A program made the translations under genes and the position numbers. From positions 1 through 16,404 of the forward strand of contig JABWBV010000082.1 in NCBI GenBank assembly GCA_013359445.1: a stretch of 16,404 nucleotides of DNA, in the 5' to 3' direction. Source of the stretch: Anaerolineales bacterium (lineage in GTDB: Bacteria > Chloroflexota > Anaerolineae > Anaerolineales > JABWBV01). This document shows positions 1 to 16,404 of the stretch, one piece after another (position 1 is the first letter of the stretch; every line of letters starts with the position of its first letter). The notes under the pieces are model-generated. The model worked only from the letters and a program-made list of their open reading frames with translations, had not been told where the DNA came from and did not search any database.

Positions 1-43
1 AGAATTCCCTCTTAGGAAATGATCGCTCAAAAAAGGAGAAAAA

Positions 44-2053
44 ATGCAAATCCTCATCACCCTCTTCATTCTGGGAGTTATCGGCCTCATTGTTTTATGG
101 GGCATCTTCCAATTCGTTCGGTTCATCCCGAACAACCGCATCGGCCTGGTCGAAAAGCGCTGGAGTGGTAAAGGCTCGGTCAAAAGCGGCCTGATCGCCT
201 TAAATGGCGAAGCTGGCTTCCAGCCCGAAGTCTTGCGCGGTGGTATTCATCTGTTGATGCCCTTTCAATATAAGGTTCACATGGCCCCGCTTGTCACCAT
301 CCCGCAAGGGAAACTGGGATACGTGTTTGCCCGCGACGGAAAACCCCTCGACCCCACGCAAGTGTTAGCCTCGAACCAAATGGCAAATGAATTTCAAGAC
401 GTACGCGTATTTTTGCAAAACGGCGGACAGCGCGGGCCGCAACGTCTCATCCTCCGGGAAGGCACGTATGCCATCAACCTGGTTCAGTTCGTCGTGATGA
501 CGGAAGAACGGGTCTATTCACTCCCCCTCAGCCGGGAAGAAGCCGAGACCATCCAAAAAATGGCCGAGGTCATCACCGAGCGAAAAGGGTTCCGCGGCGT
601 GGTGATCAAAGATACCGATGATTTCGTCGGCATTGTCACTGTTCACGATGGCCCATCCCTGCCCCAGGGCGAAATCATCGCCGCCCTCAAAGGGGACGAC
701 CCCGACGATCCGGCCACGTACCACAACAGTTTTCAGGACCCTGACCGGTTCCTGCTCTCCGGCGGGATGCGCGGACGCCAGTTACAGGTTCTTGTCGAAG
801 GCACATATTACATCAACCGCTTGTTTGCCACCGTCGAGATGATTCCCAAAACCATCATCGAAGTCGGGTACGTGGGCGTGGTCGTTTCCTACACTGGCGA
901 AACGGGCGCGGACCTCTCCGGCAAAGAGTATCGGCACGGTGAATTGGTCGAGCGCGGCAATCGTGGCGTGTGGAGCACCCCGCTCATGCCCGGCAAATAC
1001 GCCTTCAACACCTACGCCGGGAAAGTGGTCGCTGTGCCCACCACCAACATCATCCTCAAATGGATTCGCAGTGAAACTGGCTCCCACAAATTGGACGAAA
1101 ACCTGAGCGAAGTCACCCTGATCACCAAAGACGCCTTCGAGCCGTCTCTGCCGCTTTCAGTCGTCATTCACATTGACTATCAAAAAGCCCCGTTGGTCAT
1201 CCAGCGTTTTGGCGACATTAAAAAACTGGTCGAACAAACGCTCGACCCGATGGTCTCCGCCTACTTCAAAAACATCGGGCAAATCCGCACGTTGATCCAA
1301 CTGCTTCAGGAACGGAGCAACATTCAGCATATCGCCAACACCGAAATGCGAGAGAAGTTCAACCACTACAACCTGGAACTGGAAGAAGTTCTCATCGGCA
1401 CTCCGAAATCCCCCGCGGGTGACATGCAAATCGAAACCATTTTGACCCAGCTCCGCCAGCGCCAGGTCGCCGAAGAGCAGGTTGAAACCTACGGACGCCA
1501 GGAAAAAGCCGCCGTCAAAGAGCGCGAACTCCGCGAGGCGCAGGCCCGGGCCGAACAACAGCAAAAGATCACCGAATCGGAATTGAGCATTACCGTATTA
1601 ACCAACCAGGGTAAAGCCGATTACAACCGTGCCCTGCAACAAGCCGCCCAAATCCGCGCCCTCGCGGAAGCCGAGGCCGAACGCACTGCCCGCATCGGTA
1701 TCGCCCAGGCTATCGCCACCGAAGAACAGGTGCGTGCGTATGGCGGCCCACAATTCCAGGTCACCCAACAAGTGCTCAATCGGTTTGCAGAAGCCATTGA
1801 AACGGCCAAAGTGGATGTCGTCCCCCGCATCGTCGTGGGCAGTGGCGGTGGCGAAAATGGAAGCATGGGGAGCAACAGTTTGATCGAAGCCTTGCTCGCA
1901 ATGCTCCTCTCCGACAAACTGAGCGCCATGAGCGGCGATCCCCAAACCACCCCGCGAGACCCCGCCGTAGACAGCCTCCGCACACAAATTCGCCAAACCC
2001 TTCAACAATCCACCACCACCCCACCACCCACCCCCCAACCGGGACAAAAGTAG
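44..2053 (+). CDS. SPFH/band-7 flotillin-like membrane scaffold protein (YqiK/FloA-type); N-terminal TM helix, SPFH domain, Ala/Glu/Gln-rich coiled coil, Pro/Thr-rich C-terminal tail
   Basis: A 669-aa ORF. An AAGGAG Shine-Dalgarno sits 8 nt upstream of the ATG at 44. The hydrophobic N-terminus (LITLFILGVIGLIVLWGIF) is followed by an SPFH-like region and an EAEAERTARIGIAQAIATEEQ coiled coil typical of flotillins. A rho-independent terminator follows the gene. Confidence 0.85.
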   Translation: MQILITLFILGVIGLIVLWGIFQFVRFIPNNRIGLVEKRWSGKGSVKSGLIALNGEAGFQPEVLRGGIHLLMPFQYKVHMAPLVTIPQGKLGYVFARDGKPLDPTQVLASNQMANEFQDVRVFLQNGGQRGPQRLILREGTYAINLVQFVVMTEERVYSLPLSREEAETIQKMAEVITERKGFRGVVIKDTDDFVGIVTVHDGPSLPQGEIIAALKGDDPDDPATYHNSFQDPDRFLLSGGMRGRQLQVLVEGTYYINRLFATVEMIPKTIIEVGYVGVVVSYTGETGADLSGKEYRHGELVERGNRGVWSTPLMPGKYAFNTYAGKVVAVPTTNIILKWIRSETGSHKLDENLSEVTLITKDAFEPSLPLSVVIHIDYQKAPLVIQRFGDIKKLVEQTLDPMVSAYFKNIGQIRTLIQLLQERSNIQHIANTEMREKFNHYNLELEEVLIGTPKSPAGDMQIETILTQLRQRQVAEEQVETYGRQEKAAVKERELREAQARAEQQQKITESELSITVLTNQGKADYNRALQQAAQIRALAEAEAERTARIGIAQAIATEEQVRAYGGPQFQVTQQVLNRFAEAIETAKVDVVPRIVVGSGGGENGSMGSNSLIEALLAMLLSDKLSAMSGDPQTTPRDPAVDSLRTQIRQTLQQSTTTPPPTPQPGQK

Positions 2054-2074
2054 CCCCCCTTTCTCCTGTACGAA

Positions 2075-2110
2075 ACAGCTCCTGGACGGTTCAGGGGCTG
2101 TTTTTTCTTT
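2075..2110 (+). terminator. Rho-independent terminator of the flotillin gene
   Basis: Stem AGCTCCTG (2077-2084) pairs with CAGGGGCT (2092-2099), including one G-U pair, around loop GACGGTT. It is followed by TTTTTTCTTT (2101-2110). Confidence 0.6.
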
Positions 2111-2179
2111 AAACCTATGCTATCATCACCTGCCAATTTCTAATTTCACCCAATTACTCAGGGTTGTTAACCTGCCCCC

Positions 2180-4192
2180 ATGCTCTACCTTCCCCTCCTT
2201 TTTCACTTTAACCAACACCTCAGCGAAATGGCCGCCCTCGCCAGTCAGGTATGCTACCGCGGCTTGTTACGCACCCTACGTGCCAACCCCCACACCAAAG
2301 CTAACCTACACATCTCCGGCACCCTGCTCACCGCCCTCAAATGGCTGGACCCCGAACCATTGGAACTGATCCGAGATGGATTGGCCGATGGACAATTTGA
2401 ACTCGTTGGCAGTACCTTTGCCCAAAACATCCCCTACGCCACCGACGATTGGGACAACGCCCATCAGATCGAACTGCACCGCCAGGTGCTGGAAGACACC
2501 TTCGGCGTCTCCCCCACCGCTTTTTGGAACGCCGAACGCTGTTGGCGACAATCCCTGGCCCCAATCATTGCCGCCGCAGGATACCGCACCATCACCCTCG
2601 AAGACCACATTCTGGAAGCGAGCGGAGGAAACGCCGCCCACATTTACCAAACCCGCGCGGGAGACCACACCCTCCAAATCGTGCGCGACGACGAAAAGCT
2701 CAAACACCTCTTCAACTTCGCCGCCTGGTTTGGCGATCACGAACCCATCCTCACCTACCTGACTGAGTGCCGCCCCCCCGTTGGCGAGGGTGTCCTGGCC
2801 TACGCCGAAGACGCCGAAGCGATGGGACTGTGGGGATATTTTCAAGGCGTCATCCCCCATCAAACCTGGGATCGACTAGATGCCCTGCTCAAAACCCTCG
2901 CGACCCGCCAAGACGCACGCCCCATCCTTTTTTCCGAAATCCCCGTCCCCTCACAAGAAATCACCCCCCTCGCCGATGGCGCCGCCACTTGGATGAACGC
3001 CTCCCTCACCCAACCCGGGCGCCCCTACCACGAAGACGGCTTCAAAGACTGGTTCGACTTCAACACCCACTCCCCCAAACTAGAAAAGTTTCGCCAATTT
3101 TTCACTGAAATCCGCCGCGAGCTTCAAGCCGCAGAAAAACAAACCGCCCAAATCGGCGCAAAAAAAATCTATCAACTCGCCCTCCACTGCTTCCTCACCC
3201 ACCAATACGAATTTGGGTGCATCGGCATTGGGGGGGATCAATTCCGGGGCTGGATGGGAGCCAAAGCCGCGCGGGTTCTTGCCTCATCCGTGTACATCGC
3301 CACTCTGGCCAAACGAAGCGGGGAGTCCCTCCAATTCACCATCGTGGACGACCTGAGCAAAGATGGCATCCGCGAATGGATGCACTTCCACGAAACCCAA
3401 CTGCTGATGGCCAGCCCCGTAGGGGGCCGTTTGTTATACTGGCTCAACCTGAAAAACGGACAAATGCTCGTTGGCAACCCCTCTGCCGTCGTCCGAGGCC
3501 CCTACCAAAACCACGCCGATCCGCCCCAGACTGTCGGCTACCCCAATTTTTGGCTTCCCGACGAAACGCCCTACACCCCCTACGATCAAACCGAACTGCC
3601 CCCCACCCGCCTCGAAAAATTTCTCCCGGAATGGGTATGGGAAGAGAACCCCGCCCCGGTCACCCTTGCCGTCCGCGAGATGCGCCAAGCCGGGGAACAA
3701 CACACCCTCCTGGCCCAACAAGGCGCGTTCTGCGATGAAATCTGGCTAGATGGCGAACAAGTCTTTACACGCACCACCCACATGAATGCCCAGGGTGCAC
3801 AGGAAGCCATTCGGTTTTACAAATCATTGGCCCCGTCAATCGGCTTTCGCAAAAAATACATTCTCACCCCCCATACAACCACGGTGACCTATACCTTTAC
3901 CAACACCAGTCCCCACCCCCACGCGATCCGCATGACCACCACCAGCGAACTCGCCCTGGACTACGCCGCCCTCCTGCAACACGGACGCGCCGCCCTGGAA
4001 TTTCTCCCCGACCAACCGGGGGTGGTGAACCCGCTCACAGGCGAAACCCTGGTTCTGATCTCCAAACGCCCAACGCAAGAAATCATCCGCACCCCGGCAC
4101 TTTTAGGGTTAATTGTCGGGTTGGGGTTCGAGTTTACCGTGCAACCTCATGAACCCATAAAATTTTCTATTCAGCTTGTTCGCACCCCCTAA
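2180..4192 (+). CDS. Glycoside hydrolase family 57-like protein (alpha-glucan-active enzyme family); atypical N-terminal motif
   Basis: A 670-aa ORF. The N-terminal LLFHFNQHL resembles the GH57 HxHQP region, and ELVGSTFAQNIPY resembles GH57 region II. WNAERCW matches the GH57 nucleophile motif W-x-x-E-R-x-W. AEDAEAMG resembles the acid/base region. No clear Shine-Dalgarno is present. Confidence 0.55.
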   Translation: MLYLPLLFHFNQHLSEMAALASQVCYRGLLRTLRANPHTKANLHISGTLLTALKWLDPEPLELIRDGLADGQFELVGSTFAQNIPYATDDWDNAHQIELHRQVLEDTFGVSPTAFWNAERCWRQSLAPIIAAAGYRTITLEDHILEASGGNAAHIYQTRAGDHTLQIVRDDEKLKHLFNFAAWFGDHEPILTYLTECRPPVGEGVLAYAEDAEAMGLWGYFQGVIPHQTWDRLDALLKTLATRQDARPILFSEIPVPSQEITPLADGAATWMNASLTQPGRPYHEDGFKDWFDFNTHSPKLEKFRQFFTEIRRELQAAEKQTAQIGAKKIYQLALHCFLTHQYEFGCIGIGGDQFRGWMGAKAARVLASSVYIATLAKRSGESLQFTIVDDLSKDGIREWMHFHETQLLMASPVGGRLLYWLNLKNGQMLVGNPSAVVRGPYQNHADPPQTVGYPNFWLPDETPYTPYDQTELPPTRLEKFLPEWVWEENPAPVTLAVREMRQAGEQHTLLAQQGAFCDEIWLDGEQVFTRTTHMNAQGAQEAIRFYKSLAPSIGFRKKYILTPHTTTVTYTFTNTSPHPHAIRMTTTSELALDYAALLQHGRAALEFLPDQPGVVNPLTGETLVLISKRPTQEIIRTPALLGLIVGLGFEFTVQPHEPIKFSIQLVRTP

Positions 4193-4224
4193 AGAAACAC
4201 TCCGCGAGATAGCGGACCTCCCCC

Positions 4225-4262
4225 AAAAAAAAGGCCGGGCAGTTGAACTGCCCGGCCTTTTT
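4225..4262. terminator. Bidirectional rho-independent terminator shared by the convergent GH57-like and metalloprotease genes
   Basis: A6-8 run (4225-4232), then GGCCGGGCAG (4233-4242), loop TTGAA, then CTGCCCGGCC (4248-4257), then TTTTT (4258-4262). It is a perfect 10-bp GC-rich stem flanked by an A-run and a T-run. Confidence 0.7.
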
Positions 4263-4265
4263 CCA

Positions 4266-6872
4266 TCACTCACATCCGTAAAAAGTTCCCGCCACACCAT
4301 TCCAACAGACGTAATTGTTCCAGCGCCCGGAATTCCCGCCCAGCGCGTCTTTGATGGCCAGGGCCGCTCCATAGCCCCCGTTTTCCCACACGGTATCGTC
4401 CACCAACTCAAAGAGTTCGGCGTGAGAGGGCCGGTTCCCCGGACTGGTGTGGTAATCCCACCACATCCGCATCCAGTCCAACTCGTAGCCATAGTAATCA
4501 CAGACAAAGATCAGGCCGCCGGGATATTGCAGATGGCAGTATGGTTGATCATCGCCGATTTCCGCGTGATAGACGGTGTTGCTCCCGTCCCAGTAAACGA
4601 TGATCCCGTCCGGGTTCAGTTCGCTGACATCGTCGTGCGGATGATAGTTCCAGATATCCACCGCCACAAAGTGCCCCCACCCCTCCATCGAGGCACACGA
4701 ACCATATTCGACACCTTTCATCCCGTGCCCGGAACCATTGTAGGAGCAGTCGTTTTTATAATCAGCTACGGAAGCCAACAAACGGTGCCCGTATTCGTGC
4801 GCCAGGATGAATTTGCGCCGATATTGCCCGGAACTCATAAAGATTCCGGGTTGCCCGTACATATTCGTGGCACAGGATCCTTTGTCGGGATCATCCCCAC
4901 ATCCGGCTTTTTTCAGGTAATACGTGACGCCGTTCACGCCGCCGTTGAACCGTTCCTGGGCGGAATACGCCAGCATTCCCATCGAGTCGAAGTTCCACAT
5001 TTCCGGGCGGTAGATGTAATTGGGAAAAACGTTGTCAATCCACACAGCATAGTTCACGAGGTCCGAGGCGTCATTTGCCGCGGACGAAAGGTGACGCACG
5101 GTGATGTAGCCCCCCCCACTTTCAAGGCGCGCTTCGCCTTTCCAGGACGCATACACCCCAGCATTGGAAGTAGTGTTCACATAGGTACATCCATATCGGT
5201 TCAAATACCCATCGAATATTTTCACGCCGCTCTGCCAGAGGGACATTTTCGCACCGCGCGCCCGCCAACCGCTGTCTGAGGTACCGTAATCCTCGCCGAA
5301 GCCGTTATCGGTGGGGGCCACATACCACTCCAAACAGAAGGTGAAGGTGAACGTTGGCACGTCGGTTTCGGGCAATTGCACGAGGTTCAGACTCCCATCG
5401 CCGAGGCCCGCGCCGGGGGTGGGGAAGTCATCGCTGGTGCCAGGGTCCTCGGACTCTTCGATAATCACCGGGTCGCCGACTTCGTACATCACAAGGTCCG
5501 CCAACAGGGTGGGGTCTTCGCCAGAGGGGATAATTGCCTGGAGCATGGGGCCGATGGCGGCGTTGTGATCGAACTGGAGCGCGCTCGTCTGCCGGGCCAG
5601 ACCGAGTTCGTTGTACACCACAAGCTTGCCTTCAGGGTCGGTTTCTTCGGGGTGGAAGGCGAGGAAGGGGATTTCTATTTTGTAGAATTGTCCCGTTGCC
5701 AAATCCGTGACCATCACTTCGCCCATCACGCGGGCGGCTTCCCGGACTTTTTGCACGGCGGGGAGAAGTAACCCAATGAGAATCGGATCGGTTACGACTT
5801 CCCCGGCGAGGACGGTCATGGGTTCGCCTCGGTGTTCGGTTTGTTCGCCGCCGGAAAAGATCGTGAGCAGGTACTCGACTTGTTTATCGCTGTCGCTGTT
5901 ATTTGCAAAGGAAAGCAGAAGATTGTCGATATCGACCACCACACTGCTGTCATCGGTGGGGAGTTGCGGCCAGCCGAATTGCACTTCGGTGGGGATGCTT
6001 TCGTCCACGTGGGTGTCGTCATCGTCGGGGGGGGGAGGGGTTCCGCCACCGCCGCCCGCGACGAGGGGGAGAAAAACGGCGTGTTGTTCGTTCCAGCGAT
6101 AATCTTCGGTCTCGCCAAAGGTGTATCCTACCGCGGGGCCGGTGCCACTGTCGGAGGTAGCGGTTTGTTCGGCGACGGATAGCCGCATCCACAGGGGTTG
6201 ATCGGGATCGGGATTCCAGACGGTGAATACCGGGCTGACGAAGGAATACGTCCCCGGCCCTGGCAGGGTGAGGGACATGTTCTGCATCGCCCACTCCGAG
6301 ACGACCGCGGCAGTCCCCGGACAGGTTCCGGCGACCCCGCCCCAAGCCCCGCTCCGGTTCCAGTCCGCCCAAAGGTTGGCGTAGGCGACGACGCTGGTCG
6401 GGAAGGTGGCCGGAACGGTGACGGTAAAGCGCACGATCATTTCCTGGCAATGGGGCAGTTGGCGGGGGAGTTCCAGGCCGTTGTCTGCGCCGTCGTTGTT
6501 GGCGGCAAGGCCAAGGGTGCCCGTGATGATGAGGTTATTGCCGTCGGGGTCGGTGTCGATGCCGACGTCGGGCAATTCTTCGCCGCTGACGCCCGTGCCG
6601 AGGTAAAACGCGAGGGTGGTGTTATCGTGCCAGGGACCGTTGGCATCGAGGGTGGTGGGAAATTGCCCGGGGACCCCCGCATAGGCCTCGAACGCGGCCC
6701 CCGCGGAATTCGCGCTGTCGGGCGCGTCGCCGTAGTCGTGGGTGGGTGCGCCCCCACCGGGCAGGGTGAAGGGCAGTGGGGGATGATGCACCGGCGGTGG
6801 CGCGGCCGCGGTCAGGAAGGCGAACGCGATCAGCGTCACGCCCAGCCACGGGAGAAGTTGTTTGGGTTTCAT
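4266..6872 (-). CDS. Secreted zinc metallopeptidase (HEXXH zincin) with N-terminal GEVED-like domain and Gly/Pro/Asp linker
   Basis: The start is placed at the ATG at 6872 (MKPKQLLPWLGVTLIAFAFLTAAAP signal peptide) with a GGAGGT Shine-Dalgarno 5 nt upstream; the track's longer start at 6950 has no SD. The domain begins DYGDAP and ends GETEDY, the GEVED-family signature as recalled. A GGGGGTPPPPDDDD linker follows, and the C-terminal domain carries FILAHEYGHRL (HEXXH). Confidence 0.8.
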   Translation of the reverse strand: MKPKQLLPWLGVTLIAFAFLTAAAPPPVHHPPLPFTLPGGGAPTHDYGDAPDSANSAGAAFEAYAGVPGQFPTTLDANGPWHDNTTLAFYLGTGVSGEELPDVGIDTDPDGNNLIITGTLGLAANNDGADNGLELPRQLPHCQEMIVRFTVTVPATFPTSVVAYANLWADWNRSGAWGGVAGTCPGTAAVVSEWAMQNMSLTLPGPGTYSFVSPVFTVWNPDPDQPLWMRLSVAEQTATSDSGTGPAVGYTFGETEDYRWNEQHAVFLPLVAGGGGGTPPPPDDDDTHVDESIPTEVQFGWPQLPTDDSSVVVDIDNLLLSFANNSDSDKQVEYLLTIFSGGEQTEHRGEPMTVLAGEVVTDPILIGLLLPAVQKVREAARVMGEVMVTDLATGQFYKIEIPFLAFHPEETDPEGKLVVYNELGLARQTSALQFDHNAAIGPMLQAIIPSGEDPTLLADLVMYEVGDPVIIEESEDPGTSDDFPTPGAGLGDGSLNLVQLPETDVPTFTFTFCLEWYVAPTDNGFGEDYGTSDSGWRARGAKMSLWQSGVKIFDGYLNRYGCTYVNTTSNAGVYASWKGEARLESGGGYITVRHLSSAANDASDLVNYAVWIDNVFPNYIYRPEMWNFDSMGMLAYSAQERFNGGVNGVTYYLKKAGCGDDPDKGSCATNMYGQPGIFMSSGQYRRKFILAHEYGHRLLASVADYKNDCSYNGSGHGMKGVEYGSCASMEGWGHFVAVDIWNYHPHDDVSELNPDGIIVYWDGSNTVYHAEIGDDQPYCHLQYPGGLIFVCDYYGYELDWMRMWWDYHTSPGNRPSHAELFELVDDTVWENGGYGAALAIKDALGGNSGRWNNYVCWNGVAGTFYGCE

Positions 6873-6966
6873 AGCGACCTCCAAAATCTGGGGTGGGAGG
6901 TGAGCATCCCCTCTCACATCCCACCATAAGAAACTTGTAATTACGCACACGCAAAGCGTTAAGCTC

Positions 6967-7011
6967 GAAACAAGAATGACAGGAGGGACCTCCCCCTGTC
7001 ATTCTTGTTTT
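6967..7011 (-). terminator. Perfect 15-bp inverted repeat (hairpin H2) between the beta-helix protein gene and the metalloprotease gene; REP-like/terminator-like
   Basis: AACAAGAATGACAGG (6969-6983) pairs with CCTGTCATTCTTGTT (6995-7009); the 11-nt loop itself contains GGGA/TCCC. It lies 33 nt downstream of the stop of the 7044..9047 gene. The U-tract is weak (TTTTGG on the plus strand). It is sequence-related to the hairpin at 9111-9147. Confidence 0.45.
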
Positions 7012-7043
7012 GGAACTACACTTGGTGTGCCATAACCGATATT

Positions 7044-9047
7044 TTATTTGACCAAAAGCGGCAGGAATACTTGCAGGACGTATTCAAACGCCCCGATATC
7101 ACAGTTGCCCACGCGAGGATAGCCGCGCTGATCCACCTCGTTGACCACAGTGCCCGGATCACAATAGTAGCTATCGCCCGTGTCTACCGCCGCGCTGGTC
7201 GCGTCAAGCGCCCACGTCCACGTCGGGCCACCGTTGTTTTGCACCGCGCCGACTAATCCGGCGGGCGTACTGGGTTGGTCGCCTGCCGCGTTCAGGTTGC
7301 AGTCACTCCCTTCGGAGAGGTTGTGGCCGAGCGAGATCAGGTCGACCAGTGAGACGGTAGTGCAGGTGGCAAATGGGTGAGCGCCAAAAAGCGTGTTGAC
7401 CATCCAGACTTTGCCCAGGTTGTAGAGGGCACTGCCTTGCATCCCGTTTGCCTGATTAAGGGCGAGGGTGGTGTTGGTTGTGGTGACCAGTCCGGTGGCG
7501 GCAATGTACACGCCACCCCCAAGATCGGTGGCCATGTTTTCGGCCAGGGTGGAATTGATAAAATGCAGGCTATTATCTGTCCACAAGGCCCCCCCATCAT
7601 TTCCCGACGTGTTTAAGTGGAAAAGCGTGCCACGAATGAGGTTTTCATTGTTGGGAGATGAATTGCTCTTTTGGTAAATGGCTCCGCCGCTATCGCCCGC
7701 CGAATTTTCAGAAAAAGTTGAATCTTGCAATTGCAAGCGATAGTTGTGGATGTACGCGCCGCCACCAAAGCCTTCTGCCGTGTTGTGATGGAGACGCAAA
7801 CGTGTGCCTGTAAAAAATTGCGTGTACACCGCCCCGCCATCCAGTGCAGTGTTATCCAAAAAGGTCACATCGGTTCCCTCGAACCAGGTTAAAGCATACG
7901 CCGCTCCACCTTCCGTGGCTTGATTGCTTTGGTAGGTGCCCCCCTGCTGTTCGAGATAGGACACCGCCACCGCCCCGCCATGATCCCCCGCGGAATTGAG
8001 AGAAAAATTGGTTTCCACCAGGGAGAGCGTCCCCGAGCCTTGTGCGTAAATCCCCCCACCATCCGATCCGGCTGTGTTTTCCGAAAAAGTGGTCGCTATC
8101 ACAGTCAGGGCATCTGTCGTGAACGCATCGAAAGAATGCAAACCGCCCCCGCTTCCCGTCGTGGCTTCATTGACTTCGATCAAAGAATGGGAAATCGTAA
8201 TAGTTGCCGTTTGAGCAATCAGGCCTCCGCCGTCGCCGGCCGCCGTGTTGAGGGAAATCGTACTTGAATAGATTTCCGTCACCCCGCCTGCGATCCCGAT
8301 GCCCCCCCCACTGCCTGGGGTTGAATTGGCACGGACGAGTGCATTATTCAATTTTAGATAAGCCTCTGGCCCGGTGCTATAAATGCCACCTACGACTTCC
8401 ACCCCCTCATTCAATACCACCTGGGTGCCATCCAAAATCGCGCGCCCACCTAAACCACTAAAATTGAGGTTGTACAAGCCACCCCCGTACCCCGCGGTGC
8501 CATTGCGAAGCTCGCCGCCGTACATGGTAAAGGCCCCATCCTGATTGAGAACGATGCCCCCCACCGGCCCCGCGGCAAGGGTCACATCGCCATTGATCAG
8601 CGCCAAACCCGTTATTTCCACGGTCGCGTCGATCAGGTGCAGAACCCGATCGAGAAGCGCGGCATCAATGGTGGCGGTTCCGTTCTCTGCAACGACAAAT
8701 TGCACGTCGAGTTCCGCCGAATTATCGACAATATCCAAATCACCGGTGGCGGAGGCATCTTCGTCCATTCCAGCCAATGCCAGGGTGTAGGTTTCCCCGT
8801 TTGCAAGGGTGATCACGTCCGTTTCGGTGTCACTTCCGGCGGGGCACTCGCCCAGCACAATGCCGGAGACGGTGTTCGTGTTGGCAGAGATGATGGCTTC
8901 GCGCAACGAACAAACGCCATCTATCCCGCTCACCACATCCACAGCAGTGGTTACGGTGAGGGCGGCGGCTCGGACGGGACGCGCTAGCAATGCCCCGAGC
9001 GCCATAACAGCCAGCAACGATGAAAGTGCAAAACGTTTGAACAACAT
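7044..9047 (-). CDS. Secreted right-handed parallel beta-helix (Pmp-like repeat) protein with N-terminal CSLREA domain and C-terminal choice-of-anchor Q domain
   Basis: A 667-aa ORF with an AAGGAG Shine-Dalgarno 8 nt upstream of the ATG at 9047. The signal peptide is MLFKRFALSSLLAVMALGALLARPVRAAA. The literal CSLREAI motif is present. Many GGG(I/L/V)Y/GGA(I/V/L) beta-helix repeats follow. The C-terminus DQRGYPRVGNCDIGAFE matches the choice-of-anchor Q signature. Confidence 0.85.
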   Translation of the reverse strand: MLFKRFALSSLLAVMALGALLARPVRAAALTVTTAVDVVSGIDGVCSLREAIISANTNTVSGIVLGECPAGSDTETDVITLANGETYTLALAGMDEDASATGDLDIVDNSAELDVQFVVAENGTATIDAALLDRVLHLIDATVEITGLALINGDVTLAAGPVGGIVLNQDGAFTMYGGELRNGTAGYGGGLYNLNFSGLGGRAILDGTQVVLNEGVEVVGGIYSTGPEAYLKLNNALVRANSTPGSGGGIGIAGGVTEIYSSTISLNTAAGDGGGLIAQTATITISHSLIEVNEATTGSGGGLHSFDAFTTDALTVIATTFSENTAGSDGGGIYAQGSGTLSLVETNFSLNSAGDHGGAVAVSYLEQQGGTYQSNQATEGGAAYALTWFEGTDVTFLDNTALDGGAVYTQFFTGTRLRLHHNTAEGFGGGAYIHNYRLQLQDSTFSENSAGDSGGAIYQKSNSSPNNENLIRGTLFHLNTSGNDGGALWTDNSLHFINSTLAENMATDLGGGVYIAATGLVTTTNTTLALNQANGMQGSALYNLGKVWMVNTLFGAHPFATCTTVSLVDLISLGHNLSEGSDCNLNAAGDQPSTPAGLVGAVQNNGGPTWTWALDATSAAVDTGDSYYCDPGTVVNEVDQRGYPRVGNCDIGAFEYVLQVFLPLLVK

Positions 9048-9105
9048 AAAAACAAACTCCTTATGATCAGTTTTTAGGAATTACTCACCAAGAGAGGAAA
9101 TTTCA

Positions 9106-9151
9106 GAAAAAGGATGTCAGGGGAATGCACATCTCCCCTGACATCCTTTTT
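9106..9151. terminator. Perfect 14-bp palindromic hairpin (H1) flanked by an A-run and a T-run; bidirectional terminator-like, immediately 3' of small gene A
   Basis: AAAA (9107-9110), then AGGATGTCAGGGGA (9111-9124), loop ATGCACATC, then TCCCCTGACATCCT (9134-9147), then TTTT (9148-9151). It abuts the stop codon of the small gene at 9151-9153 and lies upstream of the 9047 start of the beta-helix gene. Confidence 0.65.
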
Positions 9152-9381
9152 CAAGGTTTACCCCTCTGTGCGGGAGTAATTACGTTAATTTTTTCCGTCT
9201 CTTCTGAGCCGGACGTTTGTTGATGCAAAAACAAAAATAACCGTTCCAGGTCTTCAAAATGCCATTCTTCCCCGGTCAAGACGTGGCGCGCCGTGGCCCG
9301 CCAGGGTGCGTCTTCCGCGGAACGCCACAAGCGGACGAGATAGGATTGATACATGGAGGAAGAAAGATTTCTTTCGGACAT
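9151..9381 (-). CDS. Small Trp/charged-rich conserved hypothetical protein, paralog A (76 aa)
   Basis: The start is ATG 9381 (MSERNLSSSMYQSYLVRLWR...) with a GGGAG Shine-Dalgarno 6 nt upstream; the track's start at 9393 is 4 codons longer. A paralog lies at 13282-13473 with the identical core EEWHFEDLERLFLFLH. That 16-aa identical block carries 7 synonymous and 0 nonsynonymous nucleotide differences, indicating purifying selection on this frame. The opposite-strand ORF 9259..9474 is not conserved in copy B. Confidence 0.7.
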   Translation of the reverse strand: MSERNLSSSMYQSYLVRLWRSAEDAPWRATARHVLTGEEWHFEDLERLFLFLHQQTSGSEETEKINVITPAQRGKP

Positions 9382-9385
9382 GGAG
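9205..9385. repeat. Copy A of an approximately 180-bp duplicated segment (direct repeat, about 75-80% identity, ungapped) carrying the small-protein gene
   Basis: It aligns without gaps to 13300-13480 at a constant offset of 4095 bp. For example, tgcaaaaacaaaaa[t/c]aaccg[t/c]tcca... and gcggacgagataggattgata occur in both copies. Confidence 0.7.
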
Positions 9386-9490
9386 ACTCCCATCTTACAA
9401 AATCCCCGTCACAAAAACGTAGCAAGCCCCCGCGCGTCCGCCTTCCCCGCCCGTTTCGAGAAGGAGCAGGGTAGTACTTGCGCGCTAGTT

Positions 9491-9496
9491 TATAAT
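9491..9496 (+). promoter_or_regulatory. Consensus -10 hexamer TATAAT placed 6 nt upstream of the DinB-like ATG; possible leaderless transcript
   Basis: TATAAT at 9491-9496 is followed by 6 nt (TTCAGC) and the ATG at 9503. No Shine-Dalgarno is present and no good -35 was found. Confidence 0.3.
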
Positions 9497-9502
9497 TTCA
9501 GC

Positions 9503-10021
9503 ATGAAAAAAACCATTTCTACCGAACCCACTCCAGAAAATATTCAGCACATTCTGCACATCCTTGCGGAAGTTCCAGCACACCTGGACAGACTCCGGCA
9601 AGGCATGGACGAACAGACTCTGAGAGAACCGCTGGCCCCGGACGAACGATCCTTCCATCAAATTCTAGCCCACCTCATCCACTGTGAAGCCCGCACCTTT
9701 GAAACGATCACCCTGGCCCTGCTCACTCATGAACCAGTCCTTTTCCCCATTCACCCGGAACGCGATTTCGGAAAGTTGTTCCCCTTCGAGCACCAACCCT
9801 TCTCCGATTTACTCGCCTACTTCAAACTCCGCCGCGCGGTGCTGTTGCCCGTGCTCAGTGGGCTGAACGAGAAAAAGTGGGCACGCGTGGTCCAGCAAGC
9901 AGGCAAACAACGGAAGGAGTCGGTGTACTGGCAAGCGCGCGTCCTCGCCCTGCACGAATGGGAACACGTGGAAGAGATCACCAAAAAGTTAGGGAGCGCC
10001 CCGTCCGTACTGAATCGGTAG
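9503..10021 (+). CDS. DinB/YfiT-like (DinB_2 superfamily) putative metal-dependent four-helix-bundle protein
   Basis: The start is placed at ATG 9503 (MKKTISTEP...); the longer track ORF from 9353 would overlap small gene A and lacks support. His-rich motifs are HQILAHLIHCE and the C-terminal LHEWEH (HxxxH), typical of the DinB_2 His triad. The protein is 172 aa. Confidence 0.65.
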   Translation: MKKTISTEPTPENIQHILHILAEVPAHLDRLRQGMDEQTLREPLAPDERSFHQILAHLIHCEARTFETITLALLTHEPVLFPIHPERDFGKLFPFEHQPFSDLLAYFKLRRAVLLPVLSGLNEKKWARVVQQAGKQRKESVYWQARVLALHEWEHVEEITKKLGSAPSVLNR

Positions 10022-10055
10022 CCTGCTTGCGTCCTGCGCCCCCGTTTGTACCGGG

Positions 10056-10061
10056 TACAAT
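10056..10061 (+). promoter_or_regulatory. -10-like hexamer TACAAT 6 nt upstream of the regulator ATG; possible leaderless start
   Basis: TACAAT at 10056-10061 is followed by AACCTC and the ATG at 10068. No Shine-Dalgarno is present. This is the same geometry as the DinB-like gene. Confidence 0.25.
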
Positions 10062-10067
10062 AACCTC

Positions 10068-13000
10068 ATGCCTGCCCCGCGCCTCGCGCTCACCCTCTTC
10101 GGGCCGTTTGAAGCCCTGGTCAACGCCCAGCCCCTCGCTTTTGCCACCGATAAAATCCGTGCGCTCCTCGCCTACCTCGCCCTCGAACCGGACAAACCCC
10201 ACCGCCGCGAAACCCTCGCCGCCCTGCTCTGGCCCGATTATCCCGACGAGACCGCGCTCCGCAACCTGCGCCAATCGGTGTACCGGCTCCGCCAAACGCT
10301 GGCCGACGCCGATCCCGACCTGCCCGCCCGCCTGATCACCCAAACCCGCCCAACCATCACTCTGCACGCCGCCGCGCTGACCACGGACACCGCCCGGTTT
10401 ACCGCCCTCGTGCAGGAGAGCCAAATTGCGCCTGATCCGCGCCCCCCTTTGACCGAATTGACCGCTCTCTACCGGGGCGAACTGCTGAAAGGGTTCGCCT
10501 TGTCCGACGCCTACGCCTTCGACGAATGGTTGAGCATCCAGCGCGAAATTTTCCACCAGCAAACGCTCGACGCCTTCACTCGGCTGATGTCGCGTCAGGA
10601 AAACGACCCCGACGCCCTGCTAACCACCGCGCCGCGCCTGCTGGCCCTGGCCCCCTGGCACGAAGAAACCCACCGCCAGATCATGCGCGCCCACTTGCAA
10701 AAAGGCAACCGCACGCAAGCCCTTGCCCAATACCAGACTCTCCGCACGACCCTGCTCCGCGACCTGGGCGTAGAACCCGCCCCCGCTACCACAGCCCTGC
10801 TCGCCCGCATTCAAACCGAAGCGCCTTACCCCGAAAACGCTCAAACCGCACCCATTCCCCCCCGCCCGACCCTGCGGAACTTCCCCGCGCCGCTCACCCC
10901 CCTCATCGGACGCAAAGCCGAACTGGACGCGCTCACTCAGATGCTGTCCGACCCCGCTTGCCGTCTGGTCACGCTGATCGGGCCGGGCGGGATGGGGAAA
11001 ACGCGTCTCGCGACCGAAACCGCGCGCCGCCTGTCGGCCCAGCCTCATCGGTTCACGGATGGGTTGTACTTCGTGCCGCTCACCCAACTCGAACAGGGGG
11101 AGTTGCTCCTCGCCACGGTGGCGCAAAACCTGGGCCTTACGCTTTCCGCCACCGCCGAGCCTCGCCGAGAACTCTTCCAGTATCTGCAAAGCCACCCCTC
11201 CCTGCTTCTCCTCGACAATTTTGAGCATCTCCTGCCCGACGCCGCGCCCATGCTGAGTGAACTTCTCGCCGCCGCGCCGGAGACCACGCTGTTGGTGACC
11301 TCCCGCGACCCGCTTGCCATTCAGGGCGAGTGGCTTTATCCGCTCGAAGGGCTGTCTTATCTTCCCGACCCGCGTGAAACTGACGCCCCGCTCGAACGCC
11401 CCGCCCCGCAACTGTTCATCCAAACTGCCCGCCGATACCGCCCGTCATTCGATCCCCCGGCCCACGCGGAATCCATCCTGGCGATCTGCCGCCTGACCGA
11501 TGGCTTGCCCCTTGCCCTCGAAATGGCCGCCGCGTGGATGCGCGCGTATTCCACCCAAGAAATCGCCGAACGCATTACCCAAAGCCTAGATTTTCTCACC
11601 AACCCCTATCGGGACGCGCCCGCCCGACAACGGAGCCTGCGCGCGATTTTCACTTCGACGTGGGAACAGCTCGCGCCGGAACCCCGCGCGGTGCTCGCCG
11701 CCCTGTCGGTGTTCCGGGGCGGGTTCACCGTCGCCGCCGCGTTAAACGTCGCCCAGGCTGGGGTTCTCGATCTGGCCGTGCTGGTCGAAAAATCCTTCCT
11801 GCGCCGCGCTGAACACCGTTACGATTTGCATGAACTGGTGCGCCAGTTTGCCGCCGAAAAACTAGGGGAGATGGGCCACGCGCCGGTGATTTTTGCCCGC
11901 CATGCGAACTTTTATCTCGCCACCCTGGCCCAACAAGCCCCTGGCTTGAACGGGCCATCCCCGCAGGAGGCGTTGTCGGCAATGCGCCAGGAGTTGGACA
12001 ATGTGCGCCACGCGTGGGCCTGGGCGGTCGCGAGGGCGGAGGTGCGGTTGCTCGAAATGGGACTGGAGGGGTTGGTACAGTTTTTTATGTTGACAGGGAA
12101 CCTTGCGGAGGGGGAAAACGCGGTCAAAAAGGCCCGCGCCGCTGTGTCGGCCCTGCCCGCGGCCCCCACGCCACTTCAAAGTCAGTTAGAGAGTTCGCTG
12201 GCGTGGTTCCGCGTGGGGTTGGGGAATCATCTGGCCGCGTTAGAAAATATTCAGGCCGCGCTGTCCCTTGCGGGGCAACATCTCCCCAGCCGCGCCCGTG
12301 CCCTTTCGATTTACGGGTGGGCGTTGCAAACAACCGGGAAGTATGCCGAAGCGGAAACGGCGTTGGAAGAGGCGATTACCCTGTTTGACCAAATGGGCGA
12401 TCTGTTTCAAAAATCTTTTGCGCTGATTCGCCTGGGTGGGGTTTATTGGCGGAGGCGGGATTTTGAGAAGACGCGGATGTATTATCAACGCTCGTTGCAA
12501 ATCGAACAAACGCTGGGAAACAAGCGAGGGATGACGCGCGCGTTCGGCGGGCTGGGGTTGGTGTATTTAAATCTGGAAAAATACCCGGAGGCGCTGGAAG
12601 GGTTGGGGCGGGCGCTGGAATTGGATCGGGAATTGGGAAATCTGGCAGGGGTGTCGCGCCATTTGGGGAACATTGGCGCGGCGCACTTGATTTTGGGTCA
12701 GTTTGAGCAGGCGCGGGCGTGTTTTGAGGAGGCGGCGGAAATGGATGCCCGGGCGGGGAATAAAGTGACGCTGGGCATTTGGAAGGAGAACCTGGGGATG
12801 GTGTTTATGCATCTCCAGCAGACGGATAAGGCGCGGCAGTGTTTTGATGCGTCCATTGGGTTGTTTCGAGAGGCGGGCAATCGGTTTAACTTGCCGGAGC
12901 CGCTGTTGGGCAAGGCGGATTTGCTGTTGGCGCGGGAGGAAGATGATGAAGCAAAAACGCTGATCGAGGAGGGGGTGCGCCTTTCGGACGAACTCAACCG

Positions 13001-13274
13001 CAAGGATACGCAGACCCGTGGGCGGCTGTTGCTCGCTCGTTGGCTCGCCCGGACCGATCCTGCCACCGCCCGCCAACAGTTGGAGACGATGCTGGCCGCC
13101 CTCGGTGATTTGCCCGCCGAGGAGACCCGCGCGCAGATTTATTTCGAACTCTGGCGCACGGATGGGCGCGAGGAGGATGCGGGGCGCGCGTTGGACCTGT
13201 ATCGGCGATGTTTGGGGAGGGCGCAGAAGTTTGAGTATCGGGTGAGGGTGGAGGCGTTGGAGCGTAAAACGTAG
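10068..13274 (+). CDS. AfsR/SARP-family large transcriptional regulator: OmpR-type winged-helix DNA-binding domain + BTAD, NB-ARC/STAND P-loop NTPase, C-terminal TPR repeats
   Basis: A 1068-aa ORF. The N-terminus LTLFGPFEALVNAQPL...KIRALLAYLAL is SARP-like. The BTAD region reads YRGELLKGF...DEWL...RLLALAPWHEETHRQIMRAHLQKGNRTQALAQYQTLRTTLLRDLGVEP. Walker A is LIGPGGMGKTRLA and Walker B is LLLLDNFEHLL. TPR-like repeats run through the C-terminal 450 aa. Confidence 0.9.
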   Translation: MPAPRLALTLFGPFEALVNAQPLAFATDKIRALLAYLALEPDKPHRRETLAALLWPDYPDETALRNLRQSVYRLRQTLADADPDLPARLITQTRPTITLHAAALTTDTARFTALVQESQIAPDPRPPLTELTALYRGELLKGFALSDAYAFDEWLSIQREIFHQQTLDAFTRLMSRQENDPDALLTTAPRLLALAPWHEETHRQIMRAHLQKGNRTQALAQYQTLRTTLLRDLGVEPAPATTALLARIQTEAPYPENAQTAPIPPRPTLRNFPAPLTPLIGRKAELDALTQMLSDPACRLVTLIGPGGMGKTRLATETARRLSAQPHRFTDGLYFVPLTQLEQGELLLATVAQNLGLTLSATAEPRRELFQYLQSHPSLLLLDNFEHLLPDAAPMLSELLAAAPETTLLVTSRDPLAIQGEWLYPLEGLSYLPDPRETDAPLERPAPQLFIQTARRYRPSFDPPAHAESILAICRLTDGLPLALEMAAAWMRAYSTQEIAERITQSLDFLTNPYRDAPARQRSLRAIFTSTWEQLAPEPRAVLAALSVFRGGFTVAAALNVAQAGVLDLAVLVEKSFLRRAEHRYDLHELVRQFAAEKLGEMGHAPVIFARHANFYLATLAQQAPGLNGPSPQEALSAMRQELDNVRHAWAWAVARAEVRLLEMGLEGLVQFFMLTGNLAEGENAVKKARAAVSALPAAPTPLQSQLESSLAWFRVGLGNHLAALENIQAALSLAGQHLPSRARALSIYGWALQTTGKYAEAETALEEAITLFDQMGDLFQKSFALIRLGGVYWRRRDFEKTRMYYQRSLQIEQTLGNKRGMTRAFGGLGLVYLNLEKYPEALEGLGRALELDRELGNLAGVSRHLGNIGAAHLILGQFEQARACFEEAAEMDARAGNKVTLGIWKENLGMVFMHLQQTDKARQCFDASIGLFREAGNRFNLPEPLLGKADLLLAREEDDEAKTLIEEGVRLSDELNRKDTQTRGRLLLARWLARTDPATARQQLETMLAALGDLPAEETRAQIYFELWRTDGREEDAGRALDLYRRCLGRAQKFEYRVRVEALERKT

Positions 13275-13281
13275 AACCAGA

Positions 13282-13473
13282 TCAAGAATCCCCCCTCTCC
13301 TTTCCCCCCGTCCGCTCGTGCAAAAACAAAAACAACCGCTCCAAATCTTCAAAATGCCACTCCTCCCCGGTCAGCACGTGCCGGACTGTCGCCCGCCAGC
13401 ACACTTCTTCTGAAGGACGCCAAAGGCGGACGAGATAGGATTGATAGGTGGAGGAAGCGTGGAGAGGGGACAA
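13282..13473 (-). CDS. Small Trp/charged-rich conserved hypothetical protein, paralog B (63 aa; apparent TTG start)
   Basis: (L/M)SPLHASSTYQSYLVRLWRPSEEVCWRATVRHVLTGEEWHFEDLERLFLFLHERTGGKERGDS. It has no in-frame ATG. The TTG at 13473 has AAAGG 7 nt upstream, and the frame is open upstream only to 13552 with no other start codon. Its stop lies 7 bp from the regulator stop on the opposite strand. Confidence 0.55.
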   Translation of the reverse strand: MSPLHASSTYQSYLVRLWRPSEEVCWRATVRHVLTGEEWHFEDLERLFLFLHERTGGKERGDS

Positions 13474-13480
13474 GAAAAAA
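13300..13480. repeat. Copy B of the approximately 180-bp duplicated segment carrying the small-protein gene
   Basis: Ungapped alignment to 9205-9385 at a 4095-bp offset, in the same orientation. Confidence 0.7.
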
Positions 13481-13500
13481 CCTTTACTTGCGAGTCGTTC

Positions 13501-13579
13501 CGGGAGCGAAATCCCTGAAACGGGCCATAAACGCCATCTGCGGGGGGCTGTTCATGTCGTCGTCTCAGGGATTTCTCCC
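13501..13579 (-). promoter_or_regulatory. Long-range stem structure in the 5' region of small gene B / 3' region of the FG-GAP gene
   Basis: CGGGA (13501-13505) and GAAATCCCTGA (13508-13518) pair with TCAGGGATTTC (13564-13574) and TCCCG (13575-13579). That is 16 bp with a 2-nt bulge, enclosing a 45-nt GC-rich loop. Confidence 0.4.
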
Positions 13580-13618
13580 GATGGTCGAAATGACGGATGG
13601 GAGAAGATGGGGGCTGAT

Positions 13619-13660
13619 GGACACGGAAAACCGAATGGTCAATCCGAGTCTTCCGTGTCC
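13619..13660 (-). promoter_or_regulatory. Perfect 10-bp stem-loop (GGACACGGAA / TTCCGTGTCC, 22-nt loop) downstream of the FG-GAP gene stop
   Basis: Seen directly in the sequence. There is no adjacent U-tract on either strand, so it is not a canonical intrinsic terminator. It could be a rho-dependent or attenuator structure, or part of a structured RNA. Confidence 0.4.
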
Positions 13661-13687
13661 ATCTGAGTTCGAGTCTGCTTTTCTGGC

Positions 13688-15427
13688 CTACCGCCCTAAT
13701 GCCCAACCAAACCGGTCATTCATCTCGGAGTCATCGGGAATGTCTGTCGATTCCTGATACCAGATTTGATTATCCACGGCGGTTAACCCGCTCCCCGATC
13801 CATATATGACATGGAGCGCCCCCGCGTCTGTCTCCGTGACCGCGTTCACCAAAACATCCTCATACGGAGCGCCCACCACCAGGTCGGTGAACCCATCCCC
13901 GTTGTAATCTCCGGCGGTCAAGGTGTAGCCGAACAAATCGTCCACTTCCGGCGCCCCCGTCACCAGGCCTTGCGCCCAAAGGTCTTGTCCGTCCGTGGAG
14001 AGCGTGGAGCCATTGCTATACAGCACCTGCACAAATCCCTGGTTCAACTGATCCCCATCCTGGAAGGGCACACCCACCGCCAGATCATCCACCCCATCAC
14101 CGTTGAAGTCGGCGGCGATCAACGCCTGTCCAAGTCGGTCCAGCGTCTCTGGCGCCCCCAAAATCCCGTCCAACCCCTGATAAAGAATCATATCGTTCGC
14201 GCCGGACAGCCCTCCTCCAATCGCCGAGCCGAACAACACATGCACGGCCCCCGCGTCGGTTTCATCGCCCACGCCATTATTCACATCCTCACCGGGCACA
14301 CCCACCACGAGGTCACCGGCACCGTTTCCATCAAAATCGCCCGCGGCCAACACCGTGCCGAAGCTATCATGATCTTCCGGGTTCCCTTGCACGCTATTTT
14401 CACCCTGTCGCCAGGCCGTTTCGCCCAAGAGCGAGATACCCGCGTCACTGCCCTGGAACACCATCACCGCCCCGACATTATCCACCCCCAATATGTCGTA
14501 ACCGGGAATGCCCACCGCCAGATCATCGAACCCATCGCCATCGAAATCTTCCGAAGCTAGGGCCGCCCCGAAATAATCGCCACTCGCCGGTTCCAAATCT
14601 ACCGATTCCAACCCGTGGTGGAAAATGATGTCGTCCAAGGCTTGCAAACCATCCGCCGAGCCATAAATGACATTCACCGCGCCCATCTCGGTAATCCCGT
14701 CCGATTCCAGGTCTTCTTTGGACGAACCCACCGCCAAATCCGCGAATCCGTCCCCGTTGAAGTCGCCGCTGATGAGCGCTTCCCCAAACCGGTCGCCCTC
14801 CTCCGCAAGGCCTCCAATCCCGTTCAAACTCTGACCGAAGGATTGTGTCCCGTTGTCGGTCAAACCCGTGCCCGGATACCCATAAATGACATCCACCTGC
14901 CCGACGTTGGTCATTCCATCCCGCCCCTCGCCAGGGGAACTGACCGCCAGATCGCTGGTCCCGTCCCCGTTAAAGTCACCTATCGCGAGGGCGAACCCAA
15001 ACTGCTCGTCCGGCAGGCTGACCCCAAGGATATTTTCCTGCGTCCAGAACTGATTGTTCTCCGCGTTCAGGCCATCTGCCGTGCCGTACAGGATTTGAAT
15101 TGCACCATTATCCGCCACCAACCCGTTGCGGTCTTCGGTCGGAATCCCGATGGCGAGATCGGCGTACCCGTCCCCGTTGAAGTCCACCAACCCGTTCGGG
15201 TCAGCGGGCGAACAGTCCAGCGTCCCCCCGCCAATCGAAGCAGGGCTGTCGCTGGAAATCGGGTTCCCGGCTCGTATAACAAGCGGCAGGTAAACCTGAT
15301 AACAGGTCGTCCCCCCCGCTACTGCAGGAGCAGGAGCCGCAAATGATCTCCCGTTCATGACAAAGGCTATCGCGATGAACAGGAAGAGGCTGATAATTTT
15401 TATACCGTTGAAAATTTTGTTTACCAT
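13688..15427 (-). CDS. Secreted FG-GAP repeat (integrin-alpha-like beta-propeller) protein
   Basis: The start is ATG 15427 (MVNKIFNGIKIISLFLFIAIAFVMNGRSFA|AP signal peptide) with an AGGAGA Shine-Dalgarno 7 nt upstream; the track start at 15481 lacks an SD. At least 7 FG-GAP repeats are present, e.g. DFNGDGYADLAIG, GDFNGDGTSDLAV, GDFNGDGFADLAVG, EDFDGDGFDDLAVG, GDFDGNGAGDLVVG, ADFNGDGVDDLAVG and GDYNGDGFTDLVVG. Confidence 0.85.
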   Translation of the reverse strand: MVNKIFNGIKIISLFLFIAIAFVMNGRSFAAPAPAVAGGTTCYQVYLPLVIRAGNPISSDSPASIGGGTLDCSPADPNGLVDFNGDGYADLAIGIPTEDRNGLVADNGAIQILYGTADGLNAENNQFWTQENILGVSLPDEQFGFALAIGDFNGDGTSDLAVSSPGEGRDGMTNVGQVDVIYGYPGTGLTDNGTQSFGQSLNGIGGLAEEGDRFGEALISGDFNGDGFADLAVGSSKEDLESDGITEMGAVNVIYGSADGLQALDDIIFHHGLESVDLEPASGDYFGAALASEDFDGDGFDDLAVGIPGYDILGVDNVGAVMVFQGSDAGISLLGETAWRQGENSVQGNPEDHDSFGTVLAAGDFDGNGAGDLVVGVPGEDVNNGVGDETDAGAVHVLFGSAIGGGLSGANDMILYQGLDGILGAPETLDRLGQALIAADFNGDGVDDLAVGVPFQDGDQLNQGFVQVLYSNGSTLSTDGQDLWAQGLVTGAPEVDDLFGYTLTAGDYNGDGFTDLVVGAPYEDVLVNAVTETDAGALHVIYGSGSGLTAVDNQIWYQESTDIPDDSEMNDRFGWALGR

Positions 15428-15474
15428 GATGATTTCTCCTAAAAAAATGATGGATTGTTGTCGTAGCGCGGGGA

Positions 15475-15665
15475 CCTTCATCCCCCGGCGAGCTGAATCA
15501 GCACAGGAAGACCGCCAGCACCACGCGTGCCTCCCATTCCAGCCCCGCCCGGCGATAATGTCGCCAGGCTACAACACGATGCCCGTTCAAACGGGCTTTT
15601 CCAGCCGGATTCATCCGGCGTCGTTGGTAGCCGGGGGATTTATCCCCCGGCGAGCCAAATGAGCC
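15475..15665. promoter_or_regulatory. Intergenic region (globin-to-FG-GAP) with a thrice-repeated motif TCATCC(CCC)GGCG and embedded palindromes; candidate operator/promoter region
   Basis: R1 TCATCCCCCGGCGAGCTGAATCAGC (15478-15502) and R2 TTATCCCCCGGCGAGCCAAATGAGC (15640-15664) match at 21 of 25 positions. A partial third copy TTCATCCGGCG lies inside the palindrome CCGGATTCATCCGG (15606-15619). R2 overlaps the palindrome CCGGGGGAT-TT-ATCCCCCGG (15634-15653). Confidence 0.4.
15581..15600 (+). terminator. Small terminator-like hairpin with U-tract on the plus strand (GCCCG-TTCAAA-CGGGC-TTTT)
   Basis: A 5-bp GC stem followed by TTTT, oriented for a plus-strand transcript. No convincing plus-strand gene lies upstream, so its function is uncertain. 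Confidence 0.25.
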
Positions 15666-15672
15666 ATGCTTT

Positions 15673-16086
15673 TTACGCGGGCTGATACGCCGCTTCTTGC
15701 ATCAACCCGCTCAACAACGCAAACGCGTTTTCCCACGCGGATTCCACTTCGGGCGTGTACGCCGCGCCCAGGCCTTTTTCCAGCGTCCACAACAACGCCG
15801 CGCCGACGGTGGCGTAATGTTCGGGGCGCACGCCGTACCCCGCGTGGCGTTGGCCCAGGCTTTGCACGGCGGGGATGATCCGTTCGGGGTTGTCCAACCC
15901 GATCACGACCAGTTTGAGGGCGGACATCAGTTTTTCGCCCTGGGTTTTCAAATCCGCTTTGAACAACGGGCGCAGGTTGGGGTCCAGTTCAAACAGCCGT
16001 CCGTAAAACAGCGAGGCCGCGGTGTCCGCAATGGGTTCCACCTGGGCAAAAGATTGTTGGAGGGTGAGAATTTCTTGTGTGTTCAT
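15673..16086 (-). CDS. Single-domain bacterial hemoglobin (3/3 globin, Vitreoscilla Hb / flavohemoglobin N-domain-like)
   Basis: A 137-aa ORF with an AAGGAG Shine-Dalgarno 5 nt upstream of the ATG at 16086. FYGRLFELDPNLRPLF, IIPAVQSLGQRHAGYGVRPEHYATVGAALLWTL and ESAWENAF align with the VHb/Hmp globin fold, including the proximal His in the HAGYGV context. Confidence 0.85.
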   Translation of the reverse strand: MNTQEILTLQQSFAQVEPIADTAASLFYGRLFELDPNLRPLFKADLKTQGEKLMSALKLVVIGLDNPERIIPAVQSLGQRHAGYGVRPEHYATVGAALLWTLEKGLGAAYTPEVESAWENAFALLSGLMQEAAYQPA

Positions 16087-16265
16087 TTTTAGCTCCTTTT
16101 GATTTCACCGAAAGCCCTACGACGCTTTTCGTTGTAGCATCCTGAGCGGAGGCTTTGCGAAGTCGAAGGATGCGGTGTCATTCATTTCAATTTCCCCATC
16201 TTACGCCCCCACCGTCAGCGCCTCGTCGCGGGAACGTAGGCGGAAAGACAAAAAAACCTCGCTTT

Positions 16266-16404
16266 TTCAAATGGATTAGTACCCAGGTTCGTAGTGCCGC
16301 ACCCCAGTGCGGTCCGGCACTGACGTGCCTCACTACAAACTGGATATTTCAGATGGCGTTGCACCCAGGTTCGTAGTCCCGCACGCCAGTGCGGTCCGGC
16401 ACTG
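16266..16404. repeat. Two copies of an 82-bp-period tandem repeat with nested palindromes, truncated by the window end
   Basis: 16281-16322 and 16363-16404 match at 40 of 42 bp (ACCCAGGTTCGTAGT[G/C]CCGCAC[C/G]CCAGTGCGGTCCGGCACTG). Weaker similarity extends upstream (TTCA[A/G]ATGG...). Nested inverted repeats are GTGCCG...CGGCAC and CCGCAC...GTGCGG. Confidence 0.6.

Follow-up and report, generated by a model that had tools for sequence, protein, structure and literature searches.

Two related hairpins bracketing a beta-helix protein gene in an Anaerolineales bacterium: probable copies of a MITE family with IS66-type ends

The locus and its two hairpins

The DNA analyzed here, hereinafter the window, is a stretch of 16,404 nucleotides that constitutes one complete contig of an Anaerolineales MAG. 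Among the loci compared with it, L162 is 100% identical to the window across positions 1-693, where the two overlap, and therefore comes from the same strain; L161 and L003 represent a sister strain that is 93-95% identical to the window strain, and L159 stems from a strain in the same identity range. Three minus-strand genes are of primary interest: a small conserved ORF (9151..9381; YQSYLVRLWR...GEEWHFEDLERLFLFLH), the start of which was set from the L161 orthologue; a Chlam_PMP-repeat beta-helix gene (7044..9047; hereinafter PMP); and a gene for a GEVED-domain secreted protein (4266..6872), which probably starts with the ATG at 6872-6870, downstream of a GGAGG ribosome-binding site. Judging by spacing and orientation, the genes in this neighborhood probably form one transcription unit. 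The window also encodes a GH57 protein, for which a search of species-representative genome contigs yielded a best relative with 42% identity. Neither the Rfam families, at their gathering thresholds, nor a search for tRNAs gave a match.

Two hairpins, neither assigned to a strand, lie on the two sides of the PMP gene. H1 (9111..9147) is formed by the arms AGGATGTCAGGGGA (9111-9124) and TCCCCTGACATCCT (9134-9147) around a 9-nt loop, and this perfect 14-bp stem, flanked by AAAAA and TTTTT, extends in the RNA fold to 20 bp through the addition of A-U pairs and one more pair at the loop end. H2 (6969..7009) has a perfect 15-bp stem made of AACAAGAATGACAGG (6969-6983) and CCTGTCATTCTTGTT (6995-7009), separated by an 11-nt spacer; these arms can be extended to 19 nt at 95%, leaving a 5-nt loop. 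The perfect 14-15-bp inverted repeats of the original prediction are thus found at the positions it gave, and mapping of the stop codons confirms that both are located 3' of minus-strand genes: H1 begins 3 nt past the stop codon of the small ORF (9151-9153), and H2 lies 35 nt past that of the PMP gene (7044-7046), which is flanked by the elements containing the two hairpins and has its start codon 64 nt downstream of H1; the GEVED gene follows downstream of H2.

The 8-mer ATGWCAGG occurs four times in the window, against 0.68 expected (none of 200 shuffles reached four), and these occurrences are the four hairpin arms. Since the arms of one palindrome are not independent of each other, the flanks outside the stems provide the better test of likeness.

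Relatedness of the hairpins and the wider family

When the upstream flanks of H1 and H2 are anchored on the hairpins, 29 of 50 bases match (null mean 15.3, sd 2.4), a value reached by 7 of 20000 random segments with self-matches counted (p about 3e-4), and in each of the two elements GTAATTAC stands at a distance of 31 nt from the stem; the downstream flanks are less alike (22/50 matches, p about 0.01). Moreover, an HMM constructed from three other copies of the family described below, with H1 and H2 left out, detected the two as its top loci in 1.2 Mb, H1 with an E-value of 5e-5 and H2 with 5e-3, the latter a modest independent backing. Over their full length, the H1 and H2 elements are 63% identical and are mutual nearest relatives. 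The proposal that the hairpins are related is borne out by the anchored flanks and the independent HMM, with a likeness that runs well past the stems.

It could be argued that H1 and H2 are intrinsic terminators that evolved independently and are alike by chance and through shared terminator needs: both are found 3' of genes with the features of a stem plus a T-tract, the stems by themselves agree at only ~9/13 positions, the other terminators of the window have unrelated sequences, and free local alignment of the flanks alone under strict scoring is only marginal (p of 0.04 and 0.29). We find the strict alignment unconvincing as evidence of likeness and the anchored test convincing, and an independent origin is at odds with the anchored flank likeness, the identical spacing of GTAATTAC and the detection of both hairpins by a model of other copies. 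It also conflicts with observations presented below, namely the insertion of H1 between genes that abut in relatives, the sister-strain copies with terminal inverted repeats (TIRs), target-site duplications (TSDs) and an empty site, and the copies in divergent promoter regions, which have no need of a terminator. Independent origin is, accordingly, most improbable.

We propose that H1 and H2 are very probably copies of one MITE family; each hairpin would then be the stem-loop at the apex of an old copy of a non-autonomous element. Such an element is envisaged as an imperfect palindrome of ~100-115 nt throughout, with TIRs GTAAYTRCTCAG and a center that would consist of an A-tract, a G-rich stem, a short loop, a C-rich stem and a T-tract. 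The putative H1 copy occupies 107 nt of the minus strand (9077..9183), is an imperfect palindrome from end to end that aligns with the other copies, and has TIRs GGAATTACTCAC (9077..9088, plus strand) and GTAATTACTCCC (9172..9183, as read on the minus strand). The putative H2 copy is 100 nt long (6937..7036, plus strand), more decayed and opposite in orientation to H1, with the TIR GTAATTACGCAC (6937..6948, plus strand) and a degenerate counterpart GTTATGGCACAC (7025..7036, on the minus strand). The H1 element folds as RNA into a single long hairpin (-55.1 kcal/mol, z -9.0), and the H2 element reaches -52.3 kcal/mol on the minus strand (z -9.9) and -46.8 on the plus strand (z -8.3). The TSDs are poor at both (3/8 positions at H1 and 5/8 at H2) and have decayed; given this and the degenerate H2 repeat, the status of the two elements rests on homology to better copies.

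Such copies are found in the same genome and in the sister strain. In the window strain, L162 carries copies at 2107-2217 and about 759-861, no more than 3.8 kb to the left of the window, and in the sister strain, copies are located at 393-504, 1742-1855 and 6280-6373 of L161 and at 831-905 of L003; the sequence at 9670-9760 of L158 has only the TIRs and TSD in common with the family. The copies are about 91-114 nt long, and homology between them covers 100-114 nt, TIRs included. The TIR GTAACTRCTCAG is present at both ends of L162_a, L161_I1, L161_I2 and L158_I3; TIRs are clearly conserved over 12-14 nt, which is short compared with the 15-30 bp that are usual. The four best copies have 8-bp TSDs that match at 8/8, 8/8, 7/8 and 7/8 positions. 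The paired-TIR pattern has four matches in 88 kb of related DNA versus one in 1.1 Mb of unrelated DNA, and for GTAAYTACTC the respective numbers are five and zero. All copies fold end to end (z of -8 to -10). The density of the family is about one copy per 5-6 kb across the DNA examined, a value based on ~44 kb, namely 20.2 kb of the window strain (the window plus L162) and 23.8 kb of the sister strain, with four copies in each; in the more distant relatives L169, L170 and L165-L168, no family copies were found. With further copies present in the genome of the window strain itself, the original view of a dispersed, lineage-specific family of palindromes, as opposed to independent terminators, is upheld.

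Terminal repeats, apical stems and the likely mode of mobilization

The same prediction offered REP/BIME palindromes, spread by a RAYT, as one identity for the family. Like the present elements, REP/BIME are dispersed extragenic palindromes that are often located downstream of genes and may stabilize or terminate transcripts; furthermore, REPs with a GTAG tag are on record for Chloroflexi (PMC3733652), and hairpin repeats tagged in this way do occur in the window, but elsewhere, at 16291-16322 and 16373-16404. A REP is 20-40 nt long, bears GTAG or CGTC as its tag and is associated with a RAYT (PMC3733652), whereas the family unit of 100-114 nt is about three times longer and possesses TIRs of 12-14 nt together with 8-bp TSDs. 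The H1 and H2 stems are bordered by A and T tracts and have neither GTAG nor CGTC next to them; in the family, GTAG appears only in some copies, within the outer TIR and ~40 nt away from the stem. Neither the window nor the relative loci examined contain a RAYT gene. IS200/IS605-type tyrosine transposases are not known to make target-site duplications. We therefore abandon the REP/BIME label, under which an origin of H1 and H2 is extremely unlikely; the length of the unit, the TIRs and the 8-bp TSDs point to a MITE dependent on a DDE transposase.

With respect to the nature of that transposase, the termini are informative. For ISDge4, a member of the ISBst12 group of the IS66 family, the published TIRs are GTGACTACTCAGCA and GTAACTGCTCAGCA, with a direct repeat of 8 bp (PMC12898284), and the family ends GTAACTACTCAGCC and GTAACTGCTCAG match these TIRs, the comparison being with the published ISDge4 ends only. 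The family shares with the ISDge4/ISBst12 group ends of the form GT(A/G)ACT(A/G)CTCAG(C) and the 8-bp direct repeat (PMC12898284); relative to the same published ends, the combination of a GTAAC/GTGAC...CTCAG TIR with an 8-bp direct repeat that marks IS66/ISBst12 elements is found here. In contrast, ISBst12-group elements are of the 1.5-kb IS class and encode a transposase of ~449 aa, whereas the family copies are non-coding and 91-114 nt long. Mobilization would thus occur in trans, most likely by an ISBst12-group (IS66-family) DDE transposase whose identity we infer from these ends, with insertion into A/T-rich 8-bp targets that would be duplicated in the process. No transposase gene was found in the window or in any relative locus examined.

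The apical stem varies in sequence among the copies, yet its pairing is kept by compensatory change. Across the copies, 92% of the cells are paired and 12 of the 22 pairs show changes on both sides, a degree of pairing and compensation that none of 500 shuffles reached (slid controls, 54-67%). This bears on the possibility that the palindromes are operators for a dimeric DNA-binding protein that reads TGWCAGG half-sites, as might be suggested by the over-representation of ATGWCAGG in the window, the location of H1 ahead of the PMP gene, 64 nt from its start codon, and the arms CCTGACAGG and CCTGTCAGG at 9685-9750 of L158. However, the four ATGWCAGG occurrences are merely the arms of H1 and H2, and the other members differ at core positions with a compensating change in the opposite arm, which implies selection for pairing and not for a fixed recognition sequence. 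The TGWCAGG core, originally thought to be conserved and to serve potentially as a protein-binding site, turns out to be common to H1 and H2 only, the other copies having GATGCGTGGGGG, GATGAAAGGGGG or GTTGGGTGGAGG, so that a family-wide role of TGWCAGG in binding is unlikely, and we regard operators as a highly improbable explanation of the palindromes.

The pattern CAGGRGN{5,13}CYCCTGWCATYCTT was fitted too closely to H1 and H2 and does not represent the signature of the family. In viral contigs it has 16 matches, about the uniform-composition expectation if the collection amounts to ~60 Gb, which is an estimate of its size. In metagenome contigs, at least 120 matches occur, at chance level and mostly non-palindromic; a complementary left arm is present in three among the 120 listed, none of which resembles the window outside the hairpin, and one of these three, L098, in which a lysine-rich IleRS is encoded, seems to be unrelated. 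L127 has an 18-mer in common with H1, but within an unrelated repeat (CATTCCCCTGAC units), and was treated as a chance match. An integron attC reading was also rejected: inspection of both strands of H1 and H2 revealed no RYYYAAC/GTTRRRY core sites, and there is no integrase in the window.

The symmetry of the stems is illustrated by L161_I1 and L161_I2, which are 83% identical overall and have stems that are perfect palindromes of 27-28 nt, with each of the four stem differences between them mirrored in the opposite arm. Conceivably, the apical stem is actively held symmetrical during sequence turnover, although we consider this unlikely. Transposition or repair could proceed via a folded-back single strand, with one arm serving as the template for the other; or else, a host factor could read the triplet that varies between the conserved GATG and GGGG as a specificity code. 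If true, arm-to-arm templating would be a mechanism undescribed for IS66-type MITEs.

Insertion sites, strain differences and possible effects on transcription

Comparison of filled and empty sites indicates that the element content differs between strains that are 93-95% identical. The copy at 1742-1855 of L161 is absent in L162, where the site runs uninterrupted (GTTGAAAAATTTTGTTCAATCGCG), and H1 corresponds to a ~119-nt insertion relative to L160, in which the junction reads GGAAAAATTA|TCATAAGGAG. In L158, which lacks the H1 element, the small ORF and the PMP gene overlap by 4 nt. Hence H1 appears to have been inserted between a small ORF and a PMP gene that are adjacent or overlapping in relatives; H2 sits on the other side of the PMP gene, ahead of the gene that follows. 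No copy holds an ORF of its own; the H1 element, within which the 3' end of the small ORF lies, merely supplies the final 11 codons and the stop of this adjacent frame. The small ORF has a paralogue at 13282-13473, and no H1-like hairpin follows it; a reading of the locus as a duplicated gene-plus-terminator was rejected on these grounds. Three of nine copies are located in divergent promoter regions, and their position therefore reflects the insertion site rather than a need for a terminator.

The two elements, together with the PMP gene between them, fall within a strain-variable segment of 2.3 kb (6886..9192, no strand assigned) that is replaced by 84 unrelated bases in L161 and L159. The absence of this segment from both loci, the location of its right breakpoint 9 nt beyond the outer end of H1, and the inverted arrangement of the copies with outward-facing TIRs might suggest that the PMP gene was carried along as one unit by a composite transposon or cassette. 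Against this, the PMP gene of L160 and L158 keeps the same place, with the small ORF on one side and the GEVED gene on the other, without these elements, the left breakpoint lies 51 nt past H2, the flanking 8 bp match at only 4/8 positions, and L161 has the 84 unrelated bases and no clean empty site. Movement of the gene as a composite is thus very unlikely, and we retain the view of two separate copies of one MITE family.

As for the consequences of insertion, a transcribed element would form a long hairpin, the apical part of which resembles a bidirectional intrinsic terminator or a 3'-end stabilizer. On the minus strand, the 14-bp GC-rich stem of H1 is followed by UUUUUCUGAAAUUU, that is, the GC-rich stem-loop and subsequent U-tract by which intrinsic terminators are recognized in sequence; H2 is less terminator-like on this strand, with UUCUUGUUUCG partly within the stem and an interrupted U-tract. 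In a simple terminator scan, H2 was represented by its inner part alone, and H1 went undetected owing to its loop of more than 8 nt. The design of A-tract, GC-stem and T-tract makes a terminator function plausible, and for H1 and H2 specifically we judge the chances of a terminator or attenuator effect to be about even. If the core is active, the two elements would split or attenuate what is probably a single transcription unit.

In its architecture, the family resembles Correia/NEMIS of Neisseria, ERIC/IRU of enterobacteria and RUP of pneumococcus, which are ~100-150 nt long, non-coding and equipped with TIRs and TSDs; further shared features are the end-to-end hairpin, intergenic or intra-operon insertion, presence or absence depending on the strain and occasional extension of ORFs. 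Sequence likeness to these families is not expected. The TIRs of the Anaerolineales family belong to the IS66/ISBst12 type and are accompanied by a duplication of 8 bp, whereas Correia elements duplicate TA, and its center, unlike those of the other MITEs, is a terminator-like A-tract/GC-stem/T-tract module with a variable, yet paired, stem. The definitions of bacterial MITEs used here are those of two published accounts (PMC3733652, PMC10969869). SPRITE, from a different phylum, is likewise described as a small interspersed repeat with a core resembling a Rho-independent terminator (PMC10969869). The MITE type itself is known, and the Anaerolineales family is a new example: our literature search found no paper on a MITE family in Chloroflexi and none that ties ISBst12 to MITEs, and a 2024 review of MITEs leaves the Chloroflexi phylum unmentioned.

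Two apparent terminators thereby become evidence for an active or recently active MITE family in an uncultured Anaerolineales lineage. These elements bring along a ready-made hairpin that is predicted to be terminator-like in both directions, were inserted within what gene spacing and orientation suggest is an operon, and altered the C-terminus of a small protein; combined with the differences between strains, these properties make it likely that the family rewires transcription at the level of strains. The elements may also add to contig breaks in MAG assemblies. In genome annotation, hairpins with T-tracts call for caution, as they may be mobile DNA and not locally evolved terminators.

The two hairpins and their kinship

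Both hairpins of the original prediction were found exactly as described. H1 (9111-9147) comprises the left arm AGGATGTCAGGGGA, a 9-nt loop and the right arm TCCCCTGACATCCT, with A5 and T5 flanks, and H2 (6969-7009) comprises AACAAGAATGACAGG, 11 nt and CCTGTCATTCTTGTT, with arms extendable to 19 nt at 95% complementarity. Their placement immediately 3' of minus-strand genes had also been correctly stated, given that H1 lies 3 nt past the stop codon of a small conserved ORF (9151-9381, minus strand) and H2 lies 35 nt past that of the Chlam_PMP beta-helix gene (PMP; 7044-9047, minus strand). The PMP gene itself starts 64 nt downstream of H1, and the gene for a GEVED-domain secreted protein (4266-6872, minus strand) follows ~100 nt further downstream of H2. 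Each region is an imperfect palindrome from end to end, with RNA folding energies of -55.1 kcal/mol (z -9.0) for H1 and -52.3 kcal/mol (z -9.9) for H2; neither a tRNA nor any Rfam match at gathering score was detected in the window.

The match between the stems alone is weak evidence of kinship because it covers only ~9/13 positions and one arm of a palindrome depends on the other. We regard as decisive that the similarity runs on outside the stems. With H1 read on the minus strand and H2 on the plus strand, exactly 31 nt separate GTAATTAC from the ATGWCAGG that follows it in both, and CTTGGTG comes ~22 nt after CCTGWCAT. Moreover, 29 of the 50 bases of the hairpin-anchored upstream flank match (null mean 15.3, sd 2.4), a value reached by 7 of 20,000 random window segments, self-matches counted; the similarity of the downstream flanks is weaker, and a strict local alignment restricted to the flanks is marginal.

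A family of MITE copies in related strains

The window is a complete 16,404-nt NCBI contig of an Anaerolineales MAG (encoding NUM44723.1 and NUM44724.1; locus tag HUU38_08440), and no close relative was present among the GTDB species representatives. Comparison loci were obtained through protein look-ups. These include the Logan contig L162, which is 100% identical to window 1-693 and continues 3.8 kb leftward; L161 and L003, from a strain with 93-95% DNA identity (GCA_009612995.1); the syntenic relatives L159, L160 and L158, with distance rising in that order; and L001 and L002, which are identical Logan contigs.

Among the relatives, L161 proved in inverted-repeat scans to contain long perfect palindromes at 423-476 (27-nt arms), 1771-1828 (28-nt arms) and 6314-6359, whose flanks are organized like those of H1 and H2. 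The terminal inverted repeat (TIR) GTAACTACTCAG is followed after ~20 nt by an A-tract and a G-rich stem; beyond the loop come a C-rich stem and a T-tract, then another ~20 nt and CTGAGTAGTTAC. An HMM built from four copies yielded new matches at L161 6293-6373 (E 3e-8) and L003 831-905 (E 9e-4) and, in the window's own strain, at L162 2107-2217 (E 1e-10) and 759-861 (E 5e-7), and L158 9670-9760 has the same TIRs with a different interior. An independent HMM, from only the L161 copies at 393-504 and 1742-1855 and the L162 copy at 2107-2217, returned H1 (E 5e-5) and H2 (E 5e-3) as its two best loci in 1.2 Mb. The paired-TIR pattern has four matches in 88 kb of related DNA as against one in 1.1 Mb of unrelated loci, and GTAAYTACTC has five as against none. 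The copy density, eight copies in ~44 kb of two strains, is extrapolated from one neighborhood, and the pattern used in the metagenome scan was over-fitted to H1 and H2.

The better copies are bordered by 8-bp direct repeats, identical at 8/8 positions for L161 1742-1855 (AAAATTAA / AAAATTAA) and L158 9670-9760 (GAAAATTT / GAAAATTT) and at 7/8 for L162 2107-2217 (CTTAATTT / CCTAATTT) and L161 393-504 (GAAAAACT / GAAAAACC). H2 (AGAAACTT / CGATATTT, 5/8) and H1 (AGTTTTTA / GTTAATTT, 3/8) are decayed copies. An empty site exists as well: L162 lacks the L161 1742-1855 copy and is uninterrupted there (GTTGAAAAATTTTGTTCAATCGCG). Thus, H1 and H2 are very probably copies of this family, a new MITE family of a generally known kind, with a terminator-like, compensatorily evolving core. 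Each of the two has the other as its nearest relative (63% identity), and with their common GTAATTAC variant of the TIR they form a subfamily.

Published REPs are 20-40-nt palindromes with a GTAG or CGTC tag that are tied to RAYT transposases, whereas MITEs span 70-300 bp and possess TIRs (PMC3733652). The H1/H2 family has the features of the latter and, in the window and the fetched loci, lacks those of REPs. The predicted palindromic-element family is supported, with further copies in L162, L161 and L003, but its REP/BIME label is not. At their ends (GTAACTACTCAGCC, GTAACTGCTCAG) and in the 8-bp length of the duplication, the elements agree with ISDge4 of Deinococcus geothermalis, a member of the ISBst12 group of the IS66 family for which the termini GTGACTACTCAGCA and GTAACTGCTCAGCA and a direct repeat of 8 bp have been published (PMC12898284). 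As no transposase gene was seen in the window or the fetched loci, we can only infer that an ISBst12-type enzyme mobilizes the MITE.

Across seven copies, the apical stem contains 22 pairs with 92% of cells paired and changes on both sides in 12 of the 22; none of 500 shuffles matched the observed pairing values, and pairing falls to 54-67% once the partner is slid by 1-3 columns. By this covariation, the hairpin is maintained. TGWCAGG, proposed as the conserved core, partly overlaps the stem triplet that varies most (TCA, ACA, CGT, AAA, GGT), and the conserved positions are GATG before and GGGG after that triplet; hence this motif marks the H1/H2 pair and not the family. GGGGRATG..CATCYCCC is common to many hairpin apices in this lineage.

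The contig's left end (window position 1 = L161 1902; L162 693) lies 66 nt from the decayed same-strain copy at L162 759-861, which is consistent with an assembly break caused by the MITE repeat.

Insertion, the PMP locus and possible effects on transcription

A gap of 11 nt separates the small ORF from the PMP gene in L160, and in L158 the two overlap by 4 nt. At exactly the L160 junction point, GGAAAAATTA|TCATAAGGAG, the window has ~119 extra bases (9067-9185), after which TCATAAGGAG...ATG resumes; by this comparison, H1 is an insertion relative to L160 and L158. The small ORF takes its final 11 codons (NVITPAQRGKP) and its stop codon from the inserted sequence.

The entire segment 6886-9192 (H2 element, PMP gene, H1 element) is replaced in L161 (9042-9124) and L159 by 84 unrelated bases that link the small ORF with the GEVED gene, leaving no PMP gene. 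Origin of the bracketed gene as a composite transposon is unlikely, because L160 and L158 carry the PMP gene at the same place without the elements, the left breakpoint of the variable segment is 51 nt from H2, and no matching 8-bp duplication surrounds the composite. The PMP locus is simply variable: between the window and L160, PMP is ~66-70% identical as against 90% for the neighboring gene. PMP is absent from L161 and L159, which are closer strains than the PMP-bearing L160 and L158.

The A-tract/GC-stem/T-tract core reads as a putative bidirectional intrinsic terminator. On the minus strand, the H1 stem is followed by UUUUUCUGAAAUUU, making H1 a good terminator candidate and H2 a weaker one; there is about an even chance that the two terminate or attenuate transcription. 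In the relatives, close spacing on one strand makes co-transcription of the small ORF with the PMP gene and the gene after it probable. With an active core, H1 and H2 would attenuate or uncouple this unit, or stabilize upstream 3' ends, effects already under discussion for other MITEs and SPRITE (PMC10969869). Since three of nine copies (L161 1742-1855, L162 ~759-861 and L158 9670-9760) lie between divergently transcribed genes, element positions are set by insertion into A/T-rich intergenic targets and not by a need for termination.

Neighboring genes and other repeats

The other genes encode SPFH (44-2053, plus), GH57 (2180-4192, plus), DinB (plus), a BTAD/NB-ARC/TPR regulator (10068-13274, plus), a small-ORF paralogue (13282-13473, minus), an FG-GAP protein (13688-15481, minus) and a globin (15673-16086, minus). 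GH57 (2180-4186) is only 70% identical to its L161 counterpart (4249-6261) amid flanking DNA of 92-95% identity, which suggests allele replacement by recombination. The longest DinB ORF (9353-10021, plus) overlaps the small minus-strand ORF; given that its Pfam match begins at residue 72 and orthologues have 170-177 aa, translation probably begins at the ATG at 9503, which has TATAAT immediately before it. The paralogous small ORFs share YQSYLVRLWR..WRA..RHVLTGEEWHFEDLERLFLFLH, match no Pfam family and both lie near BTAD/NB-ARC/TPR regulator genes. A protein search with the small ORF returned only nine proteins, including MAG-annotated Anaerolineales proteins and, from the NCBI record, the second window copy (P0006) but not the first.

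Several further hairpins were noted. One (GGTGGGAGGTGAGCATCCCCTCTCACATCCCACC, 6892-6925), missing from L161, is situated between the H2 element and the GEVED ribosome-binding site, with the GEVED start ~20 nt downstream. The globin/FG-GAP spacer (15468-15664) carries a repeat unit made up of several hairpins (among them GCCGGGGGAT..ATCCCCCGGC), of which the sister strain has one additional copy of ~190 nt (L003 6430-6860), so that copy number differs between strains. A second family of long perfect palindromes occurs at L160 2823-2876 and L162 1936-1988 (CGGAATTTTGGAGGTGTTGGGGGATG.. and CCGAATTTTTGTAGGTGAAGGGGAT..); the L160 palindrome holds the same sequence, ATTTTGGAGGT, as the ribosome-binding region of the following gene, so that the palindrome's other arm could pair with this site. 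An 18-mer that L127 (1100-1160), an unrelated metagenome contig, has in common with the H1 left arm is probably a coincidence; it is part of another local repeat, made of CATTCCCCTGAC units, that follows an inositol-monophosphatase-like gene. Finally, GTAG-tagged hairpin repeats do exist at the right end of the window (16291-16322 and 16373-16404), where two copies spaced 82 nt (16255-16404) end in GTAGTSCCGCACSCCAGTGCGGTCCGGCACTG, in which a hairpin comes after a GTAG tag. The arrangement resembles a genuine GTAG-type REP in tandem and is cut off by the end of the contig; related copies are present in L003 and L005.

What the first reader, a model, noticed from the sequence alone, without database searches (positions are those of the whole stretch)
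9151..13480. Two diverged paralogs of a small Trp-rich protein in 180-bp direct repeats bracketing the DinB + AfsR-like regulator module
Small proteins A (9151-9381) and B (13282-13473) share YQSYLVRLWR, WRAT.RHVLTGEEWHFEDLERLFLFLH. In the 16-aa identical block EEWHFEDLERLFLFLH I count 7 synonymous and 0 nonsynonymous differences (gaa/gag, gaa/gag, gac/gat, ctg/ttg, gaa/gag, tta/ttg, cat/cac). That is a clear signature of selection on the minus-strand frame. The opposite-strand ORF hits an early stop in copy B. The two copies align without gaps at a constant 4095-bp offset, so they are direct repeats flanking a 3.9-kb cassette (DinB-like + SARP/NB-ARC/TPR regulator). The repeats could mediate excision or duplication of that cassette. 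The proteins have no TM segment, signal peptide or Cys-rich core, so they are neither a classic RiPP precursor nor a type I toxin. From memory, unverified, they resemble a widespread family of uncharacterised small proteins in Chloroflexi and cyanobacteria with a W-R-A-S/T-L...TGE...F..LE.LF.FL pattern. Paralog B lies immediately 3' of the AfsR-like gene. That is reminiscent of, but not homologous to, the AfsR-to-AfsS arrangement in Streptomyces, where a STAND regulator activates an adjacent 63-aa protein gene. The function is unknown; the family could be regulatory, or a ligand or target of the STAND regulator.
Basis: partly seen in the sequence, partly recalled or inferred. Interest (0 to 1): 0.78.

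Follow-up and report, generated by a model that had tools for sequence, protein, structure and literature searches.

The report
SARP regulator's small-protein target gene, duplicated
The two small Trp-rich ORFs are real, strongly conserved genes of a large unnamed Chloroflexota protein family whose members almost always sit head-to-head with a SARP-type activator behind a SARP-box promoter; they are not repeats bracketing a movable cassette.

Summary
Two minus-strand ORFs, A (9151-9381) and B (13282-13473), share a ~140-nt core at an offset of 4095 nt (81% nt, 78% aa). dN/dS is about 0.1.

They belong to a family of at least 2,600 protein clusters. All are labelled 'hypothetical', none matches Pfam or NCBIfam, and every named source is Chloroflexota. 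The predicted fold is beta-beta-beta-alpha with no solved homologue.

In about 26 of 32 assessable loci, the immediate, divergently transcribed neighbour is a SARP-domain regulator (wHTH+BTAD). Its sensor part varies: NB-ARC/TPR, none, or a PD40 propeller.

Upstream of the small gene lie 2-4 direct repeats with an 11-nt period. They end 8-9 nt before a TAnnnT -10 hexamer, which is the published SARP-box geometry. Copy A has this promoter (9392-9425), and it is invariant in four relatives.

Copy B has no such promoter. It is syntenic with an FG-GAP gene elsewhere. It is absent from the same place in a relative whose regulator is 93% identical.

So A is the canonical, probably SARP-activated gene, analogous to AfsR-afsS but not homologous. 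B is an orphan paralogue. The 'cassette' reading is not supported. The biochemical role of the small protein remains inferred.

The parts
9151..9381 (-). Copy A: 76-aa small protein (HUU38_08425), the canonical family member, divergent from the DinB-SARP unit.
   Evidence: ORF and translation. Start supported by alignment with 6 close homologues. dN/dS 0.02-0.10 against orthologues. Family profile E=8e-30. AF2 core pLDDT >90 with beta-beta-beta-alpha topology.
9392..9425 (-). SARP-box-type promoter of copy A. Box 1 is TTGCTACG (9425-9418) and box 2 is TTGTGACG (9414-9407), with an 11-nt period. Nine nt follow, then the -10 hexamer TAAGAT (9397-9392). The ATG lies 10 nt further on, so the 5' UTR is very short or absent.
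   Evidence: The block is invariant in L045, L046 and the more distant L001 while the flanks diverge. The pattern ACG-N8-ACG-N9-TANNNT occurs 2 times in the window against 0.03 expected. No sigma-70 -35/-10 match on this strand. The same geometry occurs in 17 of 37 family loci against 0.77 in shuffles. The geometry matches the published SARP rule (PMC10936776).
9091..9167 (-). 20-bp perfect hairpin overlapping the stop codon of A, flanked by an A-tract and a U-tract. Probably an intrinsic, bidirectional-type terminator between A and the PMP-like gene.
   Evidence: Inverted repeat I1. RNA fold -47.6 kcal/mol, z = -7.8, 0 of 200 shuffles as stable. The simple terminator scan did not list it.
9503..10021 (+). 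DinB_2-family gene, first gene of the regulator's transcription unit. A lineage-specific insertion, not part of the conserved module.
   Evidence: Pfam DinB_2 E=3.6e-11 on the 9353-10021 ORF. Present in L045, L046 and L110 but absent in the syntenic L001 and in all distant loci. The start at 9503 is read from the sequence and the ORF translation.
10068..13274 (+). Large SARP regulator: OmpR-type wHTH + BTAD + NB-ARC + TPR. The presumed activator of the copy A promoter.
   Evidence: Pfam Trans_reg_C, BTAD, NB-ARC and TPR_12 hits. NCBIfam AfsR equivalog scores 101.6 bits against a cut-off of 1430, so it is AfsR-like in architecture but not an AfsR orthologue.
13282..13473 (-). Copy B: 63-aa paralogue (HUU38_08440, TTG start). 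An 'orphan' copy with no SARP-box promoter, lying 3' of the FG-GAP gene.
   Evidence: ORF. dN/dS 0.07 against its orthologue in L047, where FG-GAP synteny is kept. No 11-nt boxes upstream. Absent next to the 93%-identical regulator in L110.
13616..13663 (-). Hairpin 25 nt after the FG-GAP stop codon and upstream of copy B. Its outer stem is conserved in L047 and no U-tract follows it.
   Evidence: Fold -28.3 kcal/mol, z = -5.7. Alignment with L047. No Rfam family.
16198..16240 (-). Second SARP-box-like promoter: three ..YKACG boxes at an 11-nt period (CCTACG, GCGACG, CTGACG), then 9 nt, then TAAGATGGG. It lies upstream of the globin gene, on the same strand as FG-GAP and copy B.
   Evidence: The second of only two window matches to ACG-N8-ACG-N9-TANNNT (0.03 expected). 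Sequence read. Its -10 region is also similar to the copy A promoter (family D11). No orthologous sequence was available to test conservation.
13688..16086 (-). Globin gene (15673-16086) and FG-GAP repeat gene (13688-15481). They lie between the second box promoter and copy B and could form one transcription unit with B.
   Evidence: Pfam Globin 3e-16 and FG-GAP 2e-60. All are on the same strand. Co-transcription is an inference only.

Best explanation
The two ORFs are paralogous genes of a large, unnamed Chloroflexota family of small proteins. Each has a folded core of about 45 aa (beta-beta-beta-alpha) and a variable acidic or polar tail.

The family's normal setting is a two-gene module. 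A SARP-domain activator (OmpR-type wHTH + BTAD, with a variable sensor) is transcribed one way. The small gene is transcribed the other way, from a promoter in which 2-4 direct repeats with an 11-bp period replace the -35 element and end 8-9 bp before the -10 hexamer. This is the architecture through which SARPs such as AfsR recruit RNA polymerase.

Copy A is the canonical member. I infer that the adjacent SARP (10068-13274), once its NB-ARC/TPR part is switched on, binds TTGCTACG-N3-TTGTGACG as a side-by-side dimer and turns on A. In relatives it also turns on the secreted-protein genes behind A.

Copy B is an old, still-selected paralogue. It has no such promoter and belongs with the FG-GAP gene upstream of it. 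Its position next to the regulator's 3' end is an accident of this genome's arrangement.

What the protein does is inferred, not shown. Modules co-diversify as pairs, and only the SARP domain is constant in the partner. I therefore think it most likely that the small protein acts back on its cognate SARP domain or on the SARP-RNA polymerase complex, as a feedback co-activator or anti-activator, probably as a dimer.

Shown: coding and selection, family size, adjacency, promoter geometry, co-diversification.
Inferred: SARP binding to the boxes, activation, and the feedback role.
For: Coding and selection: dN/dS is 0.02-0.14 in all 15 pairs among A, B and four orthologues. Only the minus-strand frame behaves as coding.

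Family: 1,784 50%-identity cluster representatives at E<=1e-3. 2,608 90%-identity clusters, all 'hypothetical' and with no Pfam domain. No Pfam, NCBIfam, PADLOC or PHROGs hit.

Adjacency: a SARP-like gene is the immediate divergent neighbour in L001, 2, 3, 5, 11, 13, 14, 21, 24, 25, 27, 28, 29, 30, 31, 33, 39, 42, in L048, and in L053, 61, 68, 81, 92, 103, 109.

Sensor variation: NB-ARC+TPR in L003; BTAD+NB-ARC only in L005; BTAD+AAA_16 with a separate TPR gene in L002; BTAD+PD40 propeller in L048.

Promoter periodicity: direct repeats matching at >=7 of 8 positions occur at offset 11 in 12 of 25 upstream regions. Shuffles give a mean of 0.69 and a maximum of 4, other offsets give 0-4, and control loci give 0 of 15.

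Promoter geometry: repeats end 8-9 nt before TAnnnT in 17 of 37 regions on the small-gene strand, against 2 of 37 on the opposite strand. Shuffles give a mean of 0.77 and a maximum of 5.

Copy A's promoter block is invariant across four orthologous loci.

The published rule for SARP targets is: direct repeats, 11- or 22-bp spacing, 3' repeat 8 bp from the -10, box overlapping the -35, first 8 bp of each 11-bp repeat contacted (PMC10936776).

Co-diversification: Mantel r=0.565 between small-protein and SARP-domain distances, 0 of 2000 permutations as high. Without the window's orthologues r=0.39, again 0 of 2000.

Dimer hint: natural tandem two-domain forms exist and are modelled as two beta3-alpha units with pTM 0.66.
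Against: There are no expression, binding or interaction data; everything is comparative.

Direct repeats of 11 bp next to the -10 are also typical of other OmpR/PhoB-type regulators. The binder could therefore be a different wHTH protein (my knowledge).

About one locus in five has no adjacent SARP (L006, L008, L034, L058), although L006 and L058 still carry boxes.

Only about half of the loci pass the strict repeat threshold.

Co-diversification is expected for any two neighbouring genes inherited together, so it does not prove physical interaction.

In the window a strong terminator follows A, so A's link to the downstream genes differs from its relatives.

The inter-domain packing in the tandem model could not be inspected.
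Confidence: 0.7

Rival explanations
1. The small protein is a pure downstream effector in the manner of AfsS. The SARP switches it on, and it then acts in trans on other regulators or on RNA polymerase, with no physical link to its own SARP.
For: The logic matches AfsR-afsS: a large SARP, an adjacent small gene, and a SARP-box promoter. Orphan copies such as B, L006 and L008 exist without an adjacent regulator.
Against: The family is present in several copies per genome; for example L008 and L033 come from one MAG. Copies co-diversify with their neighbouring SARP. That pattern is easier to explain by cognate pairing than by one generic effector. There is no sequence similarity to AfsS-type repeats.
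Confidence: 0.3
2. The small protein serves the genes behind it, not the regulator. It would be a chaperone, assembly factor, export factor or immunity factor for the large secreted proteins that usually follow it.
For: Same-strand downstream genes are mostly large signal-peptide proteins: PMP/beta-helix proteins, trypsin-like proteases and giant repeat proteins. The stop of the small gene overlaps the start of the PMP-like gene in L001.
Against: The downstream genes are unrelated to one another: ABM protein, EF-hand proteins, sugar transferase, membrane proteins. Among close relatives the gene after A differs: PMP-like in the window and L046, GEVED protein in L045 and L110. A terminator separates A from the PMP-like gene in the window. 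The small protein has no signal peptide.
Confidence: 0.12
3. The small protein is the ligand or target sensed by the TPR domain of the STAND regulator.
For: Adjacent genes often encode interacting proteins. The window's regulator has a long TPR domain.
Against: Partner regulators lack TPR in L005 (BTAD+NB-ARC only). In L048 a PD40 beta-propeller takes its place, yet the small gene and its boxes are kept.
Confidence: 0.08
4. The two copies are direct repeats that bracket, and can mobilise or duplicate, the DinB + SARP cassette.
For: Two similar segments lie in direct orientation 4095 nt apart. L013 also has two family genes flanking its SARP.
Against: Identity is 81% over about 140 nt, confined to the coding core, with a longest exact run of 21 nt and dS of about 1.1. 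No integrase or transposase lies between them. Copy B is absent beside the 93%-identical SARP of L110, and synteny breaks exactly at the SARP stop codon. The B orthologue in L047 keeps the FG-GAP gene but is followed by DinB_2, not a SARP. The gene upstream of L013's second copy is DUF5667, so that arrangement is independent.
Confidence: 0.03
5. The 11-bp boxes are bound by a different OmpR/PhoB-type response regulator, or by the small protein itself, and the neighbouring SARP is regulated in parallel rather than being the activator.
For: An 11-bp direct-repeat site replacing the -35 is common to the whole OmpR/PhoB wHTH class (my knowledge). L058 and L006 have boxes but no adjacent SARP.
Against: The only wHTH protein consistently encoded next to the boxes is the SARP, in about 80% of loci. 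Box sequences differ between loci, as expected if each diverged SARP has its own site.
Confidence: 0.1

Closest known systems
AfsR-AfsS of Streptomyces: a large SARP/NLR-type regulator and its adjacent 63-aa target gene
   Same: The regulator has the wHTH+BTAD+NB-ARC+TPR architecture. The main adjacent target is a gene for a protein of about 60-75 aa. The promoter has two 11-bp direct repeats overlapping the -35 position, close to the -10.
   Different: The small proteins are unrelated. AfsS has repeated T-x2-D-N-H-M-P-type motifs and is not predicted to form this fold (my knowledge). Here the protein is a folded beta3-alpha domain with the YLVRLW...WRA...TGE...F..LE.LF.FL motif. The gene pair is divergent rather than tandem. 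The phylum is Chloroflexota, not Actinomycetota. The regulator scores far below the AfsR equivalog cut-off. There are many paralogous modules per genome, not one global pair.
Cluster-situated SARPs (ActII-ORF4, DnrI, RedD) and their heptameric direct-repeat promoters
   Same: Direct repeats with 11- or 22-bp spacing, the 3' repeat about 8 bp from the -10, and activation of adjacent operons.
   Different: The known cases control antibiotic biosynthetic clusters. Here the adjacent operons encode a conserved small protein followed by varied secreted proteins, and no biosynthetic genes were seen.
UPF0339 / YegP (DUF1508) small beta-beta-beta-alpha domains
PhoB/OmpR-type promoters (pho boxes)
   Same: 11-bp direct-repeat units replace the -35 element, and a wHTH activator binds head-to-tail (my knowledge).
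   Different: There the activator is a phosphorylated response regulator. Here the neighbouring wHTH protein carries a BTAD domain and STAND or propeller sensor domains.

Membership tests
AfsS family (Streptomyces sigma-like small protein) | Three repeats of the T-x2-D-N-H-M-P-x2-P type in a ~63-aa protein (my knowledge of the family) | tested here: not met
   Neither A nor B contains DNHMP-like repeats (translations). The family consensus is Y-x-S-Y-L-V-R-L-W...W-R-A...T-G-E...F..L-E.L-F.F-L.
AfsS family (Streptomyces sigma-like small protein) | Encoded next to, and transcribed from a promoter bound by, a large SARP (AfsR) | tested here: inconclusive
   Adjacency and SARP-box geometry are met for copy A. 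Binding cannot be tested here. The orientation is divergent, not tandem.
SARP-dependent promoter (afs-box type) | Direct repeats separated by 11 or 22 bp | tested here: met
   TTGCTACG and TTGTGACG start 11 nt apart. Across the family, offset 11 is enriched: 12 of 25 regions against a shuffle mean of 0.69.
SARP-dependent promoter (afs-box type) | 3' repeat about 8 bp from the -10 element, with the box overlapping a poor or absent -35 | tested here: met
   Nine nt lie between ..ACG and TAAGAT in copy A. The gap peaks at 8-9 nt in 17 of 37 loci, on the small-gene strand only. No -35/-10 sigma-70 match was found. The rule is quoted from PMC10936776.
SARP-dependent promoter (afs-box type) | Bound and activated by a SARP dimer | not testable with these tools
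   Needs EMSA, ChIP or in vitro transcription.
Large SARP / AfsR-like regulators (for 10068-13274) | N-terminal OmpR-type wHTH + BTAD, then a NOD (NB-ARC) and TPR | tested here: met
   Pfam Trans_reg_C 6e-7, BTAD 2e-19, NB-ARC 1.5e-11, TPR_12 7e-28.
AfsR equivalog (NCBIfam NF053617) | Score above the curated cut-off of 1430 bits | tested here: not met
   101.6 bits.
RiPP precursor (e.g. cyclophane/triceptide HaaA-type; the regulator weakly hits the HaaT TPR model) | Short precursor next to a maturase (radical SAM or similar), with a variable core peptide | tested here: not met
   No maturase was found in the window or in related loci. The whole core is conserved and confidently folded. The HaaT hit is 100.8 bits against a cut-off of 1125.
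RRNPP-type TPR regulator + secreted signalling peptide | Small pro-peptide with a signal sequence, processed to a short peptide that binds the TPR | tested here: not met
   There is no N-terminal hydrophobic signal in A or B. The folded domain is conserved. The TPR is dispensable in partner regulators.
Mobile cassette bounded by direct repeats / IS element | Repeats extend beyond coding cores or mark insertion junctions, with a recombinase present | tested here: not met
   Flanks match at chance level. No transposase or integrase lies in 9151-13473. Each copy has its own synteny.
Known anti-phage defence or phage protein families | Match to PADLOC or PHROGs models | tested here: not met
   No hits for A or B. 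The regulator gives only generic TPR and weak IetA hits.
UPF0339/YegP fold | Significant structural or sequence similarity | tested here: inconclusive

The most novel reading that the evidence does not exclude
The small proteins are obligate, cognate partners of SARP DNA-binding domains. They would form a previously unrecognised two-protein transcription switch in Chloroflexota. In it, each SARP induces its own beta3-alpha adaptor, which then binds the wHTH-BTAD dimer or the SARP-RNA polymerase interface to lock the module on or off. Dozens of insulated copies per genome would control the production of secreted or surface proteins.
Probability: 0.3. Interest if true: 0.75.

Novelty: new variant of a known kind. 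Interest (0 to 1): 0.6.

Why it matters
SARP/AfsR-type regulators are studied almost only in actinomycetes, as antibiotic switches. Their targets outside that phylum are essentially unknown. I found no paper on Chloroflexota SARPs or on this protein motif.

This analysis gives three things:
- a named, testable target for a whole class of Chloroflexota SARPs;
- a promoter rule that allows their regulons to be predicted from sequence, for example the second box promoter before the globin gene in this window;
- a family of at least 2,600 protein clusters that deserves a family definition.

It also suggests that 'large SARP plus adjacent small-protein gene' is a general design, invented at least twice with unrelated small proteins. 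That makes the long-unclear role of AfsS-like proteins open to comparative study.

Tried and rejected
- Pfam, NCBIfam, PADLOC and PHROGs searches of A and B gave nothing.
- Rfam found no family in the window, so the hairpins are not known RNA elements.
- hhalign of the family profile against the SARP protein showed no relation. The small protein is therefore not a fragment of the regulator.
- The search for related loci with broad alignments failed for lack of a sufficiently conserved 7-10-column stretch. I replaced it with a degenerate DNA pattern. That pattern returned many chance hits in unrelated phyla. I filtered these with the family HMM and used them as negative controls.
- Literature searches for the motif strings and for Chloroflexi SARPs found nothing relevant.
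- I looked for SARP boxes upstream of copy B. Only a degenerate TCG-N8-ACG-N9-TAAAGG arrangement is there. It is absent from the orthologue L047, so I do not count it.
- I considered that the L047 gene downstream of the B orthologue might be a diverged SARP C-terminus. It is a DinB_2 protein.
- I considered that L013's two-copy arrangement is homologous to the window's. The gene upstream of its second copy is DUF5667, not FG-GAP.
- I did not attempt a co-fold of the small protein with the regulator.
Full report
**1. The observation**

The window is a 16,404-nt contig of an Anaerolineales MAG. Both small ORFs are annotated there as hypothetical proteins, HUU38_08425 and HUU38_08440.

The repeat finder reports one long direct repeat: 9224-9362 vs 13319-13457, 139 nt, 81% identity, offset 4095. 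I laid the two regions side by side at that offset. Identity is high only across the conserved coding core and drops to chance (about 25%) immediately on both sides. The longest exact run is 21 nt.

The proteins, A (9151-9381, ATG) and B (13282-13473, TTG), are 78% identical over 54 residues. Nei-Gojobori dN/dS is 0.10-0.12 in this frame. The other five frames give 0.25-2.8 and contain stops, including the opposite-strand stop in copy B.

**2. The family**

Neither protein matches Pfam or NCBIfam at E<=1, nor PADLOC or PHROGs.

An exhaustive HMMER search with a profile of the close homologues found 1,784 50%-identity cluster representatives at E<=1e-3, mostly 60-100 aa. A profile of 83 diverse members recovered 2,608 90%-identity clusters. 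All are 'hypothetical' and none has a Pfam domain.

The consensus is Y-x-[SA]-Y-L-[VL]-R-L-W-[RQ]-x7-W-R-A-x5-x-T-G-E-x3-F-x2-L-E-x-L-F-x-F-L-x2-Q-T, with R17, W19 and F42 invariant.

Every named source, and every true hit among species-representative genomes, is Chloroflexota: Anaerolineae, Caldilineaceae, Ardenticatenaceae, Chloroflexia, Thermoflexales. I saw no cyanobacteria.

Some members are natural tandem fusions of two domains.

AlphaFold2 with a 96-sequence alignment gives a confident core (pLDDT >90 for residues ~11-50) with strands 14-19, 28-33 and 39-42 and a helix at 45-56. The tails are disordered.

By strand alternation, the invariant L15, R17 and W19 should lie on the sheet face that is not covered by the helix. 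That would make them a candidate binding or dimer surface. This is an inference; I could not inspect the coordinates.

**3. The conserved neighbour**

In the syntenic locus L001 (another Anaerolineales MAG) the order is SARP regulator <- -> small gene, PMP-like gene, 874-aa gene, GH57, Band_7. That matches window 9381 down to 44, but there is no DinB gene and no second copy.

Distant members show the same head-to-head pairing: L002, L003/L004, L005.

I then scored all fetched loci with the family HMM and with the N-terminal 260 and following 380 residues of the window's regulator. A SARP-like gene is the immediate divergent neighbour in 18 of the 23 genome-derived loci. It is also the neighbour in L048. 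And it is the neighbour in 7 of the 8 metagenome loci with enough upstream sequence. The total is about 26 of 32.

The exceptions are L006, L008, L032, L034 and L058.

The constant part of the partner is wHTH+BTAD. The rest varies: NB-ARC+TPR (window, L003, L013), NB-ARC only (L005), AAA_16 with a separate TPR gene (L002), or a PD40 beta-propeller (L048). This argues against the small protein being a ligand of the TPR sensor.

Distances between small proteins correlate with distances between the adjacent SARP domains. Mantel r is 0.565, or 0.39 without the window's orthologues, with 0 of 2000 permutations as high in both cases. Modules therefore diversify as pairs.

**4. The promoter**

I aligned the region upstream of copy A with its orthologues L045, L046 and L001. 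A 40-nt block is invariant, CTTGCTACGTTTTTGTGACG..GA..TTGTAAGAT, while the surrounding DNA diverges.

It contains two 8-mers, TTGCTACG and TTGTGACG, that start 11 nt apart. Nine nt follow, then TAAGAT, and the ATG lies 10 nt further on. No -35/-10 sigma-70 pair is detected on that strand.

The same design appears upstream of family genes in unrelated loci, with different box sequences: TTGTGACG, GATCG, ATCACG, ATAACG, TAAAGAG, GTTGATA, CCACG. There are two to four boxes per promoter.

Two statistical tests support this.
- Direct repeats matching at >=7 of 8 positions at offset 11 occur in 12 of 25 upstream regions. Shuffles give a mean of 0.69 and a maximum of 4. Other offsets give 0-3, except offset 22, which gives 4. 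Chance-hit control loci give 0 of 15.
- Repeats matching at >=6 of 8 positions and ending 8-9 nt before a TAnnnT hexamer occur in 17 of 37 regions on the small-gene strand, against 2 of 37 on the opposite strand. Shuffles give a mean of 0.77 and a maximum of 5.

[quoted passage not shown] The AfsR afs box consists of two 11-bp repeats overlapping the -35, and the first 8 bp of each repeat are contacted by one protomer of a side-by-side dimer (PMC10936776).

I therefore infer that the divergently encoded SARP activates the small gene. The binding itself is not shown. An unrelated OmpR/PhoB-type regulator remains a minor rival.

**5. Copy A versus copy B**

Copy A has the canonical position and promoter.

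A perfect 20-bp hairpin (9091-9167; -47.6 kcal/mol, z = -7.8) with A- and U-tracts overlaps its stop codon. In the window, therefore, A is probably a short transcript of its own. In L001 and L046 the next gene abuts it.

The next gene itself varies among close relatives. It is PMP-like in the window, L046 and L001. It is the GEVED-domain protein directly in L045 and L110. DinB is present only in the close relatives L045, L046 and L110.

Copy B has no 11-nt boxes. It lies after the FG-GAP gene and a conserved hairpin at 13616-13663 (-28.3 kcal/mol).

Its orthologue in L047 keeps the FG-GAP 3' end, the hairpin, and a start codon at the same position (ATG there). But the gene that follows it is a DinB_2 gene, not a SARP.

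Conversely, L110 is 93.5% identical to the window across A, DinB and the whole SARP. Its similarity to the window ends exactly at the SARP stop codon, and no family member lies beyond it.

B is nevertheless under purifying selection: dN/dS is 0.07 against L047 and 0.10 against A, with dS of about 1.1 between A and B.

So B is an old orphan paralogue. Its place beside this regulator is not conserved, and the 'cassette bracketed by repeats' is a coincidence of arrangement. L013 also has a second, more divergent copy at the 3' end of its SARP, but behind a DUF5667 gene, so that case is independent.

**6. A possible second target**

The pattern ACG-N8-ACG-N9-TANNNT occurs twice in the window against 0.03 expected.

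The second site (16198-16240, minus strand) reads cctACG-ttcccgcgACG-aggcgctgACG-gtgggggcg-TAAGATggg. It has three boxes, sharing CTACG, TGACG and TAAGATGGG with the copy A promoter.

It precedes a globin gene (15673-16086), which is followed on the same strand by the FG-GAP gene and copy B. If it is real, the regulator's regulon would reach B indirectly. No orthologous sequence was available to test this.

**7. What the small protein does**

This is the weakest step.

The facts are these. The domain is small and folded, with an exposed conserved Arg/Trp/Leu face. Tandem forms exist and are modelled as two units with pTM 0.66. There are several modules per genome. The small protein co-diversifies with the SARP domain. 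It is independent of sensor type. The downstream genes are heterogeneous and mostly secreted.

The reading that best fits these facts is a cognate feedback partner of the SARP domain or of the SARP-RNA polymerase complex.

A pure trans-acting effector in the manner of AfsS is the main rival. A helper for the downstream secreted proteins is a lesser one.

**8. Comparison and novelty**

The closest known system is AfsR-afsS. It shares the regulator architecture, the small adjacent target and the box geometry.

Membership is rejected: there are no AfsS repeats, the regulator scores far below the AfsR equivalog cut-off, the gene pair is divergent, and the phylum is different.

I found no description of this family or of Chloroflexota SARP modules in the searchable literature.

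I rate it a new variant of a known kind: ordinary in principle (an activator and its target), but a large, unnamed and sharply defined module that is directly testable.

Noticed in passing
window 16198-16240 (-), upstream of the globin ORF 15673-16086: A second SARP-box-like promoter: three ..YKACG boxes at an 11-nt period, then 9 nt, then TAAGATGGG, resembling the copy A promoter. It is one of only two window matches to ACG-N8-ACG-N9-TANNNT (0.03 expected). It could place globin, FG-GAP and copy B in the same regulon.
   Followed up: partly
window 16255-16322 and 16337-16404: Two copies (84% identical, 82-nt period) of a 68-nt element that contains a GC-rich palindrome (GTGCCGCAC..CAGTGCGGTCCGGCACTG). 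They lie at the very end of the contig. The element looks REP-like or like a small repeat; its identity is unknown and it matches no Rfam family.
   Followed up: no
window 15468-15502 and 15630-15664: Two related 35-nt segments, each with the palindrome GCCGGGGGAT..ATCCCCCGGC. They flank the globin/FG-GAP intergenic region and may be terminator or REP-type hairpins.
   Followed up: no
window 7044-9047 (PMP-like gene), compared with L045, L110, L046 and L001: The Chlam_PMP-repeat gene directly behind copy A is present in the window, L046 and L001. It is absent in the very close relatives L045 and L110, where the GEVED-domain gene follows A directly. It is thus a present/absent gene at a fixed site, next to the strong hairpin at 9091-9167.
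   Followed up: partly
window 9379-9397 (-) and 9485-9505 (+): Both divergent genes seem to start within about 6-10 nt of a -10-like hexamer: TAAGAT-N10-ATG for copy A and TATAAT-N6-ATG for DinB. This suggests leaderless or near-leaderless mRNAs in this organism.
   Followed up: no
window 4266-6950 (-): An 894-aa secreted protein with a GEVED domain and an HEYGH (HExxH) motif, possibly a zinc metalloprotease. It is the most conserved gene of the neighbourhood, at 92-95% nt identity to L045 and L110.
   Followed up: no
L110 1600-2150 (beyond the SARP 3' end in the 93%-identical relative): Where the window has copy B, L110 has a non-coding stretch with several copies of the palindrome GGAACGGCGTTCC / GAACGCCGTTCC, next to a gene with a faint IS200-type transposase hit. 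This may mark the rearrangement breakpoint.
   Followed up: no
L048-L050 7001-7402; proteins P0158-P0167: Natural tandem two-domain versions of the small protein. They pair with a wHTH+BTAD+PD40-propeller regulator instead of a STAND/TPR one, and four CCACGTTTT-type boxes lie upstream.
   Followed up: yes
L058 and L055 (metagenome loci); L006: These family members carry clear 11-nt boxes (for example CGTGATCG-ttt-TGTGATCG-N9-TATGCT in L055 and L058), but L058 and L006 have no SARP gene nearby (L055 has too little upstream sequence to assess). This suggests that some copies are controlled in trans.
   Followed up: partly

Follow-up and report, generated by a model that had tools for sequence, protein, structure and literature searches.

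Introduction

SARP transcription factors recognize direct repeats spaced at 11 or 22 bp, and the first 8 bp of each repeat are contacted (PMC10936776). The afs box spans -40 to -19 in a promoter with a poor -35, and in SARP target promoters the 3' repeat is located approximately 8 bp from the -10 (PMC10936776). The high-affinity target of AfsR is the adjacent small gene afsS, and the AfsS protein binds AfsR (PMC10832544; preprint 10.64898/2026.09.02.748808). This binding enhances DNA binding by AfsR (PMC10832544). AfsS, also termed AfsR2, is 63-87 amino acids long and carries two to five short internal repeats required for AfsR binding, while its conservation is poor (17-38% identity).

EmbR of M. 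tuberculosis and the small and medium SARPs ActII-ORF4, DnrI, and RedD also have target sites composed of direct repeats at 11/22-bp spacing. These actinobacterial proteins are cluster-situated regulators of antibiotics or the cell wall and have no NOD and TPR extension; EmbR carries an FHA domain in its place.

Here, a large SARP gene was analyzed together with its surroundings in a stretch of DNA of 16,404 nucleotides (the window), and the locus was compared to the systems above.

Domain Organization of the Regulator

The following features were assigned to the regulator gene:

10068-13274, plus strand: large SARP regulator, 1068 aa (Pfam matches, AfsR/EmbR alignment; N-terminus kept in orthologues)
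10080-10832, plus strand: SARP domain, OmpR-type winged helix and BTAD, aa ~5-255 (Pfam, alignments)
10899-11930, plus strand: NB-ARC-type NOD, aa ~278-621 (Pfam, AfsR alignment)
10980-11003, plus strand: Walker A (P-loop) GPGGMGKT, aa 305-312, aligned to AfsR GIGGVGKT
11202-11228, plus strand: Walker B LLLLDNFEH, aa 379-387, aligned to AfsR LVLLDNAR
11502-11531, plus strand: GLPLA motif, aligned with AfsR
11823-11849, plus strand: DLHELVRQF, in which LHE falls where AfsR has its F/Y-HD activation switch, MHD in plants (alignment)
12174-13157, plus strand: TPR sensor, aa ~703-1030 (Pfam)
10056-10061, plus strand: -10-like TACAAT, 6 nt before the regulator ATG (read from the sequence)

The regulator was found to match Trans_reg_C (aa 27-89, 29.9 bits vs a cut-off of 26.2), BTAD (aa 107-248, 70.9 bits vs 22.1) and NB-ARC (aa 283-384, 44.5 bits vs 23.5; AAA_16 and NACHT also match) in Pfam. 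TPR_12, TPR_1, and TPR_2 matched at aa ~700-1000 above their curated cut-offs, TPR_12 with 97.1 bits, and TPR_MalT matched weakly. AfsR from Streptomyces coelicolor (PDB 8k60, 8jke, 8hvr) has the same layout of SARP domain, NOD, and TPRs. Homology between the two proteins was detectable over the SARP domain and NOD (8k60 against aa 7-621, E = 2.8e-14), and both Walker motifs align residue for residue with 8k60. The AfsR architecture and the Walker motifs that the first-pass annotation had read from the sequence are thus confirmed. The SARP domain is also homologous to those of EmbR (2fez against aa 5-255, E = 1.3e-12), ActII-ORF4, DnrI, and RedD. As in the NLR-like STAND factors MalT and SARP-LAL, sensing repeats and a STAND NTPase are predicted to gate a DNA-binding domain, which is SARP-type and N-terminal in the regulator but a C-terminal LuxR-type HTH in MalT-type proteins.

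The regulator has the Trans_reg_C and BTAD succession at the N-terminus that marks the SARP family, as well as the NB-ARC-clade NOD with Walker A/B and the C-terminal TPRs that mark the AfsR structural subgroup of large SARPs. From its sequence it is therefore classified as a large SARP of this subgroup, a predicted NLR-like transcription activator with SARP, NB-ARC, and TPR parts. It is no AfsR orthologue, since it scored 101.6 bits against the NCBIfam equivalog NF053617, which has a cut-off of 1430. The regulator also differs from AfsR in being from Chloroflexota. Where AfsR has the F/Y-HD switch motif, as this is defined for its NOD (preprint 10.64898/2026.09.02.748808), the regulator has LHE, a putative variant of the switch. 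At this position the regulator and AfsR read RYDLHELVRQFA and RYRFHDLVRLYA, respectively; the His is the same, while Asp is replaced by Glu and Phe by Leu. No kinase genes were found in the window. In orthologues, TAAAAT is followed by 6 nt and the ATG, and the corresponding spacing of TACAAT suggests that the regulator's own promoter is of the leaderless type.

An NB-ARC/NACHT-type NTPase with a TPR sensor is a layout common to bacterial NLR-like defence proteins, and the regulator could accordingly be read as an antiviral STAND (Avs-like) defence NTPase and no transcription factor. However, the N-terminal "effector" position is taken by a complete SARP DNA-binding domain with homology to AfsR and EmbR, PADLOC returned a generic TPR model only (E = 1.5e-11) and nothing for the neighbours, and a conserved SARP-type promoter box (see below) adjoins the gene. 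We find this reading extremely improbable, and a defence system was rejected.

Gene Neighborhood

The genes and hairpins around the regulator are:

9503-10021, plus strand: DinB_2/YfiT-like gene that separates the regulator from small gene 1 (Pfam)
9151-9381, minus strand: small gene 1, 76 aa, start MSERNL (dN/dS 0.01-0.08, AF2, family membership)
9108-9150, minus strand: terminator-like hairpin directly 3' of small gene 1, 18-bp perfect stem, A4/U5 flanks (folding)
7044-9047, minus strand: exported CSLREA/PMP-repeat/choice-of-anchor-Q beta-helix protein (PMP-like), 667 aa, signal peptide (domain matches)
6968-7010: hairpin with a 19-bp stem between the PMP-like and GEVED genes
4266-6872, minus strand: exported GEVED-domain protein, signal peptide, HEYGH zinc-protease motif (domain match, motif)
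13282-13473, minus strand: small gene 2, 63 aa, TTG start, old paralogue of small gene 1 (dS 1.29 between the two)
13688-15427, minus strand: exported FG-GAP repeat protein, encoded 5' of the co-oriented small gene 2 (domain match)

The neighbours named as secreted surface proteins in the first-pass annotation (GEVED, CSLREA/choice-of-anchor Q, and FG-GAP) are indeed all signal-peptide proteins encoded on the minus strand. It had also placed the regulator between two copies of a small-protein gene. The copies are paralogues with 78% identity across 54 aa (E = 6e-32), but the DinB_2/YfiT-like gene, which went unmentioned, intervenes on one side. This gene is present in the related loci L002 and L003 and missing at this place in L001, L005-L008, and the distant loci; it is probably an incidental insertion outside the conserved module. 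On the other side, small gene 2 and the 3' end of the regulator are convergent with an 8-nt gap.

The PMP-like gene occupies the position 3' of small gene 1, which we term the cargo position, and does so likewise in L001, L003, L005-L009, and L016. The GEVED gene is the next gene on the same strand and is syntenic in L001, L002, and L003. In the source genome, small gene 1 is separated from the PMP-like gene by the hairpin at 9108-9150 (dG of -38 kcal/mol and z of -5.4 for the intergenic fold). L001, L003, and L005-L008 lack this hairpin, and their small gene directly adjoins the gene that follows. Two further hairpins lie between the FG-GAP gene and small gene 2. The structures earlier described in the upstream regions are such hairpins, with perfect 18-21-bp stems, and resemble terminators or REP elements rather than regulator sites.

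Small Genes and Their Protein Family

The small ORFs are real genes, since dN/dS was found to be 0.01-0.12 with dS of 0.7-3, and the small protein is under strong purifying selection. Its family comprises 1784 clusters. L15, R17, W19, W27, and F42 are invariant among 117 members across the phylum, and aa 11-58 of small protein 1 were predicted to form a beta-beta-beta-alpha fold (pLDDT >90, AF2). No significant match was found to Pfam, NCBIfam, or PADLOC models or to solved structures; dsRBD-like and COMM-like fold matches were weak and below significance.

Like AfsS, the small protein has no recognisable DNA-binding domain and is encoded beside a large SARP. There is no homology between the two; where AfsS is repetitive and poorly conserved, the small protein is repeat-free, with invariant residues across the phylum and a single confidently folded beta3-alpha core. 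The ~65-aa protein gene, which is paired with an AfsR-type SARP across Chloroflexota, was previously undescribed.

Small, conserved, and aromatic-rich products might also be RiPP-like precursors or secreted signals, with the NB-ARC-TPR protein as a biosynthetic scaffold or receptor, and NCBIfam NF041717 (HaaT, cyclophane-RiPP) matches aa 251-1029 of the regulator with 100.8 bits. This is far under the cut-off of 1125 and corresponds to generic NB-ARC and TPR similarity. Neither a radical-SAM gene nor another modifying enzyme was found in the window or in the annotated related contexts, and the small protein has a confident globular fold, conserved over the whole core, in place of a leader/core organization. 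A HaaT-type system was rejected, and we judge the RiPP reading very improbable.

Candidate SARP Box Upstream of Small Gene 1

Two elements were identified in front of small gene 1:

9404-9425, minus strand: candidate SARP box of 22 bp with TTGCTACGttt and TTGTGACGggg as 11-bp direct repeats, single in the window and conserved
9392-9397, minus strand: -10-like TAAGAT, with the box 6 nt upstream and the small gene 1 ATG 10 nt downstream (read from the sequence)

No -35 hexamer was found at a usable spacing before TAAGAT. In the afs promoter, likewise, the second of two 11-bp direct repeats ends 6 nt short of the -10, and a good -35 is lacking. Judged on sequence only, the region has what is expected of a large-SARP target promoter (11/22-bp repeats, 6 nt between box and -10, and a poor -35), and the geometry of the box is canonical for SARPs and equal to that of the afs box. 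TAAGAT is the putative -10 hexamer and sets the predicted transcription start of small gene 1. A small gene beside a large SARP with a SARP box in its promoter is also the arrangement of afsS, and it was found for small gene 1.

Within the window alone, the two repeats are identical at six of eight positions, which is statistically unremarkable, and the case for the box therefore rests on comparative data. Its 19-nt core is invariant in seven orthologous loci (L001-L003 and L005-L008) in which the surrounding intergenic DNA is unalignable, and TTGCTACGTTTTTGTGACG and TGTAAGAT are unchanged across all seven. Close variants of the box were found in L009, L015, and L016. In 10 loci, among them loci of Ardenticatenaceae, Anaerolinea, and Ca. 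Hadersleviella, the degenerate pattern has one exact match per locus, always directly 5' of the small gene. The 11 sites of this class share the order 22-bp box, 6 nt, TAnnnT, 7-12 nt, and ATG.

The first-pass annotation had proposed that the STAND regulator controls a surface regulon through 11/22-bp direct repeats shared by the neighbouring promoters. In this reading the PMP-like, GEVED, and FG-GAP genes and both small paralogues would be directly activated through a common promoter repeat. These genes do cluster around the regulator, and in L015, from a related genome, a second, identical box is located directly before a signal-peptide protein gene; direct cargo control therefore exists elsewhere, and with it multi-promoter control in a relative. 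In the window, however, a box of SARP geometry adjoins the regulator before small gene 1 only, with one occurrence in 16.4 kb at ≤2 mismatches. Upstream of the PMP-like, GEVED, FG-GAP, and small-2 genes, the best matches to it have four to six mismatches in 12 specified positions and no 11/22-bp repeat exceeds background, and the region upstream of small gene 2, when scanned, contained no SARP box. The structured regions are terminator- or REP-like hairpins, as described above. Small gene 2 groups with a sequence from L004, the only other genome with an orthologue, where a hairpin again follows the 3' end of the FG-GAP gene and precedes the small-2 orthologue, and where the regulator does not adjoin. 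A broad local regulon is thus decidedly unlikely.

Conservation Across Chloroflexota

We compared 31 small-gene loci from across Chloroflexota. They were retrieved with one peptide pattern, Y[QRF][SA]YLVRLW, and the comparative result therefore extends to only a part of the 1784-cluster family. In 18 of the 23 informative genome loci, the small gene had a directly divergent large SARP (744-1520 aa) beside it. Among independent contexts annotated with Pfam, this divergent arrangement was found in three of four further cases and in L001. The linkage of the regulator to its neighbours thus holds beyond close relatives for the small gene and, via it, for exported repeat proteins, but not for small gene 2. 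What remains of the proposed surface regulon is the conserved linkage of SARP, small gene, and cargo, not a multi-promoter local regulon. Since the box is single and the small-gene linkage conserved, the conserved unit is the SARP divergent from a box-preceded small gene, with or without cargo.

The 260 nt upstream of the small gene were searched for repeats (≥8/9) at an offset of 11 or 22. Such a repeat was present in 16 of 22 loci compared to 6.1% of 840 windows drawn at random from these loci, while other offset pairs gave 1-6 of 22 loci (binomial p ~2e-15 for the 11/22 excess, with loci that are not phylogenetically independent). The repeat sequences are lineage-specific and track the SARP recognition helix. 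Small proteins and the SARP domains of their partners co-diverge (Mantel r = 0.49, 2/5000 permutations; the loci are again not phylogenetically independent). Four MAGs each carry two small-gene loci. In one MAG these are L010 and L020, which have different repeat sequences, different SARPs, and their own small paralogues.

The same-strand genes 3' of the small gene mostly encode signal-peptide proteins. Cargo types include PMP-like, NHL, LVIVD, TSP3, PKD, and FG-GAP proteins and giant proteins of up to 6047 aa, and also a Tat sulfatase, a histidine kinase, and even a second SARP. On the strength of these loci, the arrangement of a large SARP, a divergent small gene with a box, and exported cargo is a conserved Chloroflexota module. 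It can occur in more than one copy per genome, each type with its own repeat sequence. The canonical target of AfsR is a neighbouring small-protein gene, and a small-protein gene lies beside the regulator too. However, afsS is located downstream of afsR while small gene 1 is divergent and upstream of the regulator; the neighborhood encodes exported repeat proteins and no secondary-metabolite genes; and the small gene, unlike afsS, is usually first in an operon with exported proteins.

In L016, L019, L027, and L041 the small gene and cargo occur without a nearby SARP, which makes the association with cargo no looser than the one with the SARP. The SARP might run the operon while the small protein serves the cargo, as a cytoplasmic chaperone or export pilot for very large repeat proteins, or as an elongation or anti-termination factor for long operons with hairpins such as that at 9108-9150. 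This explanation fits the small gene's place directly ahead of large exported proteins in most loci, cargo genes reaching >3000-6000 codons, and the strong intergenic hairpins in the window, and a conserved Arg/Trp/Tyr-rich beta-sheet with dsRBD- and COMM-like matches would permit nucleic-acid or protein binding. However, those matches are below significance, and cargo folds are very diverse (beta-helix, propellers, Tat sulfatase, histidine kinase, second SARP), which argues against a fold-specific chaperone. The separate small paralogues of L010 and L020 and the co-divergence with SARPs fit better with a cognate regulatory partner. We regard a role in serving the cargo as unlikely. The most likely role of the small protein is that of a regulatory partner specific to its module and SARP, acting as a feedback co-activator or anti-activator and not as a cargo-specific factor; AfsS as the partner of AfsR is the model for this role.

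Proposed Model

Taken as a regulatory module, the locus probably resembles AfsR/afsS without being homologous to it, in that the SARP would activate the small gene and the operon downstream. The promoter of the divergent small gene 1 is most likely the direct target of the regulator. We infer DNA binding by this SARP, and activation over repression. By analogy with AfsR at afsS, the two 11-bp direct repeats at 9404-9425 (minus strand), which stand in for the missing -35, would be occupied by a SARP dimer that recruits RNA polymerase at TAAGAT. Its activity would depend on which nucleotide the NOD carries and on a signal read by the TPR domain. The product would be a near-leaderless mRNA encoding a ~65-76-aa cytoplasmic beta3-alpha protein. 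Where no terminator is in the way, which is the case in most relatives, the transcript would extend into the downstream genes for large exported repeat proteins; in the window these genes, for the PMP-like beta-helix protein followed by the GEVED protease, are located beyond the terminator-like hairpin.

A more specific version of the partner role is tentative: the SARP-box-induced beta3-alpha protein of ~50 residues may in turn bind the TPR or NOD of the SARP it belongs with, or the SARP-RNAP-DNA complex, giving a self-reinforcing or self-limiting switch. If so, this switch would commit filamentous Chloroflexota cells to making giant surface or exported proteins. A large SARP with a private small protein would then represent an ancient two-component logic analogous to AfsR-AfsS; its diversification would have given genomes several orthogonal types of module, distinct in their DNA repeats, with surface proteins as output. 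Overall, the module is comparable to the Streptomyces AfsR-AfsS pair, with surface proteins in the place of antibiotics.

Domain organization of the regulator

The 16,404-bp window is the complete contig of an Anaerolineales MAG. The genes considered here are:

4266-6872, minus strand, GEVED protein with HEYGH, N-terminal signal peptide
7044-9047, minus strand, PMP-repeat/CSLREA/choice-of-anchor-Q protein, N-terminal signal peptide
9151-9381, minus strand, small gene 1
9503-10021, plus strand, DinB_2/YfiT-like (bacillithiol-transferase-like) gene, between small gene 1 and the regulator
10068-13274, plus strand, regulator, 1068 aa
13282-13473, minus strand, small gene 2
13688-15427, minus strand, FG-GAP protein, N-terminal signal peptide
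15673-16086, minus strand, globin-family protein of 137 aa (Pfam Globin, E = 3e-16), upstream of the FG-GAP gene

The first-pass annotation placed the regulator between two small genes and among secreted proteins. The three flanking genes on the minus strand do each encode a signal peptide and the regulator is flanked by the two small genes, but the DinB_2/YfiT-like gene at 9503-10021 had been overlooked. The SARP, NB-ARC and TPR architecture assigned to the regulator was borne out, with matches above the curated Pfam cut-offs for Trans_reg_C (aa 27-89), BTAD (aa 107-248), NB-ARC (aa 283-384, overlapped by AAA_16 and NACHT matches) and TPR families (aa ~700-1000). Among solved structures the regulator matched AfsR (8k60_I) over aa 7-621 with E = 2.8e-14, and EmbR (2fez) over aa 5-255. 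The Walker motifs reported earlier were both located, and in a residue alignment GPGGMGKT (aa 305-312) pairs with AfsR GIGGVGKT, LLLLDNFEH (aa 379-387) with LVLLDNAR, GLPLALEMAA with LPLAIRIAA, and RYDLHELVRQFA with RYRFHDLVRLYA. The activation switch of AfsR is F/Y-HD (preprint 10.64898/2026.09.02.748808); the regulator has L-H-E at this position.

Judged from its sequence, the regulator belongs to the large SARPs of the AfsR structural subgroup. It has the AfsR architecture, yet is not an AfsR orthologue, since it scored 101.6 bits against the NCBIfam AfsR equivalog, for which the cut-off is 1430. PADLOC gave a generic TPR match for the regulator and nothing more, and an Avs-type defence protein was rejected as its identity on this ground and because the N-terminal domain is of the SARP type.

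Compared to the syntenic locus L001, which lies on an independent 157-kb contig of Anaerolineales, identity is 79% in the SARP domain, 62% in the NB-ARC NTPase region and 47-87% in the neighbouring genes, while the TPR sensor (window 12018-13274 and L001 6102-7259) reaches only ~27%. The sensor region therefore appears to have evolved much faster, or to have been exchanged, between the two. Within 9500-11500 the G+C fraction climbs from the ~0.52-0.54 of 8500-10000 to ~0.65-0.66 across the first half of the regulator gene, accompanied by a strongly negative GC skew. The Ala/Leu/Arg/Pro-rich composition of the regulator may alone cause this rise.

A candidate SARP box upstream of small gene 1

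Comparison of the DNA 5' of small gene 1 with that of seven close orthologues showed TTGCTACGTTTTTGTGACG, a 19-nt block, and TGTAAGAT to be invariant, and the remaining intergenic DNA was unalignable. The block consists of two 8-mers in an 11-bp register and was read as follows:

9404-9425, minus strand, candidate SARP box of 22 bp, TTGCTACGttt followed by TTGTGACGggg
9392-9397, minus strand, TAAGAT, 6 nt after the candidate box and 10 nt before the ATG of small gene 1

No -35 hexamer was found at a usable spacing before this TAAGAT. SARP promoters carry repeats 11 or 22 bp apart, in each 11-bp repeat the SARP contacts the leading 8 bp, and the afs box spans -40 to -19 in a promoter with a poor -35 (PMC10936776). 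By sequence, the candidate box follows this rule and is identical in geometry to the afs box of AfsR. The degenerate pattern TTGNNACGNNNTTGNNACG had a single exact occurrence per locus, directly before the small gene, in L001-L003, L005-L009, L015 and L016 (related loci from other Chloroflexota MAGs and metagenomes), and 11/11 sites of this class had the order box, 6 nt, TAnnnT, 7-12 nt, ATG. A second identical box in L015 precedes a signal-peptide protein gene and follows a same-strand SARP. In this locus (Ca. Hadersleviella danica; sites 9950-9968 and 13491-13509) the order is box, small gene, same-strand large SARP, box, signal-peptide gene, and L015 would represent an autoregulatory variant in which the cargo, the exported protein gene, has its own box.

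Allowing two mismatches or fewer, the box occurred nowhere in the window beyond 9404-9425; 1.65 occurrences are expected by chance in 16.4 kb, and the single occurrence alone proves nothing. As the two repeats are only 6/8 identical within the window, the argument for the box rests on the comparative evidence. Just one further TTGYKACG half-site was found, at 2264-2271 within the coding sequence of GH57. Upstream of the PMP-like, GEVED, FG-GAP, small-2, DinB, regulator, GH57 and Band_7 genes the best matches had 4-7 mismatches in 12, and no excess of 11- or 22-bp repeats was found there. Small gene 2 has no box. The proposal that the neighbouring promoters have a repeat motif in common did not hold: the box is found at small gene 1 only, the others having at least 4 mismatches in 12. 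A role of the box at the divergent DinB/regulator promoter was rejected, since ~66 nt separate it from the downstream DinB TATAAT, and both its orientation and its position are wrong for SARP-type activation.

A -10-like TACAAT (10056-10061) is located exactly 6 nt before the regulator ATG, and the orthologues in L001, L005 and L008 have TAAAAT. Because the -10-like hexamers lie 6 nt (regulator) and 7-12 nt (small genes) before the ATG, their position suggests leaderless or near-leaderless mRNAs for the regulator and the small genes.

Repeats upstream of small genes across the phylum

In distant loci the arrangement was kept with other repeat sequences.

Repeats upstream of small genes in distant loci (repeat; spacing; loci)
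CTGGTAATGAC, three copies; 11 bp; L010
GGTAATGAT, two copies; 11 bp; L011, L012, L023
TTCCGCGCACG, three copies; 11 bp; L033
T(G/A)TGCG, three copies; 11 bp; L032
CGGACG, two to three copies; 11 bp; L028
TATAACG, two copies; 11 bp; L035
TGGTTACG-type; 22 bp; L018, L020

For each small gene, we scored the 260 nt upstream for their best 9-mer self-match, taking all offsets of 6-33 in turn. A self-match of at least 8/9 was found in 10/20 loci at offset 11 and in 10/20 at offset 22, compared to 0-4 loci at every other offset. With two loci added, 16/22 scored at offset 11 or 22 and 1-6/22 at other offset pairs. Among 840 control windows drawn at random from these loci, 6.1% had an offset 11/22 repeat, giving a binomial p of ~2e-15 that is indicative only, since the loci are not fully independent. 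The class of repeat varies with the recognition-helix sequence of the SARP.

Conservation of the gene arrangement

The gene order of L001 is that of the window: regulator (minus strand), 447 bp, small gene (plus strand), then PMP-like, GEVED-like, GH57 and Band_7 genes. The core of this arrangement was also found on the short contigs L002, L003 and L005-L008. The DinB gene is present in the regulator-small gene interval of L002 and L003, and absent from this interval in L001, L005-L008 and all distant loci. Given this confinement, it looks like an insertion into a divergent small gene/regulator pair. In the window its start reads TATAAT, 6 nt, ATG.

A genome scan for small-gene loci gave 27 loci from Ardenticatenaceae, Caldilineaceae, Litorilinea, Anaerolineae and Chloroflexia, which were analyzed by tblastn and phmmer with the window proteins. 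The query was a 13-sequence subset, which confined retrieval to the Y[QRF][SA]YLVRLW sub-family, and all compared sequences are MAGs or metagenomes. Upstream sequence was informative in 23 loci, and in 18 of these a large SARP ORF, from 744 aa (where truncated) up to 1520 aa, was directly divergent from the small gene. Together with the order in L001, this supports a linkage of the regulator to the small gene that holds across relatives. In L015 a large SARP lies just downstream of the small gene in the same orientation, with a second one 2 kb upstream; in L017 the distance is 6.7 kb, and these searches found no large SARP near the small gene in L016, L019 and L027. Four further loci with precomputed Pfam annotation agreed in three cases: L036 has a BTAD-NB-ARC-TPR gene divergent from a small gene followed by a 6047-aa protein, L038 a BTAD and AAA_16 gene divergent from the small gene, and L039/L040 a SARP-NACHT-TPR gene divergent from an operon of small gene and FG-GAP/He_PIG gene. 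L041 is without a SARP and has its small gene amid cadherin and laminin-G giant proteins.

The gene downstream of the small gene is nearly always close and on the same strand. Its product usually begins with a hydrophobic signal and carries repeat domains of extracellular type (PMP-like, NHL, LVIVD, TSP3, PKD, Big_9 or DUF333), with lengths up to more than 3000-6000 aa. The small gene lies 0-11 nt from the next gene in L001, L003 and L005-L008, with an ATGA overlap in L001, which makes the terminator-like hairpin after small gene 1 of the window a local addition.

Hairpins and repeats in the intergenic regions

A consensus promoter/terminator scan gave nothing useful at the key intergenic regions; the large hairpins surfaced by folding instead. 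The first-pass annotation spoke of structured upstream regions. Structure is present, in the form of perfect 18-21-bp hairpins (z-scores -3.9 to -6.7), but that after small gene 1 is terminator-like. No RNA family or tRNA was detected in the window by Rfam (gathering thresholds) or ARAGORN.

9108-9150, minus strand, hairpin directly 3' of small gene 1, flanked by A4 and U5
6968-7010, minus strand, hairpin
13474-13687, minus strand, region from the FG-GAP gene to small gene 2, with a 20-bp-stem hairpin lacking a U tract and a second hairpin (21-bp stem, ~45-nt interior) ending ~30 nt before the small gene 2 TTG
15482-15672, region upstream of the FG-GAP gene, with densely packed short GC-rich hairpins and GCTCGCCGGGGGAT in two minus-strand copies ~170 nt apart
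16255-16322 and 16337-16404, direct repeat of 68 nt with a CCGCAC...GTGCGG hairpin in both copies, which are 84% identical at a spacing of 82 nt

The hairpin at 9108-9150 looks like an intrinsic terminator, and is absent from the orthologous loci. It and the hairpin at 6968-7010 are perfect over 18-19 bp, have the arm motif ATG(T/A)CAGGGG(G)AG in common and each sit between consecutive minus-strand genes; one possibility is that both are copies of a REP-like palindrome. Since the contig ends within the second 68-nt copy, the assembly was probably broken by a repeat array or dispersed element at 16255-16404.

The small protein family

The products of the two small genes are 78% identical over 54 aa, and one of them is NCBI HUU38_08440. 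The small protein had no matches in Pfam, NCBIfam or PADLOC. An exhaustive profile search (E <= 1e-3) gave 1784 cluster representatives, mostly of 60-90 aa. A word-indexed profile search gave 1504 proteins, every one named 'hypothetical' and, where an organism was named, all from Chloroflexota. The family consensus is Y-x-[SA]-Y-L-V-R-L-W-[RQ]-x5-7-W-R-A-x5-T-G-E-x3-F-x2-L-E-x-L-F-x-F-L. AlphaFold2 (117 sequences) predicted for the small gene 1 protein a core (aa 11-58, pLDDT >90) of three strands and one helix. A few family members, such as P0049 (146 aa) and P0117 (110 aa), are tandem two-unit fusions, which hints at a dimer as the working form. A RiPP precursor was considered and rejected as the identity of the small protein, no radical-SAM gene having been found in the window or the annotated related loci.

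Both small genes of the window had dN/dS of 0.01-0.12 at dS 0.7-3, values that indicate strong purifying selection on both copies. The dS between them is 1.29 and the pair thus appears to be an old duplication. Copy 2 clusters with its only known orthologue, in L004, which follows an FG-GAP gene and has no regulator adjacent.

Probable target of the regulator and proposed role of the small protein

The most probable direct target of the regulator is the divergent small gene 1. AfsR has its high-affinity site in the promoter of the small gene next to it, and the direct targets in ChIP-seq are essentially afsS and wblH alone (preprint 10.64898/2026.09.02.748808). AfsS is without a DNA-binding domain; it binds to AfsR and makes the binding of AfsR to DNA stronger (PMC10832544). 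AfsR-afsS of Streptomyces is the closest known system to the module of large SARP, divergent small gene with box, and cargo. Homology of the small protein to AfsS was rejected, since AfsS is repeat-based and poorly conserved whereas the Chloroflexota protein has a conserved single-domain fold. Unlike afsS, the Chloroflexota small gene is placed upstream in divergent orientation and is usually the first gene of an operon for exported proteins.

We favour the small protein as the cognate regulatory partner of its own SARP. A serious rival is that it serves the cargo or the transcript, as a chaperone or in anti-termination, and the small gene does stay with the cargo even without a nearby SARP. 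The cargo folds are however diverse, which disfavours a cargo-specific role, and the small proteins co-diverge with the partner SARP domains (Mantel r = 0.49, reached by 2 of 5000 permutations), which argues for the regulatory partner. Four MAGs have two small-gene loci each. One of these MAGs holds L010 and L020, which differ in module type and carry separate small paralogues, and this likewise favours a partner of the SARP.

To our knowledge, work on AfsR-type NLR-like activators has been almost confined to Actinobacteria, where they are antibiotic-production switches, and a search of a limited literature collection found no paper linking AfsR or SARPs with Chloroflexota. The present loci place this regulator class, with a promoter box of identical geometry, as widespread in Chloroflexota, outside Actinobacteria. 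There the large SARPs are hard-wired to a conserved and structured small protein that falls outside every described family (its own comprises at least 1784 clusters), and to genes encoding exported repeat proteins of very large size. From the loci one can read many pairs in which a SARP recognition helix is matched to its predicted cognate DNA repeat, and these form a natural resource for decoding the DNA specificity of SARPs and for constructing orthogonal SARP/promoter pairs. The module also gives a non-homologous 'large SARP plus small partner' to set beside AfsS, and the comparison could show whether a small partner is a general feature of NLR-like transcription factors. The surface and adhesion proteins of filamentous Chloroflexota are relevant to activated sludge and microbial mats, and the module flags candidate regulators of these proteins.

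Follow-up and report, generated by a model that had tools for sequence, protein, structure and literature searches.

What does an abrupt change of synonymous codon usage in the middle of a bacterial reading frame record? This question is raised by REG1, a gene carried on a 16,404-nt stretch of DNA from an Anaerolineales bacterium (the window, by which we mean the whole of that stretch). The first-pass annotation had described a change from C-ending to G-ending codons at the junction of the NB-ARC and TPR regions, and had read it as a TPR sensor module acquired from a differently biased source, with an unusual local mutational regime as the alternative. Judged by its domains, REG1 is predicted to be a SARP/AfsR-type STAND regulator. 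A Pfam search recovers an OmpR-type winged helix (Trans_reg_C, aa 27–89, 29.9 bits against a cut-off of 26.2), a BTAD domain (aa 107–248, E 1.9e-19), an NB-ARC P-loop domain (aa 283–384, E 1.5e-11, overlapped by AAA_22, AAA_16, and NACHT) and a C-terminal TPR arm (TPR_12 at E 6.7e-28, with TPR_1, TPR_2, and TPR_8; the best stretches lie at aa 824–894, and a weak TPR_16 stretch begins at aa 716). The Walker A motif GPGGMGKT is present in the translation, and there are about 30 full-length orthologs, with identities of 49–57%. The gene and its compositional parts are as follows.

10068 to 13274, plus strand: REG1, putative SARP-type STAND regulator of 1068 aa (open reading frame and Pfam matches)
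10068 to 11948, plus strand: N part of REG1, with genome-typical codons, that is, C-ending NNY and four-fold codons and A-ending Glu/Gln/Lys codons (codon statistics)
11943 to 12033, plus strand: switch interval, aa ~626–655, at the start of the TPR arm with its ELDNVRHAWAW motif (flat-topped breakpoint scan)
11949 to 13274, plus strand: TPR part of REG1, with mirror-image synonymous usage, that is, G-ending four-fold codons, T-ending NNY, G-ending Glu/Gln/Lys, and TTG for Leu (codon statistics; TPR Pfam matches in frame)
12993 to 13142, plus strand: short stretch in which C3 returns to about the level of G3 (G3 0.40, C3 0.38)

The switch is confirmed by tests confined to synonymous sites. Across REG1, G3/C3 moves from about 0.25/0.50 to about 0.55/0.13 in 50-codon windows, and the G/C counts of the four-fold boxes are 132/216 for the N part versus 134/62 for the TPR part (p 8e-12 by Fisher's test), a difference that persists on stratification by codon family (Mantel-Haenszel chi2 42.8, p 6e-11). 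The best breakpoint, at nt 11943–12033, reaches a chi2 of 42, against a maximum of 15.6 in 200 synonymous-codon shuffles. Leucine follows the same course, with TTG versus CTN going from 11/92 to 27/36 (p 3e-6). Two-fold codons, which were not on the list of the first-pass annotation, flip as well: NNC/NNT changes from 70/31 to 20/51 (p 1e-7), and GAG, CAG, and AAG together versus their A-ending forms change from 23/59 to 49/31 (p 3e-5). The C3-rich island that had been described within the TPR region is also there, and G3 climbs again beyond it until the stop codon. On the plus strand, GC skew runs from -0.19 to -0.30 at 10001–11750 and from +0.10 to +0.37 at 11751–13250, and is back at about -0.3 by 13751.

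The two parts stand in different relations to the rest of the genome. All values for the N part (S4 -0.24, C/(C+T) 0.69, G/(G+A) 0.28) fall inside the range of the left-hand genes, and its summed log-likelihood ratio of -80.5 points toward the left-gene codon model. The TPR part (S4 +0.37, C/(C+T) 0.28, G/(G+A) 0.61) is atypical for the host genome and sharply bounded; its usage mirrors that of the N part in G versus C instead of departing from it in G+C. Four-fold swaps are C-to-G only, with no rise of T at these sites and no enrichment of the rarest codons (CTA, TTA, GGT, GCT, ACT). Codon positions 1 and 2 likewise move from C to G; this shift is common to all orthologs and reflects protein composition, and beyond the synonymous flip amino-acid composition changes little. 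The enriched strand-specific words are runs of G (GGAG, GAGG, TGGG), and no discrete motif was found.

A context model built on the left genes from codon family and next base expects an S4 of -0.31 in the TPR part, far from the +0.37 observed, and an effect of amino-acid composition, codon family, or next base is thereby rejected. Among 58 paralogs of the same architecture the shift has a mean of 0.00, an sd of 0.10 and a maximum of +0.16, and none resembles REG1; these paralogs, together with L004–L006, exclude a generic TPR or family effect. An overlapping antisense gene was considered and rejected, since no long minus-strand reading frame crosses the TPR part in the phase that shares third positions (the longest of that phase in the window is 122 aa, and a 261-aa antisense frame is an ordinary shadow frame). 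Nor is the assembly chimeric, because several independent contigs carry the flip: a Logan contig is identical across the REG1 junction over 5809 nt, and L016, L009, and L015 come from other samples. Because the mosaic is real and sharp and is no amino-acid or TPR artefact, neither of the two outcomes that the first-pass annotation had named as fatal to it, an unchanged G3/C3 ratio or an artefact of TPR composition, was found.

The proposed origin of the TPR part fares differently. In neighbor-joining trees (200 bootstraps, distance trees only), the N part places the window with P0033, P0034, and P0013 at 90% support, and the TPR part places it with P0013 and a basal clade at 78% support; as far as such distance trees can tell, the TPR part is phylogenetically congruent with the N part. 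TPR divergence is also in line with a regression on the N part (residual -0.05, sd 0.09). No closer TPR and no donor was found among 1.84 billion representative proteins, in which the best matches are family orthologs at 50–51% identity, and no plasmid or phage DNA match to the TPR segment was found. G-type usage itself is rare, with S4 above 0.35 in 5 of 366 ORFs of related contigs, three of which make up the block of the sister lineage itself. For REG1 there is little support for a foreign TPR module. What survives of the original interpretation is a sharp mosaic that is no artefact; the import of the sensor does not, and the local mutational regime that had been offered as the alternative is the better fit to the comparative data.

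These comparisons also show that the flip is lineage-specific and persistent. L016, a relative with 93.5% identity, carries the same flip, and its synteny with the window shows no break at the internal boundary. Polarized amino-acid changes between the two in the TPR part, 4 toward G/T and 7 toward C/A, are too few events to be read either way. In the syntenic sister lineage represented by L009 and L015 the switch is stronger than in the window (S4 starts at -0.58 and reaches +0.61, or +0.68 if the gene is split further on), and between the two lineages synonymous sites are near saturation (four-fold differences of 0.47–0.61 in syntenic neighboring genes). About 0.3 of four-fold sites differ between L009 and L015, and S4 is +0.68 in both. 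The compositional switch in L009 falls at about codon 490–510, within a region where aa 501–560 are still 80% identical to the window protein, whereas homology collapses near aa 630, with identity dropping from 0.56–0.8 to 0.15–0.38 at aa ~628–648. The switch thus precedes the homology drop by about 130 codons, and the compositional domain is not equivalent to a swapped module. Furthermore, the L009 polarity continues downstream through lspA, a gene of 313 aa and an AraC gene while G+C ranges from 0.46 to 0.63; the 313-aa gene has homologs in two further genomes, and these lack G-type usage (S4 -0.16 and -0.01). In other REG1 orthologs the shift has the same sign but is smaller (+0.13 to +0.34), which puts it at the limit of the range of the 58 paralogs or outside it.

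We tentatively favor, with somewhat less than even confidence, a persistent local strand-composition bias that acts in place, with antisense transcription as its possible driver. Ordinary genes of this Anaerolineales lineage, whichever DNA strand they lie on, have a C-rich and G-poor sense strand, and spacers between co-directional genes have the same C-over-G sense bias in weaker form (sense-strand G 292 versus C 397 in the window and L009, p 7e-5, over ~1.4 kb and assuming that the spacers are transcribed). Because the bias is also present in spacers, it tracks transcription direction and not codon choice only; in genomes that lack codon skew, the spacers give values near 0. Local heterogeneity is likewise a feature of these lineages, as four-fold G/C usage varies significantly (p<0.01) within 10 of 21 long ORFs at their loci versus 2% of 164 ORFs elsewhere. 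On disjoint codons, local skew in the window and in the sister lineage correlates at r +0.52 overall and +0.40 without REG1; the within-gene correlation between lineages is only marginal without REG1 and with four-fold sites alone. A universal 5'-to-3' polarity across genes is unsupported, since over ~60 kb of these genomes the direction is mixed: GH57, an 894-aa gene, and YibE rise toward the 3' end, and Band7 and PMP fall.

The neighborhood into which REG1 runs contains the following features.

9224 to 9362, no strand assigned: first copy of a 139-nt direct repeat (repeat comparison)
13282 to 13473, minus strand: small ORF of 63 aa, convergent with REG1 and paralogous to an 80-aa ORF at 9151–9393 on the minus strand (open reading frame and translation)
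13688 to 15481, minus strand: FG-GAP repeat protein gene, convergent with REG1 and mildly G-ending in its own direction, S4 +0.29 (Pfam)
15673 to 16086, minus strand: globin gene (Pfam)

Under the in-place bias, the whole of REG1 would have been vertically inherited, with a TPR half that was never imported, and its 3' half would lie inside a small chromosomal domain in which a long-lasting force on G versus C at silent sites has the opposite sign. The bias at 11950–13274 would then be mirrored, from C to G at four-fold sites, from C to T in NNY codons, and from A to G in Glu/Gln/Lys codons. The likeliest mechanism is that net transcription over the 3' half is antisense: it may enter from the small ORF at 13282–13473, a candidate source whose stop lies 8 nt past that of REG1, or from the FG-GAP/globin unit, with no terminator between, and would end near the NB-ARC/TPR junction. 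A sequence scan found no terminator-like site in 11400–13800, and Rfam families had no match in the window, L009, or L015.

Some observations run counter to this model. In textbook transcription-linked bias, C is deaminated on the non-template strand and sense strands become rich in G and T; ordinary genes here are the opposite, and T at four-fold sites does not rise. The FG-GAP gene is G-type in its own reading direction, which simple read-through does not explain. L016 carries the flip without the 63-aa ORF, and may be a variant too recent for its composition to have changed. A very sharp boundary placed where two domains meet is also what recombination would leave, and the scan of the domain boundaries gave no convincing promoter at the right and no terminator at the left.

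The genes downstream have a history of their own. The first-pass annotation had taken the minus-strand genes to be C-ending throughout, which is wrong for FG-GAP and globin, both of which have G3 at least equal to C3. The globin is a conserved divergent neighbor of REG1-family regulators at other loci, and in L097 an identical globin is followed by a paralog, REG2, with an FG-GAP copy 94% identical to that of the window and of the same bias. The idea that TPR part, FG-GAP, and globin entered as one foreign block was dropped, given that FG-GAP and globin are syntenic with REG2 in L097 with their bias kept, and that FG-GAP prefers A-ending Glu/Lys codons, unlike the TPR part. REG2 is strongly C-ending across the stretch aligned to 12993–13142 of REG1; gene conversion from it as the cause of the C3-richer stretch was rejected, as no patch of raised identity is seen.

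The serious rival to in-place strand bias is a recombination mosaic, in which the 3' half of REG1, with or without downstream DNA, was replaced by homologous recombination that used the conserved NB-ARC/TPR linker as its anchor. The DNA would have come from a relative whose copy had G/T-ending codons, such as a leading-strand ortholog where replication-strand bias is strong, or from a mobile element. We regard the mosaic as unlikely, yet a sharp boundary at the meeting point of two domains, just where similarity to the sister lineage falls away, speaks for it, and the locus is recombinogenic: between the window and L016, GH57 is 70% identical with flanks at 92–95%, only one of the two has the PMP gene, and synteny stops exactly at the REG1 stop codon (with L009 it stops downstream of REG1). 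The second copy of the 139-nt repeat, at 13319–13457 (81% identity, 4095 nt from start to start), completes a pair that flanks DinB and REG1 and ties the 63-aa ORF to the 80-aa ORF. The TPR of the sister lineage is very divergent and possibly replaced, having 26–33% identity to any other family member and falling outside the family in the tree, and it is followed by a block of variable content with a PemK toxin gene and the AraC gene that resembles an accessory island. Strand-dependent G/T-type genes do occur in some related Chloroflexota (L005, L006, L007). On the other side stand the congruence of the window's TPR with the N part and the lack of any candidate donor above 51% identity; two or more separate replacements would have had to occur in sister lineages, each from a comparably rare donor, and the sister lineage's compositional boundary is displaced from its homology boundary. 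The mosaic predicts neither the weaker shift in other orthologs nor a bias that shows no visible decay over the L009–L015 divergence.

Translational selection, with a TPR half written in non-preferred G/T-ending codons for slower translation, for example to aid folding of the TPR solenoid or to keep regulator levels low, is improbable. The flip is mainly synonymous with little extra amino-acid change, its size scales with the strength of host codon bias (sister lineage above window above other orthologs), and in the window it begins at a domain boundary; in the sister lineage, however, its starting point lies before the TPR arm, in the best-conserved stretch of the protein, and it extends across three unrelated genes downstream. 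Slow translation is also at odds with rare codons that are not enriched where C-to-G four-fold swaps are, and with 58 same-architecture paralogs that show nothing similar. It is very improbable that replication is responsible, with leading and lagging strand exchanged locally at an origin, a terminus, or a recently inverted segment and the mutational bias flipped as a result: cumulative GC skew does have a V-shaped minimum at ~11750 in the window and ~11550 in L009, and codon usage clearly differs between replication strands in relatives including L005 and L007, but the skew is negative again within 1.3 kb and the C-type of ordinary genes, read in their own direction, holds on either strand, so the main bias tracks gene direction and not DNA strand; moreover, an inversion leaves a gene's own coding-strand composition unchanged, and inversion of part of a gene breaks the frame. 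That an assembly chimera or a composition effect produced the pattern is scarcely credible, for although the contig is part of a metagenome-assembled genome and the REG1 family is multi-copy, the codon-family-stratified tests, the failure of the context model, the shift-free paralogs, and the independent contigs all speak against it.

Comparison with known systems places the preferred in-place strand bias in context. AfsR/SARP-family STAND regulators (BTAD, NB-ARC, and TPR) share the architecture of REG1 but are uninformative on the switch, the 58 paralogs being without it. Recombinant mosaic genes resemble REG1 in an abrupt synonymous change at a domain junction and in recombination scars at the locus; REG1 differs in having no incongruence, no donor, a mirror-image G/C axis, recurrence in the sister lineage with the switch at a different position, and no sign of the decay toward host codon usage that transferred or mosaic genes reportedly undergo in the amelioration model of Lawrence and Ochman. 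Strand-specific codon usage is known from leading versus lagging genes of strongly skewed bacteria and from the reversed-strand ND6 of animal mitochondria. Such systems share with REG1 mirror-image third positions, G/T-rich versus C/A-rich, under opposite strand pressures; in them whole genes differ by strand, whereas in REG1 two halves of one frame differ and neighbors on both strands share the C-type. In fungi, 5' gene ends are C-biased and 3' ends G-biased, at four-fold sites and in UTRs (PMC3315797). The coding strand of REG1 has the same polarity, and a bias that is found at four-fold sites and reaches non-coding DNA presumed to be transcribed is not one of selection on protein or translation. 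The fungal pattern is a gradual, genome-wide average linked to RNA polymerase II (PMC3315797), in contrast to the step-like and very large switch in this bacterium, which affects some genes only and for which no uniform 5'-to-3' rule was found.

Atypical codon usage is routinely taken as evidence of horizontal transfer or domain shuffling; the REG1 switch fails both the phylogenetic and the donor test and has been conserved in a sister lineage, where its boundary lies elsewhere. If recombination were the cause, the locus would still be a clear case of sensor-arm turnover in a STAND regulator. It is possible, and we put this forward with more reserve than the reading of REG1 itself, that some Anaerolineales have kilobase-scale domains where a strand bias linked to transcription direction has a stable, inverted sign, dominant antisense or convergent transcription being one conceivable cause, and where the silent sites of part of a gene are rewritten in mirror image and kept so across genus-level divergence; these domains would be to bacteria what the 5'/3' polarity of GC skew is to fungi. 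Such domains could pass for horizontal transfer, and composition-based detectors of islands and chimeras would return false positives in these genomes. If the persistent local strand bias is real, silent-site composition could record the long-term balance of sense and antisense transcription, and bacteria would stand alongside fungi in having GC skew that depends on position in the transcript.

REG1, the regulator gene, encodes protein NUM44723.1 and lies on a contig from the metagenome-assembled genome of an Anaerolineales bacterium (Chloroflexota), among the following features.

Left of REG1, + strand: Band_7/flotillin
Left of REG1, + strand: GH57
Left of REG1, - strand: 894-aa GEVED protein
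Left of REG1, - strand: PMP-repeat protein
Left of REG1, + strand: DinB
10068-13274, + strand: REG1, a SARP-type STAND regulator of 1068 aa (domains: Trans_reg_C, BTAD, NB-ARC P-loop, C-terminal TPRs)
Right of REG1, - strand: FG-GAP protein
Right of REG1, - strand: globin

The first-pass annotation described a change from C-ending to G-ending codons at the NB-ARC/TPR junction of this gene, and tests in which the amino acid was held fixed confirm that it is a genuine synonymous switch. Four-fold boxes have G:C = 132:216 in the N part and 134:62 in the TPR part (Mantel-Haenszel chi2 42.8, p 6e-11; pooled Fisher p 8e-12), and the best breakpoint falls at nt 11943-12033, with chi2 <=15.6 in 200 synonymous shuffles. 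Third-position G/C changes from ~0.25/0.50 to ~0.55/0.13, and the + strand GC skew across the window runs from ~-0.3 to as high as +0.37 and back. At four-fold sites G replaces C and A and T remain rare, so that the two parts mirror each other on the G/C axis. At two-fold sites T and G are the fall-backs in the TPR part: NNC:NNT goes from 70:31 to 20:51, and G-ending versus A-ending codons for Glu/Gln/Lys from 23:59 to 49:31. The main Leu codon there is TTG. A C3-richer stretch near 13000-13150, also remarked on earlier, is present in third-position windows; the statement that the minus-strand genes all use C-ending codons is wrong for FG-GAP and globin.

The switch is not an artefact: the same sequence stands, over 5809 nt across the junction, in a separate assembly from Logan; a context model trained on the left-hand genes, with codon family and following base as inputs, predicts a four-fold-site G/C skew (S4; negative for C-ending, positive for G-ending usage) of -0.31 for the TPR part, where +0.37 is observed; and among 58 paralogs of SARP/NB-ARC/TPR architecture, taken from metagenome contigs, S4 changes on average by 0.00 from the N to the TPR part (sd 0.10, at most +0.16), with likewise small changes in two-fold usage. 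The corresponding changes in the window (+0.61 for S4, -0.41 and +0.33 for two-fold usage) lie 4.5 to 6 sd from these paralogs. Shifts at first and second positions are common to all orthologs and reflect protein composition.

The reading preferred at first, that the TPR module was acquired or replaced from a differently biased source, is not supported for this gene. Separate neighbor-joining trees of the N and TPR parts both place the window beside P0013, and the divergence of its TPR part agrees with that predicted from the N part. HMMER searches of 1.84 billion representative proteins found no closer TPR relative than family orthologs at 50-51% identity, and no plasmid or phage match was found for the segment. 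Only the TPR part of contigs L009 (GCA_020634875.1) and L015, a sister lineage, leaves the family.

The switch is shared with relatives. Contig L016 (WBZL01001925), 93.5% identical over DinB and the regulator, has the same switch; its synteny with the window stops precisely at the regulator stop codon, where a putative transposase gene stands. This 213-aa ORF (13765-14406), directly 3' of the regulator, has the motifs YHVYNRGNN and LLPNHFHFL, which we take to be reminiscent of REP-associated tyrosine transposases, and no Pfam match; a short tandemly repeated stretch follows (15029-15343). In L009/L015, syntenic with the window on the left side, the regulator is 70% identical to that of the window in the N part and only 26-33% in the TPR part, and the switch exceeds that of the window: S4 passes from -0.58 to +0.61 with a split at codon 500, and the third-position skew reaches +0.9 in single windows. 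Its onset, at ~codon 490-510, lies ~130 codons ahead of the collapse of protein homology to the window. Four-fold differences between L009 and L015 affect ~0.3 of sites, yet S4 is +0.68 in both; silent sites are near saturation between the window and L009.

In the sister lineage, G-type usage continues in lspA, in a 313-aa gene and in an AraC gene; the G+C of these genes is 0.46 to 0.63. Of the 366 ORFs at all loci retrieved, just five have S4 above 0.35, three of them in this block. The lspA proteins (L009 13595-14116, L015 6950-7471) are 75% identical, with 0.61 of four-fold sites differing, compared with 88-93% for neighboring genes, and a PemK toxin gene is inserted just upstream of lspA in L015. 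The 313-aa gene encodes a W/G-rich protein of 313-334 aa (L009 14161-15102, L015 7468-8475, L099 8001-9005, L100 8001-8975) that has no Pfam match and homologs by the thousand at ~75% identity (>8000 in databases, 72-82%, across Chloroflexota classes). A SnoaL-like gene often adjoins its gene, whose G+C in L099 and L100 (0.63-0.65) is above that of its neighbors. Two homologs examined in other genomes have S4 of -0.16 and -0.01 and are not G-type.

Further observations argue for a persistent local force. Other orthologs show a weaker shift of S4 with the same sign (+0.13 to +0.34), reaching or exceeding the largest paralog value. Between co-directional genes of the window and L009, spacers carry more C than G on their sense strand (292 G, 397 C; p 7e-5), and spacers are neutral in genomes without codon skew. 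Four-fold G/C is internally heterogeneous in 10 of 21 long ORFs at the loci of these lineages versus 2% of 164 ORFs elsewhere; the skew climbs toward the 3' end in GH57, the 894-aa gene and YibE, and drops in Band7 and PMP. The gradient within YibE_F (L097 5958-7148, -0.44 to +0.56; L009 20659-21849, -0.67 to +0.18) rivals the REG1 switch in size. Local skew over disjoint codons correlates between the window and L009 lineages (r +0.52; +0.40 without REG1), more weakly on four-fold sites alone. There is precedent in fungi for genes that are C-biased at the 5' end and G-biased at the 3' end, both in UTRs and at four-fold sites (PMC3315797).

A serious rival is a recombination mosaic at the locus, which has on its side the sharp compositional boundary, a divergent allele, a gene present in one strain and missing from the other, and direct repeats. 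GH57 (window 2180-4186, L016 4249-6261) is only 70% identical in DNA between strains that agree at 92-95% in the flanking genes, which suggests that the allele was replaced by one from a divergent lineage; the window and L009 have the PMP-repeat gene (7044-9047), which the close relative L016 lacks. A 139-nt direct repeat (9224-9362 and 13319-13457; 81% identity, spacing 4095 nt) flanks DinB and REG1. Each copy lies within a small minus-strand ORF, of 80 aa (9151-9393) and 63 aa (13282-13473), with the common motif YQSYLVRLWR...WRAT.RHVLTGEEWHFEDLERLFLFLH. L009, L015 and L016 each have a homolog of this small ORF upstream of the regulator; Pfam gave no match for the L016 homolog, nor for an overlapping 111-aa ORF in the window (13371-13706). 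An inverted repeat at 9091-9167, with 34-nt arms that are 79% complementary and a loop of 9 nt, lies just 5' of the PMP gene start and overlaps the 3' end of the 80-aa ORF.

On the comparative data, we favor the alternative already raised in the first-pass annotation, a local mutational regime: a bias linked to the direction of transcription would have been inverted in place along the 3' half of REG1, by a mechanism that we infer. Antisense transcription would invert the bias there, and a candidate source in the window is the 63-aa ORF, which ends 8 nt beyond the REG1 stop and duplicates the small ORF located upstream of DinB/REG1 in divergent orientation; a scan of 11400-13800 revealed no terminator-like site. 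The in-place model has three weaknesses: the bias has the opposite sign to that expected from the textbook deamination model, the G-type usage of FG-GAP itself is unaccounted for, and L016 is without the downstream small ORF.

P0013 is the product of a second paralog, REG2, which is without a strong switch. In L097 (1-8406) FG-GAP and globin are followed by REG2 and YibE. The window matches L097 at 94% (FG-GAP) and 100% (globin) amino acid identity and stops 318 nt past the start of globin (16087-16404); its contig therefore probably runs into REG2, and its genome probably carries two regulators in the same orientation, separated by ~3 kb. In L098 small peptide gene arrays with Frankia_peptide matches, presumably modified-peptide precursor genes, flank both sides. 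In three orthologous contexts (L013 9257-9679, L097 1983-2396, L098 9306-9722) a globin gene precedes the regulator in divergent orientation, an arrangement that suggests that globin and regulator are functionally paired.

Follow-up and report, generated by a model that had tools for sequence, protein, structure and literature searches.

Two stacked intergenic palindromes, a REP-like hairpin and a candidate MITE-like insertion, between an FG-GAP protein gene and a small gene of an Anaerolineales bacterium

The 214-nt spacer that separates an FG-GAP protein gene from a small downstream gene (small gene B) is made up of two intergenic palindromes that are unrelated and have different histories, and is not a single folded regulatory unit. 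The palindrome next to the FG-GAP gene is referred to as hairpin 1 and the one next to small gene B as hairpin 2. In the explanation that we favour, with a probability of roughly 0.6, hairpin 1 would be a REP-like copy that has a role at the level of RNA, and hairpin 2 would be a later, MITE-like insertion.

The locus and the anatomy of the spacer

The window, i.e. the whole stretch of DNA that was analysed, is one complete contig of 16,404 nt from an Anaerolineales MAG. On its minus strand, a globin gene (15673-16086) is followed by the gene of an FG-GAP/VCBS repeat protein (13688-15427; Pfam FG-GAP, E = 2e-60), the spacer (13474-13687) and small gene B (13282-13473). The FG-GAP gene starts with the ATG at 15427, encodes 579 aa and ends with the stop codon TAG at 13690-13688; its longest open reading frame extends to 15481, and the protein on record, NUM44725.1, is the 579-aa form. 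Small gene B, on record as HUU38_08440, starts with the TTG at 13473 and encodes 63 aa, for which no Pfam or NCBIfam family was matched. Its dN/dS of about 0-0.15 with respect to its orthologs indicates a real gene, and one that is under strong purifying selection. A gene encoding a SARP-type BTAD/NB-ARC/TPR regulator (10068-13274, plus strand) is convergent with small gene B. Since both genes that flank the spacer are on the minus strand, the minus strand of the spacer is the sense strand for FG-GAP and small gene B alike.

A reading made from the sequence alone had described the spacer as highly structured, and RNA folding bears this out: the minus strand of the whole spacer folds with -83.2 kcal/mol (z = -5.56), a value reached by 0 of 200 shuffled sequences, vs. 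z = -2.94 for the plus strand. In the sense direction, the spacer begins with 24 nt (13664-13687) that vary among relatives, followed by the 48-nt palindrome of hairpin 1 (13616-13663), a further 36 nt between the hairpins (13580-13615), the 78-nt palindromic element of hairpin 2 with its terminal inverted repeats (13502-13579) and the proximal leader of small gene B (13474-13501), all given for the minus strand. An older 10-bp hairpin is split by hairpin 2: its 5′ part is formed by the last 15 nt of the inter-hairpin segment (13594-13580, GTCATTTCGACCATC), and its 3′ part, GGAACGAC, is found at 13501-13494. The proximal leader also contains a Shine-Dalgarno-like AAAGG (13485-13481), 7 nt before the TTG start.

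On the plus strand, hairpin 1 is a perfect 13-bp stem in which 13616-13628 pair with 13651-13663. Its minus-strand form is longer, with 16 + 5 bp of which three are G-U pairs, one bulged nucleotide and a loop of 5 nt. The perfect 10-bp stem-loop (13619-13660) of the sequence-only reading is therefore real, but it had been drawn too short. Folded alone, hairpin 1 reaches -31.1 kcal/mol (z = -7.1) in the sense vs. -24.7 kcal/mol in the antisense orientation, a preference of 6.4 kcal/mol for the sense strand, on which all of its imperfect pairs are G-U. Its arm consists of three degenerate units of about 10 nt: cTCAGATGGA, CACGGAAGA and CTCGGATTGA.

Hairpin 2 has terminal inverted repeats of 16-17 nt (GGGAG-AAATCCCTGAGAC ... 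GTTTCAGGGATTTCGCTCCC), and its stem joins 13501/13502-13518 to 13565-13579/13580 (plus-strand numbering) as 5 + 10 bp around an interior of about 46 nt. If the pair C13501-G13580 is counted, the stem has 16 bp; its 2-nt bulge is formed by C13507 and G13508. This agrees with the interrupted 16-bp stem (13501-13518 with 13564-13579) and 45-nt loop described previously. Alone, hairpin 2 folds with -39.6 kcal/mol (z = -6.1) in the sense vs. -35.8 kcal/mol in the antisense orientation, and both hairpins are thus folded far more stably than expected by chance. Hairpin 2 thus places a stable fold 28 nt before the TTG start, and it leaves the AAAGG at 13485-13481 free. It also contains an ORF of 23 codons, which is probably fortuitous.

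No U-run is found directly 3′ of either hairpin, as had been noted before, and a promoter and terminator scan of 13000-14000 returned no terminator-like and no sigma-70-like site. Likewise, an Rfam search of the window and 26 loci of the palindrome family described below, in both gathering and E-value modes, gave no match at the gathering score, the output being only generic noise of the kind produced by miRNA-like long hairpins. An attC site, a CRISPR repeat and a DGR hairpin were considered and rejected by eye, as their defining motifs and the corresponding arrays or partner genes are absent.

Hairpins of 17-19 bp are found at other gene junctions in the window. Long ones are located at 6968-7010 (19 bp) and at 9108-9150 (18 bp, then a U-run), while that at 4228-4262 is a bidirectional terminator. 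The long hairpins at these other junctions of the contig fit a general gene-end role.

A strain-variable insertion next to small gene B

Homologs of the two proteins, FG-GAP and small protein B, gave access to orthologous loci. The closest are L008 (identical to L009), with FG-GAP DNA 94.1% identical to the window and a spacer of 203 nt, and L056, with 93.1% identity and a spacer of 133 nt. A more distant lineage, represented by the equivalent loci L001, L054 and L055, encodes a small protein that is 86% identical and has a spacer of only 80 nt. The three close strains are about equidistant from each other at a dS of about 0.2, and the L001 lineage is at a dS of 0.5-0.8. In L010/L011, the FG-GAP ortholog is 63% identical and the spacer is not comparable. 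Loci L002-L007 are of the paralog-A type and are without the hairpin-bearing spacer of the window; the upstream region of paralog A, which had been reported to differ, is indeed unrelated to the spacer of small gene B. Between the window and its relatives, the proximal leader (13474-13501) is conserved in L008 and L056. Four CCATC repeats in the spacer were also considered as protein sites and rejected, as they are not conserved in L008 or L056.

The site of hairpin 2 is filled in the window and in L008/L009. In L056, the element is precisely absent, and the empty site reads ...TTTCGACCATC directly followed by GGAATGACTCG... The uninterrupted site of L056, GUCAUUUCGA-CCA-UCGGAAUGAC, folds as a 10-bp hairpin. 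Since a deletion is not likely to have produced such a perfect hairpin by chance, the simplest history is an insertion of hairpin 2 into a pre-existing hairpin; in this history, L056 either would never have received the element or would have lost it by precise excision. The L001 lineage is without both hairpin 2 and the surrounding 64 nt or so. In L008, both arms (14 + 20 nt) are the same as in the window, and the interior is about 40% diverged, with indels. In L008/L009, the outer 5′ GGGA of hairpin 2 has been lost, which breaks the outer 5-bp stem.

Hairpin 2 is therefore a dispensable insertion that small gene B does not need. This bears directly on the earlier interpretation of the spacer as a dedicated cis-regulatory 5′ leader, a riboswitch-like element or a small RNA that controls small gene B. 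A strong sense-strand structure immediately upstream of the gene is what such an element would provide, and the unchanged arms of hairpin 2 in the window and L008 would also agree with it. The presence/absence pattern weakens this interpretation, since hairpin 2 is missing in L056 and the L001 lineage, in which small gene B is intact and still under purifying selection, and thus cannot be a required leader. Furthermore, hairpin 1 is a generic repeat (see below), and an independent small RNA would have no Rfam match and no promoter or terminator signal to account for it. We consider a leader or small RNA of this kind to be scarcely credible for the spacer, and any effect of hairpin 2 on expression would be strain-specific.

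In several respects, hairpin 2 is similar to MITEs such as the Correia elements of Neisseria, the RUP and BOX elements of pneumococci and Nezha of cyanobacteria: it is small (about 80 nt), has terminal inverted repeats of 16-17 nt, is precisely present or absent among close strains and is inserted into an intergenic hairpin. Unlike for these elements, no second copy and no parent IS were found, and the direct repeat at its junction, GG or CGG, has a length of no more than 2-3 nt and might just as well reflect microhomology. A comparison of its inverted repeats with the GTDB representative genomes gave 42 matches, all of them in unrelated taxa and with unrelated interiors. No further copies were found in 788 kb of retrieved loci, in plasmids or in viral contigs, and no related autonomous IS in the GTDB representatives, these loci, plasmids or viral contigs. 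On these grounds, hairpin 2 as a widespread MITE was rejected, although the result is not decisive, as the source genome was covered by this contig only. We refer to it as MITE-like for its anatomy and insertion polymorphism, and its membership in a MITE family is putative.

Hairpin 1: conservation at the locus and a dispersed palindrome family

Of the structures in the spacer, hairpin 1 alone is conserved. It is kept 20-24 nt after the stop codon of the FG-GAP gene in every locus of the B type, i.e. the window (24 nt), L008/L009, L056 and L001/L054/L055. Among the close strains, at a dS of about 0.2, only 0-1 of its 48 nt differ. By comparison with the L001 lineage, at a dS of 0.5-0.8, its outer 12 + 12 nt are identical and all 10 differences are within the inner stem and loop, while the flanking spacer is unalignable. 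The 24 nt between the stop codon and hairpin 1 already show 1-4 mismatches and a gap among strains that are about 94% identical, and cannot be aligned with the L001 lineage.

In the common structure of hairpin 1, 16 of the 21 pairs are invariant. Three pairs have one-sided changes that preserve pairing (G-C to G-U, G-U to A-U and U-A to U-G), one has a two-sided change (A-U to G-C) and one is broken. With three distinct sequences, the covariation is not statistically significant, as 164 of 500 shuffles do as well. Thus, the argument for constraint rests mainly on the conservation of the sequence relative to dS.

Metagenomes (JGI) were scanned with the arms of hairpin 1, GATGGACACGGA N15-35 TCCGTGTCCATC, a pattern of 24 specified bases. 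Exact arms were matched at at least 120 metagenome loci; by our estimate, well under one match is expected by chance over the roughly 10^12 bases scanned. The matches are palindromes with 5′ arms composed of tandem CACGGATnnA units and 3′ arms composed of the complement, a typical copy reading aaCCACG-GATGGACACG-GATAAACACG-GAT ... ATC-CGTGTTTATC-CGTGTCCATC-CGTGGtt. The number of units is often unequal between the two arms. The ends of the copies read (A/G)(A/G)CCACGG ... CCGTGG(T/C)(T/C), with no GTAG or CGTC tag.

The family is widely dispersed. Among the matches listed (120 loci), there are 109 groups with unrelated flanks. Clustering of 510 neighbouring ORFs revealed no ORF family in more than 5 loci, and no recurrent ORF, including a transposase or RAYT, was found within 3 kb of the copies among the loci listed. 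Several contigs hold extra copies, and two Anaerolineae contigs, L066 and L130, carry tandem arrays of the palindromes with a period of about 87 nt. Clusters of exact proteins assign these two contigs to Anaerolineae/Chloroflexota and L162 to Rubinisphaera (Planctomycetota), while a protein of L085 is 90-91% identical to proteins of Verrucomicrobiales. The GC content of the family loci ranges from 0.47 to 0.70. In addition, a generic form of the family pattern was matched in six viral contigs.

With crude, GC3-based gene calls, the copies are found in 23 co-directional, 9 convergent and 9 divergent contexts, which is the background ratio, and folding is better in the sense orientation for 19 copies vs. 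the antisense orientation for 15 (p = 0.6); these tests of context and strand bias are provisional. Given that neither bias is observed, the family as a class looks like one of DNA-level dispersed, REP-like palindromes and not of terminators.

The arm of the window copy is identical to canonical family members over 12 + 12 nt. An independent, arm-only HMM, made from 21 copies that had not been selected with the window's arms, ranked the hairpin 1 arm first in the L001-type loci (E = 0.02) and gave the window only E = 0.29, which is weak support for the membership of the window copy. We nevertheless accept this copy as a member because of the 24 identical nucleotides, the periodicity of its units and the occurrence of family members in Anaerolineae. 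Hairpin 1 would then be a locally retained and partly degenerate copy of a REP-like dispersed family.

The palindromes of this family are similar to the REP and BIME sequences of Enterobacteria and Pseudomonas, which are short, imperfect intergenic palindromes with many dispersed copies, sometimes in tandem arrays, and often a few to tens of nucleotides after stop codons. Hairpin 1 shares with them its intergenic position, its palindromic form, the dispersal of its copies and their occurrence in clusters or arrays. In contrast, REP superfamilies are marked at one end by a conserved tetranucleotide, GTAG or CGTC (Di Nocera 2013, PMC3733652), and the present family, including hairpin 1, has no such tag. 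Other differences are that the arms are built from CACGGATnnA units of about 10 nt in unequal number, that no RAYT transposase is linked to the copies among the neighbouring ORFs, and that the unit is common to at least three phyla. A REP family is usually confined to a single genus or species.

The CACGGATnnA family is apparently uncatalogued, being found neither in Rfam nor in the searchable literature. No paper was found with strings of 14-17 nt from the decamer repeat, and the family is not mentioned in a survey of REPs (PMC3733652) or in a census of MITEs (PMC11602168).

On another reading, both palindromes in the spacer would be selfish or neutral repeat DNA that has no function at the locus, and hairpin 1 would be uniform only because of gene conversion with other copies of the family or because the locus mutates slowly. 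Such conversion could indeed explain the invariance of its arms without any local selection, which counts against the explanation that we favour. The absence of any orientation or context bias and of a common neighbouring gene in the dispersed family would be expected of such DNA, as would the dispensability of hairpin 2. It would not be expected, however, that hairpin 1 remains at the same site at a dS of 0.5-0.8 while its flanks have decayed, that every imperfect pair in its sense-strand fold is G-U, or that a true terminator takes its position in a more distant ortholog. We thus regard purely selfish or neutral repeats as an unlikely explanation.

A different explanation would treat the decamer arrays as DNA sites for a protein, either the product of the adjacent SARP/BTAD gene or a nucleoid- or repeat-binding protein, which would make hairpin 1 a putative operator. 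The units have a period of about 10 nt, i.e. one helical turn, and they are conserved in sequence and not just in pairing at 47-70% GC and in at least three phyla; moreover, the gene of a SARP-type regulator adjoins small gene B, and SARPs are expected to bind short direct repeats. A motif that recurs at over 100 unrelated loci, which have no neighbouring gene in common, fits poorly with a local regulator, and in the window the units are degenerate and the site follows one gene and is as much as 142 nt away from the start of the next. In Streptomyces, SARP operators are direct heptamer repeats with an 11-nt period that abut the -10 element of the target promoter. Hairpin 1 differs from a SARP operator of this type in that its period is 9-10 nt, its units are inside a palindrome, no -10-like site is adjacent and copies occur at unrelated loci. 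The operator pair suggested by the sequence-only reading likewise receives no specific support, given that the arms of hairpin 1 recur at at least 120 sites, 109 of them with unrelated flanks. Overall, we judge a DNA-site function to be very improbable.

As a tentative proposal, less likely than not, the palindromes may form a family with a sequence conserved across at least Chloroflexota, Planctomycetota and Verrucomicrobiota, at 47-70% GC, and their decamer may be recognised by a conserved trans-acting partner. The partner might be an enzyme that mobilises repeats and has itself spread horizontally, or else a host protein that binds RNA or DNA, and copies such as hairpin 1 might be retained because they recruit it at gene junctions. 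The CACGGATnnA unit may also resemble the SELEX consensus of CsrA, RUACARGGAUGU.

Possible roles of hairpin 1 in RNA and implications

In the explanation that we favour, the FG-GAP gene and small gene B would be transcribed together, with hairpin 1 included in the transcript, and hairpin 1 would act in the RNA as a very stable hairpin of 21 bp. There, it could shield the FG-GAP message against exonucleases that attack from the 3′ end, act as a partial terminator that reduces read-through, or serve as a processing site for a double-strand-specific RNase. In each case, the two genes would no longer be tied to a common level of expression. That hairpin 1 influences the expression of both genes as a secondary effect is plausible. 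In favour of this explanation are the retention of hairpin 1 close to the FG-GAP stop codon, its better fold on the sense strand, the terminator that L010/L011 have at the homologous position, the short distance to small gene B in the L001 lineage and the hairpins at other junctions of the window. Hairpin 2 would have been inserted later, in one sub-lineage, into the pre-existing 10-bp hairpin.

Precedents for such roles exist. REPs of E. coli can stabilise upstream mRNA or attenuate read-through, and intercistronic hairpins that stabilise mRNA are known from the malE-malF REP and the puf operon of Rhodobacter. As in these cases, hairpin 1 is a long hairpin between co-directional genes that could set different levels for the two cistrons, provided that they are co-transcribed, as we infer here.

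The position of hairpin 1 would also suit a complete intrinsic terminator of the FG-GAP gene that has no U-tract, in which case small gene B would depend on its own, unrecognised promoter further downstream. Similar to intrinsic terminators, hairpin 1 is a very stable, GC-rich stem soon (24 nt) after a stop codon, and in L010/L011 a canonical terminator (stem + T8) is found at the homologous position, with no hairpin 1. U-tract-less, ‘I-shaped’ terminator hairpins have, in addition, been reported for Actinobacteria. Unlike those of an intrinsic terminator, the nucleotides directly after hairpin 1, AGCCCCCAUCUU in the window and UUAAAAUC in L001, form no U-run, and a same-strand downstream gene is as near as 12 nt. 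This distance is that of the L001 lineage, in which the 12 nt between the end of hairpin 1 and the ATG of small gene B leave no room for a separate promoter and leader. Furthermore, no promoter-like site was returned by the scan, and copies of the family show no bias towards gene 3′ ends, being as frequent in divergent intergenic regions as chance predicts. Complete termination at hairpin 1 is thus improbable, and we return to a hairpin acting within a shared transcript as the preferred role.

With respect to the locus, these results remove a false lead, namely the view of the spacer as a riboswitch-like leader. An insertion specific to some strains accounts for half of the structure, and the spacer should therefore not be used to infer how small gene B is regulated. 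As stacked intergenic palindromic repeats, the region is an ordinary kind of feature. Since palindromes of the family will repeatedly mimic ‘highly structured intergenic regions’, any search for structured RNAs should mask or annotate them. Real potential for novelty is confined to the widespread, cross-phylum repeat family that hairpin 1 exposed: if the palindromes do have a conserved protein partner, they would offer a useful way to approach the post-transcriptional or chromosomal organisation of little-studied phyla.

Insertion site and reading frame of hairpin 2

The target site of hairpin 2 (13502-13579, minus strand) is represented by positions 1965-1987 of L056, an orthologous locus of small gene B without the insertion. 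This stretch is homologous to window positions 13594-13580 plus 13501-13494, and folds into a 10-bp hairpin whose loop is CCA. Since the insertion site is itself a hairpin, the window contains one palindrome nested in another, and the split outer hairpin is weakened further there by a U-to-C change. Inside hairpin 2, on the minus strand, lies a 23-codon ORF (window 13484-13555; ATG at 13555-13553, TAA at 13486-13484; MNSPPQMAFMARFRDFAPGTTRK), which ends 10 nt upstream of the TTG start codon of small gene B. In the orthologous locus L008, the ATG is kept, while an in-frame 3-nt indel is followed by a 1-nt deletion that leads to truncation. The ORF is probably fortuitous.

As by-products, the scan with the hairpin 2 inverted repeats returned an unrelated 56-nt hairpin repeat (GAAATCCCTGAT...ATCAGGGATTTTGTCGGGATCT) that occurs at least five times in Phytohabitans aurantiacus (L015, L039, L040, L044 and L046), as well as a conserved 77-78-nt segment with the same bounding 11-mers that is common to several Syntrophobacteraceae (loci from these and related bacteria: L013, L014, L017, L022, L026, L042 and L049).

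Palindromes at other gene junctions and in tandem units

Perfect hairpins of 17-19 bp are found at three further gene junctions of the window, namely: 6968-7010, separating the PMP-repeat gene from the 894-aa gene, without a clear U-run; 9108-9150, directly 3' of small gene A and followed by UUUUU; and 4228-4262, an A/T-flanked bidirectional terminator between convergent genes. At the contig end (16255-16404), there are two tandem ~82-nt units with 84% identity across 68 nt, each having GTAG followed by a palindrome (GTAGTGCCGCACCCCAGTGCGGTCCGGCACTG). The pair resembles a dimer of REPs with a GTAG tag, which PMC3733652 reports as a class in Chloroflexi, and its presence probably explains the contig break at 16404.

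The Anaerolineae metagenome contigs L066 (2540-2935) and L130 (1-420) carry arrays of 4-5 tandem ~87-nt units, with one CACGGAT-type hairpin per unit, which resemble BIME arrays. The L130 array stops just 5' of the start of a gene with a GGAGG ribosome-binding site.

Small paralogs and the region downstream of small gene B

The search recovered only six 90%-identity clusters of the small paralogs (window 9151-9393 and 13282-13473; also L001-L007 and L054-L056; YQSYLVRLWR...WHFEDLERLFLFL), a tiny family for which neither Pfam nor NCBIfam has a model. In every case, either a DinB_2 gene or a regulator of the SARP-type BTAD/NB-ARC/TPR kind is nearby. Purifying selection on the B copy is strong (dN/dS 0-0.15).

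In relatives, a canonical terminator (AAAAACGCCCCG...CGGGGCGTTTTTG) lies 3' of small gene B (L008 2255-2360; L056 2200-2310; L001 350-400), whereas in the window the stop codons of small gene B and the convergent SARP-type regulator gene are only 7 nt apart, and there is no terminator. Hence the neighbourhood downstream of small gene B has been rearranged.

Follow-up and report, generated by a model that had tools for sequence, protein, structure and literature searches.

Features at the Contig Edge

The window analyzed here is a stretch of 16,404 nt from an Anaerolineales MAG and is very probably an entire contig that stops within a repeat. Among nine proteins that it encodes, including the products of all eight large ORFs, Pfam recognizes SPFH, GH57, GEVED, PMP repeat, DinB, BTAD-NB-ARC-TPR, FG-GAP, and globin domains. 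The globin gene (15673 to 16086, minus strand; Pfam Globin, E 3e-16) carries the record name "hemin receptor." At 200 to 320 nt upstream of its start codon, and running into the contig end, lies the cluster of palindromes with which this work is concerned.

A repeat search finds a direct repeat with an 82-nt period, in which positions 16255 to 16322 align to 16337 to 16404 with 84% identity over 68 nt. Within it is a 41-nt core, CCCAGGTTCGTAGTGCCGCACCCCAGTGCGGTCCGGCACTG (16282 to 16322), whose second copy (16364 to 16404) has 2 mismatches; no match like that of the core arose in 200 dinucleotide-preserving shuffles. A tandem repeat with this period had been proposed at the window edge by a sequence-only reading, and both the repeat alignment and the shuffles confirm it. 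That reading also counted 40 matches between two 42-nt units separated by 40 nt, and a recount agrees. The would-be spacer between the units had been said to resemble the sequence that precedes the first of them, and it does so at 18 of 27 positions (a manual count on the repeat alignment). Tandem Repeats Finder misses the array because just about 1.8 units lie inside the window, the second unit being cut by the window and contig end at 16404. As the window is apparently the whole contig, the assembly holds no sequence past the truncated second pair of palindromes. Exact-protein look-ups intended to extend the sequence past 16404 led to nothing but short Logan contigs and a related strain whose arrangement is different, and the FG-GAP protein, with the start codon chosen for it, is absent from the exact-protein records.

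Two Inverted GTAG-Tagged REPs per Module

What is repeated? Each module contains two REPs in opposite orientation. REP-A1 (16287 to 16312, plus strand) has the head GTTC-GTAG-TG, followed by the hairpin CCGCAC/CCCA/GTGCGG, and matches the REP regular expression at 16291 to 16310. After a gap of three bases, TCC (16313 to 16315), comes REP-B1 (16316 to 16340, minus strand), which has the head GTTT-GTAG-TGA and the hairpin GGCAC/GTCA/GTGCC and matches at 16317 to 16336. REP-B1 is inverted relative to REP-A1, so the GTAG tags are outermost in the pair. A 28-nt linker (TGGATATTTCAGATGGCGTTGCACCCAG; 16341 to 16368, plus strand), whose sequence varies between loci, then separates two GTAG heads. It is followed by REP-A2 (16369 to 16394, plus strand), a second copy of REP-A with two substitutions (GTAGTC in the head and GCCA in the loop), and by the first 7 nt of REP-B2 (GGCACTG; 16398 to 16404, minus strand), which is cut by the contig end. 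On the left, the segment at 16255 to 16286 (plus strand; AACCTCGCTTTTTCAAATGGATTAGTACCCAG) is linker-like, with about 67% identity to 16337 to 16368 inside the 68-nt repeat; judged by its sequence, it is the diverged linker portion of the first module.

The basic REP is thus about 26 nt long and can be written GTTYGTAGTG-NN-GCAC-N4-GTGC-NN, to which both REP-A and REP-B conform; as a search pattern it reads GTTYGTAGTGNNGCACN(3-5)GTGCNN. This length, together with the stem-loop pairing, places the unit among the imperfect palindromes of 20 to 40 bp that are called REPs. Two inverted REPs with hairpins 3 nt apart make a pair of 54 nt, and the pair plus the 28-nt linker makes the 82-nt module, of which at least 1.8 copies precede the contig end. 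The resulting order in the window is + - + (-), the gaps measure 3, 28, and 3 nt, and the period is 82 nt; this is the alternating and regularly spaced arrangement of REPs by which BIMEs are defined. All units carry the GTAG tag. The search patterns did require GTAG, though the surrounding bases that they did not require are kept as well and give the consensus head GTTYGTAGTG. The inverted partner, REP-B, carries the tag too, even though it was absent from the pattern used for collection. A covariance model of the pair matches 16285 to 16342 with 77 bits (E 1e-24) and REP-A2 partially, at 16375 to 16403, with 18 bits. By this model the 16.4-kb contig has one site only, and the same model recovers family members in other loci. 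The sequence-only reading was right that the element is structured and palindromic; it missed the inner anatomy of two inverted, GTAG-tagged REPs per unit and, with it, the identification as a cluster of REP/BIME type.

Folding

The predicted fold of the pair is a single long interrupted hairpin, GTAGTG..GCAC..CAGTGC/GCACTG..GTGC..CACTAC. In an alternative fold, a hand-drawn model that was checked against 11 aligned pairs, two small hairpins are closed by an outer stem formed by GTTCGTAGTG and CACTACAAAC. According to these models, the REP pair can adopt either the long interrupted hairpin or a Y shape. The 59-nt unit is predicted to fold better than its shuffles on both strands (z = -3.3 for plus and -4.9 for minus), the best fold being that of the minus strand, which is the globin-sense strand, at -35 kcal/mol. 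Stems GTGCCG...CGGCAC and CCGCAC...GTGCGG had been described at the outset as nested. The stems themselves are found, but since both use the bases CCG they are not nested and must be taken as alternatives, or as hairpins standing side by side.

Across the 11 aligned pairs, standard base pairs occupy 88.8% of cells, compared with 22 to 43% when the partners are slid by 1 to 3 columns. Hairpin 1 pairs in all 11 aligned dimers, and hairpin 2 pairs in 83% of cells. Hairpin 2, which belongs to REP-B, shows compensatory changes, with pair 37-50 occurring as GC in 6 cases, AU in 3, and CG in 1. Hairpin 1 is uninformative on covariation because its sequence was fixed by the search pattern. Overall, covariation is weak: 3 pairs are changed on both sides, against a mean of 2.5 in shuffles. 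Rfam gives no match at gathering thresholds and four matches at E up to 10, all of them far under threshold. Apparent G-U wobble had been weighed as an argument for a minus-strand RNA and was dropped, as the C/T alternation in the heads is a mere difference between the two REP variants. A hammerhead-type ribozyme with a three-way junction was likewise rejected; on inspection its core motifs are missing, and it has no Rfam match.

Family Members in Other Genomes

The sequence-only reading had advised checking whether the repeat is a dispersed REP or MITE, and pattern scans indeed find the element dispersed, with several MAGs and metagenomes carrying it at loci that are unrelated to one another. 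A metagenome scan with the pattern TTCGTAGTNCCGCACNNNNGTGCGG gave exact matches at 10 loci. Five of these loci are on separate contigs of WBZL01, the assembly of a related strain, which has 6 strict matches on those 5 contigs. Among genomes, a first scan with the stricter pattern GGTTCGTAGTNCCGCACNNNNGTGCGG gave 0 matches because its leading GG was too strict, and a relaxed pattern gave 20 loci. About half of these 20 are chance matches in coding regions of unrelated bacteria (Mycoplana, Streptomyces, Lentzea, Desulfovibrio, and others) and were left out. The relaxed scan also matched one MAG each of Anaerolineales, Chloroflexus sp., and Chloroflexota, and the MAG VFZK01, which is labeled Acidimicrobiia, has 9 strict matches on 8 contigs. 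In the 250 kb of DNA fetched around such loci, a looser REP regular expression matches 56 times, against 2.25 matches expected from shuffles. With chance and duplicate loci removed, 39 REP units remain in 18 loci, and all of them have the form [GTT/GCT][C/T]GTAGTG..GCAC N3-4 GTGC.

The element takes several forms, occurring as single pairs, as single palindromes, and as tandem modules of 76 to 82 nt at unrelated, mostly intergenic sites. Neighboring units are arranged head-head in 8 cases, tail-tail in 5, and head-tail in 5, and the gap between the REPs of a pair ranges from 2 to 12 nt across loci. Isolated pairs occur at four loci (L001, L011, L016, and L024), and in that of L011 both halves are the same REP (GTAGTTCCGCAC N4 GTGCGG). 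Single REPs with one GTAG head occur at six (L014, L022, L029, L032, L033, and L038). Two loci carry arrays: L013 has 2.4 copies of an 80-nt module, and L015 has 2.3 copies of a 76-nt module in the order - + - + -, each with 95% identity between copies. The linkers on the GTAG side in L013, L015, and L025 are 23 to 30 nt long and of different sequence, and are near-identical within one array. A variant arrangement is seen in the Chloroflexus sp. MAG (L026, 3825 to 3983), where three REPs follow each other head to tail with a 54-nt period at the 3' end of a gene. These have the form GTAG[C/T][A/G]CCGCACGGC[C/T]GTGC[G/A]G, with the REP-A stem CCGCAC/GTGCGG, and stand in one orientation only.

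Where do the elements sit relative to genes? In 17 of the 18 loci they are intergenic, lying between long ORFs, which is the mainly extragenic location expected of REPs. Some are very close to coding sequence. The L013 array ends 4 nt past the upstream gene's stop codon, the pair at L024 begins 3 nt past that of a 3-methyladenine glycosylase gene, and the L015 array has a terminator-like hairpin on one side and, on the other, the Shine-Dalgarno sequence of the gene that comes next. The flanking genes are unrelated in function (tag glycosylase, solute-binding protein, FG-GAP/ASPIC, cytochrome c, and aldehyde dehydrogenase, among others), and the elements point either way with respect to the closest gene. 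The one exception to the intergenic rule is L011 (4560 to 4617), where a pair stands in frame within an ORF for an MrfA/Hrq1-like DEAD-box helicase, and because of this copy the family is not strictly extragenic. The pair falls at approximately residues 418 to 437 of the protein, between the winged-helix and HNH domains. Large genes for STAND-type regulators (BTAD-NB-ARC/NACHT-TPR) occur in the window (10068 to 13274) and beside REP pairs in L001 (2446 to 5664) and L016 (3727 to 5740); their recurrence there is probably a coincidence in genomes rich in such genes.

The Globin Region and Its Counterpart in a Related Strain

In the related strain (L001), the region upstream of the globin gene carries one REP pair and a strongly diverged second module, and a divergent BTAD-NACHT-TPR gene has its start codon next to the pair. 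Such a difference between strains fits a fast-evolving REP hotspot. At about 5775 to 5835 of L001, a hairpin with a 16-bp stem (GGTGGGGTGGACGTGC ... GCACGTCCACCCCACC) and a loop of about 35 nt replaces the first REP module of the window; it may be a decayed palindromic element or a different one.

The globin leader of the window has a further peculiarity, an 82-nt insertion (16108 to 16189) that lies between a conserved upstream block and the Shine-Dalgarno sequence and is missing in L001. The insertion has a flanking direct repeat, ATTTCA, a palindrome, CTACGACG-CTTTT-CGTTGTAG, and a hairpin, GCATCCT...AGGATGC. No further copy was found in the fetched loci, and to judge by its appearance it is a small, separate mobile insertion.

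On the other side of the globin gene, the 245-nt spacer from the globin stop codon to the start of the FG-GAP gene holds a second type of GTAG palindrome, GTAG-CCGGGGGAT-TT-ATCCCCCGG-CGAGC. Its two copies (15463 to 15489 and 15627 to 15650, plus strand) are 162 nt apart, and between them is a third GTAG hairpin (15548 to 15572, minus strand). At the same place, L001 has three copies of the second-palindrome module (6454 to 6831). The genome of the window probably hosts more than one REP family.

These repeats coincide with the points at which assemblies stop. Two Logan contigs of the same strain, L004 and L005, are identical to the window and end at approximately 15618, inside the cluster of second-type palindromes, and approximately 16168, inside the 82-nt insert. 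With the MAG contig ending in the REP cluster at 16404, assemblies break at all three repeat regions.

What Kind of Element Is It?

Taken together, the observations make it very likely that this MAG from Anaerolineales (Chloroflexota) carries a BIME-like cluster of REPs with GTAG tags. The feature does resemble the opening of a CRISPR array truncated where the contig stops, with two near-identical 42-nt repeats standing 40 nt apart and an AT-richer stretch before them. Closer inspection takes this resemblance apart. The supposed spacer is 67% identical to the flank before the first repeat, and the conserved unit is really about 54 nt long with a 28-nt linker. The related arrays at L013 and L015 have just 2.3 to 2.4 units, with the linkers included in the 95% identity, and isolated single copies are dispersed. 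The Pfam scan found no cas-related domain in any of the nine window proteins, nor was one among the matches listed for the flanks of related loci. Related spacers, short arrays, dispersed single copies, and the absence of a Cas domain from the nine proteins therefore exclude a CRISPR array for practical purposes. The sequence-only reading had itself preferred a tandem structured element over CRISPR, and its preference holds up on the related spacers, the dispersal, and the nine proteins. An integron attC site was also considered and rejected on inspection, the ends GTT...AAC being the inverse of the attC order RYYYAAC...GTTRRRY, with no cassettes or integrase.

Dispersal by itself would suit a DDE-type MITE, with GTTCGTAGTG and CACTACAAAC as terminal inverted repeats and a later tandem duplication. 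The 54-nt pair does have 10-nt inverted ends, and its isolated copies do occur at unrelated sites. Yet inspection of the flanks shows no target-site duplication at any isolated copy, and half-elements, which are unexpected for an element that depends on its terminal inverted repeats, are common; on these two grounds a MITE is very unlikely. The elements, at 46 to 56 nt, are also shorter than usual MITEs, and a GTAG tag plus a hairpin is the anatomy of a REP. Might the cluster instead be a structured RNA peculiar to this locus, such as a cis-regulatory or small-RNA element of the globin leader that was duplicated in tandem? It does lie upstream of globin, the globin-sense strand is the one that folds best, and at L015 and L001 a pair is 10 to 30 nt from a start codon or Shine-Dalgarno sequence. 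But copies of the element adjoin genes with no common function and stand either way round with respect to the closest one, and no Rfam family can be assigned to it even at E up to 10, so that a globin-specific RNA has to be considered highly improbable.

How a GTAG-Tagged REP Cluster Might Arise

How might a cluster of GTAG-tagged REPs have come about? From what has been reported on REPs (PMC2817692 and PMC3733652), the units would be non-autonomous mobile DNA, their single-stranded hairpin and GTAG tag being recognized by a RAYT-type HUH/Y1 enzyme whose gene would lie elsewhere in the genome. The 82-nt module may then have been amplified locally, whether by the same type of enzyme, by slippage, or by unequal recombination. 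The REP cores in the window are 95% identical and the linkers about 67%, from which it follows that the duplication is old or that the cores have been homogenized. The arrays at L013 and L015 look recent. In E. coli, REPs stabilize or attenuate transcripts, and the transcribed hairpins described here may act likewise, as stabilizers of mRNA 3' ends or as attenuators. A specific role of the cluster in globin regulation is unlikely.

A transposase was sought with an HMM built locally from the 24 RAYT/TIRYT sequences of Additional file 5 of PMC3733652. Six-frame searches with this HMM, phmmer, and motif regular expressions found no RAYT or other Y1/HUH transposase in the window or the 40 fetched loci (about 250 kb). 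A single weak phmmer match to RAYT (E 0.007) fell on the C-terminal tail of a non-transposase protein and was rejected. Mobilization by such an enzyme is therefore inferred from the known biology of REPs, with the fetched DNA having yielded no RAYT. A quite different account would be that of a REPIN-like family which has propagated without a canonical RAYT through Chloroflexota and perhaps Acidimicrobiia, its pairs perhaps having been co-opted repeatedly near ribosome binding sites and stop codons as RNA modules. Spread independent of RAYTs might then proceed through a different HUH enzyme or host recombination. This account keeps an outside chance, given that the searches found no transposase and that start or stop codons are only 3 to 30 nt away from several copies.

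The reading as a cluster of GTAG-tagged REPs has several consequences. (i) It removes a false CRISPR lead, the repeat being an ordinary genomic one. (ii) It explains why the MAG contig and the short-read contigs of the same strain break in this region. (iii) It adds an Anaerolineales family to a class of repeats for which most studies concern Proteobacteria, and if a cognate transposase is found, the family could aid the study of REP-RAYT systems in Chloroflexota. (iv) Because the cluster upstream of globin differs between two closely related strains, it is a possible marker for strain typing.

Comparison with Known REP Systems

The element is of a well-known kind, and GTAG REPs have already been reported in Chloroflexi. 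The GTAG super-family was described by Di Nocera, De Gregorio, and Rocco in 2013 (PMC3733652). As described there, GTAG REPs are stem-loops with an unpaired GTAG at one end and occur in Proteobacteria, Cyanobacteria, Chloroflexi (Chloroflexus aggregans and Thermomicrobium roseum), and the PVC group. They form head-head, tail-tail, and head-tail dimers with partners 1 to 5 bp or 20 to 100 bp apart. Most lie downstream of ORFs, with occasional intragenic copies, many of these in DNA repair genes. The family described here is alike in its short GC-rich stem-loop (the stem is 5 to 6 bp here and mostly 6 to 9 bp, down to 5, in the published cases) and in its unpaired GTAG tag. It is alike as well in occurring as singletons, as all three types of dimer, and as dimers reiterated in tandem with flanking DNA, and in a mostly intergenic location, often just past an upstream ORF's 3' end, with a few copies inside genes. 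The pair in the helicase gene of L011 echoes the published intragenic REPs in DNA repair genes. In the terms of that paper, the window pair is a head-head dimer, and it resembles a REPIN. Two things differ: the conserved head is longer here (GTTYGTAGTG), and the hosts, uncultured Anaerolineales and a MAG labeled Acidimicrobiia, are outside the set of species surveyed there. What is probably new, then, is an Anaerolineales family with the GTTYGTAGTG head that also occurs in an Acidimicrobiia-labeled MAG, though it may coincide with one of the numbered families GTAG-1 to GTAG-24.

BIMEs have been defined as regularly spaced REPs of alternating orientation, with modules arranged head to tail (Nunvar 2010; PMC2817692), and RAYTs, the REP-associated tyrosine transposases, have been proposed to generate them (PMC2817692). 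The window cluster shares the alternating orientation, the regular spacing, and the head-to-tail modules with the BIME-2 and atypical BIMEs of E. coli and with the BIMEs of Stenotrophomonas and Xanthomonas (PMC2817692). As in these BIMEs, two inter-REP segments alternate, here of 3 and 28 nt, and each module has two REP variants, here of the CCGCAC and A/GGCAC types, which are comparable to Y and Z2 in E. coli. The sequences, in contrast, are unrelated to those of the E. coli, Stenotrophomonas, and Xanthomonas BIMEs, and the arrays described here have 1.8 to 2.4 modules; arrays in E. coli have up to about a dozen. Classical REPs typically exceed 100 copies per genome; here, scans that required exact matches give at least 9 copies in VFZK01 and at least 6 in WBZL01. 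The REPINs of Pseudomonas fluorescens (Bertels and Rainey 2011) are reportedly dispersed units in which two inverted REPs form one hairpin, as the isolated pairs at L001, L011, L016, and L024 appear to be here. The gap between their REPs is said to be about 70 nt, compared with 2 to 12 nt in the pairs of the present family.
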